Shown here: positions 1 through 64,000 of the stretch, one piece after another | How the letters are laid out: the number at the start of each line of letters is the position of its first letter | How positions within the stretch are numbered: position 1 is the first letter of the stretch | DNA from: an uncultured Actinomycetota bacterium | GTDB taxonomy: Bacteria; Actinomycetota; Thermoleophilia; RBG-16-64-13 | Assembly: GCA_963803925.1 (NCBI GenBank) | Contig: CAWDOM010000005.1 | Span: 5,088-69,087 of the forward strand | Direction of reading: 5' to 3' | DNA: 64,000 nt | Translations under genes and position numbers: made by a program | The notes under the pieces: model-generated | Told to the model about the DNA's origin: nothing | Databases searched by the model: none | The model's input: the letters and a program-made list of their open reading frames with translations, nothing else

Positions 1-1826
<1,826 letters not shown>

Positions 1827-1953
1827 TGCTGACCTTCTATTGAAGAATGGTTCCTATTTAAGTATAGGTGAGCAAGAAGGCCGGCGCAAGGGAGTGCCCG
1901 GCCCGTTTGGACCGGGCTCAGGCGAACGGGTCAGGATCAGGATAGCCTCCGGT

Positions 1954-4947
1954 CTACCCTGCCGCATCCCTGGGCCACTTCTCCACCTGGACCAGGCAGG
2001 AGTTGGCCGCCGTGGCGTGCGACTTCTTGATCTGCATGCGGCTCGGCGTGAGGAGTGTTCACGCAGCCGCCCCGGTCGTCGGAATGGCCGGGCTTCCCGA
2101 TCGGGTCGTAGACCGCCGACGACTCGTAGGAGTGCACCAGGCCCGGCCGCACCCGCTCGGTGACCTGCGCGGCGCAGATGACGCCGCCGCGGTCGTTGTG
2201 GAGCCGGATGAGGTCGTGCTGCTTGATGCCCCGCGCCTCGGCGTCGGCCGGGTTGATGCGGGCGATCCAGTAGTGGTAGCCGTCGATCGAGCACCCGGTG
2301 GTCCGTCGATGTCGTTGAGCGCCCCGCCCTTGCCGTCGTGGTGGGTGTGGAACGAGAAGCGCGGGTGCGGCGTGATGAGCTGCAGCGGGTACTTGTCGAC
2401 GAGGCTCGGTGGTGTGCGGACCCTCCCACGACTCCCGCCAGGTCATCATGGGCGGACGCTCGGGGTCGTCGGGGTCGAAGCGCTTGAGGCTCGACGACTC
2501 GAACTCCAGAGCGGCCCGATCTGCGTCTGCAGCCCGCGCTGCCATTCCTCGGTGTAGTCGCCGGGCAGCGGGCTGAGTTCGGGCACGTCTTTGAGCCGGT
2601 CCTCGGCGAACCAGGAGTACGACACCGGGTCGCGCAGCTTCTCCGGGCAGCGGCGGCACCACGTAGTAGCCCTTCTGCAGGAACTTCTTCCAGGACGTCA
2701 CCCGCGGCAGGTCGGTGGCCTCGAACAGCCGCCGGCACCACTCGATCTCGCTGCTGCCCTCGGCGAAGGCGTTGCCCAGGCCGAGGCGCTCGGCCAGCTC
2801 GAGGAAGATCTGGAAGTCGGACTTCGATCTCGCCCAGCGGCTCGATGCACTTGTGCTGCATCACCGCCACCCGGTGGTTGCACTGGGTGAAGGCGTGCTC
2901 GGCGTAGCCGCCGGGGTTGGCGAACTCGCCGATGTCCCAGCGCTCGAAGTTGGTGCAGGCCGGCAGGATGACGTCGGCGAACTTGGCCTCGCCCTCGATC
3001 CAGATGGACTGGTTGACCACGAACTCCAGGTTCTCGCGAGGCGTACATGCGGGCGTAGCGGTTGGTGTCGACCATCGTGCCGATGTGGGAACCGCCGTAC
3101 TTGTAGTACATCTTGACCGGCGAATGGCCCGGGCGCCGGGATAGCTGAACGTGCCGAACTGGGCCTCGATGGTCTTGCCGTCGTTCATGTAGGCCTCGGC
3201 CTGACCGTCCATGTATGGCCTCGGGGATCTTGAGGCGCGGCACCGCCTGCTTCACCGGGTTCATGCTCACGAGCTGCGGCATGCGCTGGTACATGTGGAG
3301 CGATAGACCGGTGGCGTCGAGGTCGCCGGACATGCCGCCCTCGGCGTAGCCCGGGAAGTAGAAGCGGGTGTCGAGCGGGAGCGCCCTGCTGCAGGCAGCC
3401 CATGTTGACGCCCGGCTTGCCCAGCCCCTGCATGGCCATGAGATACACCATGCCCCGCGCCCAGTCGGTGCCGGTGGCGGTACGGCAGGCGCCGCCAAAG
3501 CCCACGTAGCCGCCGGGGGCCAGGTAGGTCTTCTTGCTGCCCCACTCCCGGGCCAGGGCGCGCACGTCCTTGGCCGGGACGCCGGTCTCGGCCTCCTGCC
3601 ACTCGGGGGTCTTGGCGATGCCGTCGTCCTCGCCCAGCACGTAGGTCTTCCAGTCGTCGAAGCCGGTGGTGCGCTCGAACACGTACTTCTTGTCGTACAG
3701 GTTCTCGGTGATCCACACGTAGGCGATGGCCAGGATCAGGGCGCTGTCGGTGCCGGGCTTCGGCGCCAGCCACTTGCCGCCCAGCCAGCCGGCGGTGTGG
3801 TTGAAGTAGGGGTCGATGTGGACCATGGGGATGCCCAACTCCTTGAGCCAGTGCCGGCGGACGGTGCCTTCCTGCGCTCCGTACACGCCGCTCGTGGCCT
3901 CGGGGTCGCTCGACCAGAAGACGATCATCTCGGCGTTCTTGAGGCAGATCCTCGACGGTGCTGAAGGTCTCGCCGCCGCCCAGGCGGGTGCTCTGGCCCC
4001 AGTGGTGCATGGCGCCCCAGTACCAGCCCTCCCAGCTGAATCGGGATTGTGGACGATGGGAGTCCAGCCGATGGAGTTGAAGAAGCGGATGCGGGCCGAA
4101 AGCCAGTAGCCGATGGCCCCCCAGTTCTGGTGCGAGCCGCTGCCGTTCATGATGGCGCCCGGACCGTGGTCGCGCTTGACCCGCTTGATCTCGTCGGCGA
4201 CCAGGTCGAGGGCCTCGTCCCAGCTGATGCGCTCGTAGCCGGAGACGCCGCGGTTCTGCGGGTTGCGCTCGCCGTTCGGGTCGAAGTCGACCCGCTTCAT
4301 GGGATAGAGCAGGCGGTCGGGCGAGTAGATGAGCGACTTCCAGGCCAGAGTGTGCGGACTGACGGTGGTCGTGTGCGGGGAGGAGTGAACTCCTGCCGCG
4401 GGCCCTGATGGTCCAGGGCTTGGCGTCGGACTCGTCGAACTCGATCGGGGTGATGCGGACGATCTTGCCGTCTTTCACGTAGACGAACACCGGGCCGCCG
4501 TTGGAGTTGTTGGTGTAGCGGACGGTGCCGTCCTTCATCTTGACGCCGTACTCGTTGCCGGCGGACAGCATCTTGGTGAGGGTGGTGGTGAACCAGGTGA
4601 CCAGGTGGTCGTCGCCGGCCACCTCGAGCTGGAAGGTCTTGGCGGCGCTGAGGAACTCGAGTTGGTCGCGCTTCGGCCGGAGGATGCGGGCGGCCACGGC
4701 GGCGTCCTGGAAGGACATGACCACGTCGGGCTTCGGGATGGATGCCGTGCCGGGAGCGTGACCTTGCCGTCCTGGAAGATGTAGTAGCGGCCCTGGGAGT
4801 CGTCGCGGATCTTGACCTGGGCCACCAGGTTCTCCTTCGCCAGCCAGTCGCGCACCTCGGGGTGCCGCGAGCCTGCACCCGCATGAGCTGCGCCATTCCC
4901 CAGGTGGTGACGGCGAACCGGACCTTGTCGACCATGCTGGCGGCCAT
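1954..4947 (-). pseudogene. molybdopterin (DMSO-reductase family) large subunit, pyrogallol-phloroglucinol transhydroxylase (AthL) / resorcinol hydroxylase (RhL) type. Has a ~130-aa N-terminal extension and at least 10 frameshifts.
   Basis: Rebuilt from ORFs 4297..4947, 4535..5017, 3267..4724, 3185..4300, 2698..3498, 1854..3212 and 1937..2701. Segments that match my recollection of AthL: VRYTNNSNGGPVFVYVKDGKIVRITPIEFDESDAKPWTIRARG; MKRVDFDPNGERNPQNRG; YERISWDEALDLVADEIKRVKRDHGPGAI; HNPDS/WEGWYWGAMHHWG; KNAEMIVFWSSDPEATSG...HIDPYFNHTAGWLGGKWLAPKPGTD; LDTRFYFPGYAEGGMSGD; MYYKYGGSHIGTMVDTNRYARMY; FADVILPACTNFERWDIGEFAN; IDGYHYWIARINPADAEARGIKQHDLIRLHNDRGGVICAAQVTERVRPGLVHSYESSAVYDP; C-terminus ...NSCLVQVEKWPRDAAG with stop at 1954-1956. 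Confidence 0.8.
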
Positions 4948-5830
4948 CAGCGCTCGCCTCCCACCATGATCGTGCCGAGATTGACGACTGCGCCCGAGCG
5001 TCGACGGTCACGCGCACGGGCTCGTGCCTCGTTCAACGCGATCTCGACCACGTACTCGCCCGAGTCGCGCCTGCAGCCCGTCGAACTTGAAGTCGCCGAA
5101 AGCGTCGGTGGACGACGAGTCCGCGGAGGGACGCCGCCTTCGTCAAAGCCGGTCCTGCTAGACGGCGGTCCGATGGCCGCCGGCCGGCGCAGTCGACGAC
5201 GCCGTCCCGCTCGACCGCCACGCTCCCGGCGATGAAGCAGGAGTCGAATCGGGTGCAGGTTCTTGTAGCAGACGGCGGTGCTCTTCGGGCGCGCCCGCGT
5301 GAAGCGTCTCGAGCCCTCGCCGGCCGCGCGCTCGGCGAACTCGTGCGTCGGTCTCCCGGACGAAGGAGAGAGCGCCCGGGCCGCAGGCCTGCACGCAGCG
5401 GGGCTTGGTCCAGCCGTCGTCGAGTAGGTGGGCGCAGAGGGTGCACTTCTGGGGCAGCGTCGCTCTCTTCGCTCCAGGCGATCATGCCGTAGGGGCAGGC
5501 TTCCACCAGTTCCGGCTTCCCGGCGGCCTTCTCCGGGTCGATGAGCACGATGCCGTCGGCCCTCTTGCTGATCGCGCCCCCTGAGCGGGCCACGCACGGG
5601 GCGTCGGCGCAGTGAGTGCAGAGCGTGGGCCGGTAGGCCACGTCGATGCAGCGGGATACTGACCCCGCTCATTGCAGGGGAACTCGATCCAGCGCTCGCC
5701 GTGATCCGATTGAGGCCGCGAGTAGCCCGGCCAGTCGTTGCCGGCATGCTCGTCCTTGCAGGCCAGGAAGACAGTTGTTGCAGCCCTGGCAGCGGGCCAC
5801 GTCAACAACCAGATGCCACTTCTTCACCAT
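4947..5830 (-). pseudogene. Fe-S (4Fe-4S ferredoxin-type) small subunit of the transhydroxylase/resorcinol-hydroxylase type (BthL/RhS-like), frameshifted
   Basis: Segments: MVKKWHLVVDVARCQGCNNC; LACKDEHAGNDWPGYSRPQSDHGERWI; YRPTLCTHCADAPCVARSGGAISKRADGIVLIDPEKAAGKPELVEACPYGMIAWSEES; VCYKNLH; a C-terminal GEYVVEIALNEA immunoglobulin-like tail. The stop overlaps the alpha-subunit start (TGATG at 4945-4949). Confidence 0.75.
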
Positions 5831-5896
5831 GGCCCCCGTCACGTATGGAATTGTCGCTAGTGGATGAGTGAGATAGAACTCCAATCCACGGCGTGT

Positions 5897-5920
5897 AAAC
5901 TACCGTGCGGTAGGTAGTTT
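5897..5920. promoter_or_regulatory. perfect 8-bp inverted repeat AAACTACC-N8-GGTAGTTT, about 70-90 nt upstream of the beta/alpha Mo-enzyme genes; candidate operator
   Basis: Read directly from the sequence: gtAAACTACCgtgcggtaGGTAGTTTgtc. It lies in the 5831..6037 intergenic gap and no T-tract follows on either strand. Confidence 0.3.
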
Positions 5921-6037
5921 GTCAATGGGCGGGGTGTTCGTTCGCCGACCCGTCCACCACCGCAAGGGAGAGCGCATCCAGGCCCATGTCGTCCTCGCCG
6001 GCCCGCGCTTCTTCTCGTTCGCGTGGCGGAAGTGAGG

Positions 6038-6995
6038 TCAGACGATGTCCGGCCGAACCTGCGCCGGGAGGTCGAACGCCTGCTTCTCCCCCGTGTCGAG
6101 CGGGCTGACGTCGACGATACGCCAGGTTTGCCTCCACCCCCAGCCGTTGCCCTTCTTCGAGATCCGCCCGAGACCGGGAAACGGGAAGTGAAAGGCCATG
6201 ATTCGGCAGTCGTCGGCGGCCGCCGTGGCGAGCAGGGCGCGCCGGTCGGCGACCACCAGATCGGGCGGCGTATCGACGCCGGCGACCCACTCGGGCTCTT
6301 CCAGGTGGATGGGGTGCAACGCCAGGTCGGAGATGCAGACGAGCCGCTCGGCGCAGGGACGTGATCCACGCCGTCAGATGCCCCGGGGTATGACCTGCGC
6401 CAGGCACCACCCGGATGCCGGGCTGGATCTCCTCCTCGCCGGCGACCAGGGTCGATCGTTCTTCGATCGGCCGGAGATTCCGGTGGGCGCATGCCCACGA
6501 GCATGTGTCGGCTATCCTCGGGCGACACCGCCTCCGCCTGACCCTCCATCCAGAACTCCCACTCGGCCTTCGCCATGACCCACCTGGCGTTGGGAAAAAG
6601 GACCGTCCCTTCGGCATCGGTGTTGCCCCCGAGATGATCGGGGTGGCCGTGAGTGAGCACGACGAGATCGATCTGGCCGGCGTCGATTCCCAGCGACGCA
6701 AGGCTCTCGAGCAACTTCCCGGTGGTCGGGCTCGACGCCCCCGCGCCGGTGTCGATCAGCACCTGGCTGCCCCCCGCGTTGACGATCAGGCAGGCGTAGG
6801 CAGTCGTCCACGCCTTCCATGCCTCCGGCCCTGAGCCGTCGGCCGCGAGCGCCCGGGTCAGACGATCGGGAGGCGCGTTGACGAACAACATCTCCGGCGG
6901 TGAGGGGAAGGCGGAGGAGCGTCGGTGAAGAAGCCGTCACTGACGGCCGCGCAATCGAAATCTCCGACCTTGAACTGATAGGCGCCGCCGCTCAC
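6038..6995 (-). pseudogene. MBL-fold metallo-hydrolase, at least 3 frameshifts
   Basis: GTG at 6995 preceded by GAGGTGG. Segments: VSGGAYQFKVGDFDCAAVSDGFF; MLFVNAPPDRL...VLIDTGAG...DLVVLTHGHPDHLGG (HxHxDH motif); IQPGIRVVPGAGHTPGH; C-terminal ORF 6038..6319. Confidence 0.65.
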
Positions 6996-7089
6996 GTCCG
7001 CCACCTCGCCTGATCGACTGGGAATCGCTGCGCGGGGCTCGCCGGCTTTCGATCAACCGCGCCCCACGCTACCACGCCGTCAGCAGAAC

Positions 7090-8453
7090 TCAGGCCCCTG
7101 CGCGGCAGGCTATCGCGCTCACATCCAGCTTTTCGTTGCGGTCTTGGCCGAAGTAGGGGAAGCGCGCGACTTTCGCTCGGATCTCCTTCTGGCGCGTTCC
7201 CGGATCGCCCCACAGAACCACGACGTCGGTACCCAGGGCGCTGTGCTCCACGTCGATCGAGCAGAGCGAGATCATCTCCCGGTAGTAGTAGCTGTGCGCA
7301 CGACCGGAACTCACACCTACGAGCTTGCCGTCAGCCAGCACCTGGTCGGCGTAGATCACGTTCGAGGCGCCCTCGAACGTGAAGTGGCTGGGCTCGCCTA
7401 TGGCTTGGTACCGGCTCGCCCGACCGGAACTCCGAAGCATATACGTCGAGAACATCCTCTTACTTCCATCGAGAGAGACCATCTTGCGACGCCCCATCGC
7501 CACCATCTTCTCGAGAGCCGCGCGACCGACGAACTCGTGGTCGAACTTGATCATGGCTGCCCAACCGAGCTCGACGGGATTCCGGTAGCGCAGAGAAATA
7601 TCGGGACCCATGCTGCCCCGCAGCAGGTAGTCGCCCCGATGGCCCCACCCATGCTCGAGAGGAACTCCAAGAAGCCCTTGTCTTCACCCCACGGATAGGG
7701 GAAGTGGTAGTACGCCTGTGGGAAGCCGTTTTCGGTGTGGTTCATCATGTAGGCGTGAATGCCCAGCTTGCGGATGCCGAACTGCTCGCCCGCCCGGTAG
7801 ATCGCCTCGTACGACGGGCCTGGCATCTTCGACCTTTCCGTGCACCTCGTAGGCGAGGCTGCCCGCCATGCCCATTCGCAGTATCCGAACCTCGAGTCCA
7901 TCGATGCCGCTCATGCGATGATGCATGAATTCGATGTCGTGAAGACACTCGCCGGTGGCCTCCTCGAGCACCTCGAGAGAGCGCGGACCCGCCACCTGGA
8001 AGAGAAAGACTCGGCCGGTAAGGTTCTCGCCCTCGAGATCGAACCTTCCCTTCACAAGAAGCGCATACGGAAGATACGGCGCCATCCAGTAGGTAAGGAA
8101 GTCGTCGTCGGCCAGCCTGATGATCACTCCGTCTTGCATGACCAGGCCTTGCTCGGTGCGCATGATTCCGTGCTTGCCGGTGCCGATCGGGAAGTTCTCG
8201 AAGGTGTTGACGCAGATCCCGGCCAGCGCCTTGACCGCCTCGGGGCCGCGCACCCTGAAGGTGGGCGTGGGATTGAGATTGCCATGGAGATAGCAGGTTT
8301 GTTTCCAAGCCAAGGTTTCATCTCGCCAGCCCGTGTACTCGTAGGGCACGGCGTGGGAAAGCCGGTGCCCGTGTACAGGCCGACGTTCAGCGGATCGTAC
8401 GGCACGAATATTGAATGCGGAAGGACCTTCTCCACCTCGACTCGTGGATTCAC
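7090..8453 (-). pseudogene. GcvT-fold, tetrahydrofolate-dependent aromatic O-demethylase (LigM/DesA-like), at least 3 frameshifts
   Basis: Joined ORFs 8124..8453, 7684..8349, 7551..7901 and 7090..7611, about 454 codons in total. Segments: YTGWRDETLAWKQTCYL; DGVIIRLADDDFLTY; FLFQVAGPRSLEVLE; RILRMGMAGSLAYEVHG; YRNPVELGWAAMIKFDHEFVGRAALEKM. These parallel my recollection of LigM ([27 protein letters not shown]). GTG start at 8453 with GAAGG upstream. Confidence 0.7.
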
Positions 8454-8475
8454 GCGCGAACCTTCGGCTGATCTG

Positions 8476-9474
<999 letters not shown>

Positions 9475-9560
9475 GCTCTACCTTCCGCACGAATCGGCGA
9501 GGCCGCACGTCTCCACTCAGAGTGCGGCCTCGCCTAGATGGTTACTCCACCGACCGAGCG

Positions 9561-10240
9561 CTACTTCAGCATCTCGTAGCCGACTTTGCCGTCTTGAATC
9601 CACGAGATCATGTCCGGTCCTATCGCCACATGATCGATACCGAAGATGTTCTCGCCATAGATGTCAGTACCACCCCAGGTGGCCGGGCCCCATATGGTGT
9701 CGAAGCTGGACATGCCGTCCATGGCGGCCAACACCTTGTCGGGGTCGAACACTCTGAGCCGCCAGAATGCACTGGATCATCAGGTATATGGAATCGAGAG
9801 GCATCGGGCTATCCATCGTGAACGGACTACCGGCTGCCTCGACCATCGGACGCAGTTGCTTCACGATGTCGGGCATCTGGTCGCTCAGCACGTCCATCTC
9901 GCCACCGAAGAGTATGTCGTGAGCGTACTTGGGCGTGAGCATGGCGTTGACGATATTCGGGTCACCGATTGGAGCGGCGCCCCAGATCGGACCTTCGAAA
10001 CCGAGCTCTCGCGCCTGATTCGCTATGCCGGCGGTCCAGGGCGGAATACCGAAGAGAAGCTCCAGCGCGTCGGGCTTTGCAGCCAGAGCCTTGTTGAGCA
10101 TCGGGTAGTAGTCCTCAGTGCCGATCGGGAACTTCTCTTCGTAGACGATTTCCATTCCCCGAGCCACGATTTCGAGACAGGCACCCGTGATGGCTTCTTC
10201 AGGAGTATGGCGTCAATAAGAAGCTGGGCGCGCTCGACGT
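9561..10240 (-). pseudogene. type-I (LivK-like) ABC substrate-binding protein. The C-terminal two-thirds only are present; there is no signal peptide or N-terminal lobe, and it is frameshifted.
   Basis: ORFs 9664..10167 and 9561..9752 (…GMEIVYEEKFPIGTEDYYPMLNKALAAKPDALELLFGIPPW...). The upstream 10240..10437 stretch has no continuous frame or lipoprotein signal. Confidence 0.55.
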
Positions 10241-10437
10241 AGCTCGTTCTCGCGGTGTCGGTTGCGAACTGAACATTCGAAGCGCTCAGCCAACGTCAAA
10301 AGCGCGGAGCACGCCGCTCCTTCCAGCCGAGCTTCTCCCCGCCTTCGAAGGTTGGGTCGGGCGAGGATTGGGTCGAGGCATCACTCGCTATCGTTCCTCT
10401 TGCTCAGTCGTTGTCTCTGCTGCCGAACGCGGGGGAC

Positions 10438-11892
10438 TTAGCCACGCGTCAGGTAGGTCAGAACGTTCCGCCCGGCGATGCGCCCGGAATTGAGCGCAAA
10501 CGCCGACGAGAGCCCTGACGAGACCCGGATGGGATAGCTATCTCCATACATGCCGCCCGCATCGAAGCCCCCGGCATAGAGGCCGGGGATGACGGCGTTC
10601 TTCTTGTCCAGCGCTTCCAGCTTCTCGTTGACCTTGATGCCGCCCTTGGTGCCGAGGGCGACCGTGCGCGCCTTGACGGCGTAGAACCTGGGCCCGACGA
10701 GAGGACGCAGGTACTTGCTTGGTTTCGCGAATAGGCGGTCATGTCCCACGGCGCAGAAGGAGTTGTACTCGTCAATCGTCGCTCGGACGATGACTGGATC
10801 GACTCCCATGGCCACGGAAAGCTCCTCAATCGAACCGGCCGCCAGGACTTCCGTGGTTCCGCCTGCGAGCGCGGCCTCGATCACGTTGCGCACGTTCACC
10901 GGCTTGTATCCCGGCGGGGCCTCGATGCTCAGCGCCCGGTCCACGCCGGCCCGCATGACGCGCTCGATGATGGAGTCGTCGAACAAACTGTAGGTATAGC
11001 CGTCGCCGGAGAACCGGGCGTTGGCGTTGCCGGAGTGCGTGTCGTGAAAGGCCACGCTCTCGTCGCAGAAACGTTGTCCCCGAGCAGTGACATAGAGATC
11101 GGGCTGCATGGCGACGATTTCGAGGTCGTTGCCCATGGCGAACTCGGGCCCGACCGGGGCTACCCGCACCAGTTCGACACCTTCGAGCCCGTCTTCCGCC
11201 GCTCCCGCCTCCCAGGCCATGCGGATGCCGTCGCCCATCTTGCCGGTATTGCCGACCGCGACAAGATCGGCGCCAAGTTCGTGCCCGCAGTACTTTCTAA
11301 CCCATTCCTTGTTGTTCAGAAAGCCGCCGGTGGCGATGATGAGCGCGCTTGCGGCCACGTCGACCTCGTCGCCGTCGTTATCGACGACGACTCCCCCTAC
11401 GCGGCCGTCCGTTTTCGACACGGCCACAACTGGTGTTCCGGGGAAGAGCTGCGCCCCCGCCTCCTTGGCCCGAACGGCAAGAGCCTTGATTATGGCGGCG
11501 CCGTCTCCCTTGATCGCGTGGTAGGTGCTCGGTGCGCCGGGCATGTTGGCCATCTGCCCGGTGAACTCGACGCCATGGTCTTGCAGCCAGTCGATGGTCG
11601 CGGCCGATTCGTCGACGATGGCCCTCACCAGCCTGGCGTTCGCCCTCCAGTGACTGTACTCCATGATGTTTCTGAACGCGTCGTCACGACTGTAGTCGAT
11701 ATAGCGCTCACGCTGCATCCGGCTCTCGACGGCGAAGGTGCCATGGAAGAAGTTCGAAGTACCACCGAGCGAGCGCTGCTTCTCGAAGACGGCCACGGTG
11801 GCCCCGCCCTCCGCCAGAGTCACGGCGGCGGCCAAGCCGGTCGCTCCCGACCCGGCAACAACGACATCGACCTCTGTTGGTATCGCGCTCAC
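10438..11892 (-). CDS. FAD-binding dehydrogenase of the fumarate-reductase/KstD flavoprotein superfamily
   Basis: Intact ORF. The likely start is the GTG at 11892 (GAGGGGA upstream), giving VSAIPTEVDVVVAGSGATGLAAAVTLAEGGATVAVFEK (GxGxxG). C-terminal motif IPGLYAGGFDAGG. Confidence 0.85.
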   Translation of the reverse strand: MSAIPTEVDVVVAGSGATGLAAAVTLAEGGATVAVFEKQRSLGGTSNFFHGTFAVESRMQRERYIDYSRDDAFRNIMEYSHWRANARLVRAIVDESAATIDWLQDHGVEFTGQMANMPGAPSTYHAIKGDGAAIIKALAVRAKEAGAQLFPGTPVVAVSKTDGRVGGVVVDNDGDEVDVAASALIIATGGFLNNKEWVRKYCGHELGADLVAVGNTGKMGDGIRMAWEAGAAEDGLEGVELVRVAPVGPEFAMGNDLEIVAMQPDLYVTARGQRFCDESVAFHDTHSGNANARFSGDGYTYSLFDDSIIERVMRAGVDRALSIEAPPGYKPVNVRNVIEAALAGGTTEVLAAGSIEELSVAMGVDPVIVRATIDEYNSFCAVGHDRLFAKPSKYLRPLVGPRFYAVKARTVALGTKGGIKVNEKLEALDKKNAVIPGLYAGGFDAGGMYGDSYPIRVSSGLSSAFALNSGRIAGRNVLTYLTRG

Positions 11893-11920
11893 TAGTTCCC
11901 CTCGTCTTCCGTCGAGTTCA

Positions 11921-12136
11921 TTACAGCCGGACTTCAATATCCCACAGGTAGCCGTCACCGACCCGGGCCACTTCGGTAGCCAACCGCGCACCGCAAGCCG
12001 GACAGAAGAACTCGCGGGAGCACATCGTGCTCATCATGCCCGTGGCGGACGAACGAAGGAGGCGAAGTCGCCGTATTCCCGCCCATTTCGGGGGGATGAG
12101 AGCGTAGCGTCGCACCCTGCTATAGTGCCTGACCAT
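11921..12136 (-). pseudogene. possible relic of an acetone-carboxylase-gamma-like small subunit (C-terminal ~35 aa only)
   Basis: The tail of the 71-aa ORF, REFFCPACGARLATEVARVGDGYLWDIEV, resembles the zinc-ribbon C-terminus of AcxC-type proteins. The rest is low-complexity. Confidence 0.25.
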
Positions 12137-12248
12137 GGATTACTGAGACCAACCGGTGTTCGACTCCGGCGGCCGCGTGCGAGCCGCCATGCCGATCGAG
12201 GCGCCCGTCGGAGAGTGTTCTCAGACGTACGGCAACGGGAGAGGCATC

Positions 12249-13121
12249 GTGACCACAGGCGTCAACCACATCACTCTGGCCGTCAGCAACCTCCAGCGGG
12301 CCATCGAGTTCTACGCGGGTGTCGTGGGTTGCGCCAAGATGGCGACGTGGACTCGGGGGGCCTATCTGCGCGCGGGCGACATGTGGGTGTGTCTGGCTCT
12401 GGATCAGGCAGCATCGGCGGAAACGGCATGCGACTACACGCACATCGCCTTCGGCTTCGATCCTCCCGGTCTGGCGGAGTTTCGAGCGCGCTTGTCGGCC
12501 TTCGGCGGCGTCGAATGGAAGGTCAACTCCAGCGAGGGAGATTCGGTCTACTTCCTCGATCCTGATGGTCGTAGGCTCGAGGCTCACGTAGGCGATCTCG
12601 AGTCGAGGCTCGAATCGCTTCGCGAGTCGCCGTACGAGGGCCTCGCCCTGCACGCCCTCTACTATCACTTCCCCAGCAAGTTGAACCTCTATGCGGAGGT
12701 GCTTGACGAGGTGCTTGCCGGCCTGCGCGCGATCATCGCCCAGGCGGCCCTCAGGGAGAGCCCAGAGAGGCGGCTACATGAGTTGGTCAAGAACTACCTG
12801 GAGTTCGGCATGCGGGAGAGAAACCTCGTCAACGCCCTGGTGGTCAACCTGGCCCCCGAGGACGCCGATCTTCGCTCCCGCGTCTTACACTCGAGGAAGG
12901 AACTGGCCGGTCAGATGGAGCCCATCGTGCGCGAGATCATCGCGACCTCGAGCTTGTCCGCCCGAACCGATGCCCGCGGCCTCACCGGGAGGCTGGTGGC
13001 CCTCATGGACGGGCTCCTGGTGGAGTACTCGTTCCTTGACCAGACCGTCGATCCCCAAGAAGTGGCCGACCAGGTTCTAGCGGTTCTCGACTTGCTCGGC
13101 GTGCAGCCGGCGAGCGCTTAG
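12249..13121 (+). CDS. in-frame chimera: FosA-type (VOC/glyoxalase-fold) fosfomycin-resistance-like domain fused to a TetR-family regulator that lacks most of its HTH
   Basis: GTG at 12249 with GGGAGAGG upstream gives VTTGVNHITLAVSNLQRAIEFY...GAYLRAGDMWVCLALD...DYTHIAFG...WKVNSSEGDSVYFLDPDGRRLEAHVGDLESRLESLRESPYEGL. This aligns end-to-end with FosA as I recall it. It is followed immediately by ALHALYYHFPSKLNLYAEVL..., which is the end of TetR helix 3 plus the ligand domain. Confidence 0.75.
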   Translation: MTTGVNHITLAVSNLQRAIEFYAGVVGCAKMATWTRGAYLRAGDMWVCLALDQAASAETACDYTHIAFGFDPPGLAEFRARLSAFGGVEWKVNSSEGDSVYFLDPDGRRLEAHVGDLESRLESLRESPYEGLALHALYYHFPSKLNLYAEVLDEVLAGLRAIIAQAALRESPERRLHELVKNYLEFGMRERNLVNALVVNLAPEDADLRSRVLHSRKELAGQMEPIVREIIATSSLSARTDARGLTGRLVALMDGLLVEYSFLDQTVDPQEVADQVLAVLDLLGVQPASA

Positions 13122-13125
13122 CAGC

Positions 13126-13716
13126 ATGTCGGTGTATTCGCTCGCCCGCTGGATGAGTCTGATTGGGCTGCGCATCTTCTTCAGGATGAGAATCGCGTTC
13201 GGAGAGCGCATCCCGCCGAGCGGCCCCCTCGTCGTCGTGGCCAATCACGAGAGTCTGCTCGACGCGTTCGTCGTCGCCGCCACGCTGCACCGGCAGGCGA
13301 CCTTCCTTTCCGCGCCCCGTCTGTTCAGCCTTCCGGTGGTGGGCTCGTTCCTGCGCCGGGTGGGCGCCCTCCCCGCGTACGGTCAAGGCGATGACGTGGC
13401 CAGCCTTCGCGAAGCCATCCGCATCCTACAGAAAGGCGGCGTGGTGGTCGTGTTTCCTCAGGGAGGCATCGCACGCGCCCCGTTCTTCGGGGGAGCTGTC
13501 TTTCTGGCCATCAAGGGGCAAGCGCCGCTCGTTCCCATACGTATCCTGGGCACCAAATGCGCACTGCCTCCCGGACGCATGTGGCCGTCGTTGTTTGCCC
13601 CCATCACTGTGAGCGTGGGACCGCCGATACCGCCCGCTGACCTGTGCGGGCCCGGCACACGCACCGGTGTGGCCGTAGCTGAAGGCAGGCGACTACTCAC
13701 GGAGCTTCTGAGCTGA
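13126..13716 (+). CDS. lysophospholipid (1-acyl-sn-glycerol-3-phosphate) acyltransferase family protein
   Basis: HX4D motif (VVANHESLLD) and an FPQGG block; 196 aa. Confidence 0.8.
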   Translation: MSVYSLARWMSLIGLRIFFRMRIAFGERIPPSGPLVVVANHESLLDAFVVAATLHRQATFLSAPRLFSLPVVGSFLRRVGALPAYGQGDDVASLREAIRILQKGGVVVVFPQGGIARAPFFGGAVFLAIKGQAPLVPIRILGTKCALPPGRMWPSLFAPITVSVGPPIPPADLCGPGTRTGVAVAEGRRLLTELLS

Positions 13717-14624
13717 TGAGCCGGGTGAAGCTCGGGCTCGTTCTCGGCAGCGGCAGTGCTCGGGGACTCATGCATATTGGCGTCCTCAAGGTATGGGAGC
13801 GGGAGCAGTTGCCCCTTGACCTCATCGTGGGAACGAGCATGGGAGCTCTTGTTGGCGGGGTGTATGCCTGCGGTGTGACGGCGCTCGAGATGGAGGAGAT
13901 CGCTCTGTCGATCGATATGAGGCGTCTCGTGTCGCTGGCGGACGTTCGGCTTCCGAGTACCGCGCTTCTCAACGGCCGTCGCGTGGAAAGGTTCATTCGT
14001 GGGCTGGTCGATGGCAAGACGTTCGCCGACACGATCGTTCCCTTCGCCTGCGTAGCTACCGACTTGGAGGCGGGCCGGGAAGTCGTGCTACGCGACGGCG
14101 ACCTGGCCACCGCGATCAAGGCCAGCACCTCCATGCCCGTCATCTTCGCGCCCACCAAGAGGGAGGGGCTGACTCTCGTGGACGGCGCGGTCGTGAACCC
14201 CGTGCCCGTCGACGTGGCCACGAACCTGGGGGCGCATCTGGTGGTCGCGGTGACTACCTTTGGCGTTGGAGGAACCCTTGCCTCCTTCGCCTTGGATTCC
14301 GCGGAAGACGCCGAATGCCGCGCACTCCCGACGGTGGGCCCTTCCCGACCCGCCTGCCCAAGAGCTACGTCCTTCTTCAGGGGTAGACGGGGGCTGCCTT
14401 CTGTCTCCCAGGCCGCTTTCGCGTCTGTCGGCGTCATGCAGCGGGGTCTCTCCGAACCCCGGCTCCAGGCGGCTGGTCTCGTGATCGCTCCCGAGGTCGA
14501 CGGAGTGTCTCTCTACAGCTATCGGGAAGCCGAGAAGATCATCGCCTCGGGTGAGCGAGCCGCTGAGAAGTCGGTAGGAGCCGTGGAGCGACTGGTGGCG
14601 CTCGAGACCGCCCTTGTCGGCTGA
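13716..14624 (+). CDS. patatin-like phospholipase
   Basis: GSGSARG oxyanion motif and a GTSMG nucleophile elbow. The start overlaps the upstream stop (TGATG). Confidence 0.85.
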   Translation: MSRVKLGLVLGSGSARGLMHIGVLKVWEREQLPLDLIVGTSMGALVGGVYACGVTALEMEEIALSIDMRRLVSLADVRLPSTALLNGRRVERFIRGLVDGKTFADTIVPFACVATDLEAGREVVLRDGDLATAIKASTSMPVIFAPTKREGLTLVDGAVVNPVPVDVATNLGAHLVVAVTTFGVGGTLASFALDSAEDAECRALPTVGPSRPACPRATSFFRGRRGLPSVSQAAFASVGVMQRGLSEPRLQAAGLVIAPEVDGVSLYSYREAEKIIASGERAAEKSVGAVERLVALETALVG

Positions 14625-14764
14625 GGGAGTGACGAGAGCGACTTCTTCAGGAGACCGTTGCCATTCCCGTGCGCCAGCGACTAAGCTGAAGACCAACGAG
14701 TTCGCGACCGGTCTCGCGCCGCGTCGCGCAACTCCGGGGGCCGTCGAGAAGGCCGGACTTCGTC

Positions 14765-16075
14765 GTGATGCCCCGCACCACCGAAGAGGTCTCGGCCATC
14801 GTCAAGGCGGCCAACGAGCACAAGGTGCCGGTCACACCCAAGGGGACCGTCGGCGCGACCGGCCACGGCGGTCCTCTCAGGGGTGGCATCCTCCTCGACC
14901 TCACGCTCATGGACAAGATAGTGCTCATCGACCCGGTGAACATGAAGGCCATAGCCGAGGGGGGCTGCAGCTTCTTCAAACTCGCGCAGGAGCTGTTCAA
15001 GGTAGGGCTCATGCTGCCCACCGCGCCCTACGGTCCGGGACCCAACGTCGCCGCCTCGGCGATCACTCCGGTGAACGCGTTTGGCGAGACCAGGTACGGC
15101 GCGAACATCAACCTGGTCGAAGGGTTCGAGGTGGTCCTACCCTCGGGAGAGATCACGAACGTCGGCTCCATGGCGTACGCCGGCACGGATTTTGGTGCGT
15201 ACTACCGGTACATCACGGGTCCTGACCTCGTCGGTCTCTTCACCAGGTCCAACGGCGCCTTCGGCATTGTCACGAAAGTGGCCTATCGATGCTTGAGGAA
15301 GCCGAGACTATGGGCCTTCCACTCGTACTACTGGTCCATGGAGAAGATCCAGGACATGACCAGCGCGCTCATGGAATCGACCGCGGTAGAGACCTTCGGT
15401 GTCCATCTCATGGACAGATGGTGCTGGGTCAAGATCAACGACCTGGATCTGCCCGAGGATTGCCAGTTTCTTCTCCTGTTCCTCCTCAACGCGGAAAACG
15501 AGCAGGAGTTGAAGGGCAAGGAACAGACCATGGCGGAGATCTGCGAAACGCGCGGTGGCACCGTTTTCCCGGGCTTCGCGGAAGATTTCTACACGCGATG
15601 GCCGACCCACTTCTTCTTCATGGAGATGGTCCTTCCGCCCCGGAAGAGCCTGCCCGCCAGGATGCCGCGGCGCTACATGTACATCTTCGACGAGTTGGTC
15701 TATCCGACATCGTGGCTTCCCGAGGCGTATGCGACCATCCGCCGGCTTCTCGAGAAGTACGGAATGGGCGGAAGAGAGCAGCCGGTCGGCTTCTCCGGCT
15801 TTCCCATGAACGCGCAGACCCTCTCCGCCCACAGTTGGGGAGCCTTTGACGACAGCGACCAGGAGCTCATGGAACGCTTTCATGCATGCCAGGCGGAATT
15901 CAGAGAATGGTTCGGCGAGAGGGGCGGCACCTTTCAGATGAGAATTCCTCCCCTCGCACCCCCCTATGCCTGGACGAATCAGATGGGGGCCTTCAGTCTT
16001 CTCCGAACCATCAAGTCCGCCCTCGACCCCAACGACATCATGAGCCCCGGCACCTTCGAGCTCGAGGAGGTGTGA
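14765..16075 (+). CDS. FAD-linked oxidase (FAD_binding_4, GlcD-like). The N-terminus looks ~45 aa short relative to its paralogue at 30352..31872.
   Basis: ...PDFVVMPRTTEEVSAIVKAANEHKVPVTPKGTVGATGHGG. The reading frame is open upstream to 14690 but has no start codon. Confidence 0.8.
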   Translation: MMPRTTEEVSAIVKAANEHKVPVTPKGTVGATGHGGPLRGGILLDLTLMDKIVLIDPVNMKAIAEGGCSFFKLAQELFKVGLMLPTAPYGPGPNVAASAITPVNAFGETRYGANINLVEGFEVVLPSGEITNVGSMAYAGTDFGAYYRYITGPDLVGLFTRSNGAFGIVTKVAYRCLRKPRLWAFHSYYWSMEKIQDMTSALMESTAVETFGVHLMDRWCWVKINDLDLPEDCQFLLLFLLNAENEQELKGKEQTMAEICETRGGTVFPGFAEDFYTRWPTHFFFMEMVLPPRKSLPARMPRRYMYIFDELVYPTSWLPEAYATIRRLLEKYGMGGREQPVGFSGFPMNAQTLSAHSWGAFDDSDQELMERFHACQAEFREWFGERGGTFQMRIPPLAPPYAWTNQMGAFSLLRTIKSALDPNDIMSPGTFELEEV

Positions 16076-16076
16076 C

Positions 16077-17282
16077 GTGGAAACAGCAAGGTCGAGGAAC
16101 CTGCGCGATTTCATGGAAAGCTGGACCTTGTGCCAGCAGTGCGGCACCTGCCACGCCCGGGCGCCCATCATCCCCCACAACTGGCGCGAGCTACCGCCGC
16201 CCGAATGGTCGTCGCCGCATCACAGGTGCCCCTCGTTCGAGTACTTCGGTTTTCGTGCCTACAACGCCCAGGGACGGGGCCTTCTGGCCTCGCTCGTCTT
16301 CGACGACGAGGACTTCCCTATCACCGATGACCTGATGAAGATCGTCTACACGTGCACGAGTTGCGGTGTCTGCTCCGATATCTGCAAGGCGATCGACCCA
16401 CTCACTGCCATATGGGCGCTGCGAGAGGAGCTTGTCCGTCGCGGCGCCCGACTTCCTGAGCCCCTGAACAAGACGCACACACGCATCGCGCAGCACGGGA
16501 ATAGACTCGGGTCGACGCGACCGGCCCGCATCGAGGGGCTGCCTTCTTCGGGCGAGAATGTGTTCTTCGCCGGCTGCGACGTCCGTTCTTCTCAACCGCA
16601 GGTCATCGAAGCGGTGGCCGCGGTTCTGCGACGTGCCGGCATGCAGGTGGCCTATCTCGCCGACCGGGAGCGGTGTTGCGGCTTCATTCCGGGCTACGAC
16701 GGCGCCGCGGAGCTCATGCAACAACAGGCCCTCCACAACGTCGAGACCCTCAGAAGCGCAGGAGCCAAGAAGGTGATCGTCTCCTGTGCCCACTGCTATC
16801 GAGCACTGAGGTTCGACTATCCCCTGATCGTCGGAGATCTTCCCTTCGAAGTGGTGCATTTCTCGGAGCTACTCGCGGGTCTTCTCGAAGAGAAGAGGAT
16901 TCGGTTCGAGAGTGCTGTGGACGAACAGGTGACCTACCACGACCCCTGCTTCCTTGGACGGCATTCAGGGGTCTATGACGCCCCGCGGGCAGTGATCGAG
17001 GCCATTCCCGGCATTCGCCTGCAGGAGATGGACAGGAGCAGACGCTGGTCGTACTGCTGCGGATCGGGCGCGAAAATAAGCTCCGCCTGCTATCCCGAGT
17101 TCAGTGCCTCGGTGACGAGAGAGCGTCTTCAGGAGGGCAAGCGTGCGGCCGGCACCATCGTTTCAGCCTGCACCACCTGCGTCTCCCGGATGAGCAAGGC
17201 GGCGAGAAGAGAGAAGCTGGACGTGCGAGTGCTCGACATCTCAGTGTTTGCGGCGAAGGCCCTAGGCATCGAGCCGGTGTGA
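16077..17282 (+). CDS. (Fe-S)-binding protein with two CCG domains (GlcF/HdrD-like)
   Basis: CQQCGTC and CTSCGVCSDIC ferredoxin motifs; CCG motifs (RCCGF, YCCGSG). It starts 2 nt after the oxidase stop. Confidence 0.85.
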   Translation: METARSRNLRDFMESWTLCQQCGTCHARAPIIPHNWRELPPPEWSSPHHRCPSFEYFGFRAYNAQGRGLLASLVFDDEDFPITDDLMKIVYTCTSCGVCSDICKAIDPLTAIWALREELVRRGARLPEPLNKTHTRIAQHGNRLGSTRPARIEGLPSSGENVFFAGCDVRSSQPQVIEAVAAVLRRAGMQVAYLADRERCCGFIPGYDGAAELMQQQALHNVETLRSAGAKKVIVSCAHCYRALRFDYPLIVGDLPFEVVHFSELLAGLLEEKRIRFESAVDEQVTYHDPCFLGRHSGVYDAPRAVIEAIPGIRLQEMDRSRRWSYCCGSGAKISSACYPEFSASVTRERLQEGKRAAGTIVSACTTCVSRMSKAARREKLDVRVLDISVFAAKALGIEPV

Positions 17283-18119
17283 CCCCGTCGCGGCTACCGC
17301 CGTCAGGGGGTTTCCGTCTTGCAGAATGCTTTCCATGCGTTGTTGAATGAGCCGCCCGGAATCGGGGTGCGTGAGAATGTAGAACTTCTCATCGACGATG
17401 GCCTGAAAGGCAATCTCGGCGACACGCCGCGGTGAGAGTCCGGTCTTGACGGCCTCGATGCCCTCGGGACTCTCCGGCCGATCGGCACCGGGTTCGTTCT
17501 GAAGTTCGGCGGGTCGATTACGTGCCGACTCTATGATGCGTGTATTGACAGAAGCGGGGCAGAGAACGGATACCCCGATTTTCGCCCCCCTCTCCGCCAG
17601 TTCACAGTGCAGTGTCTCTGAAAGCGACACCACGCCGTACTTGGTTACCTGGTAGACCCCCATGCCCGGGCCGGAGATCAGCCCTCCTAGTGAGGCGGTG
17701 TTCAGGATGTGACACTCCGTTTCCTGCCTCAGCATGATGGGGACGAATGTCCGAACCCCGTAGATGACACTCCAGAGATTCACTCCTATGACCCACTCCC
17801 AATCGGCGGTGGAGCTTTCCCAAACCGGCTTGTTGATGCCCACTCCCGCATTGTTGACGAGCAGATGGACGCCGCCAAAAGCCGCAACGGCCCTTTCTGC
17901 CAATGCTTCGATGTCATCCTCTTTGGAAACGTCGGTCCGAACCGCCAATACGGTCCCCCCCGCGGCCTGCAGTTCCTGCTCGGCGCGAGCCAGAGCCGGC
18001 TCCTCGATATCGGCCAGGACTACCTTCATTTCTTCCCCGGCGCACCGCTCGGCTATCGCCCTGCCGATGCCGCTGGCCGCCCCTGTGACGACCGCCACTT
18101 TGCCCTTGAAGTTCTTCAT
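17262..18119 (-). CDS. short-chain dehydrogenase/reductase
   Basis: TGAASGIGRA, NNAG and a YxxxK (YQVTK) motif. The 3' end overlaps the convergent gene by 21 nt. Confidence 0.85.
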   Translation of the reverse strand: MKNFKGKVAVVTGAASGIGRAIAERCAGEEMKVVLADIEEPALARAEQELQAAGGTVLAVRTDVSKEDDIEALAERAVAAFGGVHLLVNNAGVGINKPVWESSTADWEWVIGVNLWSVIYGVRTFVPIMLRQETECHILNTASLGGLISGPGMGVYQVTKYGVVSLSETLHCELAERGAKIGVSVLCPASVNTRIIESARNRPAELQNEPGADRPESPEGIEAVKTGLSPRRVAEIAFQAIVDEKFYILTHPDSGRLIQQRMESILQDGNPLTAVAATGSHRLDA

Positions 18120-18268
18120 GGTTCTCCTCGACGCTACGTCGATACCGGTGGGACGGTCGTCTTGCGCGGCGTCATTTGGTGGGTCCCCCCTCTCGGTTCT
18201 CAGTGGTTTTTTGCCATGCTAGCTGATTTCCTCGGCCTGCACCCCGAGAGACGGCGCGCCGAGAGCGT

Positions 18269-20200
18269 CTAGATGTTGAGCCCGGCCTCGTAGCCTTCCT
18301 CGAGGGCCTCGTAGACCGTTCGCACGGAAGCGGCATCGCCCACTGTGCGCACATCGGTCGCGGAGCCCGCCAGCTCTGCCACCAGGTTGTTGACCGGTTT
18401 CATTCCTCCAGCCAGTACCACGTTGTCGAAGGAGCCCAGCGTCTTCTTCTCTCCGCCCTGAACGATCTCCACCAACCCGTCGGCGGTTATGCCCGTTACC
18501 GTCGAATTGCAGTAGATAGGGACTTCTTTGTCTTTCAGCGACTTGAACAGCACGGCCTTGATGGCAAGCGGTTCCTCGCCGGCAAGGTCGCAGAGCATCT
18601 CGATGATGGTCGGCTTGCGGCCGTGATGCGCAAGATGGTTCGCGGTCTCGCAACCGATCATGCCGCCGCCGATGACGGCACACGTTACTCCGAGCGACGC
18701 CGTCCCGTCGAGCACTTCTTGCGCCGTGGTGACGAAGCTCTGATCGAGCCCGGAGATCTTCATCGACGCAGGCGTGCTTCCGGTCGCGACGATCACGGCG
18801 TCGGGCTTCTGGTCCTTGACCATCTGCGCCGTCAGAGCCGTGTTCATGACCACCCTGACGCCCAGTTTCTCCAGCATGTTCAGCTGCCAGGCGAGAAAGG
18901 CCGATATCTCTCCCTTGCACGGGGGAACAGCCGCCAGGTAGAACTGACCGCCCAGGCGCTTGTCCTTCTCGAAGAGGGTTACGTCGTGGCCCCGCTGCGC
19001 CGCCACAATCGCAGCCTCCATTCCGGCGGGACCGCCTCCGGCCACGAAGACCTTCTTCTTCCGGGGCGCCGGCGTGATGGCGAACTCGTTCTCGCGCCCC
19101 GTGCGCGGGTTCACAGTGCAGCGCACGGGCAGCTGCGAGATCACCCTGGTCTCACAGCCCTGCATGCAGGCCGTGCACTGGATGATGTCCTCGAAGCGGC
19201 CCTCCTTGGCCTTGTTCGGCAACTCCGGATCGGCCAACGAGGCACGCCCCATGACGATCGCGTCGGCTTTGCCGTTGGACACGACCGATTCGGCGATGAG
19301 CGGGTCGTTGATGCGCGCCACGGTGAGCACCGGTACGTCGACGACGCTCTTGACCGCCGCCGCGTGATCGGTGATCCAGCCGTGCGCTACGGCGCCGGTG
19401 GTCACCATGACCTGGTGGCTGCCGTCGGTGCCGACCGAAACGTCGAAGGCGACGACCCCTGCCTGCTCGAGCAGCCTCACCTGCGCCTTCGTGTCCTCGA
19501 TCGTACGGCCGCCTGGAACCATCTCATCGGCCGAGATGCGGAACTGGATGGGGAAATCGTCGCCGCACTTCGCTCGGATGTTGGCGATGATCTCCAGCGG
19601 GAGCCGCATGCGGTTGACCAGGTTGCCGCCGTACTTGTCGAAGCGCTTGTTCGAGTACGAAGACATGAACTGCGCTATCAGGTAGCCGTGTCCGCCGTGG
19701 ACCTCCACCCCGTCGAACCCGGCCTTCTTGGCGCGCAGGGCGCAGTCGCCGAACTGCTCGACTACCGTCGCGATCTCGTCGAGCGTGAGTGCGTGCGGTG
19801 TCTCGAGCGTGAACGGGCACGGAATGGCTGTCGGCGCCACTGCGTCCATGCCGGTGATAGCTCGCGCCGCCTGCCTCCCGGCATGGTAGATCTGGGCGAA
19901 AATGGCCGCTCCGTGCTTGTGCACCCGCTCGGTGAGCTCGGTGTGCCCGGCGATCTGGCTGTCGTCCCAAAGCCCGGCGATGCCCACGAAGGCCTTTGCG
20001 CCGGGGTTGATCGCGTAGTCCTCGGTAATGATGAGACCCCAGCCGCCCTTGGCCCTCTCCTCGTGGTACGCGATGTAGGTCTCGGTCGCCTGGCCATCGG
20101 TCGTGCAGTAGTTCACCACCATGGGCGAGACGACGAACCGGTTCTTGCTCGTGACACTCCCTATCCGCAGGGGGGTGAACATGTGCTTCATTTCGATCAT
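18269..20200 (-). CDS. OYE-type NADH:flavin oxidoreductase fused to an FAD/NAD(P) domain (2-enoate reductase / 2,4-dienoyl-CoA reductase family)
   Basis: Intact 643-aa ORF with AAAGGAG upstream. OYE N-terminus (FTPLRIG...NRFVVSPM), a CTACMQGC...C Fe-S motif and a GGGPAGMEAA dinucleotide fold. Confidence 0.85.
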   Translation of the reverse strand: MIEMKHMFTPLRIGSVTSKNRFVVSPMVVNYCTTDGQATETYIAYHEERAKGGWGLIITEDYAINPGAKAFVGIAGLWDDSQIAGHTELTERVHKHGAAIFAQIYHAGRQAARAITGMDAVAPTAIPCPFTLETPHALTLDEIATVVEQFGDCALRAKKAGFDGVEVHGGHGYLIAQFMSSYSNKRFDKYGGNLVNRMRLPLEIIANIRAKCGDDFPIQFRISADEMVPGGRTIEDTKAQVRLLEQAGVVAFDVSVGTDGSHQVMVTTGAVAHGWITDHAAAVKSVVDVPVLTVARINDPLIAESVVSNGKADAIVMGRASLADPELPNKAKEGRFEDIIQCTACMQGCETRVISQLPVRCTVNPRTGRENEFAITPAPRKKKVFVAGGGPAGMEAAIVAAQRGHDVTLFEKDKRLGGQFYLAAVPPCKGEISAFLAWQLNMLEKLGVRVVMNTALTAQMVKDQKPDAVIVATGSTPASMKISGLDQSFVTTAQEVLDGTASLGVTCAVIGGGMIGCETANHLAHHGRKPTIIEMLCDLAGEEPLAIKAVLFKSLKDKEVPIYCNSTVTGITADGLVEIVQGGEKKTLGSFDNVVLAGGMKPVNNLVAELAGSATDVRTVGDAASVRTVYEALEEGYEAGLNI

Positions 20201-20336
20201 GGCCAGGCTCCTTTGGCTGACTTCAAATCAACGGAGCGACCGCGGCGCATTGAACAGCCGCGCCGCGGTCGGTAGCGGCAAGTCCGCGGCCACGGCCGCT
20301 CCTGTCTGTCACACTCTCGCGAGCCCCCGCTCCCGT

Positions 20337-21779
20337 CTAGCTATAGGTCAAGGGCTTGAACGTGTCTTCCTTCGGAACGTTAGCGGCGGCCTTGTTGCCC
20401 ACGATCAGCTGGTCGTACGGCCACTTGCCCTTGCCCTTCTGCCACTGCACGACGCAGAGCGGCGACTTGTAGCAGTTGGGGGTCACGCGCGCGGGGCCGA
20501 TCGGCGCCTCGGTCGCGACCGGCACGGTGAAATCGATGTCGCCCGAGATGGTCGTCATCTTGGTCTGCTTCACCGCGTCGATGTAGGACTGAGGATCATC
20601 CAGATTCTTGGTGCGCTTCACAACGTCGATGCCCCATTCGAACACCGAGAAGTGCTGCAGCGGCTGTGTCCACTGCGCGTTGGTGCGCTTCTCGAACTCG
20701 TCGGCGAACTGCTTGCCTGTCTCGTTGATGAGCGGTGAGGTGAACGGGTAGGCCGGCGTCCACATGCTCTCGCTCGCCAGGTTGATGCAGAGATCGCCCA
20801 GGGCCTCGGCGGCCTGCGGAAACTCCAGGCACATCGACCAGGCTCCGGTCTTCGGACGGAAGCCCTGCTGGATGCACTGCTTCCAGAAGTTGGTGAAATC
20901 GGGCGGCGTGAAGAGACCCAACGAGATCTCGTCGCCGTTCCTCTTGAACTGAGCTATCTGGGCGGAGTAGTCCTCCGACCCCACCGGGTACTGATCGGTG
21001 AAATCGCCGGTGAGACCGTTGGGCTCCATGGCGCCCATCCAGGGATCCCGCCACGCGTTGCCGGGAGCGCTGTTCGACAACAGAACCGCGACCTTCTTGT
21101 TCGTCTCGATGGTGCCCCAGACGTCGACGAAGCTCGCGATGATGTCTTCCAGCCCCCAGAAGAAGTTGTAGGTCCACTTGTACTCCATGGTGGGGTCACC
21201 GCCACGGCCGAAGATGAAGTTCTGCCAGGGCACGTCCGTGCTCAGGCACGGAACCCCACCGGCCTCGCACTGGTCGGCCACCGGGTTCACCTGGTCGGCG
21301 GTGGAAGTGACGAGCATGAGGTCGATCTTCTCGTTGTTGATCAAGTCTCCGGCCACAGCCGCCGCCCGACCGGTGTCGGACTGGCCATCCCTAGCGATGA
21401 ACTTGATGGGGTGTGTGGCTCCATCGCTGCAGACCAGCCCACCCGCGACTGCTTCGGTGGCGCGCTCCAGACAGTACTGGTCGGGTACGCCGAAGGCAGC
21501 CAGCATGCCGGTCTTGGGCGTCACGAAACCCACCTTGAGCTCACGACCGGCTGCCGGCGCCGCGCTCACGGTTGTCGTGCTGGCCAAGGCGGTGGTGGTG
21601 GTAGCGGCCATCGATGTGGTCGTTGCCGCCGCTGTCGTGGCCGTGGTCCCGGCGGTCTCGTCGGCGCCGCACGCGGTGATCAGCCCGCCAAGCCCGGCGC
21701 CAAGTCCTATGCCCGCCCCGGTGATGCCCGCGATCTTGAGGAACTCTCGACGACTGACATTTCTGGTCTCATCGGTCAT
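20337..21779 (-). CDS. ABC substrate-binding lipoprotein (LivK/type-I fold) with Tat-type signal; no cognate permease adjacent
   Basis: MTDETRNVSRREFLKIAGITGAG...LITAC lipobox, followed by a Thr/Ala linker. Confidence 0.85.
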   Translation of the reverse strand: MTDETRNVSRREFLKIAGITGAGIGLGAGLGGLITACGADETAGTTATTAAATTTSMAATTTTALASTTTVSAAPAAGRELKVGFVTPKTGMLAAFGVPDQYCLERATEAVAGGLVCSDGATHPIKFIARDGQSDTGRAAAVAGDLINNEKIDLMLVTSTADQVNPVADQCEAGGVPCLSTDVPWQNFIFGRGGDPTMEYKWTYNFFWGLEDIIASFVDVWGTIETNKKVAVLLSNSAPGNAWRDPWMGAMEPNGLTGDFTDQYPVGSEDYSAQIAQFKRNGDEISLGLFTPPDFTNFWKQCIQQGFRPKTGAWSMCLEFPQAAEALGDLCINLASESMWTPAYPFTSPLINETGKQFADEFEKRTNAQWTQPLQHFSVFEWGIDVVKRTKNLDDPQSYIDAVKQTKMTTISGDIDFTVPVATEAPIGPARVTPNCYKSPLCVVQWQKGKGKWPYDQLIVGNKAAANVPKEDTFKPLTYS

Positions 21780-21900
21780 TGGTGCAACTCCTGTTCTGGA
21801 AAGCCCTTTGCCGTGCCCGTTCGTCAAACCCGTCCTGTCCATGCCTCCTTTCAACCACCAGAGCGCGATGGCGGCCAGACGCCAGTCTTCAGCCCATCCG

Positions 21901-22506
21901 CTAGAGGTGCGCGATAACGTCGTCCGCTGTGGTGACCAGCCCGATTGCCGGGATCATCGCGTTGATGATCGCGTTGTGCAGCTCTTTGTTGCCGTCGGTG
22001 GTGGTGTCCGAGGGCACGATCAGGTTGTAGAAGCGATCGGCCAACGCGAAGGCGGCGGTGCCGACCGACATGCCTGTGGCCACGCCCGCGAGGACGACGG
22101 TCTCGATGCCCTGCTCCACCAGATACTGCTCAACCTGGCTGCCGCCCATGAAGATGTTGAACGGCCAGTTGTAGAAGACCGGTTCGCCGGGAGCGGGAGT
22201 GAGCTCCTCGATCACCTGGGTGTCCCACGTGTCCTTGTAGTTGGCGTTCGACCCCTTCACGCCCATCCAGAACATGCCGTAGGCGGGGAACTTCGTGTCG
22301 GGAGGCGTGTACGCGACCATGAAGATGACCGGCAGGGCCTTCTCGCGGAACGCTTTGACCAGATCCTGAATCTTGTCGACGACGCCATCTTCGTAGGCGG
22401 CCTTGCCGTGACCCAGGATCTCGAAGGGACTCGGAGTCTTGATCACGGCGTTCTGCATGTGAATGACCAACAGGGCCGGTCTGCCTACCAACTGCCACTC
22501 AGCCAT
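21901..22506 (-). CDS. isochorismatase-fold (cysteine-hydrolase family) protein with substituted catalytic residues
   Basis: AAGGAGGG lies 6 nt upstream of the ATG at 22506. The sequence reads ALLVIHMQN where the family has ...DMQN, and GVATGMSVGTAAF where it has ...atd.CV. Confidence 0.75.
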   Translation of the reverse strand: MAEWQLVGRPALLVIHMQNAVIKTPSPFEILGHGKAAYEDGVVDKIQDLVKAFREKALPVIFMVAYTPPDTKFPAYGMFWMGVKGSNANYKDTWDTQVIEELTPAPGEPVFYNWPFNIFMGGSQVEQYLVEQGIETVVLAGVATGMSVGTAAFALADRFYNLIVPSDTTTDGNKELHNAIINAMIPAIGLVTTADDVIAHL

Positions 22507-22574
22507 CAATCGCCCTCCTTGCTCCCTGATCTGTCGCTATTGCCAATCAACGAACAGTGGTCTATTCTGATGAT

Positions 22575-22614
22575 ATGGTCCATTTATCGGACCTAGTGGT
22601 TTGTTTAATGGACC
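22575..22614. promoter_or_regulatory. candidate IclR operator in an AT-rich divergent promoter
   Basis: ATGGTCCATTTA at 22575-22586 and TTAATGGACC at 22605-22614 form a 9/10 inverted repeat. An extra GGACC half-site lies between them. Confidence 0.35.
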
Positions 22615-22715
22615 CCACAACTCTACGTCCGTTCCGGTCGCCTGTCAACACCCCACGGCGGGCGGCGTGAGAACATGAATGCCGCAGTAGTGGTGAGAAA
22701 CAAGGAGGGACTTCG

Positions 22716-23540
22716 ATAGGCGCGACCGGCAAAGAGGCACCGCGGCCGACAAGCACGAGCGACGCCCGTTCTCCGAGCCAAACACTGGAGAAGGGACTGC
22801 AACTGCTCGACCTCTACGACGTCGACCACACTGACTGGAATCTGAGGGAGCTGCGCGAACGATCGGGCTTCTCCAAGACCACGACACTTCGCTTGGTGAA
22901 GACGCTCGAGTCGCTTGACTACCTTGCTTGCGATCCGGATACGGGCAGATACCATCTCGGATACGGCATCCTCAGGCACGTGTATGTCGGCTTGTCCCAC
23001 TCCGACCTGGTTCGGACTGCCCACCCCTTCATGGTTCGACTGGCCGAGGAGACCACCGAGACCACCGGGCTGACGGTCTGGACCAGTCGCGGACCGCTAC
23101 TCGTCGATCTGGTGCTCACCTCGCGCATGTTCAAGCCGCAGCTCTGGACCGGAATGCTGCTGCCGGGGCCGGGAAGCGCGGCCGAACGACTGCTCCTCGC
23201 GTTTGGCCCGGAGAGTATTCGGGAGGCTGTGCTCGCGACGCCGCAGAAGGCCACTACGCCCTTTACCCTTGTCGACGCCCAGCTGCTCAGGGAGGAATTG
23301 GACCGGGTGAGGCGCGAGGGGATCTCCTTCGAGCTGAAGGAATGGGATGAATCGATGGGAGCTGTCGGCGCACCGGTGCTGGGTCCGGACGGTCTCGTGC
23401 GGGCCGGGCTGTGCGTGGTTGTGCCCATCGAAAGGTGTGGGGAACCCGAAATGGAGACCTACAAAGAGGCCGTCAAGAGAACCGCTCTCGCTCTATCTCG
23501 CGCACTCGGGTACGAAGGCGACAGCCCGGCGTCGGGCTGA
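22716..23540 (+). CDS. IclR-family transcriptional regulator (start codon unresolved)
   Basis: The HTH (TLEKGLQLLDLYDVDHTDWNLRELRERSGFSKTTTLRLVKTLESLDYL) lies upstream of the TTG used by the ORF track (22893). The frame is open from 22671 but contains no ATG/GTG/TTG. An in-frame ATA at 22716 sits 7-8 nt after AAGGAGGG. Confidence 0.75.
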   Translation: MGATGKEAPRPTSTSDARSPSQTLEKGLQLLDLYDVDHTDWNLRELRERSGFSKTTTLRLVKTLESLDYLACDPDTGRYHLGYGILRHVYVGLSHSDLVRTAHPFMVRLAEETTETTGLTVWTSRGPLLVDLVLTSRMFKPQLWTGMLLPGPGSAAERLLLAFGPESIREAVLATPQKATTPFTLVDAQLLREELDRVRREGISFELKEWDESMGAVGAPVLGPDGLVRAGLCVVVPIERCGEPEMETYKEAVKRTALALSRALGYEGDSPASG

Positions 23541-23647
23541 GAGAGCGCCGAAGTCCTGGGCTGGGCAGAGGCTTGACGAGGCCCTCGAAGCCGACCCCGA
23601 CCGTTAGCAGGCTGCCGATTTGACCGGGGGACGTCGCGGGGAAGACA

Positions 23648-25882
23648 TCAGCCGGGGCCCTCGGCTCCGTCCAACACCTGCCTCACCGCCCTTGCGAGCG
23701 CTTCCGGGGTAAACGGCTTCTCCAGGAAGTTCACTCCCTCATCCAGCCGCCCAGCGTGGACAATGGCGTTGCGGGTGTAACCCGATATATACAGGACCCG
23801 GAGCTCAGGCATCTGCGCAAGCGCCCTATCGGCGAGATCCTTGCCCTGCAGCGACCCAGGGAGAACGATGTCCGTGAGAAGGAGATCGGGGATGACCCGC
23901 GCCGAGTCCAAGGCGTCGGCGGCAGCGTCGGCCGAACCGAAGGTCACCACCTGGTAGCCGGCGCCCTCCAGTACGCGCTCGATCAAGATGCGCAGCGACG
24001 ACTCGTCCTCCACAACAAGCACCGTCTCACGCCCGCCTCGGGCAGGCACATGAGGAAGCGCGGTCCTTTCCGGCGCGCAGCGTTCTGCGACCCGGGGAAG
24101 GTAGATCTTGAAGGTTGTGCCATGTCCCAGCTCGCTGTAGACAAAGACGTTACCCCGGCTCTGCTTGACCATGCCGTAGACCATGGCCAGTCCAAGACCG
24201 GTTCCCTGTCCCGGAGGCTTGGTGGTGAAGAACGGTTCGAAGACGCGCGTGCGGGTGGCCTCGTCCATTCCCGTTCCAGTATCCGAAACCGCCAGCATGA
24301 CGTAACTTCCGGGGGTCGCCTCTGGGTGTGAGCTGCAGTACTTCTCGCCCAGTTCGACGTTGGCCACTTCCAGGGTAAGCTTCCCGCCGTTTGGCATGGC
24401 ATCGCGTGCATTGAGAGCCAGATTCAGAAGCACCTGCTCAAACTGGTGCAAATCGATCTCGACATGTCCGACATCGGCCTGAGTCAGACTCACAAGGTCG
24501 ATATCCTCCCCAAGAGTGCGCCTCAACAGCGGCTCCATTCCCGTCAGAATGCTGTTCGGAGAGATCACCTCGGGCCTGAGTGCTTGGCGACGAGAGAACG
24601 CGAGCAACTGTCGAGTCAGCGAGCCCGCGCGCTCGGCCGCCTTGTGGATCTCTTCGACATCGGCTTTTTGCGGCAGAGCCGCGACCTGTTCATCGGCTAG
24701 CAGAAGATCGCTGTATCCCAATATGGCTGTCAGGAGGTTGTTGAAGTCATGTGCTATGCCACCGGCAAGCTGCCCAACCGCCTCCATCTTCTGAGCTTGG
24801 CGAAGCTGCTCCTCGCTTGCTCTGAGCGCCGCCTCCGCTGCATAGGCCTCCCGGTAGCGGCGCTTGAGACCCCATTGCCATGTCAGCAGGCTCCCTCCGG
24901 TAATCGCCGCGACGGCCACAAACACCAGACCGAAGATGAGACCCGATTTCAGCCCCACTCCGGCCAGAGCTTCCGACTTGTCCACTTTGGCCACCATGAA
25001 CCAGGATGAGCCAGGGACAGGTCGCAAATCGGCGAGTACCTCCACACCACGGTAGTCAGGCCCTTCGACCAGACCCGTGACGCCTTGTACTGCCATGGCT
25101 GCCGGAAGTCCTGTTTCGCTCAGCGGGAAAGTCAGCCGGAGAGCGGCCTCACTCCGGAAGCGGAGTTCGTTCAGGAAGAGAACCTGATCCCCGGCGCGTC
25201 GCACAAGGAGAGTCTCCGCCGTGTCGCTGGGAGTGGGCCAGGATTGAATGAGCGGAAAGAGGAACTCACTTGCGTCAGTGTGGAGGACAACCGCTCCAAG
25301 GGGTTCCGACGATGTGTCGGCTTCAAGGTAGAGGGGGGCGACGGCGTCAATGTGAACGGTTCCATCACTGTTCTCGTGTGGGTCCGTGAGTAGAGGCACC
25401 CGTTTGGCGATCGCCTCCTTCACCGCGGCAACGCCTTCGGGGGCCAACTGGCCATCGCTCCCCACAGCGAGCAGCACCTCGCCGAAAGAGTCGGCCAGCA
25501 CAGCTCCCGAATAGGCATATCGCTCCATGACGCTGTTGAGCCAGGCACGCAGGTCCGCTTCGTCTGCCGGATGGCCGCTGTCCAACCACCGCTGGACCCC
25601 ACCTGCACTGAGTGGGGAATCCGAGATTACTCCCGCATTACCCAGTCGTTCCGCTCTCCAGCGAACAATCTGGCCCACCTTGAGTTGGGCGATGGAATGG
25701 AGCTCATCTCGAGCGGCGCCGCGCGCCGAGCTATCCTGGTCTCGATAGAACCAGTAGCCCCCAGCGATGATGCAAACGCAGAGCGCCACAAGGACCGCGG
25801 TCAGCCACAATGGAAACCTGGAGCGCTCCTTTGCCGAGTCCATTACCCGCCGCCTCCAATAGGCCGTCTTGTGCCGTGGCAT
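23648..25882 (-). CDS. hybrid sensor histidine kinase (2 TM + extracytoplasmic sensor, HisKA, HATPase, C-terminal receiver)
   Basis: H-box [21 protein letters not shown]; receiver [18 protein letters not shown]...[10 protein letters not shown]. An alternative start at 25843 (MDSAKERS) has a better GGAGG spacing. Confidence 0.85.
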
Positions 25883-26122
25883 TCAGCCACGCGACTACCA
25901 AGAGAAGGTCCTGCCTGTGTCTTCTCTCTCAGGATACCAGCCTTCATGACCCCCTGACGGCCTGCCGACCAGGGTATCGGCTCTGCTTCTTATCTACGCA
26001 TCTGTGGTACGTATTCAGTTCGCCACCTGGTACCGTAGCGCTCCCGGGTGGCAGCGCCTGCTTGCCTACCAGCGGATCATGGCGCATGGTGGCTACCTCG
26101 ATTTGCGGCCGGAGGTGATTTC

Positions 26123-27499
26123 ATGAGTGAAGTCTCTGGGATCAGCACTGAGCGGATGCAACACCTTCTCGACTGCGAGCAAGTCCGCTTCGAAAGCGCG
26201 CACCCCGGTTCGGCGGTCATGTATCAGCGCGCCCTTCGCTCGTTCCTCTACGGCGCCCCGATGCACTGGATGCAGCAATGGCCCGGCAGCTACCCGCTCT
26301 ACGTGACGGAGGCGAAGGGAGCACACCTGACCGACGTCGACGGCCACACGTACGTCGATTTCGCTTTGGGAGACACGGCGGCCATGTTCGGCCACGCGAA
26401 TCCCGCTGTAGTCCAGGCGATCACCAACCAGGTCACGAAGGGTTCGACGTTCATGCTGCCGACCGAGGACAGTATCTGGGTTGGCGAGGCACTTGGCGAT
26501 CGGTTCGGTCTGCCTTACTGGCAGGTCGCCACCTCCGCCACCGACGCCAACCGTTTCATCTTGCGGCTCTGCCGCATGGTGACCGGCCGAGACAAGATCA
26601 TCACGTTCAACTGGAACTACCATGGCAGCGTCGACGAGACCCAGGTGGAGCTTGATGCCACCAAGCAGATGGTGCCGAGGACCGGGGTACATCCGAACGC
26701 TATCCGCCACGAACAGACCACCCGCCTGGTCGAATTCAACAACATCGCCTCACTCGAGGAAGCGCTGGCTCAGGGAGATGTGGCGTGCGTTCTGACCGAA
26801 CCGATGCTCACCAATATCGGTATGGTTCCGGCAGAGGAGGGGTTCCACGACGCGCTTCGCCGGCTGACCCGCGCCCATGACGTGGCGCTCATCATCGACG
26901 AGACCCACACCATCTCCACCGGTCCGGGCGGCTATACGCGCTCGCACGGCCTGGACCCGGACTTCTTCGTCTTGGGCAAGAGCATCGCCGGCGGCATTCC
27001 GGTGGCCGTCTGGGGAACGTCGGACGAGTGGGCCCGGCGAATCTGGGCGGTGCTCCCGCACTTCAAGACGGGCCAGGAGATCAACCATTTCGGTTTCGGC
27101 GGCACACTCGCAGGCAGCGCCCTCCAACTACGCGCGATCCGAGCGACTCTCGAAGAGGTGATGACGCCGGAGAACTACGGGCACATGATCTCGCTGGCAG
27201 AACGGTTCGAGCATGGGGTGGTCCAAGTGCTGGCCAAGTACGCTCTCCCCTGGCACGTCACCCGGATCGGCGCTCGAGTCGAATACCTCTTCATGGCGCA
27301 GCCGCCACGGAACGGGGGCGAAGCACACCACGGTCGCAACGCTCTGCTCGAGACGTGCATACATCTCTTCCTGCTGAACCGTGGAGTGCTGCTCACTCCC
27401 TTTCACAACATGGCGCTCATGTGTCCGTTCACTGCGAGCGACGACGTTGACCTGCACACAAGGGTGCTGGACGAGTGCCTGCGGGAACTGACAGCCTAG
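26123..27499 (+). CDS. class-III (GSA-aminomutase-like) PLP aminotransferase
   Basis: GGAGGTGA upstream of the ATG at 26123; ...IIDETHT...FVLGKSIAGGIP (PLP lysine). Confidence 0.8.
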   Translation: MSEVSGISTERMQHLLDCEQVRFESAHPGSAVMYQRALRSFLYGAPMHWMQQWPGSYPLYVTEAKGAHLTDVDGHTYVDFALGDTAAMFGHANPAVVQAITNQVTKGSTFMLPTEDSIWVGEALGDRFGLPYWQVATSATDANRFILRLCRMVTGRDKIITFNWNYHGSVDETQVELDATKQMVPRTGVHPNAIRHEQTTRLVEFNNIASLEEALAQGDVACVLTEPMLTNIGMVPAEEGFHDALRRLTRAHDVALIIDETHTISTGPGGYTRSHGLDPDFFVLGKSIAGGIPVAVWGTSDEWARRIWAVLPHFKTGQEINHFGFGGTLAGSALQLRAIRATLEEVMTPENYGHMISLAERFEHGVVQVLAKYALPWHVTRIGARVEYLFMAQPPRNGGEAHHGRNALLETCIHLFLLNRGVLLTPFHNMALMCPFTASDDVDLHTRVLDECLRELTA

Positions 27500-27711
27500 G
27501 AGGGTCGCGGTCACGGATCAGAAACCCGGTCTGAACCGCCCCGGGACGTTCAGTGGAGACTCAGTTGCTTGACCGTCACACTCGACGGCAAGAACCATTC
27601 AGCCCGGCCGCGTTCGGTGCTTGGCTACAAAGTCGATGTAGTAGCCGGATACCCCTTACTGCGAAACCAACCGGTCTACGCCGAGCCGGGGTCACCAGCT
27701 AGACTGGTGGT

Positions 27712-29262
27712 GTGAGTTTCCTCGACCCTCGATCAGCGGAATCCGTCAAGCCAGGGCACGTGCTGCTGGTCAACTCTCTGTCGGCTTGGACGACGGCCTT
27801 CATGACGACCGGCATCAACATAGCGCTGCCGTCGATCCAGACCGAGTTCCGTCTGAGCGCGGTCGCGCTCGGCTGGCTGCCACTCGGCTACGTCCTCGCC
27901 TCGGCGATATTCCTGTTGCCCTTCGGCAGAGTCGGCGACCGCATCGGCCGGCGGCTCATCTTCCTCCTCGGGATGGTCTTGTTCGCGCTCAGCTCCGTCG
28001 GTCTCGTGCTCGCGGGGTCGTACGTGTTGCTCGTGGTGTTCAGGGTCACTCAGGGCCTGGGGAGCGCGATGATTTTTTCCACGTCCATGGCGATGGTCAC
28101 CTTGGTGTATCCGGACAAGGGACGGGGGCGTGCTATGGGGATCGCCGTGGCGGCCGCGTACGTGGGCATGACTACCGGCCCGATCGTCGGCGGCGTGATA
28201 GTGCACAACACAGGCTGGCGGAACCTCTTCCTGGTCATCGGTTGCATCGCCTCCTTCAACGTCGCACTCGACCTGTGGCTGCTGCGCCGCGCAGAATGGA
28301 AGGCCCGCGGGCTACTGGACAATGATGCTGCGCCCTCAGCGCACGATCGCCGCGCTATTCGCGCGACTGAGGACGCCCCAGCGTGCCGTCCGGCGTGTGC
28401 TGAGGGCCGTGGCTTCGTTGTTCAACAGCCTCCCGAGCAACCCGAGGGATTCGACTGGAGCGGGTCGGCCATCTGGGCCGTCGCCCTTTCACTGCTGCTC
28501 ATCGGACTGTCGTGGCTCCCGCTCCTCAGAGGGCTCTGGCTCGCCGTCGCCGGAGTCGCCGGACTGGCGCTCTTTGGATGGTGGGAGTGGAGGGCCCGCG
28601 AACCGATCATGGTGCTCCGCCTGTTCAGGCACAACCGGTTGTTCCTGTTCTCGAACCTGACGGCCCTCATCAGCTACGCGTCGATATGGGGCTACACCTA
28701 CCTGATGAGTCTGTATCTACAGTTCGTCAAAGGCCTCGACGCCCAGACCGCGGGCTTGGTGCTGATCGTCGGAGTCGCCCTCCAGTGTCTGGTGGCCCCG
28801 GCGGCGGGCCGGCTGTCGGACCGCATCGACCCCCGCTGGGTCGCTTCGTTCGGCATGGCGCTCTGCACGCTCGCCTTGCTGCTTCTCAGCTTCTTGGGCG
28901 CCGGCACGTCCTACTGGTACGTGGTGCTGGCCCTCTGTCTGCTCGGCGCGGGATATGGATTCTTCTCCCCTCCCAACCAGATCGCGATCATGGGCAGCGT
29001 CGACCGGCGCTACGTGGGCTTCGCTTCGGCCAACATGAGCACCATGCGCATGATCGGCATGGCGCTGAGCATCGCCGCCGCGACCCTGGTGATATCGACC
29101 ATCGTGGGGCGGCACGACATCGAGCCGGCCGACTATCCCCGGCTGCTGACCGCCATTCGGGTCACTTTCGGGCTGCTCACCGGATTGTCGGTGCTGTCGG
29201 TGGTGGCTTCGCTGGCGAGGGGCACGGCACGGCCGGCGATGTACGAGAGCCAGAGCCTGTAG
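27712..29262 (+). CDS. MFS transporter, 14-TMS DHA2-like, with a long central loop
   Basis: 516-aa hydrophobic ORF with a GRVGDRIGRR MFS motif. Confidence 0.8.
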   Translation: MSFLDPRSAESVKPGHVLLVNSLSAWTTAFMTTGINIALPSIQTEFRLSAVALGWLPLGYVLASAIFLLPFGRVGDRIGRRLIFLLGMVLFALSSVGLVLAGSYVLLVVFRVTQGLGSAMIFSTSMAMVTLVYPDKGRGRAMGIAVAAAYVGMTTGPIVGGVIVHNTGWRNLFLVIGCIASFNVALDLWLLRRAEWKARGLLDNDAAPSAHDRRAIRATEDAPACRPACAEGRGFVVQQPPEQPEGFDWSGSAIWAVALSLLLIGLSWLPLLRGLWLAVAGVAGLALFGWWEWRAREPIMVLRLFRHNRLFLFSNLTALISYASIWGYTYLMSLYLQFVKGLDAQTAGLVLIVGVALQCLVAPAAGRLSDRIDPRWVASFGMALCTLALLLLSFLGAGTSYWYVVLALCLLGAGYGFFSPPNQIAIMGSVDRRYVGFASANMSTMRMIGMALSIAAATLVISTIVGRHDIEPADYPRLLTAIRVTFGLLTGLSVLSVVASLARGTARPAMYESQSL

Positions 29263-29392
29263 GAAAAACTGGCAAGCTCGGCCCGCTGTGCTGCCGCCTT
29301 CCGGCCGGCAAGTCTATTGCGGTTTGCGGTTGAGATTGTGCTCCGGTACTGTGGACCTGTCTACCGCCTCCCCCGGGGAAGGAGCCTCTGCA

Positions 29393-29818
29393 ATGACCGA
29401 CGGCAACGCGTTCAAGCCCACGATTGTCACCAGCTACCTGGCCGATACCAGCCCATTCGGCGATGGCAGGGTCGTCAACCCAGTCATCTTCATGGACTCG
29501 AACTCAGTCCCCGGCTCGTTCTACGCCGAGTACATCGTCATCAACGAAGCCTCCGAAGGGACTCCACCGGAGCACAGCCACGACGACGCCGACGAGATCC
29601 TCATGTTCTTCGGCTCGGACATGGAACGCCCACACGACCTCTGCGGGGAGGTCGAGTTGTGGATAGACGGAGAGAAGTACATGCTGACCGAGAGCGCCAT
29701 GATCTTCGTCCCCAGGGGGGTGAAGCATTGCCCGCTCTACTGCCGCCGAGTCGAGAAGCCCATCATCATGGTGTCGACGGCTCCCGCGCAGTACTACCGG
29801 CGGGACGGCGTCGAGTAG
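29393..29818 (+). CDS. cupin-domain protein
   Basis: GGAAGGAG upstream of the ATG at 29393; PEHSHDDADEILMFFG ... FVPRGVKHCP. Confidence 0.7.
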   Translation: MTDGNAFKPTIVTSYLADTSPFGDGRVVNPVIFMDSNSVPGSFYAEYIVINEASEGTPPEHSHDDADEILMFFGSDMERPHDLCGEVELWIDGEKYMLTESAMIFVPRGVKHCPLYCRRVEKPIIMVSTAPAQYYRRDGVE

Positions 29819-29879
29819 GCCATGTCGCCTTTGGGCCGGTGCGGGTCGGGCCCTTGGAGCCTTGCAGCAGTCGCGAAGC

Positions 29880-30266
29880 ACCTGTCGCATCGCTACGCGC
29901 GGAAGCGGCTGCGCCCAACTCGCGGTGGCTCAGTTCGGGAGCCTCCACCGTCTCCCCACCCAGGAAGCGGCACACGGTGTAGTCGGCTCCGGCAAGGCGC
30001 AGTCGCCCATTGGCGCTCACCCTGCGTCTGACCCGGCGGGCGTGGGACCCAGACTGGATGCGAGGCTCCTCGACTTCTTGGGGATGAAGGGACTCGAACC
30101 CCTCCAGGTTCTCACCCGTGAACCGGTCGGCTGGCGGGACCATCCCGATGCCCTGGTGGGGTCTCTCAGTGTTGTACAAGGCCACCCAGGCGTCGAGTTC
30201 CGCCTGGGCCTCCTCGAGAGAACACCTTGCCGTTGTCGGTGACGGCTCGCTCGCGCGTGGAGGCAA
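29880..30266 (-). mobile_element. IS481/IS3-type transposase relic (C-terminal rve fragment with internal deletion)
   Basis: VTDNGKVFS is joined directly to LEEAQAELDAWVALYNTERPHQGIGMVPPADRF, then RRVSANGRLRLAGADYTV. There is no N-terminal HTH, no complete DDE region and no terminal repeats. Confidence 0.6.
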
Positions 30267-30351
30267 AGGGACTGCGGCCCACCGAGATCCGAGACCACCC
30301 CTGGGGCGTGTGAGGGCTGTACCTGAAAAGAGCAGGCCTGAGCGCTATCGC

Positions 30352-31872
30352 TTACACCGACGGGTTCGCCACCGAGTTGGGGTCGAACGCGTCCTCTATA
30401 GCGATCGCCCAGCGGTCAAAGCCGCTGTAGAGTGGTCCGTCCATTCTCATGCCTTCCCGGTCTCGGCGCGGCATCGCGGCGTGGCGACCGGCCTGGATGT
30501 CGTCGGCTGCCGACTTGGCCATCAAATCGCGAGGAATGCTCGGCCAACCGGGGGAGGCAAAGTCCCAGACGAACAACAGCTCGATATGGGCCATGTGGCC
30601 GTATTCAATCGTGTTGATCTGGAAGTTTTGTGGCGCGTCGAGGATCCGCCCGCTCTCGATGAACTGTTCCAACATCGGCGGTATGGCCTTGGCAACCTCG
30701 AACATGTGGCTCACCGAATCGGCGCTGAGTTTGTTCGGCGCCCAGCCGCCCCCGAGCCGAAGAGTGCGCTGAAGGAAACTGACGATGATGAAGAAGTCCA
30801 TGTTGTCTTCGTACATCTGCCGGATGGCCTCGTCCACCGGCTCGCCGCCCATCTCCGAGACGATCTCCTTGAGTACGCGTTCCTCGTACTCCATCTCCTC
30901 CTCGGACCAGGTGGCAAGATAGACGTAGAGGGGGTAGCTCAGCTCCCGCTGGAACCACCCGCTGTTCCATAGCTCCCAAAACTCGTTCGCCGACTTCGAG
31001 TGAAGCAGAGCGGCAGTGGCGTTGAAGAACTTGAGCACCGCGTACCCGATCTCTGCCCGGCCGATCTCGAGCATGGCGTCGCGCACCTTGTCCAGGTCGG
31101 GGAACTTGAACACGAACACCCGGTGACGATCCTTGGGCAGACGGATCTTGAAGCTCGGCGTGTGTCCCTCGGCCGGCATCACCTCGGGCTGCTTGGTAGC
31201 GTCGAGCCCGATGGCGATCCTCGTGATGATCCCCATCCTGCCGAAGCTGCCGATGTAGCCTTTTGCCAAACCGCGCAGACTGGGACCCGGTCCCTCCGGA
31301 CAGAACCAGCCTGCGCCTGTCCCGAGGGAGCCTGTTTGCACCAGCTCGCCGGTAGGAGTGACCCACTCGACGCCCAGAAGGTAGCGATTGGTGCGAGAGG
31401 TGCCGTGCTGGCAGTGATGATCGCCCGAGGTGACGGTGAAGTTCGCCAGCACCGACCCGCCCGGCCCGACCGACGCCACCGGGTACTGGAGTCCCAGCTT
31501 CATGAGCTCCGGCTTCAGTTGGCAGTGCCGCACCCCCGGCTCTATCACCGCGTACCGGTCGGTCTCGTTGATCTCGACGATGCGGTTCATGCGCTTGAGG
31601 TGAAGCACGATCGTGCCGAGCGAGTGAGGATAGGCCTGTACCGAGAGACCGGACACCGTGGCGACGTACCTGATGCGGTAGAGATTGCAGAGTCTCACGA
31701 TCGCTTGGACCTCTTCAGTGCTGGCAGGTAGCAGGACCGCCTCGGGGCTGGGTGACAAGGGAGCGTGCGGACCGGAGCGCCGATAGCCGGAGAGGATGTA
31801 GGGCAACTCGCTGATGTACTCCGGGCCGACTATGCTCTCGAGCATGCTGTAGATGTGGCGGGGCAGGGTCAT
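30352..31872 (-). CDS. FAD-linked oxidase (FAD_binding_4), third gene of a GlcD/GlcF/GlcE-like trio
   Basis: Intact 506-aa ORF; PEAVLLPASTEEVQAIVRLCN.... Confidence 0.8.
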   Translation of the reverse strand: MTLPRHIYSMLESIVGPEYISELPYILSGYRRSGPHAPLSPSPEAVLLPASTEEVQAIVRLCNLYRIRYVATVSGLSVQAYPHSLGTIVLHLKRMNRIVEINETDRYAVIEPGVRHCQLKPELMKLGLQYPVASVGPGGSVLANFTVTSGDHHCQHGTSRTNRYLLGVEWVTPTGELVQTGSLGTGAGWFCPEGPGPSLRGLAKGYIGSFGRMGIITRIAIGLDATKQPEVMPAEGHTPSFKIRLPKDRHRVFVFKFPDLDKVRDAMLEIGRAEIGYAVLKFFNATAALLHSKSANEFWELWNSGWFQRELSYPLYVYLATWSEEEMEYEERVLKEIVSEMGGEPVDEAIRQMYEDNMDFFIIVSFLQRTLRLGGGWAPNKLSADSVSHMFEVAKAIPPMLEQFIESGRILDAPQNFQINTIEYGHMAHIELLFVWDFASPGWPSIPRDLMAKSAADDIQAGRHAAMPRRDREGMRMDGPLYSGFDRWAIAIEDAFDPNSVANPSV

Positions 31873-31875
31873 GTG

Positions 31876-33141
31876 CTACCTCTCTTCGCCGTCGGCCAGT
31901 GCCGCTGCTACGAGATCGGCCAGGTCGTGATACGCAAGCGAATCGTCGTGGCCCAGGCTCTCCCGGCAGAACGGGCAACACGAGACGAGGCCGTCGGCCC
32001 CGGTGGAACGCGCCTCCCTCAGCCTTTCGTCGGCGATCCAGGCGGCGAGTTCGGGGCGGGCGGCAGCGACGCCGCCGCCCGCCCCGCAGCAGTACCCGCA
32101 CTCCTGGTTCCGCACCATCTCTACGAACTCCACCCCGGGCAGGCTCCGCAGCACCCGGCGGGGGGCATCGTAGACGCCGTTCGTCCCGCGCCGCCACTCC
32201 TTGGGCGGCTCGTGGACGCCGTACGGCTTGATCTCGCCCTGCCAGGGCACGTATTTCTCGCCGAGGCGAGCGAGAAGACAAGGATCGTGGTAGGTGAAGG
32301 TCCTCTCCGGCCCTGTCTGCCTCAGAGGAAGCCGCTTCTGGTCGAGAAGCTGATCGATGACCTCGCTGATATGGACGACCTCGATGTCGTCCATCTGTTC
32401 CACTCGTGGATAGCCGCCACGGAACGTGCCGTAGCACTCGGCGCATCCCGTGATGATCTTCTTGACCCCGTGCCGTCTGAAGGCCCCGAGGTTCCGGTGC
32501 ACGCTCGCCGCGAACGCCTCGTTCTGGCCGGTGCGCCAGAGCGTTGCCCCGCAGCATGCCTCGTCGGGGCCCAGCAACCGGAAGTCCACGCCCCCCGCCG
32601 CCAGGATGCGCATGATGCTCTGCGCGGTTTCGGGGTATCGATATGCCGTTGCGCAGCCGACGAAGTAGACGGTCGACCCGGCCTCCGCGGTCGTCGCCTC
32701 CGCGCCCAGCCACGCAAAGCGCTCCTCGTGCGGCAGACCGTAGATGTTGTTCTCCCGGGCCACGTTGTCGGCCTCCGCCCGGTGTTGGGGAAGTGGGCCC
32801 TGGCCTTCGGCGACGCAGTGCGCTCGCAAGGCAAGGATGGTATCCATGACCTCCATGTCGCGCACCGACTTGCAGTTCAGCTCGCAGGCACCGCACGTGG
32901 TGCAGGAGTAGATGAGGTCGACGAGCCCCGGCTCGTACGCGAGCGTTCCCTCCAGGAGTTCCTGGGCGATGTTGAGCAGGCCCTGGCCTGAGTACGTGTC
33001 GTAGTGGAATCGCTGATGGATCGGGCACACCTCGGCGAAATCCCAGCCCCTCATCTTGGGTCCGAGTATCCACTTGCACTGCCCACAGTGGTTGCACGAC
33101 AGCATCGTGTGCCGGAAGTCCCTCAACTCATCCACCCGCAT
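31876..33141 (-). CDS. (Fe-S)-binding CCG-domain protein (GlcF/HdrD-like)
   Basis: CNHCGQC, CTTCGACELNC, ACCGA and YCCGAGGG motifs. It overlaps the upstream gene by 14 nt. Confidence 0.85.
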   Translation of the reverse strand: MRVDELRDFRHTMLSCNHCGQCKWILGPKMRGWDFAEVCPIHQRFHYDTYSGQGLLNIAQELLEGTLAYEPGLVDLIYSCTTCGACELNCKSVRDMEVMDTILALRAHCVAEGQGPLPQHRAEADNVARENNIYGLPHEERFAWLGAEATTAEAGSTVYFVGCATAYRYPETAQSIMRILAAGGVDFRLLGPDEACCGATLWRTGQNEAFAASVHRNLGAFRRHGVKKIITGCAECYGTFRGGYPRVEQMDDIEVVHISEVIDQLLDQKRLPLRQTGPERTFTYHDPCLLARLGEKYVPWQGEIKPYGVHEPPKEWRRGTNGVYDAPRRVLRSLPGVEFVEMVRNQECGYCCGAGGGVAAARPELAAWIADERLREARSTGADGLVSCCPFCRESLGHDDSLAYHDLADLVAAALADGEER

Positions 33142-34642
33142 CCTCCTGGAAACAGAGCTTGCCGGGATTGAGGATGTACTTCGGGTCGAAAATGTCCTTC
33201 AGCTTGCGAAGCGCCGCGACCCCCTCGCCGTACTCTCCGTAGACCATCGACGCCCAGGGACCGTAGGGCCGGCTGAAGAAGGCGCCGCCCGCCATCAGTT
33301 CCCGCGACGCCTCGAAGAACATCTCGCGAACGAGTTCCGTTTCCCGGGAGTCGGTATCGTCAAAGAACAGGTCGAATTCGCTGTGACAGCCCCGACCCTG
33401 CACGCACGGCTGGATGTAGGCCCCGACGCTCTCCGCCGCAAAGCCGAACTTCGCCCTTGTCCGCTCCATGATGGCGGCGAGATCGGCCACCTTGCTGAAC
33501 GGGGACAGGTAGAAGATCTCTCTTACCGATCCCCTCGGGCGCAGCTTCCAATAGGGCGTCCGGTAGTCCGGTTGGCCGAGCATGGCGAGGATCGTCTCCT
33601 CACGCCCCGAGACTCCGCGCAGGGTGGTGCTCGGGCTCAGTCCCAAAGACGCGCACTCCTCCAGGAGGTACTTCTGCTGGATAGCCACCCGTTCATCGGG
33701 ATGCCGCCGGTAGCCGGCGAGCACCACGAGAGCCGTCCAGGCAGGCAGGGTGGCGCGCAGTTCGACGTAGTCGTCCGGCCACCGCTCGGCCAGCCGACCG
33801 GCCAGCCCGACGTTGCTCAGCACCAAGCATTCGTCGCCGACCCGCTTGCGCAACAACTGGTTCATCAGTTCGGTGAGCACGGCGAGGTCCTCCGCGGGCA
33901 CGAAGTAGAGACGCTGCAGATCGGGCAAGATCTCCGCCTTGGTGACCGCCCAGGTGACGAGGCCCATCGTGCCCTGCGCGCCGGTGAGGAAGCGGAGGTA
34001 GTCTATGGCGCCCGGTCCCCAGGGGTTCACCTTGTCGGCCGTCAGCTTCTGCAGCGACCCGGGGCCGGAGGCCGAACCGGTACGGAACTCCTCGCCGTTG
34101 CCGTAGATCACCTCCACGGTCAGCAACGGGTCGCTGTAGTCATACTGGTACTTGGGGATGACCACCGGTTCCCGCTCCAGCCGGCTGGCGACGACCGACT
34201 TGCAGGCGCGGGGCAGAAGCGGCGCATCCAGCCGCAGGCCCTGGCTCCGCACCGCAGGCACCAGTTCGCCATACGTGACCCCCGGCTCGATCATCACGTA
34301 CCGGCCCGGCACGTCCACCTTCAGCACCCGATTCATCCGGCGAAAATCCACCATCACTCCGCCCTGCGCCGGCCGGCTGCCTCCGTGGAAGTGAGGCGGA
34401 CCTGAGCTCACCGGCACGAGCGGCACGTTCTCGACATTCGCCTGCCGCACGATCGCCTGGACCTCAGCCTTGTCGACGGGCTGCAGGGCCAGTAACGGCT
34501 GGGTTCCGGGGGCGAAGGTGTGCGCGCGGTCATACTGCGCCAGGGCCTCCCGATCGTTGGTGACCCGATCGGGCGGGAGGGCGCCGGCAAGCACGACGCC
34601 TGCGGCGGAGTCTGGTCTATCTAGCGACATAGAGACATCCAT
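33128..34642 (-). CDS. FAD-linked oxidase (FAD_binding_4)
   Basis: Intact 504-aa ORF; QPVDKAEVQAIVRQANVENVPLVPVSSG. Confidence 0.8.
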   Translation of the reverse strand: MDVSMSLDRPDSAAGVVLAGALPPDRVTNDREALAQYDRAHTFAPGTQPLLALQPVDKAEVQAIVRQANVENVPLVPVSSGPPHFHGGSRPAQGGVMVDFRRMNRVLKVDVPGRYVMIEPGVTYGELVPAVRSQGLRLDAPLLPRACKSVVASRLEREPVVIPKYQYDYSDPLLTVEVIYGNGEEFRTGSASGPGSLQKLTADKVNPWGPGAIDYLRFLTGAQGTMGLVTWAVTKAEILPDLQRLYFVPAEDLAVLTELMNQLLRKRVGDECLVLSNVGLAGRLAERWPDDYVELRATLPAWTALVVLAGYRRHPDERVAIQQKYLLEECASLGLSPSTTLRGVSGREETILAMLGQPDYRTPYWKLRPRGSVREIFYLSPFSKVADLAAIMERTRAKFGFAAESVGAYIQPCVQGRGCHSEFDLFFDDTDSRETELVREMFFEASRELMAGGAFFSRPYGPWASMVYGEYGEGVAALRKLKDIFDPKYILNPGKLCFQEDAGG

Positions 34643-34844
34643 TCCGAAGACGGTAGCATGTCACCCCGCCGATGGAGGCGCGCGGCCAGGTCGTATCCTT
34701 CCGACGGCCGTGCGCACCTGGCACGATGCCGGTCTGACTCACGTTGGCCCTCCGGGCGGAGTTCCAGACTACCCTCCGCTTCCGTATCCCCCGTTCCAAG
34801 GTAAGACCCCATCGCTGCGGGCGGTCACCGACTAGGCCGGAGCC

Positions 34845-36905
34845 TACAGCGTGTTCCCGACCGTCCAGCCGGCCGACATGGCTTCGGGGATGGTCGCCGG
34901 GCTATCGCAATCCCCGATGGCATACGTTTCGGGCACCATGCCTTTAATCTCGTCGAGCAGGAGGGTGTTGGGCGCAAACGGGAGGACGGGTATCACGTTG
35001 TCGGCCCTCGAGCAGCCGCGTCTGCCCCTCCTTCGTCTGGACGGTCAGCCCCTGTTTGTCGATCTTCACGAGCTTCACGCCGCTGAGGACCTCCACGCCC
35101 TTCTTGTCGAACCAGTAGAGCAGGCGCACCTTGCGATCGGGAACCAGTCCGTCCCCCACCTTCTGGCCGGTGTCGACGATGGTAACCGCGCGTCCACGCT
35201 TCACCAGAAACTCACCCAACTGGCAGCCCTGGATGGCGGCGCCGATGATCACCACGTTCCGGCCCACGGGCATCCAGAACCTGGTGAGCGACCTGAGCAG
35301 CCTGGGTCCGAAGAGCCTGAGGAAGAACCGGAGCGTCCCGTAGAGGTCGCTCGTCTTGATGACGTTCTTGCCGTCGATGCCCGCCACATCTGGTAGCACC
35401 GGGGAGCCACCCACTGCGATGACGACCGCGTCGGCCTTGAACTCCTTGAGCGCCTCGAGGCTGAACTCCTTGCCGAGCTTCACCTCGACGCCCGCGGCCT
35501 TCACCCGGTTCTCCATGAACTCGATGTACTCCGGCAACTGCTCGACGTCGAAACCCTTCACCATGGCGGCGAGCGGCGTCGAGCCACCCAGGTAGCGGCC
35601 CTTGTCCCAGAGTGTGACCTCGTGACCCCGCGAGGCGGCGATGCGCGCCGCCTGCATGCCGGCGGGTCCCGCGCCGACCACGAGCACCCGCTTCTTCGCG
35701 ATGAGCGGCGACAAGTCGTAGTGCGCCTTGCCGAAAGAGGCGTTGACGCGGCAGTACCGCGGCTCGTTGTACTTGATGGTGCAGCATCCGCAGCGCGTGC
35801 ACGGTTGGATCTCGGCGGACCTGCCTGTGCGCACCTTGTTGGGGTACTCGGGATCGGCGAAGAGCCGGCGGTTGAGGCCGATGAGATCGGCTTTGCCGCT
35901 GCCAATGATGGTCTCGCCCAGGTCGGCGTCGAGCATGCCGACAGTCATCACCGGAAGGGAGACTGTGTCCTTGATGATGGCGGCGAGTGGCACCAGGGAG
36001 GCGGTGCCCCTGCGGCTCCAATCCATATCCTTCGGGAACTCGCCTACGGGGATGTGCGGCTCGGGGTAGAAGAGGCTCTCATGCCCGTGATGCGCGGCGG
36101 ACCAATGGCCACGCACCTGCAGCGAATCGACGCCGATCGCTTCGTAGATGCGGGCGATCTCCTTGCCCTCCTCGATGGTAAGGCCACCCGGCACCCCGAA
36201 CTCCATGGCGTTCATGAGGATCTGCACGGGGAAGTCCTGCCCGCAACGAGCTTTGACCTCTTTGATGACGTCGACGATGAACCGCGAACGGTTCTCCATA
36301 CTCTGCGGGCCGTACTGGTCGTCGCGCGTGTTCCAGGGACGCGAAAGGAAACTGTGGAAGAGATGGTCGGCGGCGGCATTGATCTCGATGCCGTCCCAGC
36401 CGGCCTGCTGCAGCCGGGCGGCGCCGGACGCGAACCGGTCGACCAGTCCCTCGATCTCGCCGATGGTGAGAGCGCGGGGTGGCGCATCCTCGTGTATGTC
36501 GAAGGGAGAGCCGAAGACGATCGGAGACGATGACACCCGCTCGGCGGCGAGCACGTAGGGGCCGCCCCAATGGGCGCGGTGGTAGAGCTGGGTGAAGATC
36601 GGCACGCCGTGCTTGTGCACTTCGGCCGCCAACTCCTCGAGCTGCTTCAAGTACTTGTCGTCGTCGATGCGGAAGCGCCGGTCGTTCTCCTCCCAGAGCG
36701 GCCACTCCATGGCGGGCGTCTCGGTGATGATGAGCCCCACCCCTCCTCGCGCCACCGCCCCGTAGAAGCCCTTGGCAATGGCGCCTACGCGCTCCGCGCC
36801 CGATTCAAAGAAGTAGGTTTGCGCCGCCGTCTTCACGATGCGGTTCTTCAGGCGCACTTTGCCGATGTTGAACGGCGAAAACAGCTCCCGGTATCGACTC
36901 TCCAC
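34845..36905 (-). pseudogene. OYE-type flavin oxidoreductase fused to an FAD/NAD(P) domain (enoate-reductase family); single frameshift near 34985
   Basis: GTG at 36905 follows AAGGAG. ORF 34944..37028 ends in nonsense (..LLEGRQRDTRPP). The -1 frame continues ADNVIPVLPFAPNTLLLDEIKGMVPETYAIGDCDSPATIPEAMSAGWTVGNTL to a TAG at 34845-34847. The switch sits at a GGG run. Confidence 0.8.
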
Positions 36906-37048
36906 TACTATTTCTCCTTGTGCTTGCCCCGACAAAGGACGATTCTCGTGCAAACGATACACCTGCGGCTGCTTCGCCTCTCGTAGCCGGCATTTGTCTC
37001 TTCGTCGATGACGCACGGGACCGCTCATCCCCCAGAGGCCGCCGTGAT

Positions 37049-38416
37049 ATGGTCATGGCCAATCCGGACACGCCTGCGCCGCCGCGTAGTCGCATGGTGA
37101 ACACGGAGCAACGATCGAGGAGTCTGAAGGCGGTCCCAATGCGTTCATACCGCTGGGCGGTGCTGGCCATAGCGTTTTTCGGGGTGTTCGGCGTCATTGG
37201 CTTGGGACGCTTTGGCTACAGCGCCATCCTGCCTTCCATGCAGAAGGACCTGGGCATCAGCACCGCGGCCGCCGGCTCCCTGGCTTCGTGGAACCTCGGC
37301 GGGTACACCATCATGGCCGCGGTAGGCGGGTTCTTGGCTGCACGGCTGGGCGCCCGCAAAGTCGCGACCGCCGGAATAGCGATCACCGCCGCCGGGATGT
37401 TGCTCACGGGTCTCTCGAACGGCCTGTTCACCGCCTCAGCCGCCAGGCTCATCACCGGCTTGGGCAGCGGCATGGTTCTCGTGCCTTCGATAACCCTCAT
37501 GGCCGCTTGGTTCGAGACCCGGCGGCTCGGACTCGCTTCGGCCATAGTCAGCAGCGGAGCGGCGCTGGCCTTGGTAGTGGTCGGCCTCGTTGTGCCGCCG
37601 ATCATCAACAGCGGAGGCGATGACGGCTGGCGCCTGGCTTGGTACTTCTTCGCGGGAGCAGCCGCTTGCGTGGGGATAGCCTATGGCGCACTGCAGCGGA
37701 ATCGTCCGGAAGCGGCCGTTTCCAGGCGCTCGCGGCCGGCCGCGACCGAGCCGTCACGGCAGCCCGCCGCGTCCCTGGCTCGTCAGACCGTGTTGGACTT
37801 CAAGAGGGTCGTACGCTCCAGGTATGCGTGGCACCTGGGATTCGTCTACCTGCTCTACGGCTTCGCGTTCCTCATCTTTCAGACCTTCTTCCAGAAGAGA
37901 CTCACGAGCGATCTGGACTACACCAGCAAGACTGCCGGGTACCTCTTCTTGCTGATAGGCATCGGCGGGTTCTTGGGGGGCGCACTGTGGGGCAGCGTGT
38001 CCGACCGGGTCGGGCGTGGCCCGGCCCTCGCCCTGATGTTCATCATCATGGCCGTGGCGGCGGCGCTCTTCGCGTGGTGGCCTGCTACGCCGAGCTTGAT
38101 CATGTCGGCCTTCATTCTGGGGCTGGCGGGCATGGGCCTGCCCGGGGTCGTGGGGGCAGGATGCGGCGATCAGTTCGGTCCCGTGCTCGCCTCGGCGGCG
38201 CTGGGCCTGGTGACCATCTTCACGGGGGTGGGCATGGTGCTCGGTCCCTACCTCGCCGGCAGGCTGGCCGACGCCTCGGGTTCCCTCACCTATTCGTACA
38301 CGCTGGCCTGTGGCGTGTTCGTCCTCGGTGCGGTGGTGTCGTCACGGCTGCGCGAGACCGGATGGGCGGCAGCGGTCTGCAGGGTGCGGGAAGCTCCGGC
38401 TGCTAACCAGCCCTGA
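37049..38416 (+). CDS. MFS transporter (12 TMS)
   Basis: Hydrophobic ORF. Start at ATG 37049 or 37094; the 5' part of listed ORF 36920.. overlaps the divergent gene and is probably untranslated. Confidence 0.75.
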   Translation: MVMANPDTPAPPRSRMVNTEQRSRSLKAVPMRSYRWAVLAIAFFGVFGVIGLGRFGYSAILPSMQKDLGISTAAAGSLASWNLGGYTIMAAVGGFLAARLGARKVATAGIAITAAGMLLTGLSNGLFTASAARLITGLGSGMVLVPSITLMAAWFETRRLGLASAIVSSGAALALVVVGLVVPPIINSGGDDGWRLAWYFFAGAAACVGIAYGALQRNRPEAAVSRRSRPAATEPSRQPAASLARQTVLDFKRVVRSRYAWHLGFVYLLYGFAFLIFQTFFQKRLTSDLDYTSKTAGYLFLLIGIGGFLGGALWGSVSDRVGRGPALALMFIIMAVAAALFAWWPATPSLIMSAFILGLAGMGLPGVVGAGCGDQFGPVLASAALGLVTIFTGVGMVLGPYLAGRLADASGSLTYSYTLACGVFVLGAVVSSRLRETGWAAAVCRVREAPAANQP

Positions 38417-38643
38417 TGATCCCTTCGGTGCCTGGGCCGGCTACCGCAACGTCAGCGACACGTGGGCGTTCGGCGACTAGATGCTGACCGGCGCTACCCT
38501 TGCCATTCCCTCCCCACCCGCAACATGGCTTTGAGATTCTCCCGACGAGCGATCGGCTGCGGCTGCGGCGTGTACGTTCGGTGAACATTTCGACCGACCC
38601 CACAGCTCCAGGGCCCACCAACCCGATGTGAGGGATGAGCAAT

Positions 38644-38658
38644 CCCCGCAAAACGGGG
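38644..38658 (-). terminator. small hairpin (CCCCG-N5-CGGGG) just 3' of the tRNA
   Basis: Read directly from the sequence. The tail is weakly U-rich. Confidence 0.25.
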
Positions 38659-38668
38659 CTCTAAGGAA

Positions 38669-38741
38669 TGAGCCGTGTTGGACTCGAACCAACGACCATC
38701 GGATTAAAAGTCCGGTGCTCTACCAACTGAGCTAACGGCCC
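38669..38741 (-). tRNA. tRNA-Lys (anticodon UUU)
   Basis: The reverse complement GGGCCGTTAGCTCAGTTGGTAGAGCACCGGACTTTTAATCCGATGGTCGTTGGTTCGAGTCCAACACGGCTCA folds as a cloverleaf: 7-bp acceptor stem, CTTTTAA anticodon loop, GTTCGAGTC T-loop, 73 nt, CCA not encoded. Confidence 0.9.
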
Positions 38742-38982
38742 GCGCTGCGGCCGCCAGACTGCGCCGGCGGCCCCCCATAAGGGGCTCAGATTGTACGCCC
38801 TCGACCGGCCACGGTCAACGCGCCACGGCTCGCCACGCCCTGTCGCGGCCGCCCTGCCACGACCGGCCGCCGCCCGCTTCGCCGGCATTCTAAGAGAACT
38901 CTCATCTCCCCCTTACATCCGCCTTACCGCGGGCTGCGTACTATGCTGGCAGACCTCAGGCCGAAAGGAGGACACGACAGAC

Positions 38983-40170
38983 GTGATCACTAGACTACGA
39001 AGCATCGTTTCGCGCAGGGCCTCGAGAATGATCCTCGGCGCTTTCGCGCTGCTCACGATGGCCGGCATGATATTTGGTTTCGCCTTGCCCGACGCCGCCC
39101 TCGCGTGGGACAACTGCCCACGTGGAGTCACCAACTGCGCGTATCCGGGCCTCTGCGGCCGCTACGTCGACACCAACGGCGACGACATCTGCGACCTCTC
39201 TCAGCCAAAGCCCGCCGCTTCGACAACGACCACCCTTCCGGTGACGACCACCGAGACTGTCACCACCTCGACCACCGGCACTACCAAGATCACAGCCGCC
39301 ACCGGCGACCTTACGACCACTATCGCCGCCTCGGGCGAGCCGCCCACGGGCGACTGCCCGCTCGGCCCCTGCATCGGCTGCCGCGCCTGCGTGGGCATCT
39401 CGACCGACATCGACGAAGGCGCCACCATCGCCGCGGCCGGCGGCGCCGGCCTGGTTCTGACGGGCTCCGACGGTGACGGCGACGGCACGACGGACACCGG
39501 TGCCGGCGGCACCCTGGCCCTCACCGACGATACCGCCGCCGGCAGCGCCGGCGATGCTGCCGAACAGACCGCTACGCCCACCTCGGGAGGTGCATCTCTC
39601 GTGACCCACTATCTGGTCGCGCCCATAGCTCTCGCCTTCTTCGTCATCTACGGGCTGAGCTTCATTCTCTACAAGAGCAAGAAGATTCGCATAGCCACGC
39701 ATCGCAAGATCTGGAACGTGATGCTGCTCGGCACGTTTCTGGTAACCGGCCTCTTCGGCCTGATTCTCACCATTCAGCTGGACTACACGCTGCCGTTCAC
39801 AATCCCCGTCGACCTGCTGTTCTGGCACGTGGAAGCGGGCATTGCCATGACGCTGATCTCCCTCTTCCACATGGGTTGGCACTTCAACTACTACAAGAAC
39901 CTGGTTAGAAACACGCGCAAGAAGGCTCGCGCGGCCCGAGAGGCCGAGCGCGGCGAGCGGGCGCCGCGCACGGCCCCGCGCACAGCGCCGCAGCGCGAAC
40001 TGGTTCCCGGTACCGTGATGACCGCCCAGGCCCGCGAACAGCGCCGCGCGGACCGTGAAGCGGACAGGCTGCGCGAGGAGCGCCGGGTGCGCGACGAGAC
40101 CGCGGCCGCGTGGCGGCAGGCCTACCCGCCCACCAATCCCCGGCCGTGGCTGGAGCCCGGCACCGAGTGA
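38983..40170 (+). CDS. hypothetical membrane protein: signal anchor, Cys-rich motif, Thr/Gly/Asp-rich linker, 3-4 TM His-containing domain, Arg/Glu-rich tail
   Basis: GTG at 38983 lies 9 nt after AGGAGGA. Segments: WDNCPRGVTNCAYPGLCGRYVDTNGDDICDLSQ; CPLGPCIGCRAC; TM block ...FWHVEAGIAMTLISLFHMGWHFNYY. Confidence 0.6.
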   Translation: MITRLRSIVSRRASRMILGAFALLTMAGMIFGFALPDAALAWDNCPRGVTNCAYPGLCGRYVDTNGDDICDLSQPKPAASTTTTLPVTTTETVTTSTTGTTKITAATGDLTTTIAASGEPPTGDCPLGPCIGCRACVGISTDIDEGATIAAAGGAGLVLTGSDGDGDGTTDTGAGGTLALTDDTAAGSAGDAAEQTATPTSGGASLVTHYLVAPIALAFFVIYGLSFILYKSKKIRIATHRKIWNVMLLGTFLVTGLFGLILTIQLDYTLPFTIPVDLLFWHVEAGIAMTLISLFHMGWHFNYYKNLVRNTRKKARAAREAERGERAPRTAPRTAPQRELVPGTVMTAQAREQRRADREADRLREERRVRDETAAAWRQAYPPTNPRPWLEPGTE

Positions 40171-40202
40171 CCCTCGCCGCCCGCGGGACCGGCCTTCTTC
40201 CG

Positions 40203-41362
40203 CTACAGAGCCGCCCGCACAATGACCTGCAACTCGGACGCGGTGAGCTCCACCGGATTCGCCTTCATGCTGCTGGCCCGCATGGCCTTTTCGACCAGTT
40301 CGTCCACGTCGCCCGGGCTGAACCCGTAGCTGCCCAGCTTCGGGATGCCGAGGTCGGACGTCAACCGCGCCAGCCAGGCCACGGCGGCGTCGGCGTCATC
40401 GCCGGCGGCGGCGCGTCCGGTCAGCAGCCGCGCCACTTCGTCGTAGCGCGCGAGCGCCCCGCTCTCGGGCGCTCGCGCCCGTAGCGCCGCCAAGTTGACC
40501 GCCACCACATGCGGCAGCAGGGCCGCGCACACGGCGCCGTGCGGCGCCGTGATCATTCCTCCCAACGGGCCGGCGAGGCCGTGCACCGCTCCCAGCCCCG
40601 CGTTGGCAAGCGCCAAGCCGCCGAACAGGCTGGCAACCGCCATGTCGTCGCGGGCGGCGGCGTCGCGGCCGTGGGTGTAGGCGCGCCGCAGGGAGCGCGC
40701 CACCCGCACCATGCCTTCGCGGCAGAGGCCGTCGGTCAAAGCATTGGCCTTGGTGCAGACAAACGGCTCGACCACTTGGGCCAGAGCGTCGAGACCGGTC
40801 GCGGCCGTCACGGCGGGCGGCAGATCGTAGGTGAGCTCCGGATCGACTATGGCGACCGCCGGCAGCATCATCGGGCTGCGCAGGCTCACCTTCACCCGCT
40901 GCCGCCGCGCGATGATCACCGAGTTGCGCGTCACCTCCGAGCCCGTGCCCGCGGTCGTGGGTATGGCCATCACCGGCAGCGGCCGTTGGGTCACCGGCTG
41001 GTTCTCGCCGACGACTTCGAGGTACCGCATGAGCCGGCCGGGGCTGGTCGCCATGACCGCGATCGCCTTGGCCGCGTCGAGCACGGCCCCGCCGCCGAAG
41101 GCCACGACGCAGTCACACCGCTCGCGCCGCGCCACCCCGGCGCCGGCTTCGACGGTGTCGATGTCGGGCTCGCCCGTCACCGAGTAGGTCACCGTCGGAA
41201 GTCCCGCTCCGGCCAACACGGCGAGCAGGGGTGCGGCCCGCGCGCTCGTCCGCCCCGTCACCACCAGCGGCCGCGCGCCCAGCGAAGCCGCGATCGTGCC
41301 GGCTTCGCGCAGCGTCCCCCGCCGAAGACTATGCGGCCGGCGGTGGCGAACTCGAAGCGCAT
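40203..41362 (-). pseudogene. iron-containing (group III) alcohol dehydrogenase; one frameshift near the 5' end
   Basis: The ATG at 41362 gives MRFEFATAGRIVFGGG, then shifts in a C5/G5 run to ...TLREAGTIAASLGARPLVVTGRTS (ORF 40203..41264). Also AFGGGAVLDAAKAIA and PTTAGTGSEVT. Confidence 0.8.
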
Positions 41363-41363
41363 C

Positions 41364-41662
41364 TCACCAGTCGGCGTCAATGGGGAAGACCTCACTGTAC
41401 TTCACGCTCGACCGCGGTTCGGCGATCATCGAAGCCACCGCGTCTCCCATGCCTGGTAGTGCGCGGTCTCCTTGTGGGCGGCGGCGGCCTCGGGCGTGCG
41501 ATAGGCCTCGACCAGCACGAACCGCGTGCCGTTGTCTTCCGCACCACGTCGAAGCGGCTACGCCCGGCTCGAGCAGGCTGGCCGAGCGTTCGCGATCGTC
41601 GCCTCTGTGAACCGCTCGACCGTGTCGGGCAGCACATGAACGTACACGTGGACTACGAGCAT
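41364..41662 (-). pseudogene. ABM-domain (antibiotic-biosynthesis-monooxygenase / YgiN-like) protein, frameshifted
   Basis: Hand translation gives MLVVHVYVHVLPDTVERFTEATIANAR / ..LLEPGVARFDVVR / ..[26 protein letters not shown] / ..[26 protein letters not shown]. The stop lies 1 nt before the ADH ATG. Confidence 0.6.
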
Positions 41663-41689
41663 GGCTTGCCTTTCTGCCGCGCTACGCCG

Positions 41690-42337
41690 CTACTGGGTCT
41701 CGTCGCCCGCCCCTTCTCTCCGCGCCTTCTGCACAGTCTCGGCCCTTTCGATGGAGGCGTACCCGTAGCGCTCGACGGTGTTGCGCAGCACCGCTTCGGC
41801 CGGGTTTTCTCCCGCGGCGGCCATCTGCTGGTAGTGCTCTTCGAGGAGCTTCAGGGTCTTGGCGCTGTAGGAAGCCAACTCACCCCGGTTGTAGCTCTCG
41901 AACGAAGTGACGTACTTGTTGTCGCCGGTCGACCGCACCGGCCGCCCCTGGCCGGCCACGTGGGGGTACTTCGCCGCCAGCTCCTCCTGCCACTGCACCA
42001 ACATGCGCGTCAAACGCTCCACGAGATCCTCCGCCTCAGGCTCCAGCCGCGGGAGTTGGGCTTCGATGCGCCGGAACTCGCACGGCGACGTGTACTGCAT
42101 CATCCGCCCGTACTTCTCGGTCATGAGGTTGCGGTCGCGCTCGCGCGCGGCGTGCAGATCGTCGAGGTAGCCGGCGGCCACCTCGTCGTTCCACGACATG
42201 ATCTGACTCGAGCGCATGACCTCGAAGGTCTGGGGGCTCTGCTGGCACGACACCGGACCATCCATGCTCTGCACACTCGAGAACATCTCCCACTCGAGGC
42301 GCACGATTTCGTCGACGAGATTCTGATCAACAGCCAT
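41690..42337 (-). CDS. DUF4125-like all-helical protein
   Basis: GGAGAG upstream of the ATG at 42337. Segments: EWEMFSSVQSMDGPVSCQQSPQTFEVMRSSQIMSW...; RPVRSTGDNKYVTSFESYNRGELASYS. Confidence 0.65.
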   Translation of the reverse strand: MAVDQNLVDEIVRLEWEMFSSVQSMDGPVSCQQSPQTFEVMRSSQIMSWNDEVAAGYLDDLHAARERDRNLMTEKYGRMMQYTSPCEFRRIEAQLPRLEPEAEDLVERLTRMLVQWQEELAAKYPHVAGQGRPVRSTGDNKYVTSFESYNRGELASYSAKTLKLLEEHYQQMAAAGENPAEAVLRNTVERYGYASIERAETVQKARREGAGDETQ

Positions 42338-42348
42338 GGTTCTCTCCA

Positions 42349-43299
42349 CTATTCCATCATTACGGGCAGGTTGCGTAGCGCGTCGTTCTCGATGCGGGTC
42401 TGCACCGAGTAGGCGTGATCGAGCAGAAAATCGCTCGGCGAGTCGCTCAGACCTTCAGAGGTGAGACGGCCGACGAGAAGCGCGCTGATGTCTTCGACGA
42501 TTCTTGCCTGCTCGGTCAGCGCCGTTGGAGGCGTCGCCTGGCCCGGCCGGCTGCACAGGCGGGCCAGAAGCTCGTGCACTTCGCTGCCCAACACCGGGAG
42601 ATCGACGAGCCCGCGGTGCATCCACTTGTAGAAGGGCCGGTACCTCTTGTTGAGCAGGTAGACGACCGAGATCACCGCCTCGATGAACTGGCTGAGCCCG
42701 ACAGTGAGCCGCGACGAGGTCGCCCCGGTCGATCGAGCGCTTGAAGTTGTACTGTCCGGCCTGCCCCGCGGTGAAGCACCGGGCGGCCAGCTTCTTGAGC
42801 TGCAGGTCGCGCGGGTAGAAGGCGAGCAATCCTTCTCGAAACGCCGTGAACTCCCCCAGCGGGTCGGTGAAGACCTTGCCGTTGGTCGCCGTGGCGAGGT
42901 AGGTCTCGGGCAGCGCCCGCCACTCGGCGAGCGTGGCCGGCACGTGGTCGTAGCGGACGAACCGGCGGTAGAAGTCGGTGATCTCGAAGACGCCGGTGCG
43001 TCTGCCGGCGACCCACCGACTCGCTTCGGGGGCCGAAGCCGCCGAAGGCCTTGGGCAGTGACGTCGTAGGCACGCTGCAGCTCCGCGCCGAAGCGTTCGT
43101 GGTCGGCCGCGGTCAGCCAGAGGCAGAAGCCCGGGCCCCAGTCGTGGTCGCGCGAGATCTCGTCGTCGAAGCCGAAGCACTCCGAGCCTTCACCCACGAG
43201 ACCCACGGCGATGCGCTTCTGGTCGGCCCAGAAGTCCTCGGCCAGCATCGGGCGGCCGACCTCCTCGAAGTACCGCTCGGCGAGTTCGAGGCCCTTCAT
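42349..43299 (-). pseudogene. DUF4037-type nucleotidyltransferase-fold protein, 2 frameshifts
   Basis: MKGLELAERYFEEVGRPMLAEDF...GLVGEGSECFGFDDEISRDHDWGPGFCLWL (GS..DxD signature of the Pol-beta nucleotidyltransferase superfamily). The middle part is in ORF 42455..43180 (VFEITDFYRRFVRYDHVPATLAEWRALPETYLATATNGKVFTDPLGEF...). Confidence 0.65.
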
Positions 43300-43312
43300 C
43301 ACCGCGCGGGCT

Positions 43313-44188
43313 TCAAGCGTCGCCCCCGGGGCCGCCACCGGCCGTGCCGCCCTCCGGGCCGCCGCCCGCCGCCTGACTCAGCTTCTCGCGGGTGCGGGCC
43401 AGGTTCTTGCTCGTGCGCGCATAGTCGGGGTGCTCGGTGCCCAGCACCCGCTCGATCATGGCGAGCGCCTCGGCGAAGTGCGCCTCGGCACGGACATAGT
43501 CGCCCGCCACGAAACTGGCGGCCGCCAGGTTGTTCAGCCCGGTGAGGTACAGCACCGTGTCTTTGCCGGCGGTCTGCCCGTAGATGTCGAGTGTCTCGCT
43601 GAGAAACTCCGCGGCCTGCCCGTGCTGGCCTGTCGCCATAGCCACCGAGGCCAAGTTGTTGAGCGTGGTCGCGTAGGCGGTGTCGCGCTTGCCGCTCTTC
43701 CGCAGCACGGCCAGCGCCTGCTCGTGCAGCCGGCGCGCGTCGTCGTAGCGCTTGAGATCCTGGTAGACCAGGCCGAGATTGTTGAGCGCGCTCAGGTAGA
43801 CGAAGTGCTCGGCGCCGACGGTGCGCTCGTAGATGTCCATGGACTCCTTGAAGAGCGCCTGGGCCTTCTCGAACTCGCCCATGAGCCGGTAAGTGCCCGC
43901 CAAGTTGTTGATGGTGGTGGCGTAGTCGGCGTTTTCTTCGGCGCCACGGGCCCGGCCTTCGATGCCGGCCGCTTCGACGAAGGCCTCCTCCGACTCGGGG
44001 AGTCTCTTGAGAGCCCTGAGGAGCGACCCCAACTCGTTGAGGGCGGCGACGTAGAGCGCCGAATCGACCCCTGACTCCTCGCGGGTGAGCTCAGCGTACT
44101 CGCGCTGCAGCGGAACGATGTCGGGCAGGCGCCGCTGCTCTTCGAGGGCGGCGATGCGCGCCTTCAACTGGTCGAGTCTGTCAGTCAC
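43313..44188 (-). CDS. tetratricopeptide-repeat protein (TPR_10/12 type)
   Basis: GTG start 7 nt after AGGAG. Repeated ...A.(T/L)LNNLA..Y...G.Y..A units. Confidence 0.8.
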   Translation of the reverse strand: MTDRLDQLKARIAALEEQRRLPDIVPLQREYAELTREESGVDSALYVAALNELGSLLRALKRLPESEEAFVEAAGIEGRARGAEENADYATTINNLAGTYRLMGEFEKAQALFKESMDIYERTVGAEHFVYLSALNNLGLVYQDLKRYDDARRLHEQALAVLRKSGKRDTAYATTLNNLASVAMATGQHGQAAEFLSETLDIYGQTAGKDTVLYLTGLNNLAAASFVAGDYVRAEAHFAEALAMIERVLGTEHPDYARTSKNLARTREKLSQAAGGGPEGGTAGGGPGGDA

Positions 44189-44300
44189 GGTCTACTCCTG
44201 TTCGGCGGAATCAGTGGCGTCGTTCACCGTTTCGACCCAGGTTACACCCAGAGCGCGGGCCGCATTGGCTTGGCGCCCCCCGCTGGAAGGCCGCGCGGCG

Positions 44301-45359
44301 CTACGCCAACCGGCGCAAGACCAGACTGGCCGACTGCACCCCCGGGCACGCCGTCCAGAGCGCGACGATCGAGTTTTTGGCGATCTGACCCGCCTCCCCC
44401 AGTTCCGCCAGGTCGACGAGTGGGTCGGCGACCGCCATGTTGCCGTACTTGGCTCGCAGGTTGCGGTAGGTGTCGGGGCTGAGTCCGGCCGCTTGCAGAT
44501 CTTCCCGCCACGCCGCCTCGAGATGACCGGCGTGGGAAGCGATAACCATGTCCAGGTCTCCCGGCGCCAGACCGGCCTTCTTCAAGGCCCTCGCGAGACT
44601 TTCGCCGAAGAAGCCCTTTCGACCCGCCACCTCGTCGAACGACGGATCGTCGAGAACCAGGTATGCCCCGTTCTTGTTCTCGACACCGGCCTTAGTCGCG
44701 AGATCTGGGTTGGCGAGGGGCCGCACCGGGCCGAAGTTGCCGTTGAGGGTCCCGCCGGGTCGAGACTTCACCGCGTAGGTCTCGACGTGGTAGGCGAGGA
44801 ACTCGCACGTGAGATTCCCGGCCGAGACGACGGCCGCGGCGGCGCCGTCACCGTAGTTGAGGGCGAGCGGATCGGTGAGGTCGACGCCGAACCCCACTTC
44901 TCCGCCGATCTGAGCCGCCACCGCTATCAGAAGAACCCGCCTGCACAGGCCGCTACGCACGGAGTTCCAGGCCACGAAGGCCGCGTCGAGGATGCTCACG
45001 TTGTCGTCGACGATGTTACGCACGAGCGCGTCGCCGCGAAGCCCAAGATTGAGGTGAACGTACGAACCGAGCAGAGGCATGAATTGTTTGCCGCCGGTCT
45101 GGGCGATGAGCAGGCCGTCGACGTCGGAGGCGCTCAGTCCACTCTCGGCGAGCGCTTTGCGGCCGGCGCCGAGCGCCATGATCTCGGCCGCGCTGACGTC
45201 CTTCAGGCGCCGCACCTCCCGGGGCGCGTTCGAGCGCAGGCTTTGCTGGAGGGGCTGAGGCAGCTTCGCGATCGCGGGTTCCAGGTACGCGTAGTGCTCG
45301 TTCACGTTCAGCACCTCCGCGGGGAGGTACGCGACTGCCGTCTCGAATCCAACCTTCAT
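44301..45359 (-). CDS. FabH/KAS-III-like thiolase-fold protein, non-canonical subunit (active-site Cys replaced by Asn)
   Basis: The ATG at 45359 lies 2 nt after the upstream stop, with GAGGAGG inside that gene's 3' end. NIVDDNVSILDAAFVAW aligns with NIGNCCASFVDACQIAW of the neighbouring gene. His (SHAG) and Asn (YGNMA) are retained. Confidence 0.75.
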   Translation of the reverse strand: MKVGFETAVAYLPAEVLNVNEHYAYLEPAIAKLPQPLQQSLRSNAPREVRRLKDVSAAEIMALGAGRKALAESGLSASDVDGLLIAQTGGKQFMPLLGSYVHLNLGLRGDALVRNIVDDNVSILDAAFVAWNSVRSGLCRRVLLIAVAAQIGGEVGFGVDLTDPLALNYGDGAAAAVVSAGNLTCEFLAYHVETYAVKSRPGGTLNGNFGPVRPLANPDLATKAGVENKNGAYLVLDDPSFDEVAGRKGFFGESLARALKKAGLAPGDLDMVIASHAGHLEAAWREDLQAAGLSPDTYRNLRAKYGNMAVADPLVDLAELGEAGQIAKNSIVALWTACPGVQSASLVLRRLA

Positions 45360-45361
45360 GT

Positions 45362-46381
45362 TCAACGCGCCTCCTCGCCCAGCCACCGCAGAATCAGGCA
45401 ACCCAGGGAGATGCCCGAGCCGGGCACCCACAGCGCGACCACCGAGCCCGGTTTGACGAGCCCGTCTTCGACGAACTGAACCAGATCTGTCGGCAGATCG
45501 GTGTGGCCGGTGTTGCCCGTCTTCAGCCTCAGGTTCTGAAAAGCCTCCTCGCCCAGGCCGGCGTCCACGAGGTCCTGCTTCCAGGCCGCCTCGCAGTCGC
45601 CCAAATGGTGACAGATGACCAAGTCCAGCGCGGTGAGGGGCAATCCCGCTCTCGCCATCGCCTTCTCGAGGCTGTCTCGAAGGTATGCCGGCCGGCTCGC
45701 GACTTCGATGTAGGAGATGTCGTCCATGCAGAAGTAGGGCCCCACCCCGGACGGCACACCCGCCGCTTCCGCGAGCTCCGGATTGTCCAGAGGCCGCACC
45801 TCTCCCCGGGCGGAGCGGTAGCAGGTGCCGTCGGTCTCGCCGTAGTACGACAGGAACTCGCACATGAGGTTCTCGGAGGAGACGATGGCCGCCGCGGCGC
45901 CGTCGCCGAAGATGGGAGCGATGGCCATGGTGAGGTCGGTCGTGCCGCCGTTCGGCCCGCCCGCTAGGGCCGCCGAGGCCACGATCAACACCCGCTTGCA
46001 CGCGCCGCTCTCGACCAGGTTCCACGCGATCTGGCAGGCGTCGACGAAGCTGGCGCAGCAGTTGCCGATGTTGAGCATGGGCGTGTCGAGATCGAGCCCG
46101 AGTTCGCGGTGCAGGCTCACGGCGGCGCCGATAACGTAGTCGATGTCCGAGGGCGCCAGGCCGCCGCGGTCGAGCGCCTCTTGCGCTATCTCGATGGCCA
46201 TGAGCTCGGCTCTGTCGCCCTCCTTGCCCCGGTACTTGCGCACCTCGTCGGGCACGATGGAGAACTGCTCGCGCAGTTGCTCGGGGAGCTTCGCGAGCGC
46301 CGGCGCGAGATAGTCGAAGTGCTCCCTGGGGATCACTTCTTGGGGAAGGTGCCGCACGATGGTTTCGAAACCAACCTTCAT
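45362..46381 (-). CDS. FabH/KAS-III-like condensing enzyme with complete Cys-His-Asn triad
   Basis: NCCASF (Cys), ICHHLG (His), TGNTGHTDLP (Asn); 339 aa. Confidence 0.8.
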   Translation of the reverse strand: MKVGFETIVRHLPQEVIPREHFDYLAPALAKLPEQLREQFSIVPDEVRKYRGKEGDRAELMAIEIAQEALDRGGLAPSDIDYVIGAAVSLHRELGLDLDTPMLNIGNCCASFVDACQIAWNLVESGACKRVLIVASAALAGGPNGGTTDLTMAIAPIFGDGAAAAIVSSENLMCEFLSYYGETDGTCYRSARGEVRPLDNPELAEAAGVPSGVGPYFCMDDISYIEVASRPAYLRDSLEKAMARAGLPLTALDLVICHHLGDCEAAWKQDLVDAGLGEEAFQNLRLKTGNTGHTDLPTDLVQFVEDGLVKPGSVVALWVPGSGISLGCLILRWLGEEAR

Positions 46382-46423
46382 TCTTGATTCACTCCCGATG
46401 ACCGTGTTTCTCGCGACCCATGA

Positions 46424-47182
46424 CTACGTCATGCCCGAGATGCGGATGCACTGACCGACGATGTGTCTGGAGACGTCCGACACCAAGAAGGCCACCAGAT
46501 TGCCGATGTCTTCGGGCGTGATGGTCTTGCCGGCCGCGTCCAACTCGGCGGCGTGGGCGATGTACTCGTCGGAGAAACCGCCGGCCGAGGCCAAGAAGTC
46601 GGTGTTGCCCAGCCCCGGCGCGATGCAGTTGACGTTGATGCCCGAGTCGGCCACTTCGAGCGCGAGGCCGCCGCTGAAGTTGATGATCGCCGCCTTGGTC
46701 GCGCCGTATACACTGCCCAGAGGAACGCTGATGACGCCGGCCACTGAGGCCATGGTGATGATCTTGCCCTGGCCGCGCGCCAGCATGTGCGGCAGCACGG
46801 CCTGGCTGCAGTACATGGTGCCGCGCAGGTTGGTGTCGAGACTGCGGTCCCACTCGGCCTCGGTCGACTCGACGAACGGCTTGCGCGGAGTGCCGACACC
46901 GGCGTTGTTGACCAGGATGTCTACCTTCTCGAACTCTTCGAGACAGCGAGCGACCATGCGCTTGACGTCGTCACCGCTCGTGACGTCGGTCTTCACCGCC
47001 ACTGCTCTACGCCCCAGCTCGCGCACCGAGCCGGCCGTCAGTTCGGCCCCGTCGAGATCGATGTCGCTGACCAGAAGGTCGCAGCCCTCGGCGGCCAGCC
47101 TCAGCGCGATGCCGCGGCCGAACCCTTTCTGGCTGCCCGCTCCTGTCACAATGGCGACTTTGCCGCCGAGCGCTAGATCCAC
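46424..47182 (-). CDS. short-chain dehydrogenase/reductase (FabG-like)
   Basis: GTG at 47182 after GAGGAG gives VDLALGGKVAIVTGAGSQKGFGRG, NNAG and YGATK. Confidence 0.8.
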   Translation of the reverse strand: MDLALGGKVAIVTGAGSQKGFGRGIALRLAAEGCDLLVSDIDLDGAELTAGSVRELGRRAVAVKTDVTSGDDVKRMVARCLEEFEKVDILVNNAGVGTPRKPFVESTEAEWDRSLDTNLRGTMYCSQAVLPHMLARGQGKIITMASVAGVISVPLGSVYGATKAAIINFSGGLALEVADSGINVNCIAPGLGNTDFLASAGGFSDEYIAHAAELDAAGKTITPEDIGNLVAFLVSDVSRHIVGQCIRISGMT

Positions 47183-47372
47183 TCTCTCTCCTCGCCTAGA
47201 CATCCTTGGAACCCATGATAGCGTGACTCCCGGCCGCGGCCGGGGTGGAGGGCGTGCTATACTGCCGGCAAGCATTCGTTAGGTATCTTCTTTAGGCCTT
47301 GCGCCGAGCCTCTCAACCTCTTCGCTCAGTCTCCAGTCTTTCCCTGTCGTATGTCGCACTATCACTCCATTC

Positions 47373-47696
47373 ATGGAGGTTCTCGTGAACGCATCAAAAC
47401 TGTACGTGGGCAATTTCAGCTACGAGATGACCGAAGCCGGCATCCGCACGCTCTTCGAACCGCATGGCGAGGTGACCTCGGTCAGTCTCATCACCGACCG
47501 CGACACCGGCCGCTCCAAGGGATTCGGTTTCGTCGAGATGGCATCGGCTGACGAAGCCCAGAAGGCCAAGACCGCCCTCGACGGCACCCAGGTCGACGGT
47601 CGCGCGCTCAAGGTCGACGTGGCCAAGGAGAAGGAAGCCCGCGCTCCTCGCTCAGGTGGCGGCGGCTACGGTGGCGGCGGCGGCAACCGCTGGTAG
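47373..47696 (+). CDS. RRM-type RNA-binding protein with Gly-rich tail
   Basis: RNP2 LYVGNF, RNP1 KGFGFVEM, tail GGGGYGGGGGNRW. Confidence 0.85.
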   Translation: MEVLVNASKLYVGNFSYEMTEAGIRTLFEPHGEVTSVSLITDRDTGRSKGFGFVEMASADEAQKAKTALDGTQVDGRALKVDVAKEKEARAPRSGGGGYGGGGGNRW

Positions 47697-47760
47697 GAGT
47701 CGCACCACAGAACTGCCGGCCACGCCTTGGGCTGACCGGCCGCGCCTAGGCGCAATCACG

Positions 47761-47786
47761 AAACGCCGGCCTTCGGGCCGGCGTTT
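47761..47786 (+). terminator. rho-independent terminator
   Basis: AAACGCCGGCC-TTCG-GGCCGGCGTTT is an 11-bp perfect stem with a tetraloop, followed by CTGTT. Confidence 0.7.
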
Positions 47787-47882
47787 CTGTTGCCCAAACG
47801 ATGAGACTCTCTTCGCGGGCCCCGTGCGCGAATACGATGTGCGGCGGCTGGTTCGTCGATCGCGCGGTCGCGGCCCCTTGCT

Positions 47883-48164
47883 CTAGTAGTATCTGATCTT
47901 GCGGACGACCATGTCTTCTTCGACCGCTATGAAACAGGACTGCACCATGCGCCCATCCTCCAGCTCGACGGCGCAGCCCCCGCAGGAGCCGAACCCTCCG
48001 CACGCTGGGTTGATGAAGTTGACGCTCTCCAGGGCACGCATCAGAAGCGTGCCGGGCGGCACCTCTACCTTCGCCATCTCCATACCGGTGCGGCCCAGGC
48101 AGGTGATCGTCACCAGCCGGCCGGCTTCCGCGCCCGCCGGCCCGTCTTCGCTAGCCTCGCTCAT
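47883..48164 (-). CDS. small [2Fe-2S] ferredoxin-like protein (Fer2_4-like Cys spacing)
   Basis: ACGGFGSCGGCAVELEDGRMVQSC (C-x5-C-x2-C-x12-C). It is the last gene of the operon. Confidence 0.6.
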   Translation of the reverse strand: MSEASEDGPAGAEAGRLVTITCLGRTGMEMAKVEVPPGTLLMRALESVNFINPACGGFGSCGGCAVELEDGRMVQSCFIAVEEDMVVRKIRYY

Positions 48165-48174
48165 GCGGCCCCCG

Positions 48175-49245
48175 TCAGCGTATGTACAGGTCGGGCCGGC
48201 CGTGGGCGAACATCTCGTCGATGGGCATCGGCGTGGGCAGCTTGTAGAGCCGGGCCGCGTTGCCGCCCACGATCAGGTTGATCTGGTCTTGGGTCGCCAT
48301 GTTCAAGTCCTTGAGGCGATGGATCTGGTGGGTCGCCCAGCCATACCAGTCGGGGGAGTAGGGCAGCTCCCTGGGCTGGTTGTCCGCCGGCCAGGTCGTC
48401 CGGTTGTAGAACACCTGGTGCTCGTTGAGGTACTTGGCCGCCGGCCTCAGCGCGTGGTGCATCCAGATGCGGCTGCCGGTGTCGCCACCTCCCCAGATGA
48501 GGCGCTTGCAGGTGACGTTCTGGTCGTGGATGGCCATCTCGTAGAACTCGGCCTTCCAGTAGCCCGTCTCCAGGTAGACATTGGTGAACGAGCTGGCGAA
48601 TTGAATCGCTTCGCGCACCTCGTTCTCAGCCTGGCCGCCGCCGTGGTTGATGAGGACCTTGAGTTCCGGATACGTCGAGCAGGTCATGCCGAGCACGTCA
48701 AAGGCTTCGCTGGGGCGGATGCCGACCGTCATTGCACCGTAGCCCCGGTACTCGTGGAAGTGTACACACACGTCGTGCTTGATCGCCAACTCCGCGATCG
48801 CCGCCCACTCCTCGCAACGCTGCTGATAACTAGGCGGCTTGCGCATGGTGCCCATGGAGCCCGGCGCGAACTCGCCGATGCCCACAAAGACGTCCGGCTC
48901 GGCAGTGATGGCGTCATCGATCTCCTTGATGGCCGCCTCGATGGTCCATTGCGTCTCCCCGCGCGCGGCCTTGATGCGCTGCGTCGTGTCCATGCAGCAG
49001 GTGCGGAAACGGGTGGGGTGCTTCTTGACCATGGCCGCGTATAGCTCCTTGGTCGTCCCGGTGAAGCTCGGCAGCAGGACCCCCATGTCGATGCCGTAGG
49101 CATTCATGTCGAACACAGCCCAATCGGAGCTGTCGTCGGGCACGACCTCAGCGAAAATGCCGTGTGCCGGGTTGGACTCTGGAGCGTGCGCATCCTTCTT
49201 GCCCGAATGGATGTGACCGTCTACGACCCATCTGCCGATCTTCAT
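48175..49245 (-). CDS. Amidohydro_2 (ACMSD/LigW/LigI-type TIM-barrel metal hydrolase or decarboxylase), paralogue 1, intact
   Basis: AAGGAGA upstream. Segments: VVDGHIH, YGIDMGVLLPS, GIGEFAPG, HFHEY, VYLETGYW. Confidence 0.8.
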   Translation of the reverse strand: MKIGRWVVDGHIHSGKKDAHAPESNPAHGIFAEVVPDDSSDWAVFDMNAYGIDMGVLLPSFTGTTKELYAAMVKKHPTRFRTCCMDTTQRIKAARGETQWTIEAAIKEIDDAITAEPDVFVGIGEFAPGSMGTMRKPPSYQQRCEEWAAIAELAIKHDVCVHFHEYRGYGAMTVGIRPSEAFDVLGMTCSTYPELKVLINHGGGQAENEVREAIQFASSFTNVYLETGYWKAEFYEMAIHDQNVTCKRLIWGGGDTGSRIWMHHALRPAAKYLNEHQVFYNRTTWPADNQPRELPYSPDWYGWATHQIHRLKDLNMATQDQINLIVGGNAARLYKLPTPMPIDEMFAHGRPDLYIR

Positions 49246-49289
49246 GCTGGTCTCCTTTGCGTTGCGCGTGCCGGTTGCGGGACGCTCCG

Positions 49290-50394
49290 TCAGCGTATGT
49301 ACAGGTCAGGCCGCCCGTGGGCGAACATCTCGTCGATGGGCATCGGGGTGGGCAGCTTGTAGAGCCGGGCCGCGTTGCCGCCGACGATCAGGTTGATCTG
49401 GTCTTGGGTCGCGAGGTTCAGATCCTTCAGGCGGTGGATCTGGTGGGTGGCCCAGCCGTACCAGTCGGGCAGGTAGGGCAGCTCCTCGGGCTGGTTGTCG
49501 GCAGGCCAGGTCGTCCGGTTGAAAAGCACTTGGTGCTCGTTGAGATACTTGGCCGCCGGCCTCAGCGCATGGTGCATCCAGATGCGGCTACCCGTGTCGC
49601 CCGCCTCCCCAGATGAGGCGCTTGCAGGTGACGTTCTGGTCGTGGATGGCCATCTCGTAGTGCTCGGCTTTCCAGTAGCCGGTTTCGAGATATACGTTGG
49701 GGAAGGAGCTCGCGAACTGCATCGCTTCGCGTATCTCGTCTTCTGACTGGCCGCCGCCATGGTTGATGAGCACCTTGCAGCTCCGGGTAGGCGCAGCAGG
49801 TCATGCCGAGCACGTCGAACGCTTCGCTGGGGCGAATGCCCATGCGCATGGCCCCGTACCCTCCGTACTCGTGGAAGTGCACGCACACGTTGTGCTTGAT
49901 CGCCAGCTCGGCGATCGCCGACCATTCGTCCAGACCCGCTGCTCGTAGCTCGGCGGTCTGCGGACGGTGCCCATGCACCCCGGAGCGAACTCGCCGATTC
50001 CCACGAACACGTCGGGCTCGGCGGTAACGGCCTCGTCGATCTCCTTGATGGCCGCCTCAATGGTCCATTCGGTTTCGCCCCGGGCGGCCTTGATTCGCTG
50101 CGTCGTATCCATGATGCAGGTGCGAAAGCGGTCGGGGCGCTTCTTCACCATGTCGCCGTAGAGTTCTTTGGTCGTGCCGGTGAAGCTCGGCAGAAGGATT
50201 CCCATGTCGATGCCGTAGGCGTCCATGTCGAAGACGGCCCAGTCGGAGCTGTCGACACCGATGACCTCTCCCCCGGCGAAGGTCGGCAGCTTCGCCTTCG
50301 CGGCGGGTGTGTCCTCGCTGCCGGCCTGCGGCGCCTTGTGGTCCTTCTTGCCGCAATGGATGTGACCGTCAACGACGAATCTACCGATCTTCAT
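49290..50394 (-). pseudogene. Amidohydro_2 paralogue 2, at least 3 frameshifts
   Basis: MKIGRFVVDGHIHCGKKD... (inside ORF 49801..50871), then ORFs 49562..49978, 49588..49773 and 49290..50060. GAGGAGGGA upstream of the ATG at 50394. Confidence 0.8.
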
Positions 50395-50422
50395 CCCAGT
50401 CCCTCCTCTCTTCAGCAGGCTC

Positions 50423-51137
50423 CTAGACCCCGAGGTACGCCTTCTTGACGATGTCGTTGCGGGCCACGTCTCGCGGCCGGGCCCTCCAGAACGATGGACC
50501 CCACCTCCAACACGTACGCCCTGTCGCTCAGGGCAAGGGCCATGGTCGCGTTCTGCTCCACGAGGAGCACGCTCAGTCCTTGCCTGCGGATCATCGACGA
50601 TGATCTGCGCGACCATCTCGACCATGATCGGCGACAGACCCATGCTCGGCTCGTCCATGAGAAGCAGCTTCGGCTTGCCCATGAGCGCCCGGGCGACCGC
50701 CAGCATCTGCTGCTCGCCACCGCTCAGGCTTTCGGCCAACTGCTTGCCCCGTTCCTTGAGAACCGGGAAGTGGTCGTATATGTCGTCCAGGTCTCGCCGG
50801 ACCTCAGCCTTGTCCTTGCGGAGGTAGGCACCCATGCGCAGGTTGTCGGTGACCGTCATCGGGCCGAACACGATCCTGCCTTCGGGAACGTGACCGATGC
50901 CCTTCTTGACCAGCTGCGTGACCGGGAAGCCGATCTACGCGCTCGCCGTCGAACGGGATCTGACCCCCGATTCGATGTACTTGAGGGCGGAGATGCTTCG
51001 TGAGGAGCGTGGTCTTGCCCGCCCCATTCGCTCCGATGAGCGCGACTACCTCCCCCTCGGCCACGTTCAGGCTGATGCCTTTCGAGCGCCTGGGCCTTAC
51101 CGTAGTTGACCACCAGGTCCTTTATCTCAAGCAGCAT
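50423..51137 (-). pseudogene. branched-chain-amino-acid-type ABC transporter ATPase (LivF-like), multiple frameshifts
   Basis: Segments: MLLEIKDLVVNYGKAQAL; GEVVALIGANGAGKTTLL; RSISALKYIESG; QIPFDGERV; IGFPVTQLVKKGIGHVPEGRIVFGPMTVTDNLRMGAY; LSGGEQQMLAVARALMGKPKLLLMDEPS; ends ..VARNDIVKKAYLGV. Confidence 0.75.
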
Positions 51138-51905
51138 CGAAGGTCCCCTTGCCGAGGTAGGCGGCGCAGACTTCACGATCGTTGCACACCGTCTGGGCGT
51201 CTCCCTCGGCTATCTTCTCGCCGTAGTTCAGCACCACTATCCTGTCGCAGACGTCGATCACCACCCTCATGTGATGCTCCACGAGCATCACGGTGATGCC
51301 CCGCTCGCGGATCTTGCGGATGATCTGAACCATCACCTTCGATCTCCGTCGGGTTCATGCCGGTGACCGGCTCGTCGAGGAGCAGGAGGCGAGGATCGGC
51401 GGCGAGCGTGATGCCCACGCTCAGCAGCCGCTGGTGCCCGTGCGAGCAGGTTGGCCGCCAGTTCGTCCTTGAGATGGGTGAGCCGTACGAAGTCGAGAAT
51501 CTCCAGGGCCTCTGTCTTGAAGGCCGCCTCTTCGGCCCGCGCCGTCTTCGTGTAGAAGAAGCTTTTCGTGAGACCCACGGAGCGGTTGCGGTGGAAACCG
51601 ACGATGACGTTCTCGAGCGCCGAGATGTTGTCGAACAGCACTGAGTGCTGGAACAGCCGGGCGACACCGCGCTTCGCGACCGCAAATGCCGGCACGCCTA
51701 CCAGGCTGCTCCCCTCAAAGAGAATCTCGCCCGTGGTCGGCTTCTGAAAGCCGCTGATCATGGTGAAGACGGTGGACTTACCCGCTCCGTTGGGTCCGAT
51801 GAGTCCCATGATCTCGCCCTCATTGACGTCCATGTCAAGGTCTTTGACCGCGGATAGTCCGCCGAACCGCTTGGTAAGGCCCTTGGTTTCCAGGATCACG
51901 CTCAT
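51127..51905 (-). pseudogene. ABC transporter ATPase (LivG-like), 2-3 frameshifts
   Basis: Segments: MSVILETKGLTKRFGGLSAVKDLDMDVNEGEIMGLIGPNGAGKST; SHGHQRLLSVGITLAADPRLLLLDEPVTGMNP; GITVMLVEHHMRVV. Confidence 0.75.
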
Positions 51906-51908
51906 GAC

Positions 51909-52991
51909 TCAGACCCCGATTCCGGCCCGTTGGGGTCGACGGCCGTCTGCGCGCCATCCGTGCCGATCACAGTCGGTACGGGCGGCGGCCGGCGCTTTTC
52001 GTCGGAAGCGGAATCCGCAGGCCCTGGCGTATAGATCGGCGACGTCGGAGGCTTTGTGGCCCCGAAAGATCCCCATGATTCCTTGGGGAATGAAGATGAG
52101 GATGAGGATGATGATCGCGCCCGTGATCATCGGCTCGAAGCCCTTGGTAACCCTGAGCGCCTCGGGCACGACGGTCAACACTCCGGCCCCGATGATCGGG
52201 CCGAGTATCGGAGCGGCCACACCCCCCAGTATGGCGTACATCTGGATGTAGATGACCTTGAACGGCCCGTACGACTCCGGCATGATGTTGGTCGAGTAGT
52301 GGGCGAAGAAGATGCCCATCAACGCCGCCATCGCGGAGACGATCACGAAGCCGAGCAGCCGGTAGCGAAACGGATTGATGCCCACGGATTGAGCCAGGTC
52401 GTTGCTGAGGCCCATCGCCCGCCAGACCCGTCCCGTCCACGCCCGGTACAGGGCAAGGATCACCGAGACCACTATCACAGCGAAGACGAGCAGCAGGTAG
52501 TAGTACGACTGTGTCGACGCGAAGACGATGCGCGAGCCACCCGGCAGAGGGATCTCGCTGACGGGCGGGATGCGAATGAGGCCCACGTGCCCCCCGAAGA
52601 CCTTGAAGGTGCCGAAGATCAGCGGCACGATGAAGGCGAAGATCAGGCTGGGCATGATGAAGCCAAGCCCCGAATACCGGACGATTATCGCGCCAAAGAT
52701 CACGGCGACGCAGGCCGCGATGACGAGCGACGCGGGTAGCGCCACCCAGAAGTTGAGACCCAGCTTGAGGGTCAGCATCCCCGATGAGTACGCCCCTATC
52801 CCCCAGAACCCGGCTATGGACATGTTGAGCAGGCCGGCCCGCAACAGGACGATAAACGTCATCGCCAGGACGGCGTTCATCATTATCTGGATGAGAAGGT
52901 TCATATAGTAGTCGTTGCCGATGAACTGGGGCAGGGCCGCGACCACCAGGAACAACACGACCGCCGGTATCCACTTGATGCGTCTAGACAC
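51909..52991 (-). CDS. ABC permease (LivM-like)
   Basis: 360-aa polytopic ORF. The C-terminal ~50 aa are atypical and basic, so a terminal frame error is possible. Confidence 0.75.
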   Translation of the reverse strand: MSRRIKWIPAVVLFLVVAALPQFIGNDYYMNLLIQIMMNAVLAMTFIVLLRAGLLNMSIAGFWGIGAYSSGMLTLKLGLNFWVALPASLVIAACVAVIFGAIIVRYSGLGFIMPSLIFAFIVPLIFGTFKVFGGHVGLIRIPPVSEIPLPGGSRIVFASTQSYYYLLLVFAVIVVSVILALYRAWTGRVWRAMGLSNDLAQSVGINPFRYRLLGFVIVSAMAALMGIFFAHYSTNIMPESYGPFKVIYIQMYAILGGVAAPILGPIIGAGVLTVVPEALRVTKGFEPMITGAIIILILIFIPQGIMGIFRGHKASDVADLYARACGFRFRRKAPAAARTDCDRHGWRADGRRPQRAGIGV

Positions 52992-53868
52992 GCCCGATCT
53001 CCTCGATGTTCTTGCCCAAGATCCCGCCGGGCTTGAACAGCAGAATGATTAGAATGACCACGAAGAACAGGATCTGCGCCTGGCCGCTCCCGACGAAGTA
53101 CTGCCCGTAGCTCAGAACCATCCCAAAGACGAGCCCGCCGAGAATTGCGCCCACCATGCTTCCCACGCCACCTAGCATGACGACGAGCATGACCAGGAAC
53201 CCGTTCGATCCCATGCCGACTTCGACCCCGAAGATGGGCGCCATGATCCCCCCGGCAAACCCCGCTAGAGCGCAGCCGATGGTGACCGCGATGAGGAACA
53301 TGCGGTCGGCGTTGACTCCCTGGAGAGTCGCGACATCGGCCCTGAAGGAGACGGCGCGCATCGCCCGGCCGCTTCGGGTCTTTCGCAGCAGGACGTGCAG
53401 GGCCGCCAACACGGCGGCGCTGATTCCAATGACGACCGCCTTCTCGGTCGGGATCCGGACGCCGAGGACGTCTATCACCGACGAAAAGACGGTGGGCACG
53501 CTCCTCGAGGAGGTGCCGAACACGAGCAGAGCGGCTTGACCGAGGATCAGCATCAGTCCCACGCCGGCGATGATGTTCGTAAGGAATTGGTTCTTCCGGA
53601 ATTGCAGTGGCCGGAACACCAACAAATAGCTGAGGCCGCCGAGAATCGCGGCGGCGATGGTGGCGACCACGACCGCGGGGAAGTAGTTGACTTTGATCTC
53701 GACCTGCAGGTACCAGACGCTGAAAGCCCCGAGCATGTAGAAGGAGCCAAAAGCGATGAAGATGATATTGGGGACAGCCATCACCAGGTTGAAGCCCGAG
53801 GACATGAGCATGTACACGACACCCATGGATAGGCCATCAACGAAGAGCTGGATAAGGGTCCTTCCCAC
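52984..53868 (-). CDS. ABC permease (LivH-like)
   Basis: 294-aa polytopic ORF that overlaps livM-like by 8 nt. Confidence 0.8.
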   Translation of the reverse strand: MGRTLIQLFVDGLSMGVVYMLMSSGFNLVMAVPNIIFIAFGSFYMLGAFSVWYLQVEIKVNYFPAVVVATIAAAILGGLSYLLVFRPLQFRKNQFLTNIIAGVGLMLILGQAALLVFGTSSRSVPTVFSSVIDVLGVRIPTEKAVVIGISAAVLAALHVLLRKTRSGRAMRAVSFRADVATLQGVNADRMFLIAVTIGCALAGFAGGIMAPIFGVEVGMGSNGFLVMLVVMLGGVGSMVGAILGGLVFGMVLSYGQYFVGSGQAQILFFVVILIILLFKPGGILGKNIEEIGRV

Positions 53869-53963
53869 AGGCGTCTACCTCCCGGGCATGCTGCCGACGA
53901 CTAACGTGGCGTTTGAAGCTGGAGCCCGGAAGGTAGGCATCTTCCGGGCTCCAGCGGCGGCTG

Positions 53964-55309
53964 TTAGGCCCAGCCGAAGGTCTTCTTGTTGAATTCGAAC
54001 GCCTGGTCGAGAGAAACCTCGTCCACGACCTTCCATTCGCCGTTCTCGACGATGCCCATGGTCGCTCCAAAGAGCGAGTCGACGCACTGAGCGTTCCCCA
54101 GGTCGGGCCGGGGGACCATCCGGCAGACGCCGTACGCGCCTTCGAACTCGAGGCCACCGTGGATGAGATCGGCGACCTTGGTAGCCTCGAGCGTGCCTGC
54201 CTTCTGCAGCGCCGCCTTCAGCAGATACCAGCTGCTCACGTGCAGCACGGCCGGAAAGTCCCATTTTCCCTGCGCAGCCGTATAGAGATCCTTCAGCTTC
54301 TTGGCTTCGGCGGGCGGGTTCGGCAGGTCCTGCTGGCCCCAGCACGAGGCAATGCCCTCATGGTTCTCGATCGGCACGACCAGCGTCGCCGAACCGGGCG
54401 AGAATCCGACCGTGATCCACTTGGGACCGGTGAAGCCTGCCTGGCGCATCGCCTTGAAGAGCTGGCCGTCGGAGACGGGACCGCCGGCGCAGGTTGAGAA
54501 CGTTTCGCCGCCGGAATCGACCAGCGTGGTCGCGATAGCGCTGAAGTCGGTCGTGCCGCCCGGGTAGAGGACTTCCTTCACCACTTCCTGGCCCCAGGCC
54601 TTCGCCAGCATCACGACCTTCTTGGCTTCCTCGTTGCCCTGCAGGTTGTCGGGATGCGAGGCCATGACCTTCTTGATGTTGGGCCATTTCTGCGTGCACC
54701 AGCCCCAGATGACGGCGGGCTGCAGGTTCAGGTAGCCGGCGTTGAAGGTGAGCTTGTTGACCGGCTTGAGAATCTCGGGCGAGGGACTGACGCTGACGAC
54801 GAGCTTGCCGGCCTGCTCGGTGAGCGGCTGCCAGTAGTCGGTGCTCTCGTCGCCCATTATGAACTCGACTTTGTCTTCATTGAGAAGCCGCTGAACCGCC
54901 GAGCGGCTGGTCTCCGAATCGCGCTTGCCGTCATACATGATGACGTTGACCTCGTAGGCCTTGTCACCAACCTTGAGACCTCCGCTTCGCGTTGAGGTCG
55001 GGCATGTAGGCCTCGATCTGATGCTGCCACATGACGTGCAGCGGAAAGGAATAGTCGAGGACCATGCCGATTTTGAGCTTCTCCATGCCGGCGCGCCACC
55101 GACGTGGTCGCGCCACCCGCGGTCGTGGTGGGGCCGGAGGCCGTGGTGCTGGACCCTGTCTCGTCGCCACAGGCAGCCAGAACCCCGCCCAGCCCGCCGG
55201 CGAGCCCGATGGCCGCGCCCGCCGCGCCGGCGATTTTGAGGAACTCACGCCGACTTACCGATCTGCTCTCGTTCTCTTCACTCAGCTTGCGATCTGGTGT
55301 CTCGTTCAT
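53964..55309 (-). pseudogene. LivK-type substrate-binding lipoprotein with Tat-type signal, frameshifted near the N-terminus
   Basis: MNETPDRKLSEENESRSVSRREFLKIAGAAGAAIGLAGGLGGVLAAC; then GMEKLKIGMVLDYSFPLHVMWQHQIEAYMPDLNAK; then ORF 53964..54938. Confidence 0.75.
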
Positions 55310-55401
55310 CACATCTCCCCTTGGTTCGGCCCTTCACCTTGTCCAATCGGTAGTGCAGTTGCCCACGTCCGCTCAACCATTCGTCACCCCCGACATCTGA
55401 A

Positions 55402-56507
55402 CTAGTCCTTCCTGTACTTGGGCGGTATCCATGTGTCGGTCTTGTCGGCTTCGGGAACCGATTCGAGCCAGTGAATGCCCCAGTGGTCCGGGCGGCCGCT
55501 CATGAACATGCGGTCGTGCGGCACAGGCAGGTTCCAGAGCCTCACGGCATTGCCGCCGAGGATCAGGTTGATCTCGTCCTGCGTGATGTAGTCGCGCAGC
55601 TTGTCGATCTGATGAAGCTCCCATCCCCACCAATCGGCCTGGTAGGTCGGCACCTTCGGCCAATAGTGCATCGCGGTGGTGAAGCTCGACGGATCGCCTC
55701 CCGGGTTCGCGACTATGTACTGCGGCACGTGCCCATAATCGGCGCCCCAGATGAGACTGGCTGATCAGGGTGTTCGGGTCTTTCAGCGCGTAGAGGTAGT
55801 ACTCTGCCGGCCAGTTGCCGGTCTCCAGGTAGATGTTCCTGCCCGACGCGACGGCCAGCGCCTTGCGAATGAGCGGGGCGCCCTGGATGTACCCGCCGAT
55901 CGAGTAGCCGCCGTGGCATAGAACGATCGGCACCTCGGGATACTCGCGCGAGATGCGGGCGAGAAGCTGGTAGGGGTCCCAGTAGTACGGCATGGTGAAG
56001 TCGTGAAAGTCGACGGTCACCCCGTACTTCTCGGCCAGTTCCATGAACACCCGGTATTCGCCCAGCCGTTCCTCGAACGTGTACATCTTCTTGGGATCCC
56101 AGTCCATCGGGATGAACTCGCCGATGCCGATGAACATGCCCGTCTTCAGCGCGTCTTCGACTTCCTGGGCGGCGGCGTCCAGGGACCAGGTCGCTTCGCC
56201 CCTGGCGATCTTGAGCTTAGTGGTCTGGTCGGCGCAGAAGGCCCTGAACTTGTCGGGGTACTTCCTGACCAGGTCGGCCTGATACTCGTTTGTGGTGCCC
56301 TGCATGCTCGGCTTGAGCAGGCACATGTCGACGCCGTATCGCTCCATGTCGTAGAGCGTCAGCGGGGAGTTGTCGTAGTGCACCACTTCTCCCGCGTCCG
56401 GCGTCATGGGCAGATCCGGTCCAGTCGTCTCCGGCATCGCCCTTGGGCTTGTACAAGGTGGTGATGTGAGCGTGGGTCTCAACCACGAAACGGCCTGCAG
56501 CTCTCAT
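55402..56507 (-). pseudogene. Amidohydro_2 paralogue 3, 2 frameshifts
   Basis: GAAGGAGGA upstream of the ATG at 56507 gives MRAAGRFVVETHAHITTLYKPKG. Then ORF 55373..56482 (YDMERYGVDMCLLKPS...GIGEFIP...IYLETGNW) and ORF 55402..55728. Confidence 0.8.
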
Positions 56508-56586
56508 ATGGCCCGTCCTCCTTCTCGAATCGTCCGGCCTCGTCGAATGCTGCTTCTGGGTGAACAACCCGGCGGCTTTGGAGCTA

Positions 56587-56615
56587 CAGTGCGTCGCGAC
56601 ATTCGCGACAGACTG
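56587..56615. promoter_or_regulatory. imperfect inverted repeat in the divergent promoter; candidate IclR operator
   Basis: CAGTGCGTCGC-N7-GCGACAGACTG (9/11), containing the palindrome GTCGCGAC. Confidence 0.25.
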
Positions 56616-56710
56616 TTTGAATGGTGATACGATAACCACCTGAGAGTGAGAAGTCAAACTGCGTGTGATACTTGCCGGGACGGATCATCGGAGGGACTTG
56701 AGAGGGCGGT

Positions 56711-57548
56711 TTGGCGAAGATGGCGACAGCTGATGACGAGCAAGTAGATTCCGCGAGGGGTACGCAATTGGTCCAGTCTCTGTCGCGGGGGCTGGGCATT
56801 CTCAGTCAGTTCACGGCCGAATCGCGCAGTCTCAGCCTACCTGATCTTGCGCGTCGCACGGGCCTTCATCGGGCGACCGCGTACCGCTTCATCCGCACCC
56901 TTGAGGTCGAAGGCTTCGTCACCTATGACCCCGACTCGGCCCTCTACAGCGTCGGACCGGCCTGGGCGGCCGCCCTCTACTCACTGGGCAGCGAGACTGC
57001 CCTGACCGAGATTCTGAACAGCGACATGCAGGCGCTATCTGAGGCTCTCAGCGAGACGTGCACCCTGTCGGTGAGACGGGGCGATCAGGTTCAGATAATC
57101 AATGTCATCGACTCGTCGAGGCTCTTTCGCCCCCGGCTGCCGAACAGCTCGCTGGTGGCGCTAAATGAGTTTTGGAACGTGAATTCTAAGATCCACCTGG
57201 CGTTCGCCAGCGAAGATACGCGCCGGCGCATGCTCGCGATTCCGGCCGTCAGGTACACCCAAAACACGCTGACAGACCGAAAGGCCATCGCGGCGTGCCT
57301 GGACAGGGTCGCCACCGACCGAGTCGCGTGTGACTGCGAGGAGCACGACCTGGAGGTCTGCGCGATCGCTGTACCGGTCTTCGAGAAGGGCAACGTGGCG
57401 CTTGCCCTCGGGGTTGTGACCCCTGTCGATCGGTTCGGCCGAGAGCGATGTCAAACGGTTCAAGCGAGAGCTGGCTGCGGCCGCCGAGGCGATGGGAGCC
57501 CGGCTGGAAAAGGCCGCGTACGCTTGGAGGGAAGCCGTAGTCAAATAG
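56711..57548 (+). pseudogene. IclR-family regulator; frameshift in the last ~40 codons
   Basis: LVQSLSRGLGILSQF...LSLPDLARRTGLHRATAYRFIRTLEVEGFV. The corrected tail ...ESDVKRFKRELAAAAEAMGARLEKAAYAWREAVVK ends at the TAG at 57546-57548. Start is TTG 56711 or ATG 56720. Confidence 0.8.
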
Positions 57549-57560
57549 GAGGACCGAGCC

Positions 57561-59559
57561 ATGCCAGGGACCAGACGGGCGGCAAGCGCGCGGTCATGGC
57601 CATACCCTACTGAGTACGGGCAGGAGACGAGGACGACGTATGACGTCCTCGTGATAGGAGGCGGCATCGCCGGATGCCACGCCGCGATCAAGCGCAGCTC
57701 GGCGGGGAGCGCGGGTGGCCATCCTCGACAAGGGCGCCGTAATCCGTAGCGGGTCCGGAGGCGGAGGAGTCGATCACTGGCACGCTGCCTGCCTCAATCC
57801 ATGTAGCCACGTGACGCCCGAGGATCTAGTTCAAGTGGTGCAGAAGACGCCGTACCGGCAGACGACCGAGTACGGCAACGCCATCACATGCTACATCCTC
57901 GCCAAGGAGAGCTATGACACCCTGCTCGACCTTGAGCGTATGGGGGTGACCGTCCGAGATGTCGACGACGAGTTCGTCGGCTCCGACTTTCGCGACGAGG
58001 AAACAAAGCTCCTCTTCGCTTACGACTACGAGGGGCAGGCATTGCATCCGGGTGCAGGGTTGGGAGGTGAAGCCGGCGCTTCATCGAGAATTGAAGCGGC
58101 TGAAGGTCGACGTCTACGATCGCGTGATGGGAACGAGGCTGCTAACGGAAGACGGCGCGCAGGGCGGGCGAGTAGTGGGCGCCACCGGGCTAAACGTCCG
58201 TACCGGCAGGTTCTACACCTTCCTGGCCGGGTCGACCGTGCTGGCGACTGCCCGGCCGTTCCGCTTGTGGGTCTTCTCGACAGAACTGCAGGGCCTCGCG
58301 TCCAGCTTCTTCGATCCCAACTGCGCCGGCGACGGCTGCGCCATGGCCTGGAAGGCCGGCGCTGCACTCACGCTTCTCGAGCAGAGCTTCCCGTTCGGCG
58401 GAGCCTTCCGCCACGTCCCCTACGGCACCGGCAACGCGCACAACTCCTGGTACGCGTGCAACATCGTCGACAGCAAGGGTCGGGAGGTGCCGTGGGTCGA
58501 CCGCGACGGCCGGCCCCTGCACAGCTCGCTGAGCGCTACCGGCCCGCGCCCGGGCAGAAGTTCTTCCTGTCGTGCCCCGGCGTACCCCATGACTATCCAG
58601 GGCCCGCGGCTGATCCCCGACCTGCCTCAGCGCATACGAAAGGGCGAGTTCGAGCTTCCCCTCTACGCCGACCTGCCCAGCATGCCGCCCGACGAGCGGC
58701 GCGTGATCTGCGGACTCGATGCTCGCCCACGAGGGCAACACTAGGATCGCCGATCTACCAGGTGTACGGCCAGGCCGGCTTCGACCCCGACAAGGACATG
58801 CTGCAGGCGAACATGCTGCTCTCCAGACGGGTACATCTTCCTCCCTGGTGGGCGACAGTGCCTGCCGCCCGCTCAATGGCGAGAGGTCGGCCTGCTGACC
58901 AACGGGGGCGGCGTGGTCTTCGATTGGGACCTGCGGACAACCCTGCCCGGGCTGTACGCTGCGGGCGAGCAGCTGGCCTGCGGCGCGAACCACGCGGCTT
59001 CGGCAACAACCGGCCGCTACGCGGGTCGGAAGGCGGCGGAGAGCGCCGCGCTGGCGCCCCGCCCCGAGGCGAGTGAGGAGCAGATCGAAGCGGAGAAGCG
59101 CCGAGTGTTCGCGCCCATCGGGCGCTCGGGACGGTTCGGTTGGAAAGAGGTTCAGGCTGGTCTCTGCCGCATCATGCAGGACTACTGCGGCGAATACCGC
59201 AGCAAGGAGACGCTCGAGGTGGGGCTGCGAGTGGCTGGAAAGCATCGAGAAGAGCGAACTTGCCTCCGTCGGGGCCCGCAACCCGCACGAACTGATGCGC
59301 ACGCTCGAAGTCGGCGTGCGGCTCGAAGTAGGACGGGCGATGATACATGCCTCACTCGCGCGCCGGGCCAGTAGCCAGGCCCTGGGTTTCAAGAGAATCG
59401 ACTACCCGGAGCTCGATCCGCCCGATTGGGACAAGCTGGTCACAATTCGAAGCGAAGGCGGCGAAGTGGTCACGGGCGACCTGGATTGCGACTACCCACT
59501 GCTTGCCCCCCTTCGCCCCCGACTGTGAGCAGAACTACCAGGCGCACTGCGCCCTCTAA
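57561..59559 (+). pseudogene. FAD flavoprotein of the fumarate-reductase / APS-reductase-alpha (AprA-like) superfamily, many frameshifts
   Basis: AGGAGG upstream. Segments: YDVLVIGGGIAGCHAAIK; AILDKGAVIRSGSGGGGVDHWH; RVVGATGLNVRTGRFYTFLAGSTVLATA; NCAGDGCAMAWKAGA; LPGLYAAGEQLACGANHAASATTGRYAG; FKRIDYPELDPPDW. The probable end is ..APFAPDCEQNYQAHCAL at 59559 after correcting a C-run. Confidence 0.65.
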
Positions 59560-59574
59560 GGAGGCGAGCCGGCC

Positions 59575-59913
59575 ATGGACGCCCGGATGACGAGCAACCC
59601 CGAGACTCCCTGCCAGGCGATCACCTTCGACCCGGCGCTTTGCACCGGCTGCAACACCTGCGCCGACGTCTGTCGTTCGGACGTGATGGTACCAAGCGAG
59701 ATCAAGGGCGAGCCACCTATCCTTCTCTACCCCGACGAATGCTGGTTCTGCGGCTGCTGCGTCGGCCACTGTCCGACACCCGGGGCGATCTCGATGAACC
59801 ACCCTCTCAGCCAACGGGCGGCCTGGAAGAGAAAGGACACCGGGGAGCTATTCCGCATCGGCATGAAGAACCCACCGGCGCCGCATACGCGTCCGCCGGT
59901 CGGCGGTTGGTGA
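59575..59913 (+). CDS. 2x[4Fe-4S] ferredoxin with C-terminal extension (AprB-like)
   Basis: AAGGAGG upstream. Motifs: CTGCNTCADVCRSDVM and CWFCGCCVGHCP. Tail: WKRKDTGELFRIGMKNPP. Confidence 0.7.
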   Translation: MDARMTSNPETPCQAITFDPALCTGCNTCADVCRSDVMVPSEIKGEPPILLYPDECWFCGCCVGHCPTPGAISMNHPLSQRAAWKRKDTGELFRIGMKNPPAPHTRPPVGGW

Positions 59914-59976
59914 TGTTCGGCCATTCAAGTTGGATCGAAACAGCACGTGAGAGGTACGGAGCGAGGAGGCGTTGAG

Positions 59977-60341
59977 ATGGCGGGCAAGCTCTGCAGAGTG
60001 ACCAAGGACAGCCCCTGGCTGACCGAGATCCCCAACCACGAAGGCTATCGCCTGACCCCCATGGTGAGTCCGGAACTGTGCCCAGGCGCGCAGATCGAGT
60101 TCTACGTCGGAGAGTTCAACCCCGACGGAGGCAGGGCGCTCGACCACGTCCACGACGCGAAGATCAACGTCTTCTACGTGATGTCAGGACGGGCCACCGC
60201 CAGGGTGGGTGACGAGAGTTCACAGCCTCGAGCCGGGCGACGCCCTATGGGTGCCGAAGGGCGAGACCCACGATTTCAACGTCGTGGGAGGCAGAGACCT
60301 TCCGGGTGATAGCTATCTTCGCGCCGGCGCGCGCGACCTGA
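59977..60341 (+). pseudogene. cupin-domain protein, 2 frameshifts
   Basis: GAGGAGG upstream of the ATG at 59977. Segments: ...ALDHVHDAKINVFYVMSGRATARVGDE / VHSLEPGDALWVPKGETHDFNVVGG / ETFRVIAIFAPARAT. Confidence 0.6.
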
Positions 60342-60354
60342 AAGGAGAGAGTCC

Positions 60355-63014
60355 GTGACGAAGCCGATCGAGACGCCAGAAGAAGAGCCCAAAGAGGAGG
60401 CCGCGGTCAAGACGGTCGTGCGTGACATCAGCTGGCTCGGAGCGCCGTGGGGTGCGAACGCCTGCATGGTCGACGTCAGGGATGGCAAGATCCTTCGAAT
60501 CCGGCCCACCCGCTTCTACGACAAGTACACCAAGGAGCAGGTCAAGCCCTGGGTGATGCACGCCCGGGGCAAGACCTTCGAGCCAGGCGACAAGACCCTC
60601 CCCCCTCCTCTGTCGATCGCCTACAAGCGGCGCATCTACTCCCCGGCACGCATCCGCTACCCCATGAAGCGTGTCGATTTCGACCCGAACGGCGCCCCCG
60701 GCTCGCCGGCGCGGGTGGGCGCAACATCCAGAACCGGGGCAAGAGCAAGTACGTGCGCATCAGTTGGGATGAAGCGCTGGACATCATCACCAGCGAGATG
60801 CTCCGCGTCAAAGACAAGTACGGGCCGACCGCGATTCTCTATCAGAACGACCAGCACGGCGAGAACAAGGTCGTGCACGGGCCACATGGTTGCGGTCGCA
60901 AGTTGCTGCGCATGTTCGGCGGCTTTACCCACCAGGTTCGCAACGCCGACAGCTGGGAAGGCTGGTGGTGGGGAGCCAAGCACGTGTGGGGCTGCGAATG
61001 GCTGGGCCAGCAGAAACCCCAGCAGAACCTGCTCTTCGACATAGCCAGGAACGCCGAGCTACTCCTATTCTGGGGTTGCGACCAGGAGACGACCACCTGG
61101 GGATGGGGCGGGCAACTCTGCAGCCGCCTGAGCTACTGGTGGACCGAACTGGGAATCAAGCAGATCTACATCGCTCCCGACTTGAACTACGCCGCGGCCG
61201 TCCACGCCGACCGCTGGATCCCCGTCTTGCCGAACACCGACGCCGCGCTCTACCTTGCCATCGCGTACCGGTGGTTTCAGAGAGGCACGTATGACAAGGA
61301 GTACCTCGCCACCCACGCCTATGGTGTCGACAAGTTCGAGGCATACGTGACGGGTGAAGACGATGGCGTGGTGAAGAGCCCGGAGTGGGCGGAACCGATA
61401 ACGGGCGTTCCCGCACGGGTGATCAAAGCCCTGGCGGACGAATGGGCCTCCAAGCGCACCACGGTGGTCATCGGCAACGGGGGCCCAGGCATCCGCGGCC
61501 CGTACTCCACCGAGCCCGCCCGCCTGCAGGCCATCTGCCTCGGCATGCAGGGCCTAGGCAAGCCAGGCGTCAACCAGGCAAAGATGATCGAATGGGCTCT
61601 TGACCTAGATCCGGAATACCAGTCGGCCCCCGCGCCATCGGTACGGACCAGCTTCGGGGCCGCTGCGCGAGGCGACGGACCGCCGGAGTTCGGCCGCGAT
61701 TCGCTTGTGCCAAAGACGCTTGTTCCCAAACTCATCCTCGACGGCGAAGGCGAGTGGTACGGCAACCGGTATGGCATGCGCAGCCCTCGGGAGGAGCAGT
61801 TCATCAAGTACAAGTATCCGGCCGACGGGTGCTCCAAGATCCACATGATCTGGACCGACTCCCCCTCCTGGATCACGTGCTGGAACGACGGCAATAACTA
61901 CATCCGCGCGATGCGCGACCAGTCGATCGAGTTCATCTTCTGCCAGCATCCGTGGATCGAAAACGACGCGCTCTTCGCGGACGTGCTCCTACCCGTCAAC
62001 ACCAAGCTCGAAGAGGATGACATCGGCAGCGACGTCTTCAGCGGGCAGATGGACCTGCTCTACCCGCAGCCCCGCTGCATCGAGCCTCTCGGCGAGTCGT
62101 TCAGCGACTACGAGATCGTGTGCAAGATAGCCGAGCGACTCGGCATGCTGGAGGAGTACACCGACGGTAAGACGATTCCGGAGCTCATCAGAATGGGCTA
62201 CGAGGCCTCCGGTTCGGCGGACAAGGTCACGTGGGAGGAGTTGAACGAGAAGGGCTACTACGTCATCCCGCCCAACCCCGAATGGGAAAAGATCCCTCCG
62301 GGACTCCTCGAGTTCTACCAGGACCCAGAGAAGCACCCCCTGAACACGCCGACGGGCAAGCTGGAGTTCTATTCCACCGGACTGGCGGAGCACTTTCCCG
62401 ACGACGAGGAACGTCCGCCCGTGCCGAAGTGGATACCGCGGGGCCCCTCGCACGAGGAGACCCTGGGTACCGAGCGGAGCAAGAAGTATCCGCTGCTGGT
62501 CGTCAGCAACCACCCGCGCTGGGGCGTGCACTCTCAGCATGACGACGTCACCTGGCTGCGGGAGATCGAGACCTGCAAGATACGGGGCTCAGACGGCTAC
62601 CAGTACCACCCACTCTGGATGAACCCGGTCGACGCCGCCGCCCGCGATATCAGGCACGGCGATGTGGTCGGCATCTTCAACGAGCGCGGCACCGTGCTCG
62701 CCGGAGCCTACGTCACCCAGCGCATCGTGCCCGGCGCGGTGGGCATCGACCACGGGGCCAAGTACGACCCCATAGTGCCGGGCGAGATCGACCGGGGCGG
62801 GGTCATCAACACCATCGTGCCCCGCAACACCACGTCGCAGAACACGGTGGGAATGGCGGTGTCGGGCTTCCTGGTCCAGGTAGAGAAGGCCGATCTGGAG
62901 ACCTTGCGCGCCAAGTACCCAGAACCGTTCGCGAGGGAATGTCACGTGACTGCCGGTCCTTGCGTGGCCGGTGTGATGGAGGAAGACACCTACTATGGAG
63001 GTTCTACGGCATGA
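60355..63014 (+). pseudogene. molybdopterin oxidoreductase large subunit, transhydroxylase (AthL)/RhL-type paralogue 2; one frameshift near 60705; no adjacent BthL-type subunit
   Basis: GTG at 60355 after AAGGAGAG. ORF 60355..61044 (…RIRYPMKRVDFDPNGAPG) switches at a C5 run into ORF 60447..63014 (GGRNIQNRGKSKYVRISWDEALDIITSEM...NADSWEGWWWGAKHVWG...FADVLLPVNTKLEEDDI...). The N-terminus has no Cys cluster and no Tat signal. Confidence 0.8.
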
Positions 63015-64000
63015 GAAGGAATATCGCCCGGTTCGTGGTCGATACGCATTGTCACATCACCACGCTCTATCAGCCTGCGAACGAGGCCGGGTGGGAGAAG
63101 GTCGAGAACGAGGAGTGGACCGGCCTGGCTGACGAGCTCGCTCCCTTCGACAACTGTTTCCTCACCATGTACGACATGGACCGCTACGGGGTGGACATGG
63201 CCATTCTCCTCCCCAGCATCTTCGGGACGCTCAACGAGACTCAGGCCAAGTTGGTCAAGCGCTTTCCCGACCGGTTTCGCGCCTGCTGCAGCGACCAGAA
63301 GACCGTGCTCGACGCCATACGGGGCAAAACGCCGTGGACGTTCAAGGCGGCGCTCGAGGAGGTCGAACAGGCGCTCAAGACCGGCTGGTTCGTCGGCATC
63401 GGCGAATTCTCGCCCGGGTCCTTCTCGCGGTGGTGCCAGATACCCGGAGGCGAAGGCAAAGTGAGCCTTGAGCAGAGGGTGGAAGAATATGCGGCGCTGT
63501 GCGAGCTCGCGGTCAAGTACGACGTGCCGGTGCTGAGCCACGACCAGTTCTTGCACCCCCGAGACGGCGACTGGACGCTCACCGAGTTGCTCGCGAAGGT
63601 CTCGGAGATGAACCCCAAGGCGAAGATCCTCCAGACGCACGGCTGCGTGGAAGACGAGTGGGAACGGGGTCAGGACGCCATCCGCGACATGTATACCGTG
63701 GTCGCCTCCTTGGACAACGTCTACATGGAGACAGGGGGATGGAGCGAGCGGCAGTTCGAGATAGCCTTCGAGGTCGGCGTGACGGCCAATCACCTCACCT
63801 GGGGCCACGACTACGGCAACGTGCCCCAGCACATCGTGCGCCGCGGCGTGGGGAAATGGGGACCCGAACCAAAGGAATTCGAGTACCGCACGACCATGTC
63901 ACGCATGATGTTCGGCTACGAAGACTGGCCCGCCGTGCCGACCTATCAGCCCGACTTCTACGGGTGGGGTCTGCGGACCGTCGACAGAGTAGGCGACTGG
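63011..64000 (+). CDS. Amidohydro_2 paralogue 4 (partial, runs off the right edge)
   Basis: The ATG at 63011 overlaps the Mo-subunit stop (ATGA). Hand translation gives MRRNIARFVVDTHCHITTLYQPANEAGWEKV...YDMDRYGVDMAILLPS...GIGEFSPG...VYMETGGW..., open to position 64000. It is not in the ORF track because there is no stop in the window. Confidence 0.8.
   Translation, partial: MRRNIARFVVDTHCHITTLYQPANEAGWEKVENEEWTGLADELAPFDNCFLTMYDMDRYGVDMAILLPSIFGTLNETQAKLVKRFPDRFRACCSDQKTVLDAIRGKTPWTFKAALEEVEQALKTGWFVGIGEFSPGSFSRWCQIPGGEGKVSLEQRVEEYAALCELAVKYDVPVLSHDQFLHPRDGDWTLTELLAKVSEMNPKAKILQTHGCVEDEWERGQDAIRDMYTVVASLDNVYMETGGWSERQFEIAFEVGVTANHLTWGHDYGNVPQHIVRRGVGKWGPEPKEFEYRTTMSRMMFGYEDWPAVPTYQPDFYGWGLRTVDRVGDW

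Follow-up and report, generated by a model that had tools for sequence, protein, structure and literature searches.

Adjacent paralogous KAS-III-fold genes with complementary losses, predicted to form a heterodimer with a single active site, in an uncultured Actinomycetota bacterium

The window analysed here is a 64,000-nt stretch of contig CAWDOM010000005.1 from an uncultured Actinomycetota bacterium (assembly GCA_963803925.1). It contains a block of three genes, all on the minus strand and arranged in the order SDR, alpha, beta, of which the last two encode KAS-III-fold proteins. The genes and the positions within them that are relevant to the argument are the following.

46424..47182, minus strand: SDR gene, 252 aa, Pfam adh_short_C2 (E 1.9e-58), GTG start at 47182
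45362..46381, minus strand: alpha, KAS-III-fold subunit of 339 aa with the full Cys-His-Asn triad, Pfam ACP_syn_III and ACP_syn_III_C
46106..46129, minus strand: alpha residues 85-92 (GAAVSLHR), site of an 11-residue deletion at which the FabH Phe87-type loop is gone (from alignments)
46055..46057, minus strand: codon of alpha Cys109, predicted nucleophile, aligned with the FabH active-site Cys (Cys112 in E. coli FabH numbering)
45608..45610, minus strand: codon of alpha His258, catalytic His column, aligned with E. coli FabH His244
45512..45514, minus strand: codon of alpha Asn290, triad Asn, in a GNT motif aligned with the GNT of FabH
45370..45376, minus strand: ribosome binding site of beta, GAGGAGG, within the final codons of alpha (from sequence reading)
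44301..45359, minus strand: beta, KAS-III-fold subunit of 352 aa without the nucleophile or the catalytic His, Pfam ACP_syn_III_C
45072..45101, minus strand: beta loop Gln87-Leu96 (QTGGKQFMPL), counterpart of the FabH cross-interface Phe87 loop (from motif and alignment)
45000..45002, minus strand: codon of beta Asn120, nucleophile column (from alignments)
44532..44537, minus strand: codons of beta Ser275 (catalytic His column) and His276 (the next residue, invariant) (from alignments)
44439..44441, minus strand: codon of beta Asn307, triad Asn column (Asn in 17/19 beta sequences)

The GTG start of the SDR gene is preceded by GAGGAGA, and the length and N-terminus of its product agree with those of 252-aa homologues at locus L084 (81% identity) and in genome G511 (77% identity). 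The beta ORF runs from the ATG at 45359 to the stop at 44301. The TGA codon of alpha (45364-45362) is followed by AC and then by the beta ATG, which leaves a gap of 2 nt, and the GAGGAGG motif (45376-45370) lies 10 nt ahead of that ATG, inside alpha. The alpha and beta genes are translationally coupled. A preliminary description of this DNA had proposed a paralogous KAS-III-fold pair separated by 2 nt, with the ribosome binding site of the second gene inside the first; the ORFs, the position of GAGGAGG and the 44% identity between the two products, over their whole length (E 1e-79), confirmed this.

Both products belong to the KAS III (FabH-like) branch of the thiolase-fold superfamily. In the case of alpha, ACP_syn_III and ACP_syn_III_C both scored above their Pfam cut-offs; in the case of beta, ACP_syn_III_C did, and the ACP_syn_III match (20.8 bits) fell under the cut-off of 24 bits. 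The predicted structure of alpha (pLDDT 88.4) had PqsC as its top Foldseek match (6et2_A, TM 0.80, 21% identity), and the best matches of the predicted structure of beta (pLDDT 91.1) were FabH, PqsC and OleA chains. OleA chains were among the top matches of both models, and the TM values of both to FabH, PqsC and OleA ranged from 0.73 to 0.80. Neither protein is a housekeeping FabH, as both scored far under the cut-offs of the fabH models (TIGR00747: alpha 67.5 and beta 47.2 bits, cut-off 292.1; PRK09352: alpha 71.0 and beta 40.5 bits, cut-off 249). A separate fabH-like gene is present on another contig of the host (C12). Arg249 of FabH has a role in ACP docking; in the alignment of alpha with E. 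coli FabH, this position is occupied by Cys263, and the pair also differs from FabH in having no fab or ACP genes around it.

The Cys, His and Asn of the triad were invariant in 12/12 alpha sequences. The nucleophile column of FabH is occupied in alpha by Cys109, which follows Cys108 in an invariant Cys-Cys doublet (NCCASF), in agreement with the preliminary reading of this motif as a retained nucleophile. What alpha does not have is a loop: an 11-residue gap relative to B. subtilis FabHA covers the FabHA segment pdqsfptvscm, and the deletion was seen in all nine alpha sequences of the alignment in question (A3).

The beta subunit presents the opposite picture. Its Asn120 (DDNVSI) occupies the FabH nucleophile column, as had been proposed and as an alignment check showed, but Asn is not strictly conserved there: the 19 beta sequences have Asn (16), Asp (1), Thr (1) or Gly (1) and never Cys. 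The claim that beta keeps both the His and the Asn of the triad held for Asn307 and failed for the His. According to HMMER alignments to solved FabH chains and to MAFFT alignments, Ser275 of beta stands opposite alpha His258 and E. coli FabH His244, and this column contains Pro (12), Ser (4), Ala (2) or Cys (1), but no His, in the 19 beta homologues. The neighbouring His276, which is His in 19/19 beta sequences, aligns with alpha His259 and FabH Gln245, and this register agrees with the predicted secondary structure of both models. As access of His276 to the pocket is still possible, beta is perhaps not wholly inert. In the region where alpha has the deletion, all 19 beta sequences have the motif Q-[TS]-G-G-[KR]-Q-F-M-P-L, the Met94-Pro95 of which aligns with the Phe-Pro of B. 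subtilis FabHA and of FabH-like rows.

The relationship between the two subunits is visible in the tree, in which the beta sequences form one clade (support 100/100), the alpha sequences form another (98/93), and the two together form a clade (95/83) nested among single-gene relatives. The alpha and beta genes thus appear to stem from a single duplication. In the single-gene relatives (n = 14), the loop (14/14), the His (14/14) and the Cys (13/14) are all in one chain. Compared with them, the two copies seem to have undergone complementary losses, by which the triad was kept in alpha and the cross-interface loop in beta. In E. coli FabH, according to the excerpted text of PMC12625853, Phe87' belongs to the neighbouring monomer and packs against substrate that lies in the tunnel of the partner. 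By analogy, beta would donate its loop to the pocket of alpha. Fused alpha-beta proteins were sought in the range of 617-2000 aa and none was found, which is weak evidence.

Both subunits are under purifying selection. The dN/dS was 0.08-0.12 for alpha and 0.13-0.14 for the SDR. For beta, four comparisons yielded a value, with dS close to saturation; dN/dS was 0.10-0.18 in the three least diverged of them and 0.30 in the remaining one. The beta protein is full length, has 69 invariant columns among 19 homologues with identity down to 47%, and is retained at every locus examined. That it is a decaying duplicate devoid of function, as the loss of two of its three triad residues might suggest, is already contradicted by these conservation data and by dN/dS values well below 1, and we consider it scarcely credible.

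The family is very rare, with 32 representatives among 1.84 billion, and sampling of 400 genomes from the class of the host did not reveal it. It comprises roughly 45 alpha and 35 beta clusters. In 8/8 metagenome loci, the alpha gene immediately precedes the beta gene, and in 17 alpha/beta cluster pairs the longest contig is of identical size, which serves as a proxy for a shared contig; this pairing is far from a chance arrangement. Homologues of alpha (P0254 and P0255) occur in two complete genomes. A locus of the family was also noted in Dehalobacter sp. DCM (protein UWG99054.1). A profile scan of genome contigs (mixed alignment, pattern [FYL]GDGAAA[AV][IV][VI]) returned only ordinary FabH genes of 22-30% identity and no member of the family, the protein atlas yielded generic KAS III clusters only, and tblastn against plasmids gave no match. 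Among sequencing runs, one DNA run contained a small share (0.08) of the words, and no RNA run was listed. Among the papers listed on heterodimeric KAS III enzymes with a non-catalytic subunit and on FabH-like retro-Claisen reactions in anaerobic degradation, none dealt with this family. A weak 63-residue match in a 278-aa ORF (L091) was judged unrelated.

An SDR gene or its remnant is located upstream of alpha in 4/4 loci that reach that far: the window itself, L084 (81% identity), L087 (a different SDR, about 31-32% identity) and L083 (a 38-aa remnant, 97% identity). The link between the SDR and the pair is loose, as the SDR of L087 is not orthologous and as G511 has its 77%-identical SDR without any alpha/beta pair. 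Corrinoid-protein and URO-D methyltransferase genes adjoin the block in L084 and L087. Since corrinoid genes are numerous in such anaerobes and only three loci have informative flanks, this adjacency in two loci could be due to chance. A single-gene relative in genome G1153 is flanked by genes for a VOC-type dioxygenase and a porin, and opposite it are encoded a flavin aromatic hydroxylase, an MBL hydrolase and an MFS transporter; a 382-aa ORF upstream of this relative showed no Pfam family, PDB relative or KAS III likeness.

In the host, the SDR, alpha and beta genes are an inserted block. Other neighbours were considered as parts of the module and rejected. The downstream TPR-DUF4037-DUF4125 genes and Fe-ADH, as well as the upstream ferredoxin-amidohydrolase-ABC-IclR cluster, are present with 68-78% nucleotide identity in same-genus genomes that do not have the pair. 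The aldo-keto reductases beside L084 and beside the SDR of G511 are only 35% identical, and the MBL-fold genes of L083 and of the G1153 locus are unrelated beyond their fold.

Scanning of the window ORFs revealed no ACP, AMP-ligase or CoA-transferase domain. This agrees with the earlier statement that no ACP, CoA ligase or acyltransferase lies nearby; a PlsC-type acyltransferase (13126-13716) is about 30 kb from the pair. Elsewhere, the host genome has 8 URO-D hits and 13 B12-binding hits, and its contig C8 carries a complete canonical phloroglucinol cluster (BKACE, SDR, 3-hydroxyacyl-CoA dehydrogenase, cyclase and pyrogallol hydroxytransferase), whose enzymes match those given in the available portion of PMC10470551. 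The SDR of the window is only 37% identical to the SDR of this cluster. The setting probably favours a catabolic role of the block in anaerobes that demethylate and degrade phenolics.

To our knowledge, heterodimeric FabH-type enzymes with one working subunit are limited to very few cases, such as PqsBC and LstAB. The alpha-beta pair would be of the PqsBC/LstAB kind, with features of its own. As in PqsBC, two FabH-fold proteins are encoded by adjacent genes and one of them is catalytic, although in our case the heterodimer is inferred from sequence. The pqsABCDE operon also encodes an anthranilate-CoA ligase, PqsD and PqsE; the neighbours of alpha and beta are not of the pqsA/D/E type but comprise an SDR, corrinoid/URO-D genes and host-native genes. 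The long loop that connects strand 4 with helix 3 in PqsBC is inserted in the catalytic subunit; in our pair, it is the catalytic alpha that has lost this loop and the helper beta that keeps it. As alpha and beta are each other's closest relatives in the tree, their origin is independent of that of PqsBC. As far as the excerpts of PMC4807248 describe this alkylquinolone synthase of P. aeruginosa (PDB 5dwz, 6esz-6et3), the pocket of its catalytic subunit reaches the interface, where the partner contributes part of it. By the same account, the catalytic residues of PqsC are a Cys-His dyad, the Asn that alpha keeps (Asn290) being replaced by Val, and PqsB has none of the three triad residues, a truncated C-terminal half and a sequence that can be aligned with PqsC only with difficulty. 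In contrast, beta has its full length, shares 44% identity with alpha and retains Asn307.

The preliminary description had named PqsC/PqsB and KS/CLF as known contexts of paired condensing subunits, a list that omits LstAB, the KAS-III heterodimer of lipstatin synthesis (PMC12141560). According to the part of that paper available, LstA has a Cys-His-Asn triad, LstB supplies an essential Glu60, each protein is insoluble alone, and the predicted interface is FabH-like; the identity between LstA and LstB is 23%, as compared with 44% between alpha and beta. The comparison by description with the partner-supplied Glu of LstB (Glu60) and OleA (Glu117) shows that the beta loop QTGGKQFMPL has no Glu, while Glu59 of beta is invariant. 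Alpha and beta differ from LstAB and OleA in that no CoA ligase, beta-lactone synthetase or NRPS gene is their neighbour, no AMP-binding gene occurs in the loci examined, the reductase is a classical SDR, and the setting is catabolic rather than a natural-product cluster. With FabH the pair shares the fold, the triad (alpha) and a loop homologous to the Phe87 loop (beta). However, the two active sites of FabH lie in a symmetric homodimer, every subunit of which has the triad and a Phe87-type loop, whereas alpha has the triad without the loop and beta has the loop without the Cys or the His. The KS/CLF system consists of a catalytic subunit and a paralogue that has lost its Cys. It belongs to the KAS I/II branch (Pfam ketoacyl-synt), whereas alpha and beta show KAS III domains only. 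In CLF, moreover, the Cys is replaced by a conserved Gln, and the protein cooperates with an ACP, whereas the residue in beta varies and no ACP is nearby.

Taken together, the gene order, the translational coupling, the purifying selection and the complementary losses indirectly support the initial view of the pair as a heterodimer of a catalytic and a non-catalytic subunit. The model that we favour, with somewhat better than even confidence, is an obligate alpha-beta heterodimer of the FabH fold with a single composite active site, which is paired with the SDR in acting on a beta-keto compound. Alpha would do the chemistry: Cys109 would be acylated, and His258 and Asn290 would polarise the thioester or the beta-keto carbonyl. 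Alpha would have given up the loop that the subunits of the FabH homodimer push across the interface to wall the acyl tunnel of the partner, and beta, whose own pocket would be dead without the nucleophile and the catalytic His, would keep this loop as the invariant QFMPL and complete the pocket of alpha with it. The enzyme would not use ACP, its likely substrate being a CoA thioester or a free beta-dicarbonyl or beta-keto acid. Together with the co-inherited SDR it would form a two-step beta-keto module, in one step of which the C-C bond next to the beta-keto group would be made or broken, and in the other a keto group would be interconverted with a hydroxy group with NAD(P)(H).

As an alternative to a heterodimer, alpha and beta might work apart, alpha as a normal homodimer and beta as a separate homodimer, e.g., a decarboxylase resembling the Cys-to-Gln chain-length factor, or a ligand-binding protein. 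The conservation of beta under purifying selection would fit this, as would the prevalence of Asn at its Cys column and the invariant His276, and a Cys112-to-Gln variant of FabH is, judging from PDB titles, a stable protein that has been crystallised. We nevertheless regard separate roles as unlikely: a homodimer of alpha would be deprived of the tunnel-lining loop on both sides, the canonical His is absent from every beta sequence, the residue in the Cys column is not constant, and the strict order of the two genes (8/8) with their 2-nt spacing suggests equimolar co-production.

The nature of the reaction is a different question. KAS III enzymes with His and Asn normally catalyse decarboxylative condensations, which favours synthesis over cleavage. 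The OleD protein acts as a reductase of the beta-keto product after OleA. The pair could be a biosynthetic condensing enzyme of the PqsBC/LstAB kind that couples one acyl-CoA head-to-head to either another acyl-CoA or a beta-keto acid; the SDR would then reduce the product in an OleD-like manner to yield a small lipid or signal molecule. In line with this, PqsC is the top structural match of alpha, OleA chains rank high for both models, alpha has the His and Asn that are typical of condensing KAS III enzymes, and a reductase accompanies the KAS-III-type enzyme as in OleA/OleD; LstAB, in the available part of its description (PMC12141560), is a precedent for a condensing enzyme made of a triad subunit and a helper. 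However, the loci examined have neither an ACP nor a CoA ligase, OleC/OleB-type gene, NRPS/PKS or exporter next to the block; what adjoins it are genes for parts of demethylases and for aromatic catabolism. In addition, the beta loop, with its Phe/Met, contains no invariant Glu comparable to Glu60 of LstB. We therefore treat biosynthesis as a possibility, and a minority one. The cleavage of a poly-beta-keto acid derived from phloroglucinol ring opening, as envisaged in the preliminary description (the compound would be triacetate or 3-hydroxy-5-oxohexanoate), or of dihydrophloroglucinol itself, is weakened by the presence of a complete canonical pathway elsewhere in the host genome. The host does degrade this class of compounds, having pyrogallol hydroxytransferase and the phloroglucinol cluster, and the SDR precedes the pair, phloroglucinol reductase being a member of the SDR family in the accessible text of PMC10470551. 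Nonetheless, the full SDR, cyclase, 3-hydroxyacyl-CoA dehydrogenase and BKACE set on contig C8 already covers this route, the SDR of that set is only 37% identical to the one in the window, and neither cyclase nor BKACE genes neighbour the pair at any locus, which makes this substrate very doubtful.

Within the heterodimer model, a more specific and rather improbable version is that the SDR and alpha-beta constitute a new thiolytic C-C cleavage module of anaerobic phenolic catabolism, in which a KAS III enzyme with a two-subunit active site would run in the retro-Claisen direction. Corrinoid-dependent O-demethylation and then reduction or oxidation by the SDR would precede the alpha-beta step, in which Cys109 of alpha would attack a beta-diketone, a cyclic 1,3-dione or an aroylacetyl-type intermediate, and the acyl group would be passed to CoA. 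The energy of the C-C bond would in this way be saved as a thioester, in contrast to hydrolytic cyclohydrolase/hydrolase routes, in which it is lost. For the phloroglucinol branch, only hydrolytic and beta-keto-acid-cleavage routes are described in the portion of PMC10470551 available.

In PqsBC and LstAB, the subunits are too diverged for their history to be easily read. In this family, 44% identity remains between alpha and beta, and there are surviving single-gene relatives that combine both features in one chain, so that the steps from a symmetric homodimer to an obligate heterodimer would be directly readable: loss of the interface loop from one copy, and of the nucleophile and the His from the other. 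The pair may therefore serve as a clean test case for the origin of asymmetric enzymes by complementary loss. If the catabolic reading is true, it would also add a thioester-conserving C-C cleavage step to the anaerobic degradation of polyphenols or methoxy-aromatics.

The genes for alpha and beta, two adjacent paralogous FabH-like (KAS III) proteins, follow a dehydrogenase gene (SDR), and the three form a head-to-tail trio on the minus strand:

47182 to 46424, minus strand: SDR gene, 252 aa as in its homologues; GTG start after GAGGAGA
46381 to 45362, minus strand: alpha, 339 aa, KAS III domains (Pfam)
45376-45370, minus strand: GAGGAGG, within the last codons of alpha
45364-45362, minus strand: alpha stop TGA, followed by AC and then by the beta ATG
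45359 to 44301, minus strand: beta, 352 aa, KAS III domains (Pfam)

The TGA-AC-ATG junction and the GAGGAGG motif, both read directly, bear out the preliminary description, which had placed two paralogous genes 2 nt apart with the ribosome-binding site of the second inside the first. Both proteins matched the Pfam KAS III domains (ACP_syn_III in beta below its curated cut-off), and they are 44% identical to each other end to end (E 1e-79). Their AlphaFold2 models were confident (pLDDT 88.4 for alpha and 91.1 for beta) and could be superposed on FabH, PqsC, and OleA chains with a TM of 0.73-0.80, PqsC being the best structural match of the alpha model.

The alpha residues matching Cys112, His244, and Asn274 of E. 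coli FabH (FabH numbers counted off the alignment) are Cys109, His258, and Asn290, respectively; they are invariant in 12/12 alpha-type sequences, as are Cys108, His259, Cys263, and His293. The corresponding positions of beta are occupied as follows:

Residues of beta and of 19 beta homologues at the catalytic positions
Nucleophile Cys column: Asn120 in beta; Asn in 16, Asp in 1, Thr in 1, Gly in 1
Catalytic His column: Ser275 in beta; Pro in 12, Ser in 4, Ala in 2, Cys in 1, His in 0
Position after the catalytic His: His276 in beta; His in 19/19
Triad Asn column: Asn307 in beta; Asn in 17/19

These counts indicate that the conserved His of beta pairs with His259 of alpha and Gln245 of FabH. 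Thus, of the Asn-His-Asn set formerly ascribed to beta, Asn120 and Asn307 stand, but the His column holds Ser275; a more fitting label is Asn-Ser-Asn, accompanied by a His that is off register by one residue but may still reach the pocket.

In alignments with FabH chains of known structure, alpha is 10-11 residues short where the fourth strand leads into the next helix. The gap, which covers 'pdqsfptvscm' of B. subtilis FabHA, is common to 9/9 alpha rows of an alignment of alpha, beta, and single-gene sequences, and the missing segment contains the Phe-Pro motif that is Phe87-Pro88 in E. coli FabH. As outlined in PMC12625853, Phe87' of the neighbouring E. coli FabH monomer packs on the substrate in the partner tunnel and limits substrate size. 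Beta retains the segment, as Q-[TS]-G-G-[KR]-Q-F-M-P-L in 19/19 sequences, with its Met94-Pro95 aligned to the FabH Phe-Pro. More distant single-gene relatives have the loop (14/14), the His (14/14), and the Cys (13/14) all within one chain. In a tree built from 49 rows by maximum likelihood (fragments below full length were excluded beforehand, and no row was dropped after selection), beta (100/100), alpha (98/93), and alpha together with beta (95/83) formed clades, and P0036, a single-gene relative from genome G1153, fell outside the alpha-beta clade with the other single-gene forms. The simplest history accounting for both proteins is that the gene of a homodimeric enzyme was duplicated once and the copies then degenerated in complementary ways, alpha losing the part given to the partner and beta its own chemistry. 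We infer that the active site is complete in the alpha-beta combination alone, with one site per dimer; judging from the alignments and published FabH structures, beta would donate the loop to alpha.

Beta is no decaying copy. It was present in 8/9 loci of a metagenome scan (the exception, L091, was rejected as a family locus, being an unrelated weak match), and in 8/8 of these alpha, or its C-terminal end at a contig edge, stands directly upstream. Moreover, in 17 alpha/beta cluster pairs the longest contigs are of identical size, a proxy for a shared contig. The dN/dS values (Nei-Gojobori), which are rough as synonymous sites are close to saturation, were 0.08-0.12 for alpha in three comparisons with metagenome loci and 0.13-0.14 for SDR; the five comparisons for beta gave 0.10-0.18 in three cases and 0.30 in one, and one was saturated.

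Among known heterodimers, PqsBC is similar in pairing a catalytic FabH-fold subunit with a scaffolding one. However, as far as PMC4807248 describes it, PqsBC has a catalytic dyad where alpha has a triad, its PqsB is gutted and shortened, unlike beta, its loop insertion sits on the catalytic subunit, and its operon context is different. LstAB is nearer in logic, as LstA holds the triad and LstB supplies an essential residue, but, according to the account in PMC12141560, identity between its subunits is just 23%, a Glu is used, and the genes belong to a natural-product cluster. KS/CLF represents a different branch of the fold. Owing to these differences, we regard alpha-beta as a new, independently evolved, putative representative of the heterodimeric KAS III kind; our literature search found no paper on the alpha/beta family.

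The SDR is a frequent but non-obligatory partner of the pair. Upstream of alpha, an SDR or its remnant was found in 4/4 loci that reach far enough. The window SDR is a generic classical one; that of L084 is 81% identical to it, and the one before alpha in L087 is different (about 31-32% identity). In L083, the last 38 residues of an SDR (1261-1374; 97% identical to the window SDR) stand directly before alpha, behind an MBL-fold gene, the contig being either rearranged or chimeric. In the same-genus genome G511, a 77%-identical SDR occurs without the pair, behind a gene for a GcvT-type folate-binding methyltransferase and in the surroundings of ABM, aldo-keto reductase, and ABC transporter genes. 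This locus (L092, G511:C40:82000-97000) also has genes for an NADH-binding protein resembling Nuo51, a large Fe-S/flavin protein, and two FAD_binding_2 reductases, lies beside a Liv-type ABC transporter, and has the appearance of a unit for folate-dependent demethylation and reduction.

The family is small. Word-indexed searches of 5.77 billion clusters gave 46 members with beta, including itself (E ≤ 1e-53), and 49 with alpha (E ≤ 1e-30); of 1.84 billion representatives scanned in full by HMM, 32 belonged to the family (E ≤ 1e-30). The pair was not found in samples of 400 genomes from the host's phylum and 400 from its class, the latter including 15 same-genus and 60 same-family genomes. When a 19.9-kb DNA query was compared with the 15 same-genus genomes, the downstream TPR-DUF4037-DUF4125 and Fe-ADH genes recurred at about 68-72% nucleotide identity, and the upstream ferredoxin-amidohydrolase-ABC-IclR cluster recurred in G481 at 78%. 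Among the 150 matches listed, beyond which there were 273 more, there was none to alpha or beta, and SDR was the only gene of the block with a same-genus counterpart (G511, 75% nucleotide identity). With native flanks and no alpha/beta match among those listed, SDR-alpha-beta (44301-47182) looks like an acquired block. The pair-carrying loci L083-L090 range from 48% to 67.5% G+C, and the source names that are not generic point to Bacillota (Dehalobacter sp. DCM and a Lachnospiraceae MAG) and, for the single-gene relative P0036, to Paraburkholderia caffeinilytica; together with the failure to find the pair in sampled host relatives, this fits a patchy, horizontally spread distribution.

The TPR, DUF4037, and DUF4125 genes (41690-44188) have overlapping starts and stops, and several same-genus genomes have the trio as well (about 70% nucleotide identity). 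On the other side of the block lie a small RRM-domain RNA-binding protein gene (47373-47696, plus strand), present in several copies in the host genome and each relative (72-83% nucleotide identity), and a cluster (47883-56900) of 2Fe-2S ferredoxin, Amidohydro_2, Liv-type ABC transporter, second Amidohydro_2, and divergent IclR genes. The latter, syntenic with G481:C1:76786-85798 (78% nucleotide identity), is probably an aromatic-acid uptake and decarboxylase/hydrolase unit apart from the FabH-like pair. FAD_binding_4 and CCG/4Fe-4S proteins are encoded twice (14765-17282 and 30352-34642), as are OYE-type flavin reductases fused to a Pyr_redox_2 domain (18269-20200 and 34944-37028). A catalase-peroxidase-type gene (Pfam peroxidase; 1-1826), adjoined by a Fur-family regulator, runs off the window start in an organism that otherwise appears anaerobic. 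SDR, alpha, and beta are intact ORFs, unlike many genes that look split or truncated (49801-51905, 1937-4300, 7090-8349, 9040-9474, and 40203-41264, plus G000:C12:177-1147 of the host genome). These include LivG/LivF-type ATPases, a molybdopterin oxidoreductase, GcvT-like and NMO-like genes, an Fe-ADH without about 40 N-terminal residues, and, on host contig C12, a separate fabH-like gene split into two frames, which suggests assembly indel errors or widespread pseudogenes.

The scores of alpha and beta against the fabH model were far under the cut-offs. No ACP, AMP-ligase, or CoA-transferase domain was found in the window ORFs scanned, in agreement with the earlier remark that no ACP or CoA ligase is nearby. 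Three loci had useful flanks. In L084, corrinoid protein and URO-D-family methyltransferase genes adjoin the block on the opposite strand; the L087 block is bounded by a B12-binding protein gene, which directly adjoins the start of SDR and shares its strand, and, behind beta, by a gene for a flavin reductase. P0036 has a VOC-type dioxygenase, along with an unknown ORF, on one side and a porin on the other. Opposite it lie genes for a LuxR regulator, an aromatic hydroxylase (FAD_binding_3), an MBL hydrolase, a cupin protein, and a transporter of the MFS class, and there is an IS fragment in the vicinity. The host genome has 8 URO-D and 13 B12-binding hits. These clues group the alpha/beta family with genes that serve phenolic and methylated substrates.

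A link to phloroglucinol ring opening had also been suggested. Outside the window, the host carries a complete, canonical pyrogallol/phloroglucinol cluster:

G000 contig C8:3163-12175 (L093): BKACE, cupin, SDR, 3-hydroxyacyl-CoA dehydrogenase, cyclase, IclR, and large and small pyrogallol hydroxytransferase-like subunits

The same enzymes make up the phloroglucinol pathway described in PMC10470551, so the host is a gallate/phloroglucinol-type degrader. Since this branch is complete and its SDR is just 37% identical to that of the window, a role of the pair in the phloroglucinol branch itself is unlikely. The best reading is that alpha-beta and SDR would constitute a beta-keto module, in which alpha-beta would make or break a C-C bond beside a beta-keto group through an acyl-Cys109 intermediate, and SDR would perform the keto/hydroxy step. 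The neighbours favour the cleavage direction, whereas the His-Asn chemistry found in KAS III enzymes speaks for condensation.

Follow-up and report, generated by a model that had tools for sequence, protein, structure and literature searches.

Five genes on the plus strand close the window, the whole 64,000-nucleotide stretch of DNA analyzed here: a flavoprotein, a 112-aa ferredoxin, a cupin, a molybdenum (Mo) subunit, and an Amidohydro_2 enzyme. Frame translations and Pfam searches confirmed all five where the original prediction had placed them, together with the RBS-spaced junctions and the ATGA overlap that it had described. The features of the locus, and those elsewhere in the window that bear on it, are as follows.

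~1954-4720, minus strand: Mo subunit copy 1, of the AthL/RhL type (frame translations, tblastn)
~4950-5830, minus strand: BthL-type poly-ferredoxin, partner of copy 1, upstream of its Mo gene (frame translations, tblastn)
48184-49245 and 49299-50391, minus strand: two further Amidohydro_2 paralogues (tblastn)
Within 48184-55312, minus strand: Liv-type ABC transporter with two ATPases, two permeases, and a Peripla_BP_6 binding protein (tblastn)
55373-56507, minus strand: AMH-1, an Amidohydro_2 paralogue in the conserved core of the locus (tblastn)
56711-57548, plus strand: IclR-family regulator (tblastn with the IclR genes of loci L004 and L005)
57561-59559, plus strand: FAD flavoprotein of the AprA/fumarate reductase fold, ~660 aa (Pfam FAD_binding_2, Succ_DH_flav_C)
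59575-59913, plus strand: 2x[4Fe-4S] ferredoxin, 112 aa, intact ORF (Fer4 family matches)
59977-60341, plus strand: single-domain cupin, ~120 aa, two frame errors (Pfam Cupin_2, 44-54 bits)
60355-63014, plus strand: Mo subunit copy 2, a beta-less bis-MGD subunit of a divergent AthL-like subfamily, ~887 aa (Pfam AhtL-like_1st, Molybdopterin, Molydop_binding)
63011-64000, plus strand, cut by the window end: AMH-2, a divergent Amidohydro_2 enzyme (Pfam PF04909)

The regulator, whose counterparts in L004 and L005 contain HTH_IclR and IclR_C domains, is the first gene of the unit and is divergent from AMH-1. Its true stop, reached after a frame change, is the TAG at 57546-57548, and the ATG of the flavoprotein gene follows 12 nt on. 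An AGGAGG-type RBS was found ahead of every start in the five-gene unit. The intergenic gaps are 15 nt between flavoprotein and ferredoxin, 63 nt between ferredoxin and cupin, and 13 nt between cupin and Mo subunit, and the stop of the Mo gene overlaps the start of the amidohydrolase gene in the ATGA at 63011-63014. No terminator-like site was seen on the plus strand within the unit. These genes are best read as the promoter-distal stretch of a catabolic operon that IclR controls; tight spacing in a single transcription unit is as compatible with a complex as with a pathway. The window as a whole is a catabolic island, in which two OYE-type reductases, three VAO-type flavoproteins, a further FAD_binding_2 protein, and binding proteins were also observed.

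The reading frames are disturbed in three of the five genes: the flavoprotein gene changes frame at least five times over 2 kb, so that its sequence was pieced together from three frames, the cupin gene changes frame twice, and the Mo gene once, near 60700. This might mean that the locus is decaying and that these three genes are pseudogenes in the organism, which we consider very improbable. Frame errors occur window-wide (for example in copy 1, AMH-1, and the IclR gene), as expected of a noisy long-read assembly, and between the errors the frames are 75-85% identical to intact orthologues. Moreover, AMH-2 is 100% identical across its 330 residues in the window to an intact database protein (P0241, 413 aa), from which the end of the gene is expected near 64252.

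Copy 2 had been described as a transhydroxylase-type Mo subunit. Its first domain matched the AhtL-like family (PF21423) at 33 bits (cut-off 27), and its best solved relative was AthL (4v4c_A; E=4e-134 with the 85%-identical homologue P0001 as the query). Like AthL/BthL of Pelobacter acidigallici (4v4c) and RhL/RhS, it combines the AhtL-like first domain with the absence of an N-terminal Fe-S motif; residues 1-120 contain only one Cys, and thus no FS0 motif. It also shares with AthL the DSWEGW segment, and His144, Asp174, Ser175 (the Mo ligand), and Trp176 are invariant in its clade. However, copy 2 is only 37.5% identical to AthL, whereas true orthologues of AthL from the same MAGs are 57-63% identical to it. 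In all 21 members of the clade, Arg153 is replaced by Pro and Trp354 by Gly, and Tyr404 and Tyr560 fall in deletions; Tyr152 of AthL is likewise replaced, by Gly. Arg153, Trp354, Tyr404, and Tyr560, which we take to be the cosubstrate-binding residues of the transhydroxylase, are missing from all 92 aligned close members (at least 67% identical) and are retained by 19 AthL-type paralogues. Roles of the transhydroxylase active-site residues were reportedly assigned by Messerschmidt et al. in 2004. The earlier description fits copy 1, which keeps FYFPGYAEGG (Tyr404), NPGGYAEH (Tyr560), His144, and Asp174-Ser175-Trp176. As judged from these residues, copy 2 is not of the transhydroxylase type and belongs to a large AthL-like subfamily in which the predicted Ser-ligated Mo site is kept. 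Relatives of this Mo subunit are encoded by at least 520 stretches of species-representative genomes, among them those of Thermoleophilia, Chloroflexota, and gut Firmicutes such as Flavonifractor and Ruthenibacterium.

After AthL, the next-best matches of copy 2 in the PDB and NCBIfam were DMSO reductase (250 bits) and bisC_fam (324-336 bits). Like the FeS-free, Ser-type enzymes BisC, TorA, and DorA, copy 2 is a single Mo subunit that has neither FS0 nor a poly-ferredoxin partner, but it stays far under the cut-offs of these families (bisC_fam, 324 vs 1017.55 bits; torA, 270 vs 1465 bits). It further differs from them in its AhtL-like first domain and in being cytoplasmic, without a Tat motif, and its context is aromatic-catabolic, whereas theirs is one of S- and N-oxides.

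The absence of a BthL-type gene beside copy 2, in contrast to AthL/BthL and to copy 1, was borne out. The only BthL in the window is the poly-ferredoxin that accompanies copy 1, as predicted, and none was found near copy 2 up to the window end at 64000. At the full-length analogous locus L012, no BthL occurs within 10 kb: the operon stops after the amidohydrolase gene, and purL comes next on the opposite strand. In the terminal clade of copy 2, none of the 21 members has a BthL neighbor, vs 74 of 90 relatives, and in the sister clades the beta gene almost always lies directly downstream. A loss this consistent, in all 21 sequences, suggests that the clade is truly independent of BthL. An alternative is that copy 2 does have a BthL-type beta subunit, in the conventional alpha/beta manner, with the gene for it at another place in the genome, and that its neighbors are mere pathway partners. 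The genome encodes at least one BthL (~4950-5830), although this BthL, the only one seen in the window, goes with the distant AthL-type copy, and in other MAGs (L021-L024, L027, L035, and L036) related beta-less copies lie between Mo-BthL pairs. Furthermore, 347 alignment columns showed at least 97% conservation across 57 BthL-linked paralogues, and the beta-less clade had a change or a relaxation at only 14 of them. Only 9 fixed differences were counted, so that no large surface looks freed from constraint; the comparison bears on an interface indirectly, being made on alignment columns and not on interface coordinates. Set against the clade-wide loss, these points leave a distant BthL partner unlikely, though still worth considering.

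The flavoprotein scored 94.6-97.6 bits with FAD_binding_2 and 34.4-34.5 bits with Succ_DH_flav_C, and its orthologues are 77-81% identical. An AF2 model of the clean orthologue P0126 (pLDDT 74.5, pTM 0.82, with low-confidence loops in the capping domain) gave as best Foldseek matches the archaeal AprAB-like PAPS reductase 8a8o and the AprA structures 2fja and 1jnr (TM 0.64-0.75). With these enzymes the pair shares the alpha fold with its FAD, capping, and helical domains, a small 2x[4Fe-4S] subunit encoded directly downstream, and a non-covalent "RSG" FAD site, but the identity is only ~20%, and the NAIN motif of 8a8o is aligned to a family-invariant D-H-W-H motif in the window flavoprotein. 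With fumarate reductase and succinate dehydrogenase it shares the FAD_binding_2 and Succ_DH_flav_C domains, but it has RSG and not RSH; the His of the RSH motif is the site of covalent FAD attachment in those flavoproteins. P0126 reached no cut-off among the NCBIfam models: the aprA model gave 81 bits vs 641.75, and the best fumarate reductase/succinate dehydrogenase-type model, PRK08275, gave 193 vs 587. The flavoprotein is thus outside every characterized family by NCBIfam cut-offs and Foldseek, and the expectation that it would not fall within a well-characterized unrelated family held. Its DHWH motif and full capping domain suggest that it has an active site of its own.

The ferredoxin would bind its two clusters through two CxxCxxCxxxC motifs (Cys23/26/29/33 and Cys56/59/62/66). 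It had been credited with an AprB-like tail: a conserved C-terminal extension of ~40 aa is indeed present (WKRKDTGE.FRIGMKNPP...RPPVGGW), but the aprB model (24.4 bits vs 135.65) aligned only to the cluster core, and the tail can be called AprB-like only tentatively. The match to the beta subunit of PAPS reductase (8a8o_C) was weak. The ferredoxin is probably the small subunit of the flavoprotein. We surveyed 80 metagenome loci whose flavoproteins are 54-81% identical to that of the window. In 47 of the 64 with room for one, a ferredoxin homologue directly follows the flavoprotein gene, and tandem arrays of the pair are common (L001, L002, L090, and L134). An orthologous Mo gene was near the pair at only 3 of the 80 loci, or 2 of the 40 with adequate flank. 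These results show that the pair is a tightly linked, autonomous two-gene unit of AprAB-like architecture that is widespread without a Mo gene. No sulfur-metabolism genes were found near it; its neighbors are IclR, ABC transporter, and amidohydrolase genes. By comparison, the DiSCo paper describes AprAB-like proteins that have no beta tail and lie among sulfur-assimilation genes (PMC8477390).

The neighborhood recurs in several uncultured soil actinobacteria, as had been anticipated for the gene order. The order IclR-flavoprotein-ferredoxin-cupin-Mo was found on four other distinct contigs (L004, L011, L012, and L087; L085 has the same sequence as L012, and the two were counted once). A second order, flavoprotein-ferredoxin-AMH-Mo, occurs at L009 and L094, and a third, Mo...AMH-flavoprotein-ferredoxin, at L001, L002, and L006; the Mo gene and AMH-2 are adjacent in both gene orders. 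Two loci share the upstream synteny and lack the Mo gene: at L005, IclR-flavoprotein-ferredoxin-cupin is followed by toxin-antitoxin genes, and on the P0125 contig, IclR-flavoprotein-ferredoxin is followed by opposite-strand genes. The presence of the Mo and AMH-2 module therefore varies among orthologous loci. Conversely, 13 of the 21 beta-less Mo genes have no flavoprotein-ferredoxin pair nearby, and several of these are followed directly by a nitroreductase-family gene.

The original prediction joined these modules in one enzyme, in which the AprAB-like pair replaces BthL to form a dedicated three-subunit Mo/2x[4Fe-4S]/FAD complex that exchanges electrons with an external two-electron carrier as it hydroxylates or dehydroxylates phenols. 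The outer cluster of AprB-type ferredoxins is built for electron exchange with a partner, which would suit this role. The genes are co-transcribed with RBS-spaced junctions, the modules remain close in three gene orders, and only members of the BthL-less clade have the pair near their Mo gene (8 of 21 vs 0 of 90 others), the pattern that a replaced redox partner would give. However, the association is phylogenetically clustered, and the Fisher p-value of 4.6e-7, which is uncorrected for shared ancestry, overstates the independence of the cases. Most pairs have no Mo gene beside them, most beta-less Mo genes have no pair, and L005 and the P0125 contig retain the pair without Mo. The flavoprotein, moreover, is full-size, carries its own invariant active-site-like motif, and forms tandem paralogous arrays. 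The original prediction had named a BthL-type gene just past 64000 or otherwise shown to be the partner of copy 2, a gene order not conserved in relatives, and a flavoprotein from a well-characterized unrelated family with independent regulation as counting against it; none of these was found, with this contig read to 64000, but the gene distribution gives no sign of the complex and weakens the idea, so that we regard a three-subunit enzyme as improbable.

The remaining genes point to catabolism of an imported compound. AMH-2 scored 28.6 bits with PF04909 (gathering score 26.4) as a fragment and 38.1 bits as the full-length L012 orthologue, and H13 and H15 of its N-terminal HxH metal motif are nearly invariant. 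Sequence searches, profiles included, found no solved relative. With an AF2 model (pLDDT 90.8), the best Foldseek matches were dihydroxybenzoate decarboxylase (4qro and 3s4t), ACMSD, LigJ, IDCase, and LigY, at TM 0.43-0.58. AMH-2 shares with these Amidohydro_2 enzymes, and with gamma-resorcylate decarboxylase, the PF04909 domain, the HxH near the N terminus, and a TIM-barrel type of fold, but it is ~80 aa longer and only 12-16% identical. A 65%-identical homologue occurs on its own in the isolate Vibrio sp. RC27, next to a TRAP transporter and a MarR gene. Counterparts of AMH-1 at L004, L005, L011, L012, and L087 are 85-94% identical, and the gene order across 48184-55312, including the Liv-type transporter, is that of L004, L005, and the P0125 contig, for which Pfam calls exist. 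Genes of both the AMH-1 and AMH-2 types adjoin flavoprotein-ferredoxin pairs at many metagenome loci, the clustered amidohydrolase group being present at 14 of the 80. The cupin was confined, among the loci compared, to the IclR-flavoprotein-ferredoxin-cupin arrangement. Its best solved relatives by sequence match in the PDB were quercetin 2,3-dioxygenases, with which it shares the Cupin_2 domain and His-containing motifs; the match is weak (E=6e-8), and those enzymes are bicupins of ~337 aa, whereas the window cupin is one 120-aa domain.

With moderate confidence, we favor the view that the locus encodes separate enzymes of one breakdown pathway, which act in turn on an imported phenolic (hydroxy-aromatic, plant-type) carboxylate. 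In this uncultured Thermoleophilia/Gaiellales actinobacterium, a modular operon under IclR control would serve the pathway, and the Liv-type ABC system would take up the substrate. The Amidohydro_2 enzymes may decarboxylate or hydrate it, by analogy to their best structural matches, which include decarboxylases and a hydratase. The Mo enzyme would then alter the hydroxylation pattern of the resulting phenol by water-dependent hydroxylation, dehydroxylation, or an OH shift, either by itself, as the FeS-free relatives BisC, TorA, and DorA do, or together with a BthL whose gene is at another site of the genome. The flavoprotein-ferredoxin pair would be a substrate oxidoreductase in its own right that draws electrons via its ferredoxin subunit, plausibly in the reduction of an enone tautomer or the reverse reaction, and the cupin may isomerize or cleave a product. 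We infer these steps from remote fold resemblance (TM 0.43-0.58 for AMH-2 and ~20% identity for the flavoprotein), and none of the four enzyme families of the operon has a characterized member.

Inference of anaerobic turnover of polyphenols in soil, sediment, and gut habitats routinely relies on the annotation "pyrogallol hydroxytransferase" (e.g., PMC4959651). For the 92 close members of the copy 2 subfamily, which are without the presumed cosubstrate residues, this label is probably wrong. If a Mo-FeS-FAD chain did exist at this locus, it would represent a new subunit architecture in the DMSO reductase family and a previously undescribed phenol hydroxylase or dehydroxylase of soil Actinomycetota. 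The locus also brings out two more families, a remote Amidohydro_2 family and an AprAB-like flavoenzyme unrelated to sulfur metabolism. The latter family, with thousands of members, may represent a new flavoenzyme class, coupled to ferredoxin, whose members reduce or oxidize phenolic rings alongside Amidohydro_2 enzymes. The recurring neighborhoods, shuffled as they are, offer defined sets of genes to express and to screen against substrates.

The window, whose G+C content is 64%, carries five genes on the plus strand downstream of an IclR gene (56711-57548) once the interrupted reading frames are joined, as follows.

57561-59559, plus strand: flavoprotein with FAD_binding_2 and Succ_DH_flav_C domains, at least five frame changes
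59575-59913, plus strand: ferredoxin of 112 aa with two CxxCxxCxxxC motifs, intact
59977-60341, plus strand: cupin (Cupin_2), two frame changes
60355-63014, plus strand: molybdenum (Mo) subunit, copy 2, with AhtL-like_1st, Molybdopterin, and Molydop_binding domains, one frame change near 60700
63011 onward, plus strand: amidohydrolase AMH-2 (Amidohydro_2, PF04909), cut by the window end

An AGGAGG-type ribosome-binding site was found before all five gene starts. The intergenic gaps were 12 nt (IclR to flavoprotein), 15 nt (flavoprotein to ferredoxin), 63 nt (ferredoxin to cupin), and 13 nt (cupin to Mo subunit), and the Mo and AMH-2 genes overlap by ATGA, an overlap also present in L012, a full-length analogue of this operon. 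No terminator-like sites were found on the plus strand inside the five-gene unit. All 330 residues of the truncated AMH-2 are matched at 100% identity by the database protein P0241 (413 aa); the public contig of 452,532 bp that encodes P0241 is therefore the window's own, and the gene is expected to end near 64252. Frame errors were observed in most genes of the window (e.g., 1954-5830, 55373-56507, and 57561-60700), a state resembling an unpolished long-read assembly, and the nearest relatives, which bear names of the form "MFD...bin", are soil MAGs assembled from long reads. Because these errors are distributed over the entire window, pseudogenes were dropped as the main reading.

We then compared the two Mo subunits of the window. 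Copy 1, on the minus strand (~1954-4720) with a BthL-type poly-ferredoxin gene upstream (~4950-5830), retains FYFPGYAEGG (Tyr404), NPGGYAEH (Tyr560), His144, and Asp174-Ser175-Trp176. An additional coding stretch of ~110 aa (4720-5010, minus strand), SCP2-like by eye, separates the BthL-type gene from the AthL-like part of copy 1 and could represent either an N-terminal extension or a distinct small gene. The best solved relative of copy 2 was AthL (4v4c_A), with an identity of only 37.5%, whereas the AthL-type paralogues of related MAGs share 57-63% identity with AthL, and copy 2 reached none of the NCBIfam cut-offs. The active sites were compared in an alignment of 113 sequences including copy 2, 92 close relatives (identity of 67% or more), and 19 AthL-type paralogues. 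His144, Asp174, the Ser175 ligand, and Trp176 were retained in copy 2 and in every one of the 92 relatives. In the same sequences, Tyr404 and Tyr560 fall within deletions, and Arg153 is replaced by Pro or Cys, Trp354 by Gly, and Tyr152 by Gly or Ala; all of these residues were kept in 19/19 AthL-type paralogues. For Tyr404, Tyr560, Arg153, Trp354, and the other positions, the functional roles are those assigned in the transhydroxylase crystal structure. The loss of these residues with retention of the Ser175 ligand places copy 2, a predicted bis-MGD enzyme with a Ser-ligated Mo, in an uncharacterised AthL-like subfamily outside the transhydroxylases sensu stricto, so that the term "transhydroxylase-type" used for it in the original prediction is no longer appropriate.

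Next, the absence of BthL was examined across the family. A scan of species-representative genomes yielded at least 520 related Mo stretches, and the best 79 of these loci, which were analysed, belong mainly to Thermoleophilia/Gaiellales and Chloroflexota; a few come from Firmicutes and one from an archaeal MAG. Neighbouring genes were mapped by tblastn, and a neighbour-joining tree of the Mo sequences was constructed. Copy 2 fell into a terminal clade comprising 21 sequences, none of which has a BthL neighbour (0/21); BthL lies directly downstream in 74 of the 90 Mo relatives outside this clade, the nearest BthL-linked relative of copy 2 being 76.7% identical. L012, which contains the whole arrangement and 10 kb of downstream DNA, served as a proxy for the region just past 64000: the amidohydrolase gene is the last of the operon and is followed by purL on the opposite strand, and the earlier statement that this Mo subunit has no adjacent BthL gene was upheld. 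As a sequence-based probe for a released alpha/beta interface, comparison of beta-less with beta-linked Mo subunits gave 9 fixed differences and 14 relaxed columns, with a loose cluster at window residues 416-477, all counted from alignment columns. Among the columns invariant in the beta-linked paralogues, 333/347 are still conserved in the beta-less clade, a proportion compatible with the possibility that the beta-less enzyme may use a BthL encoded elsewhere. Alternatively, it may need no electrons or may use a neighbouring flavoprotein. Mo+BthL pairs were also detected in the gut Firmicutes Ruthenibacterium lactatiformans (L080), Flavonifractor sp. (L083), and a Eubacteriales MAG (L067), with 67-68% identity to the soil actinobacterial subfamily. 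This identity, high across such distant phyla, points to horizontal transfer and to conservation of function. A contig of a Nitrososphaerales archaeon MAG (L079) carries two Mo+BthL pairs of this family, owing to either transfer or a binning error.

Furthermore, we investigated whether the gene order recurs. In the window and the loci L004, L011, L012, and L087, an Amidohydro_2 paralogue (AMH-1; 55373-56507 in the window) diverges from the IclR gene, which is followed by the flavoprotein, ferredoxin, cupin, and Mo genes, so that the order recurs in four other distinct contigs; the downstream amidohydrolase is also present in L012, to which L085 is identical in sequence. In L009 and L094, the order is flavoprotein, ferredoxin, AMH-2, and Mo. 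L001, L002, and L006 contain the Mo gene, an MBL-fold gene, AMH-2, and two to four tandem flavoprotein-ferredoxin pairs, with an additional nitroreductase-family gene in L001 and L002; MBL-fold genes flank Mo in these three loci, and one is also located immediately upstream of the BthL gene of copy 1 (5857-6891, minus strand). Identity to L012 was ~80-84% for Mo and AMH-2 in every arrangement. For the flavoprotein, it was 78-84% where the arrangement includes the cupin and 64-70% where it does not, values that would fit a faster rate and paralogue exchange alike.

A flavoprotein-ferredoxin pair was found within 6 kb of Mo in 8/21 members of the beta-less clade versus 0/90 elsewhere (Fisher p=4.6e-7, shared ancestry ignored). 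This association speaks for the electron chain from Mo through the iron-sulfur clusters to FAD that had been proposed originally, but 13/21 beta-less Mo genes have no such pair nearby, and the pair also occurs without Mo. L005 shares the upstream synteny and has a flavoprotein sharing ~80-84% identity with its L004 and L012 counterparts, with toxin-antitoxin genes after the cupin. On the contig encoding the orthologue P0125 (78% identical), IclR, flavoprotein, and ferredoxin genes are followed by genes on the opposite strand. The chain is thus possible but unlikely, and is not the reading we favour. These results indicate that some orthologous flavoprotein-ferredoxin(+cupin) operons carry the Mo+AMH-2 module and others lack it. 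In the P0125 contig, Chalcone_N (bacterial chalcone-isomerase-like) and FMN_red genes adjoin the pair (genes at 12426-14323), which hints at flavonoid or polyphenol substrates. A nitroreductase-family gene (~190-235 aa) lies immediately 3' of Mo in L002, L014, L016, L019, and L020, the slot of bthL in sister clades, and could encode an alternative flavin partner or merely another pathway enzyme. In L001 and L018, such a gene is located a few genes from Mo. We also surveyed the flavoprotein neighbourhood in 80 metagenome loci (flavoprotein identity, 54-81%). The ferredoxin gene was immediately 3' of the flavoprotein gene in 47 of the 64 loci with room for it, tandem pairs were common, Amidohydro_2 genes and ABC transporters were recurrent neighbours, and an orthologous Mo gene was present only in L085, L087, and L094.

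The flavoprotein reached none of the NCBIfam cut-offs, the best being PRK08275 (193 bits versus 587), with aprA at 81 versus 641.75. The solved structures closest to an AF2 model of its orthologue P0126 (pLDDT 74.5, pTM 0.82) were archaeal PAPS reductase 8a8o and AprA (TM 0.64-0.75, ~20% identity), with fumarate reductases ranking close behind. The motif at the FAD site is RSG and not RSH, and where 8a8o has NAIN, the family has an invariant D-H-W-H (P0126 residues 72-75; window ~57770-57790), which may be a family-specific active-site signature. The aprB model leaves the strongly conserved C-terminal extension of the ferredoxin uncovered. We read the pair as an AprAB-like heterodimer having its own, different active site. 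The "AprAB-like" proteins of DiSCo, a different, tail-less group tied to sulfur assimilation (PMC8477390), were rejected as a match, as was a benzene-degradation flavoprotein as a precedent, being of the VAO/glycolate-oxidase type. In L001 (13839-21953), L002 (15819-22628), L134, and L090, two to four paralogous pairs stand in tandem; the array of L001 includes a 554-aa protein with Fer4 and pyridine-nucleotide-disulfide-oxidoreductase domains, which could supply electrons from NAD(P)H.

AMH-2 adjoins Mo in both gene orders and is also found beside flavoprotein-ferredoxin pairs. No solved relatives were detected by sequence, with either a single sequence or a profile. The predicted model (pLDDT 90.8) was nearest in fold to dihydroxybenzoate decarboxylase, ACMSD, LigJ, IDCase, and LigY (TM 0.43-0.58). 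A stand-alone homologue (65% identical) is encoded in cultured Vibrio sp. RC27 (L165, GCA_054404255.1, 9103-14265) next to a MarR regulator gene and a TRAP transporter, indicating that AMH-2 is independent of the other modules; this strain is a convenient entry point toward its substrate.

No description of this gene combination was found in the literature searched, and a paper on the phloroglucinol pathway mentions neither an amidohydrolase nor a cupin. Every component belongs to a known superfamily and none to a characterised family. The remainder of the window, with OYE-type reductases, VAO-type flavoproteins, and binding proteins, is compatible with a catabolic island; its redox catabolic genes (10441-12030, 14690-16072, 18272-20227, 30355-31875, 33131-34660, and 34947-37052) encode a further FAD_binding_2, three FAD_binding_4 (VAO-type), and two Oxidored_FMN+Pyr_redox_2 enoate-reductase-like proteins. 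The evidence is best accounted for by an operon of modular build for the catabolism of an imported phenolic carboxylate. The most useful by-product concerns the large copy 2 subfamily, for which the common annotation "pyrogallol hydroxytransferase" is placed in doubt and is probably wrong.
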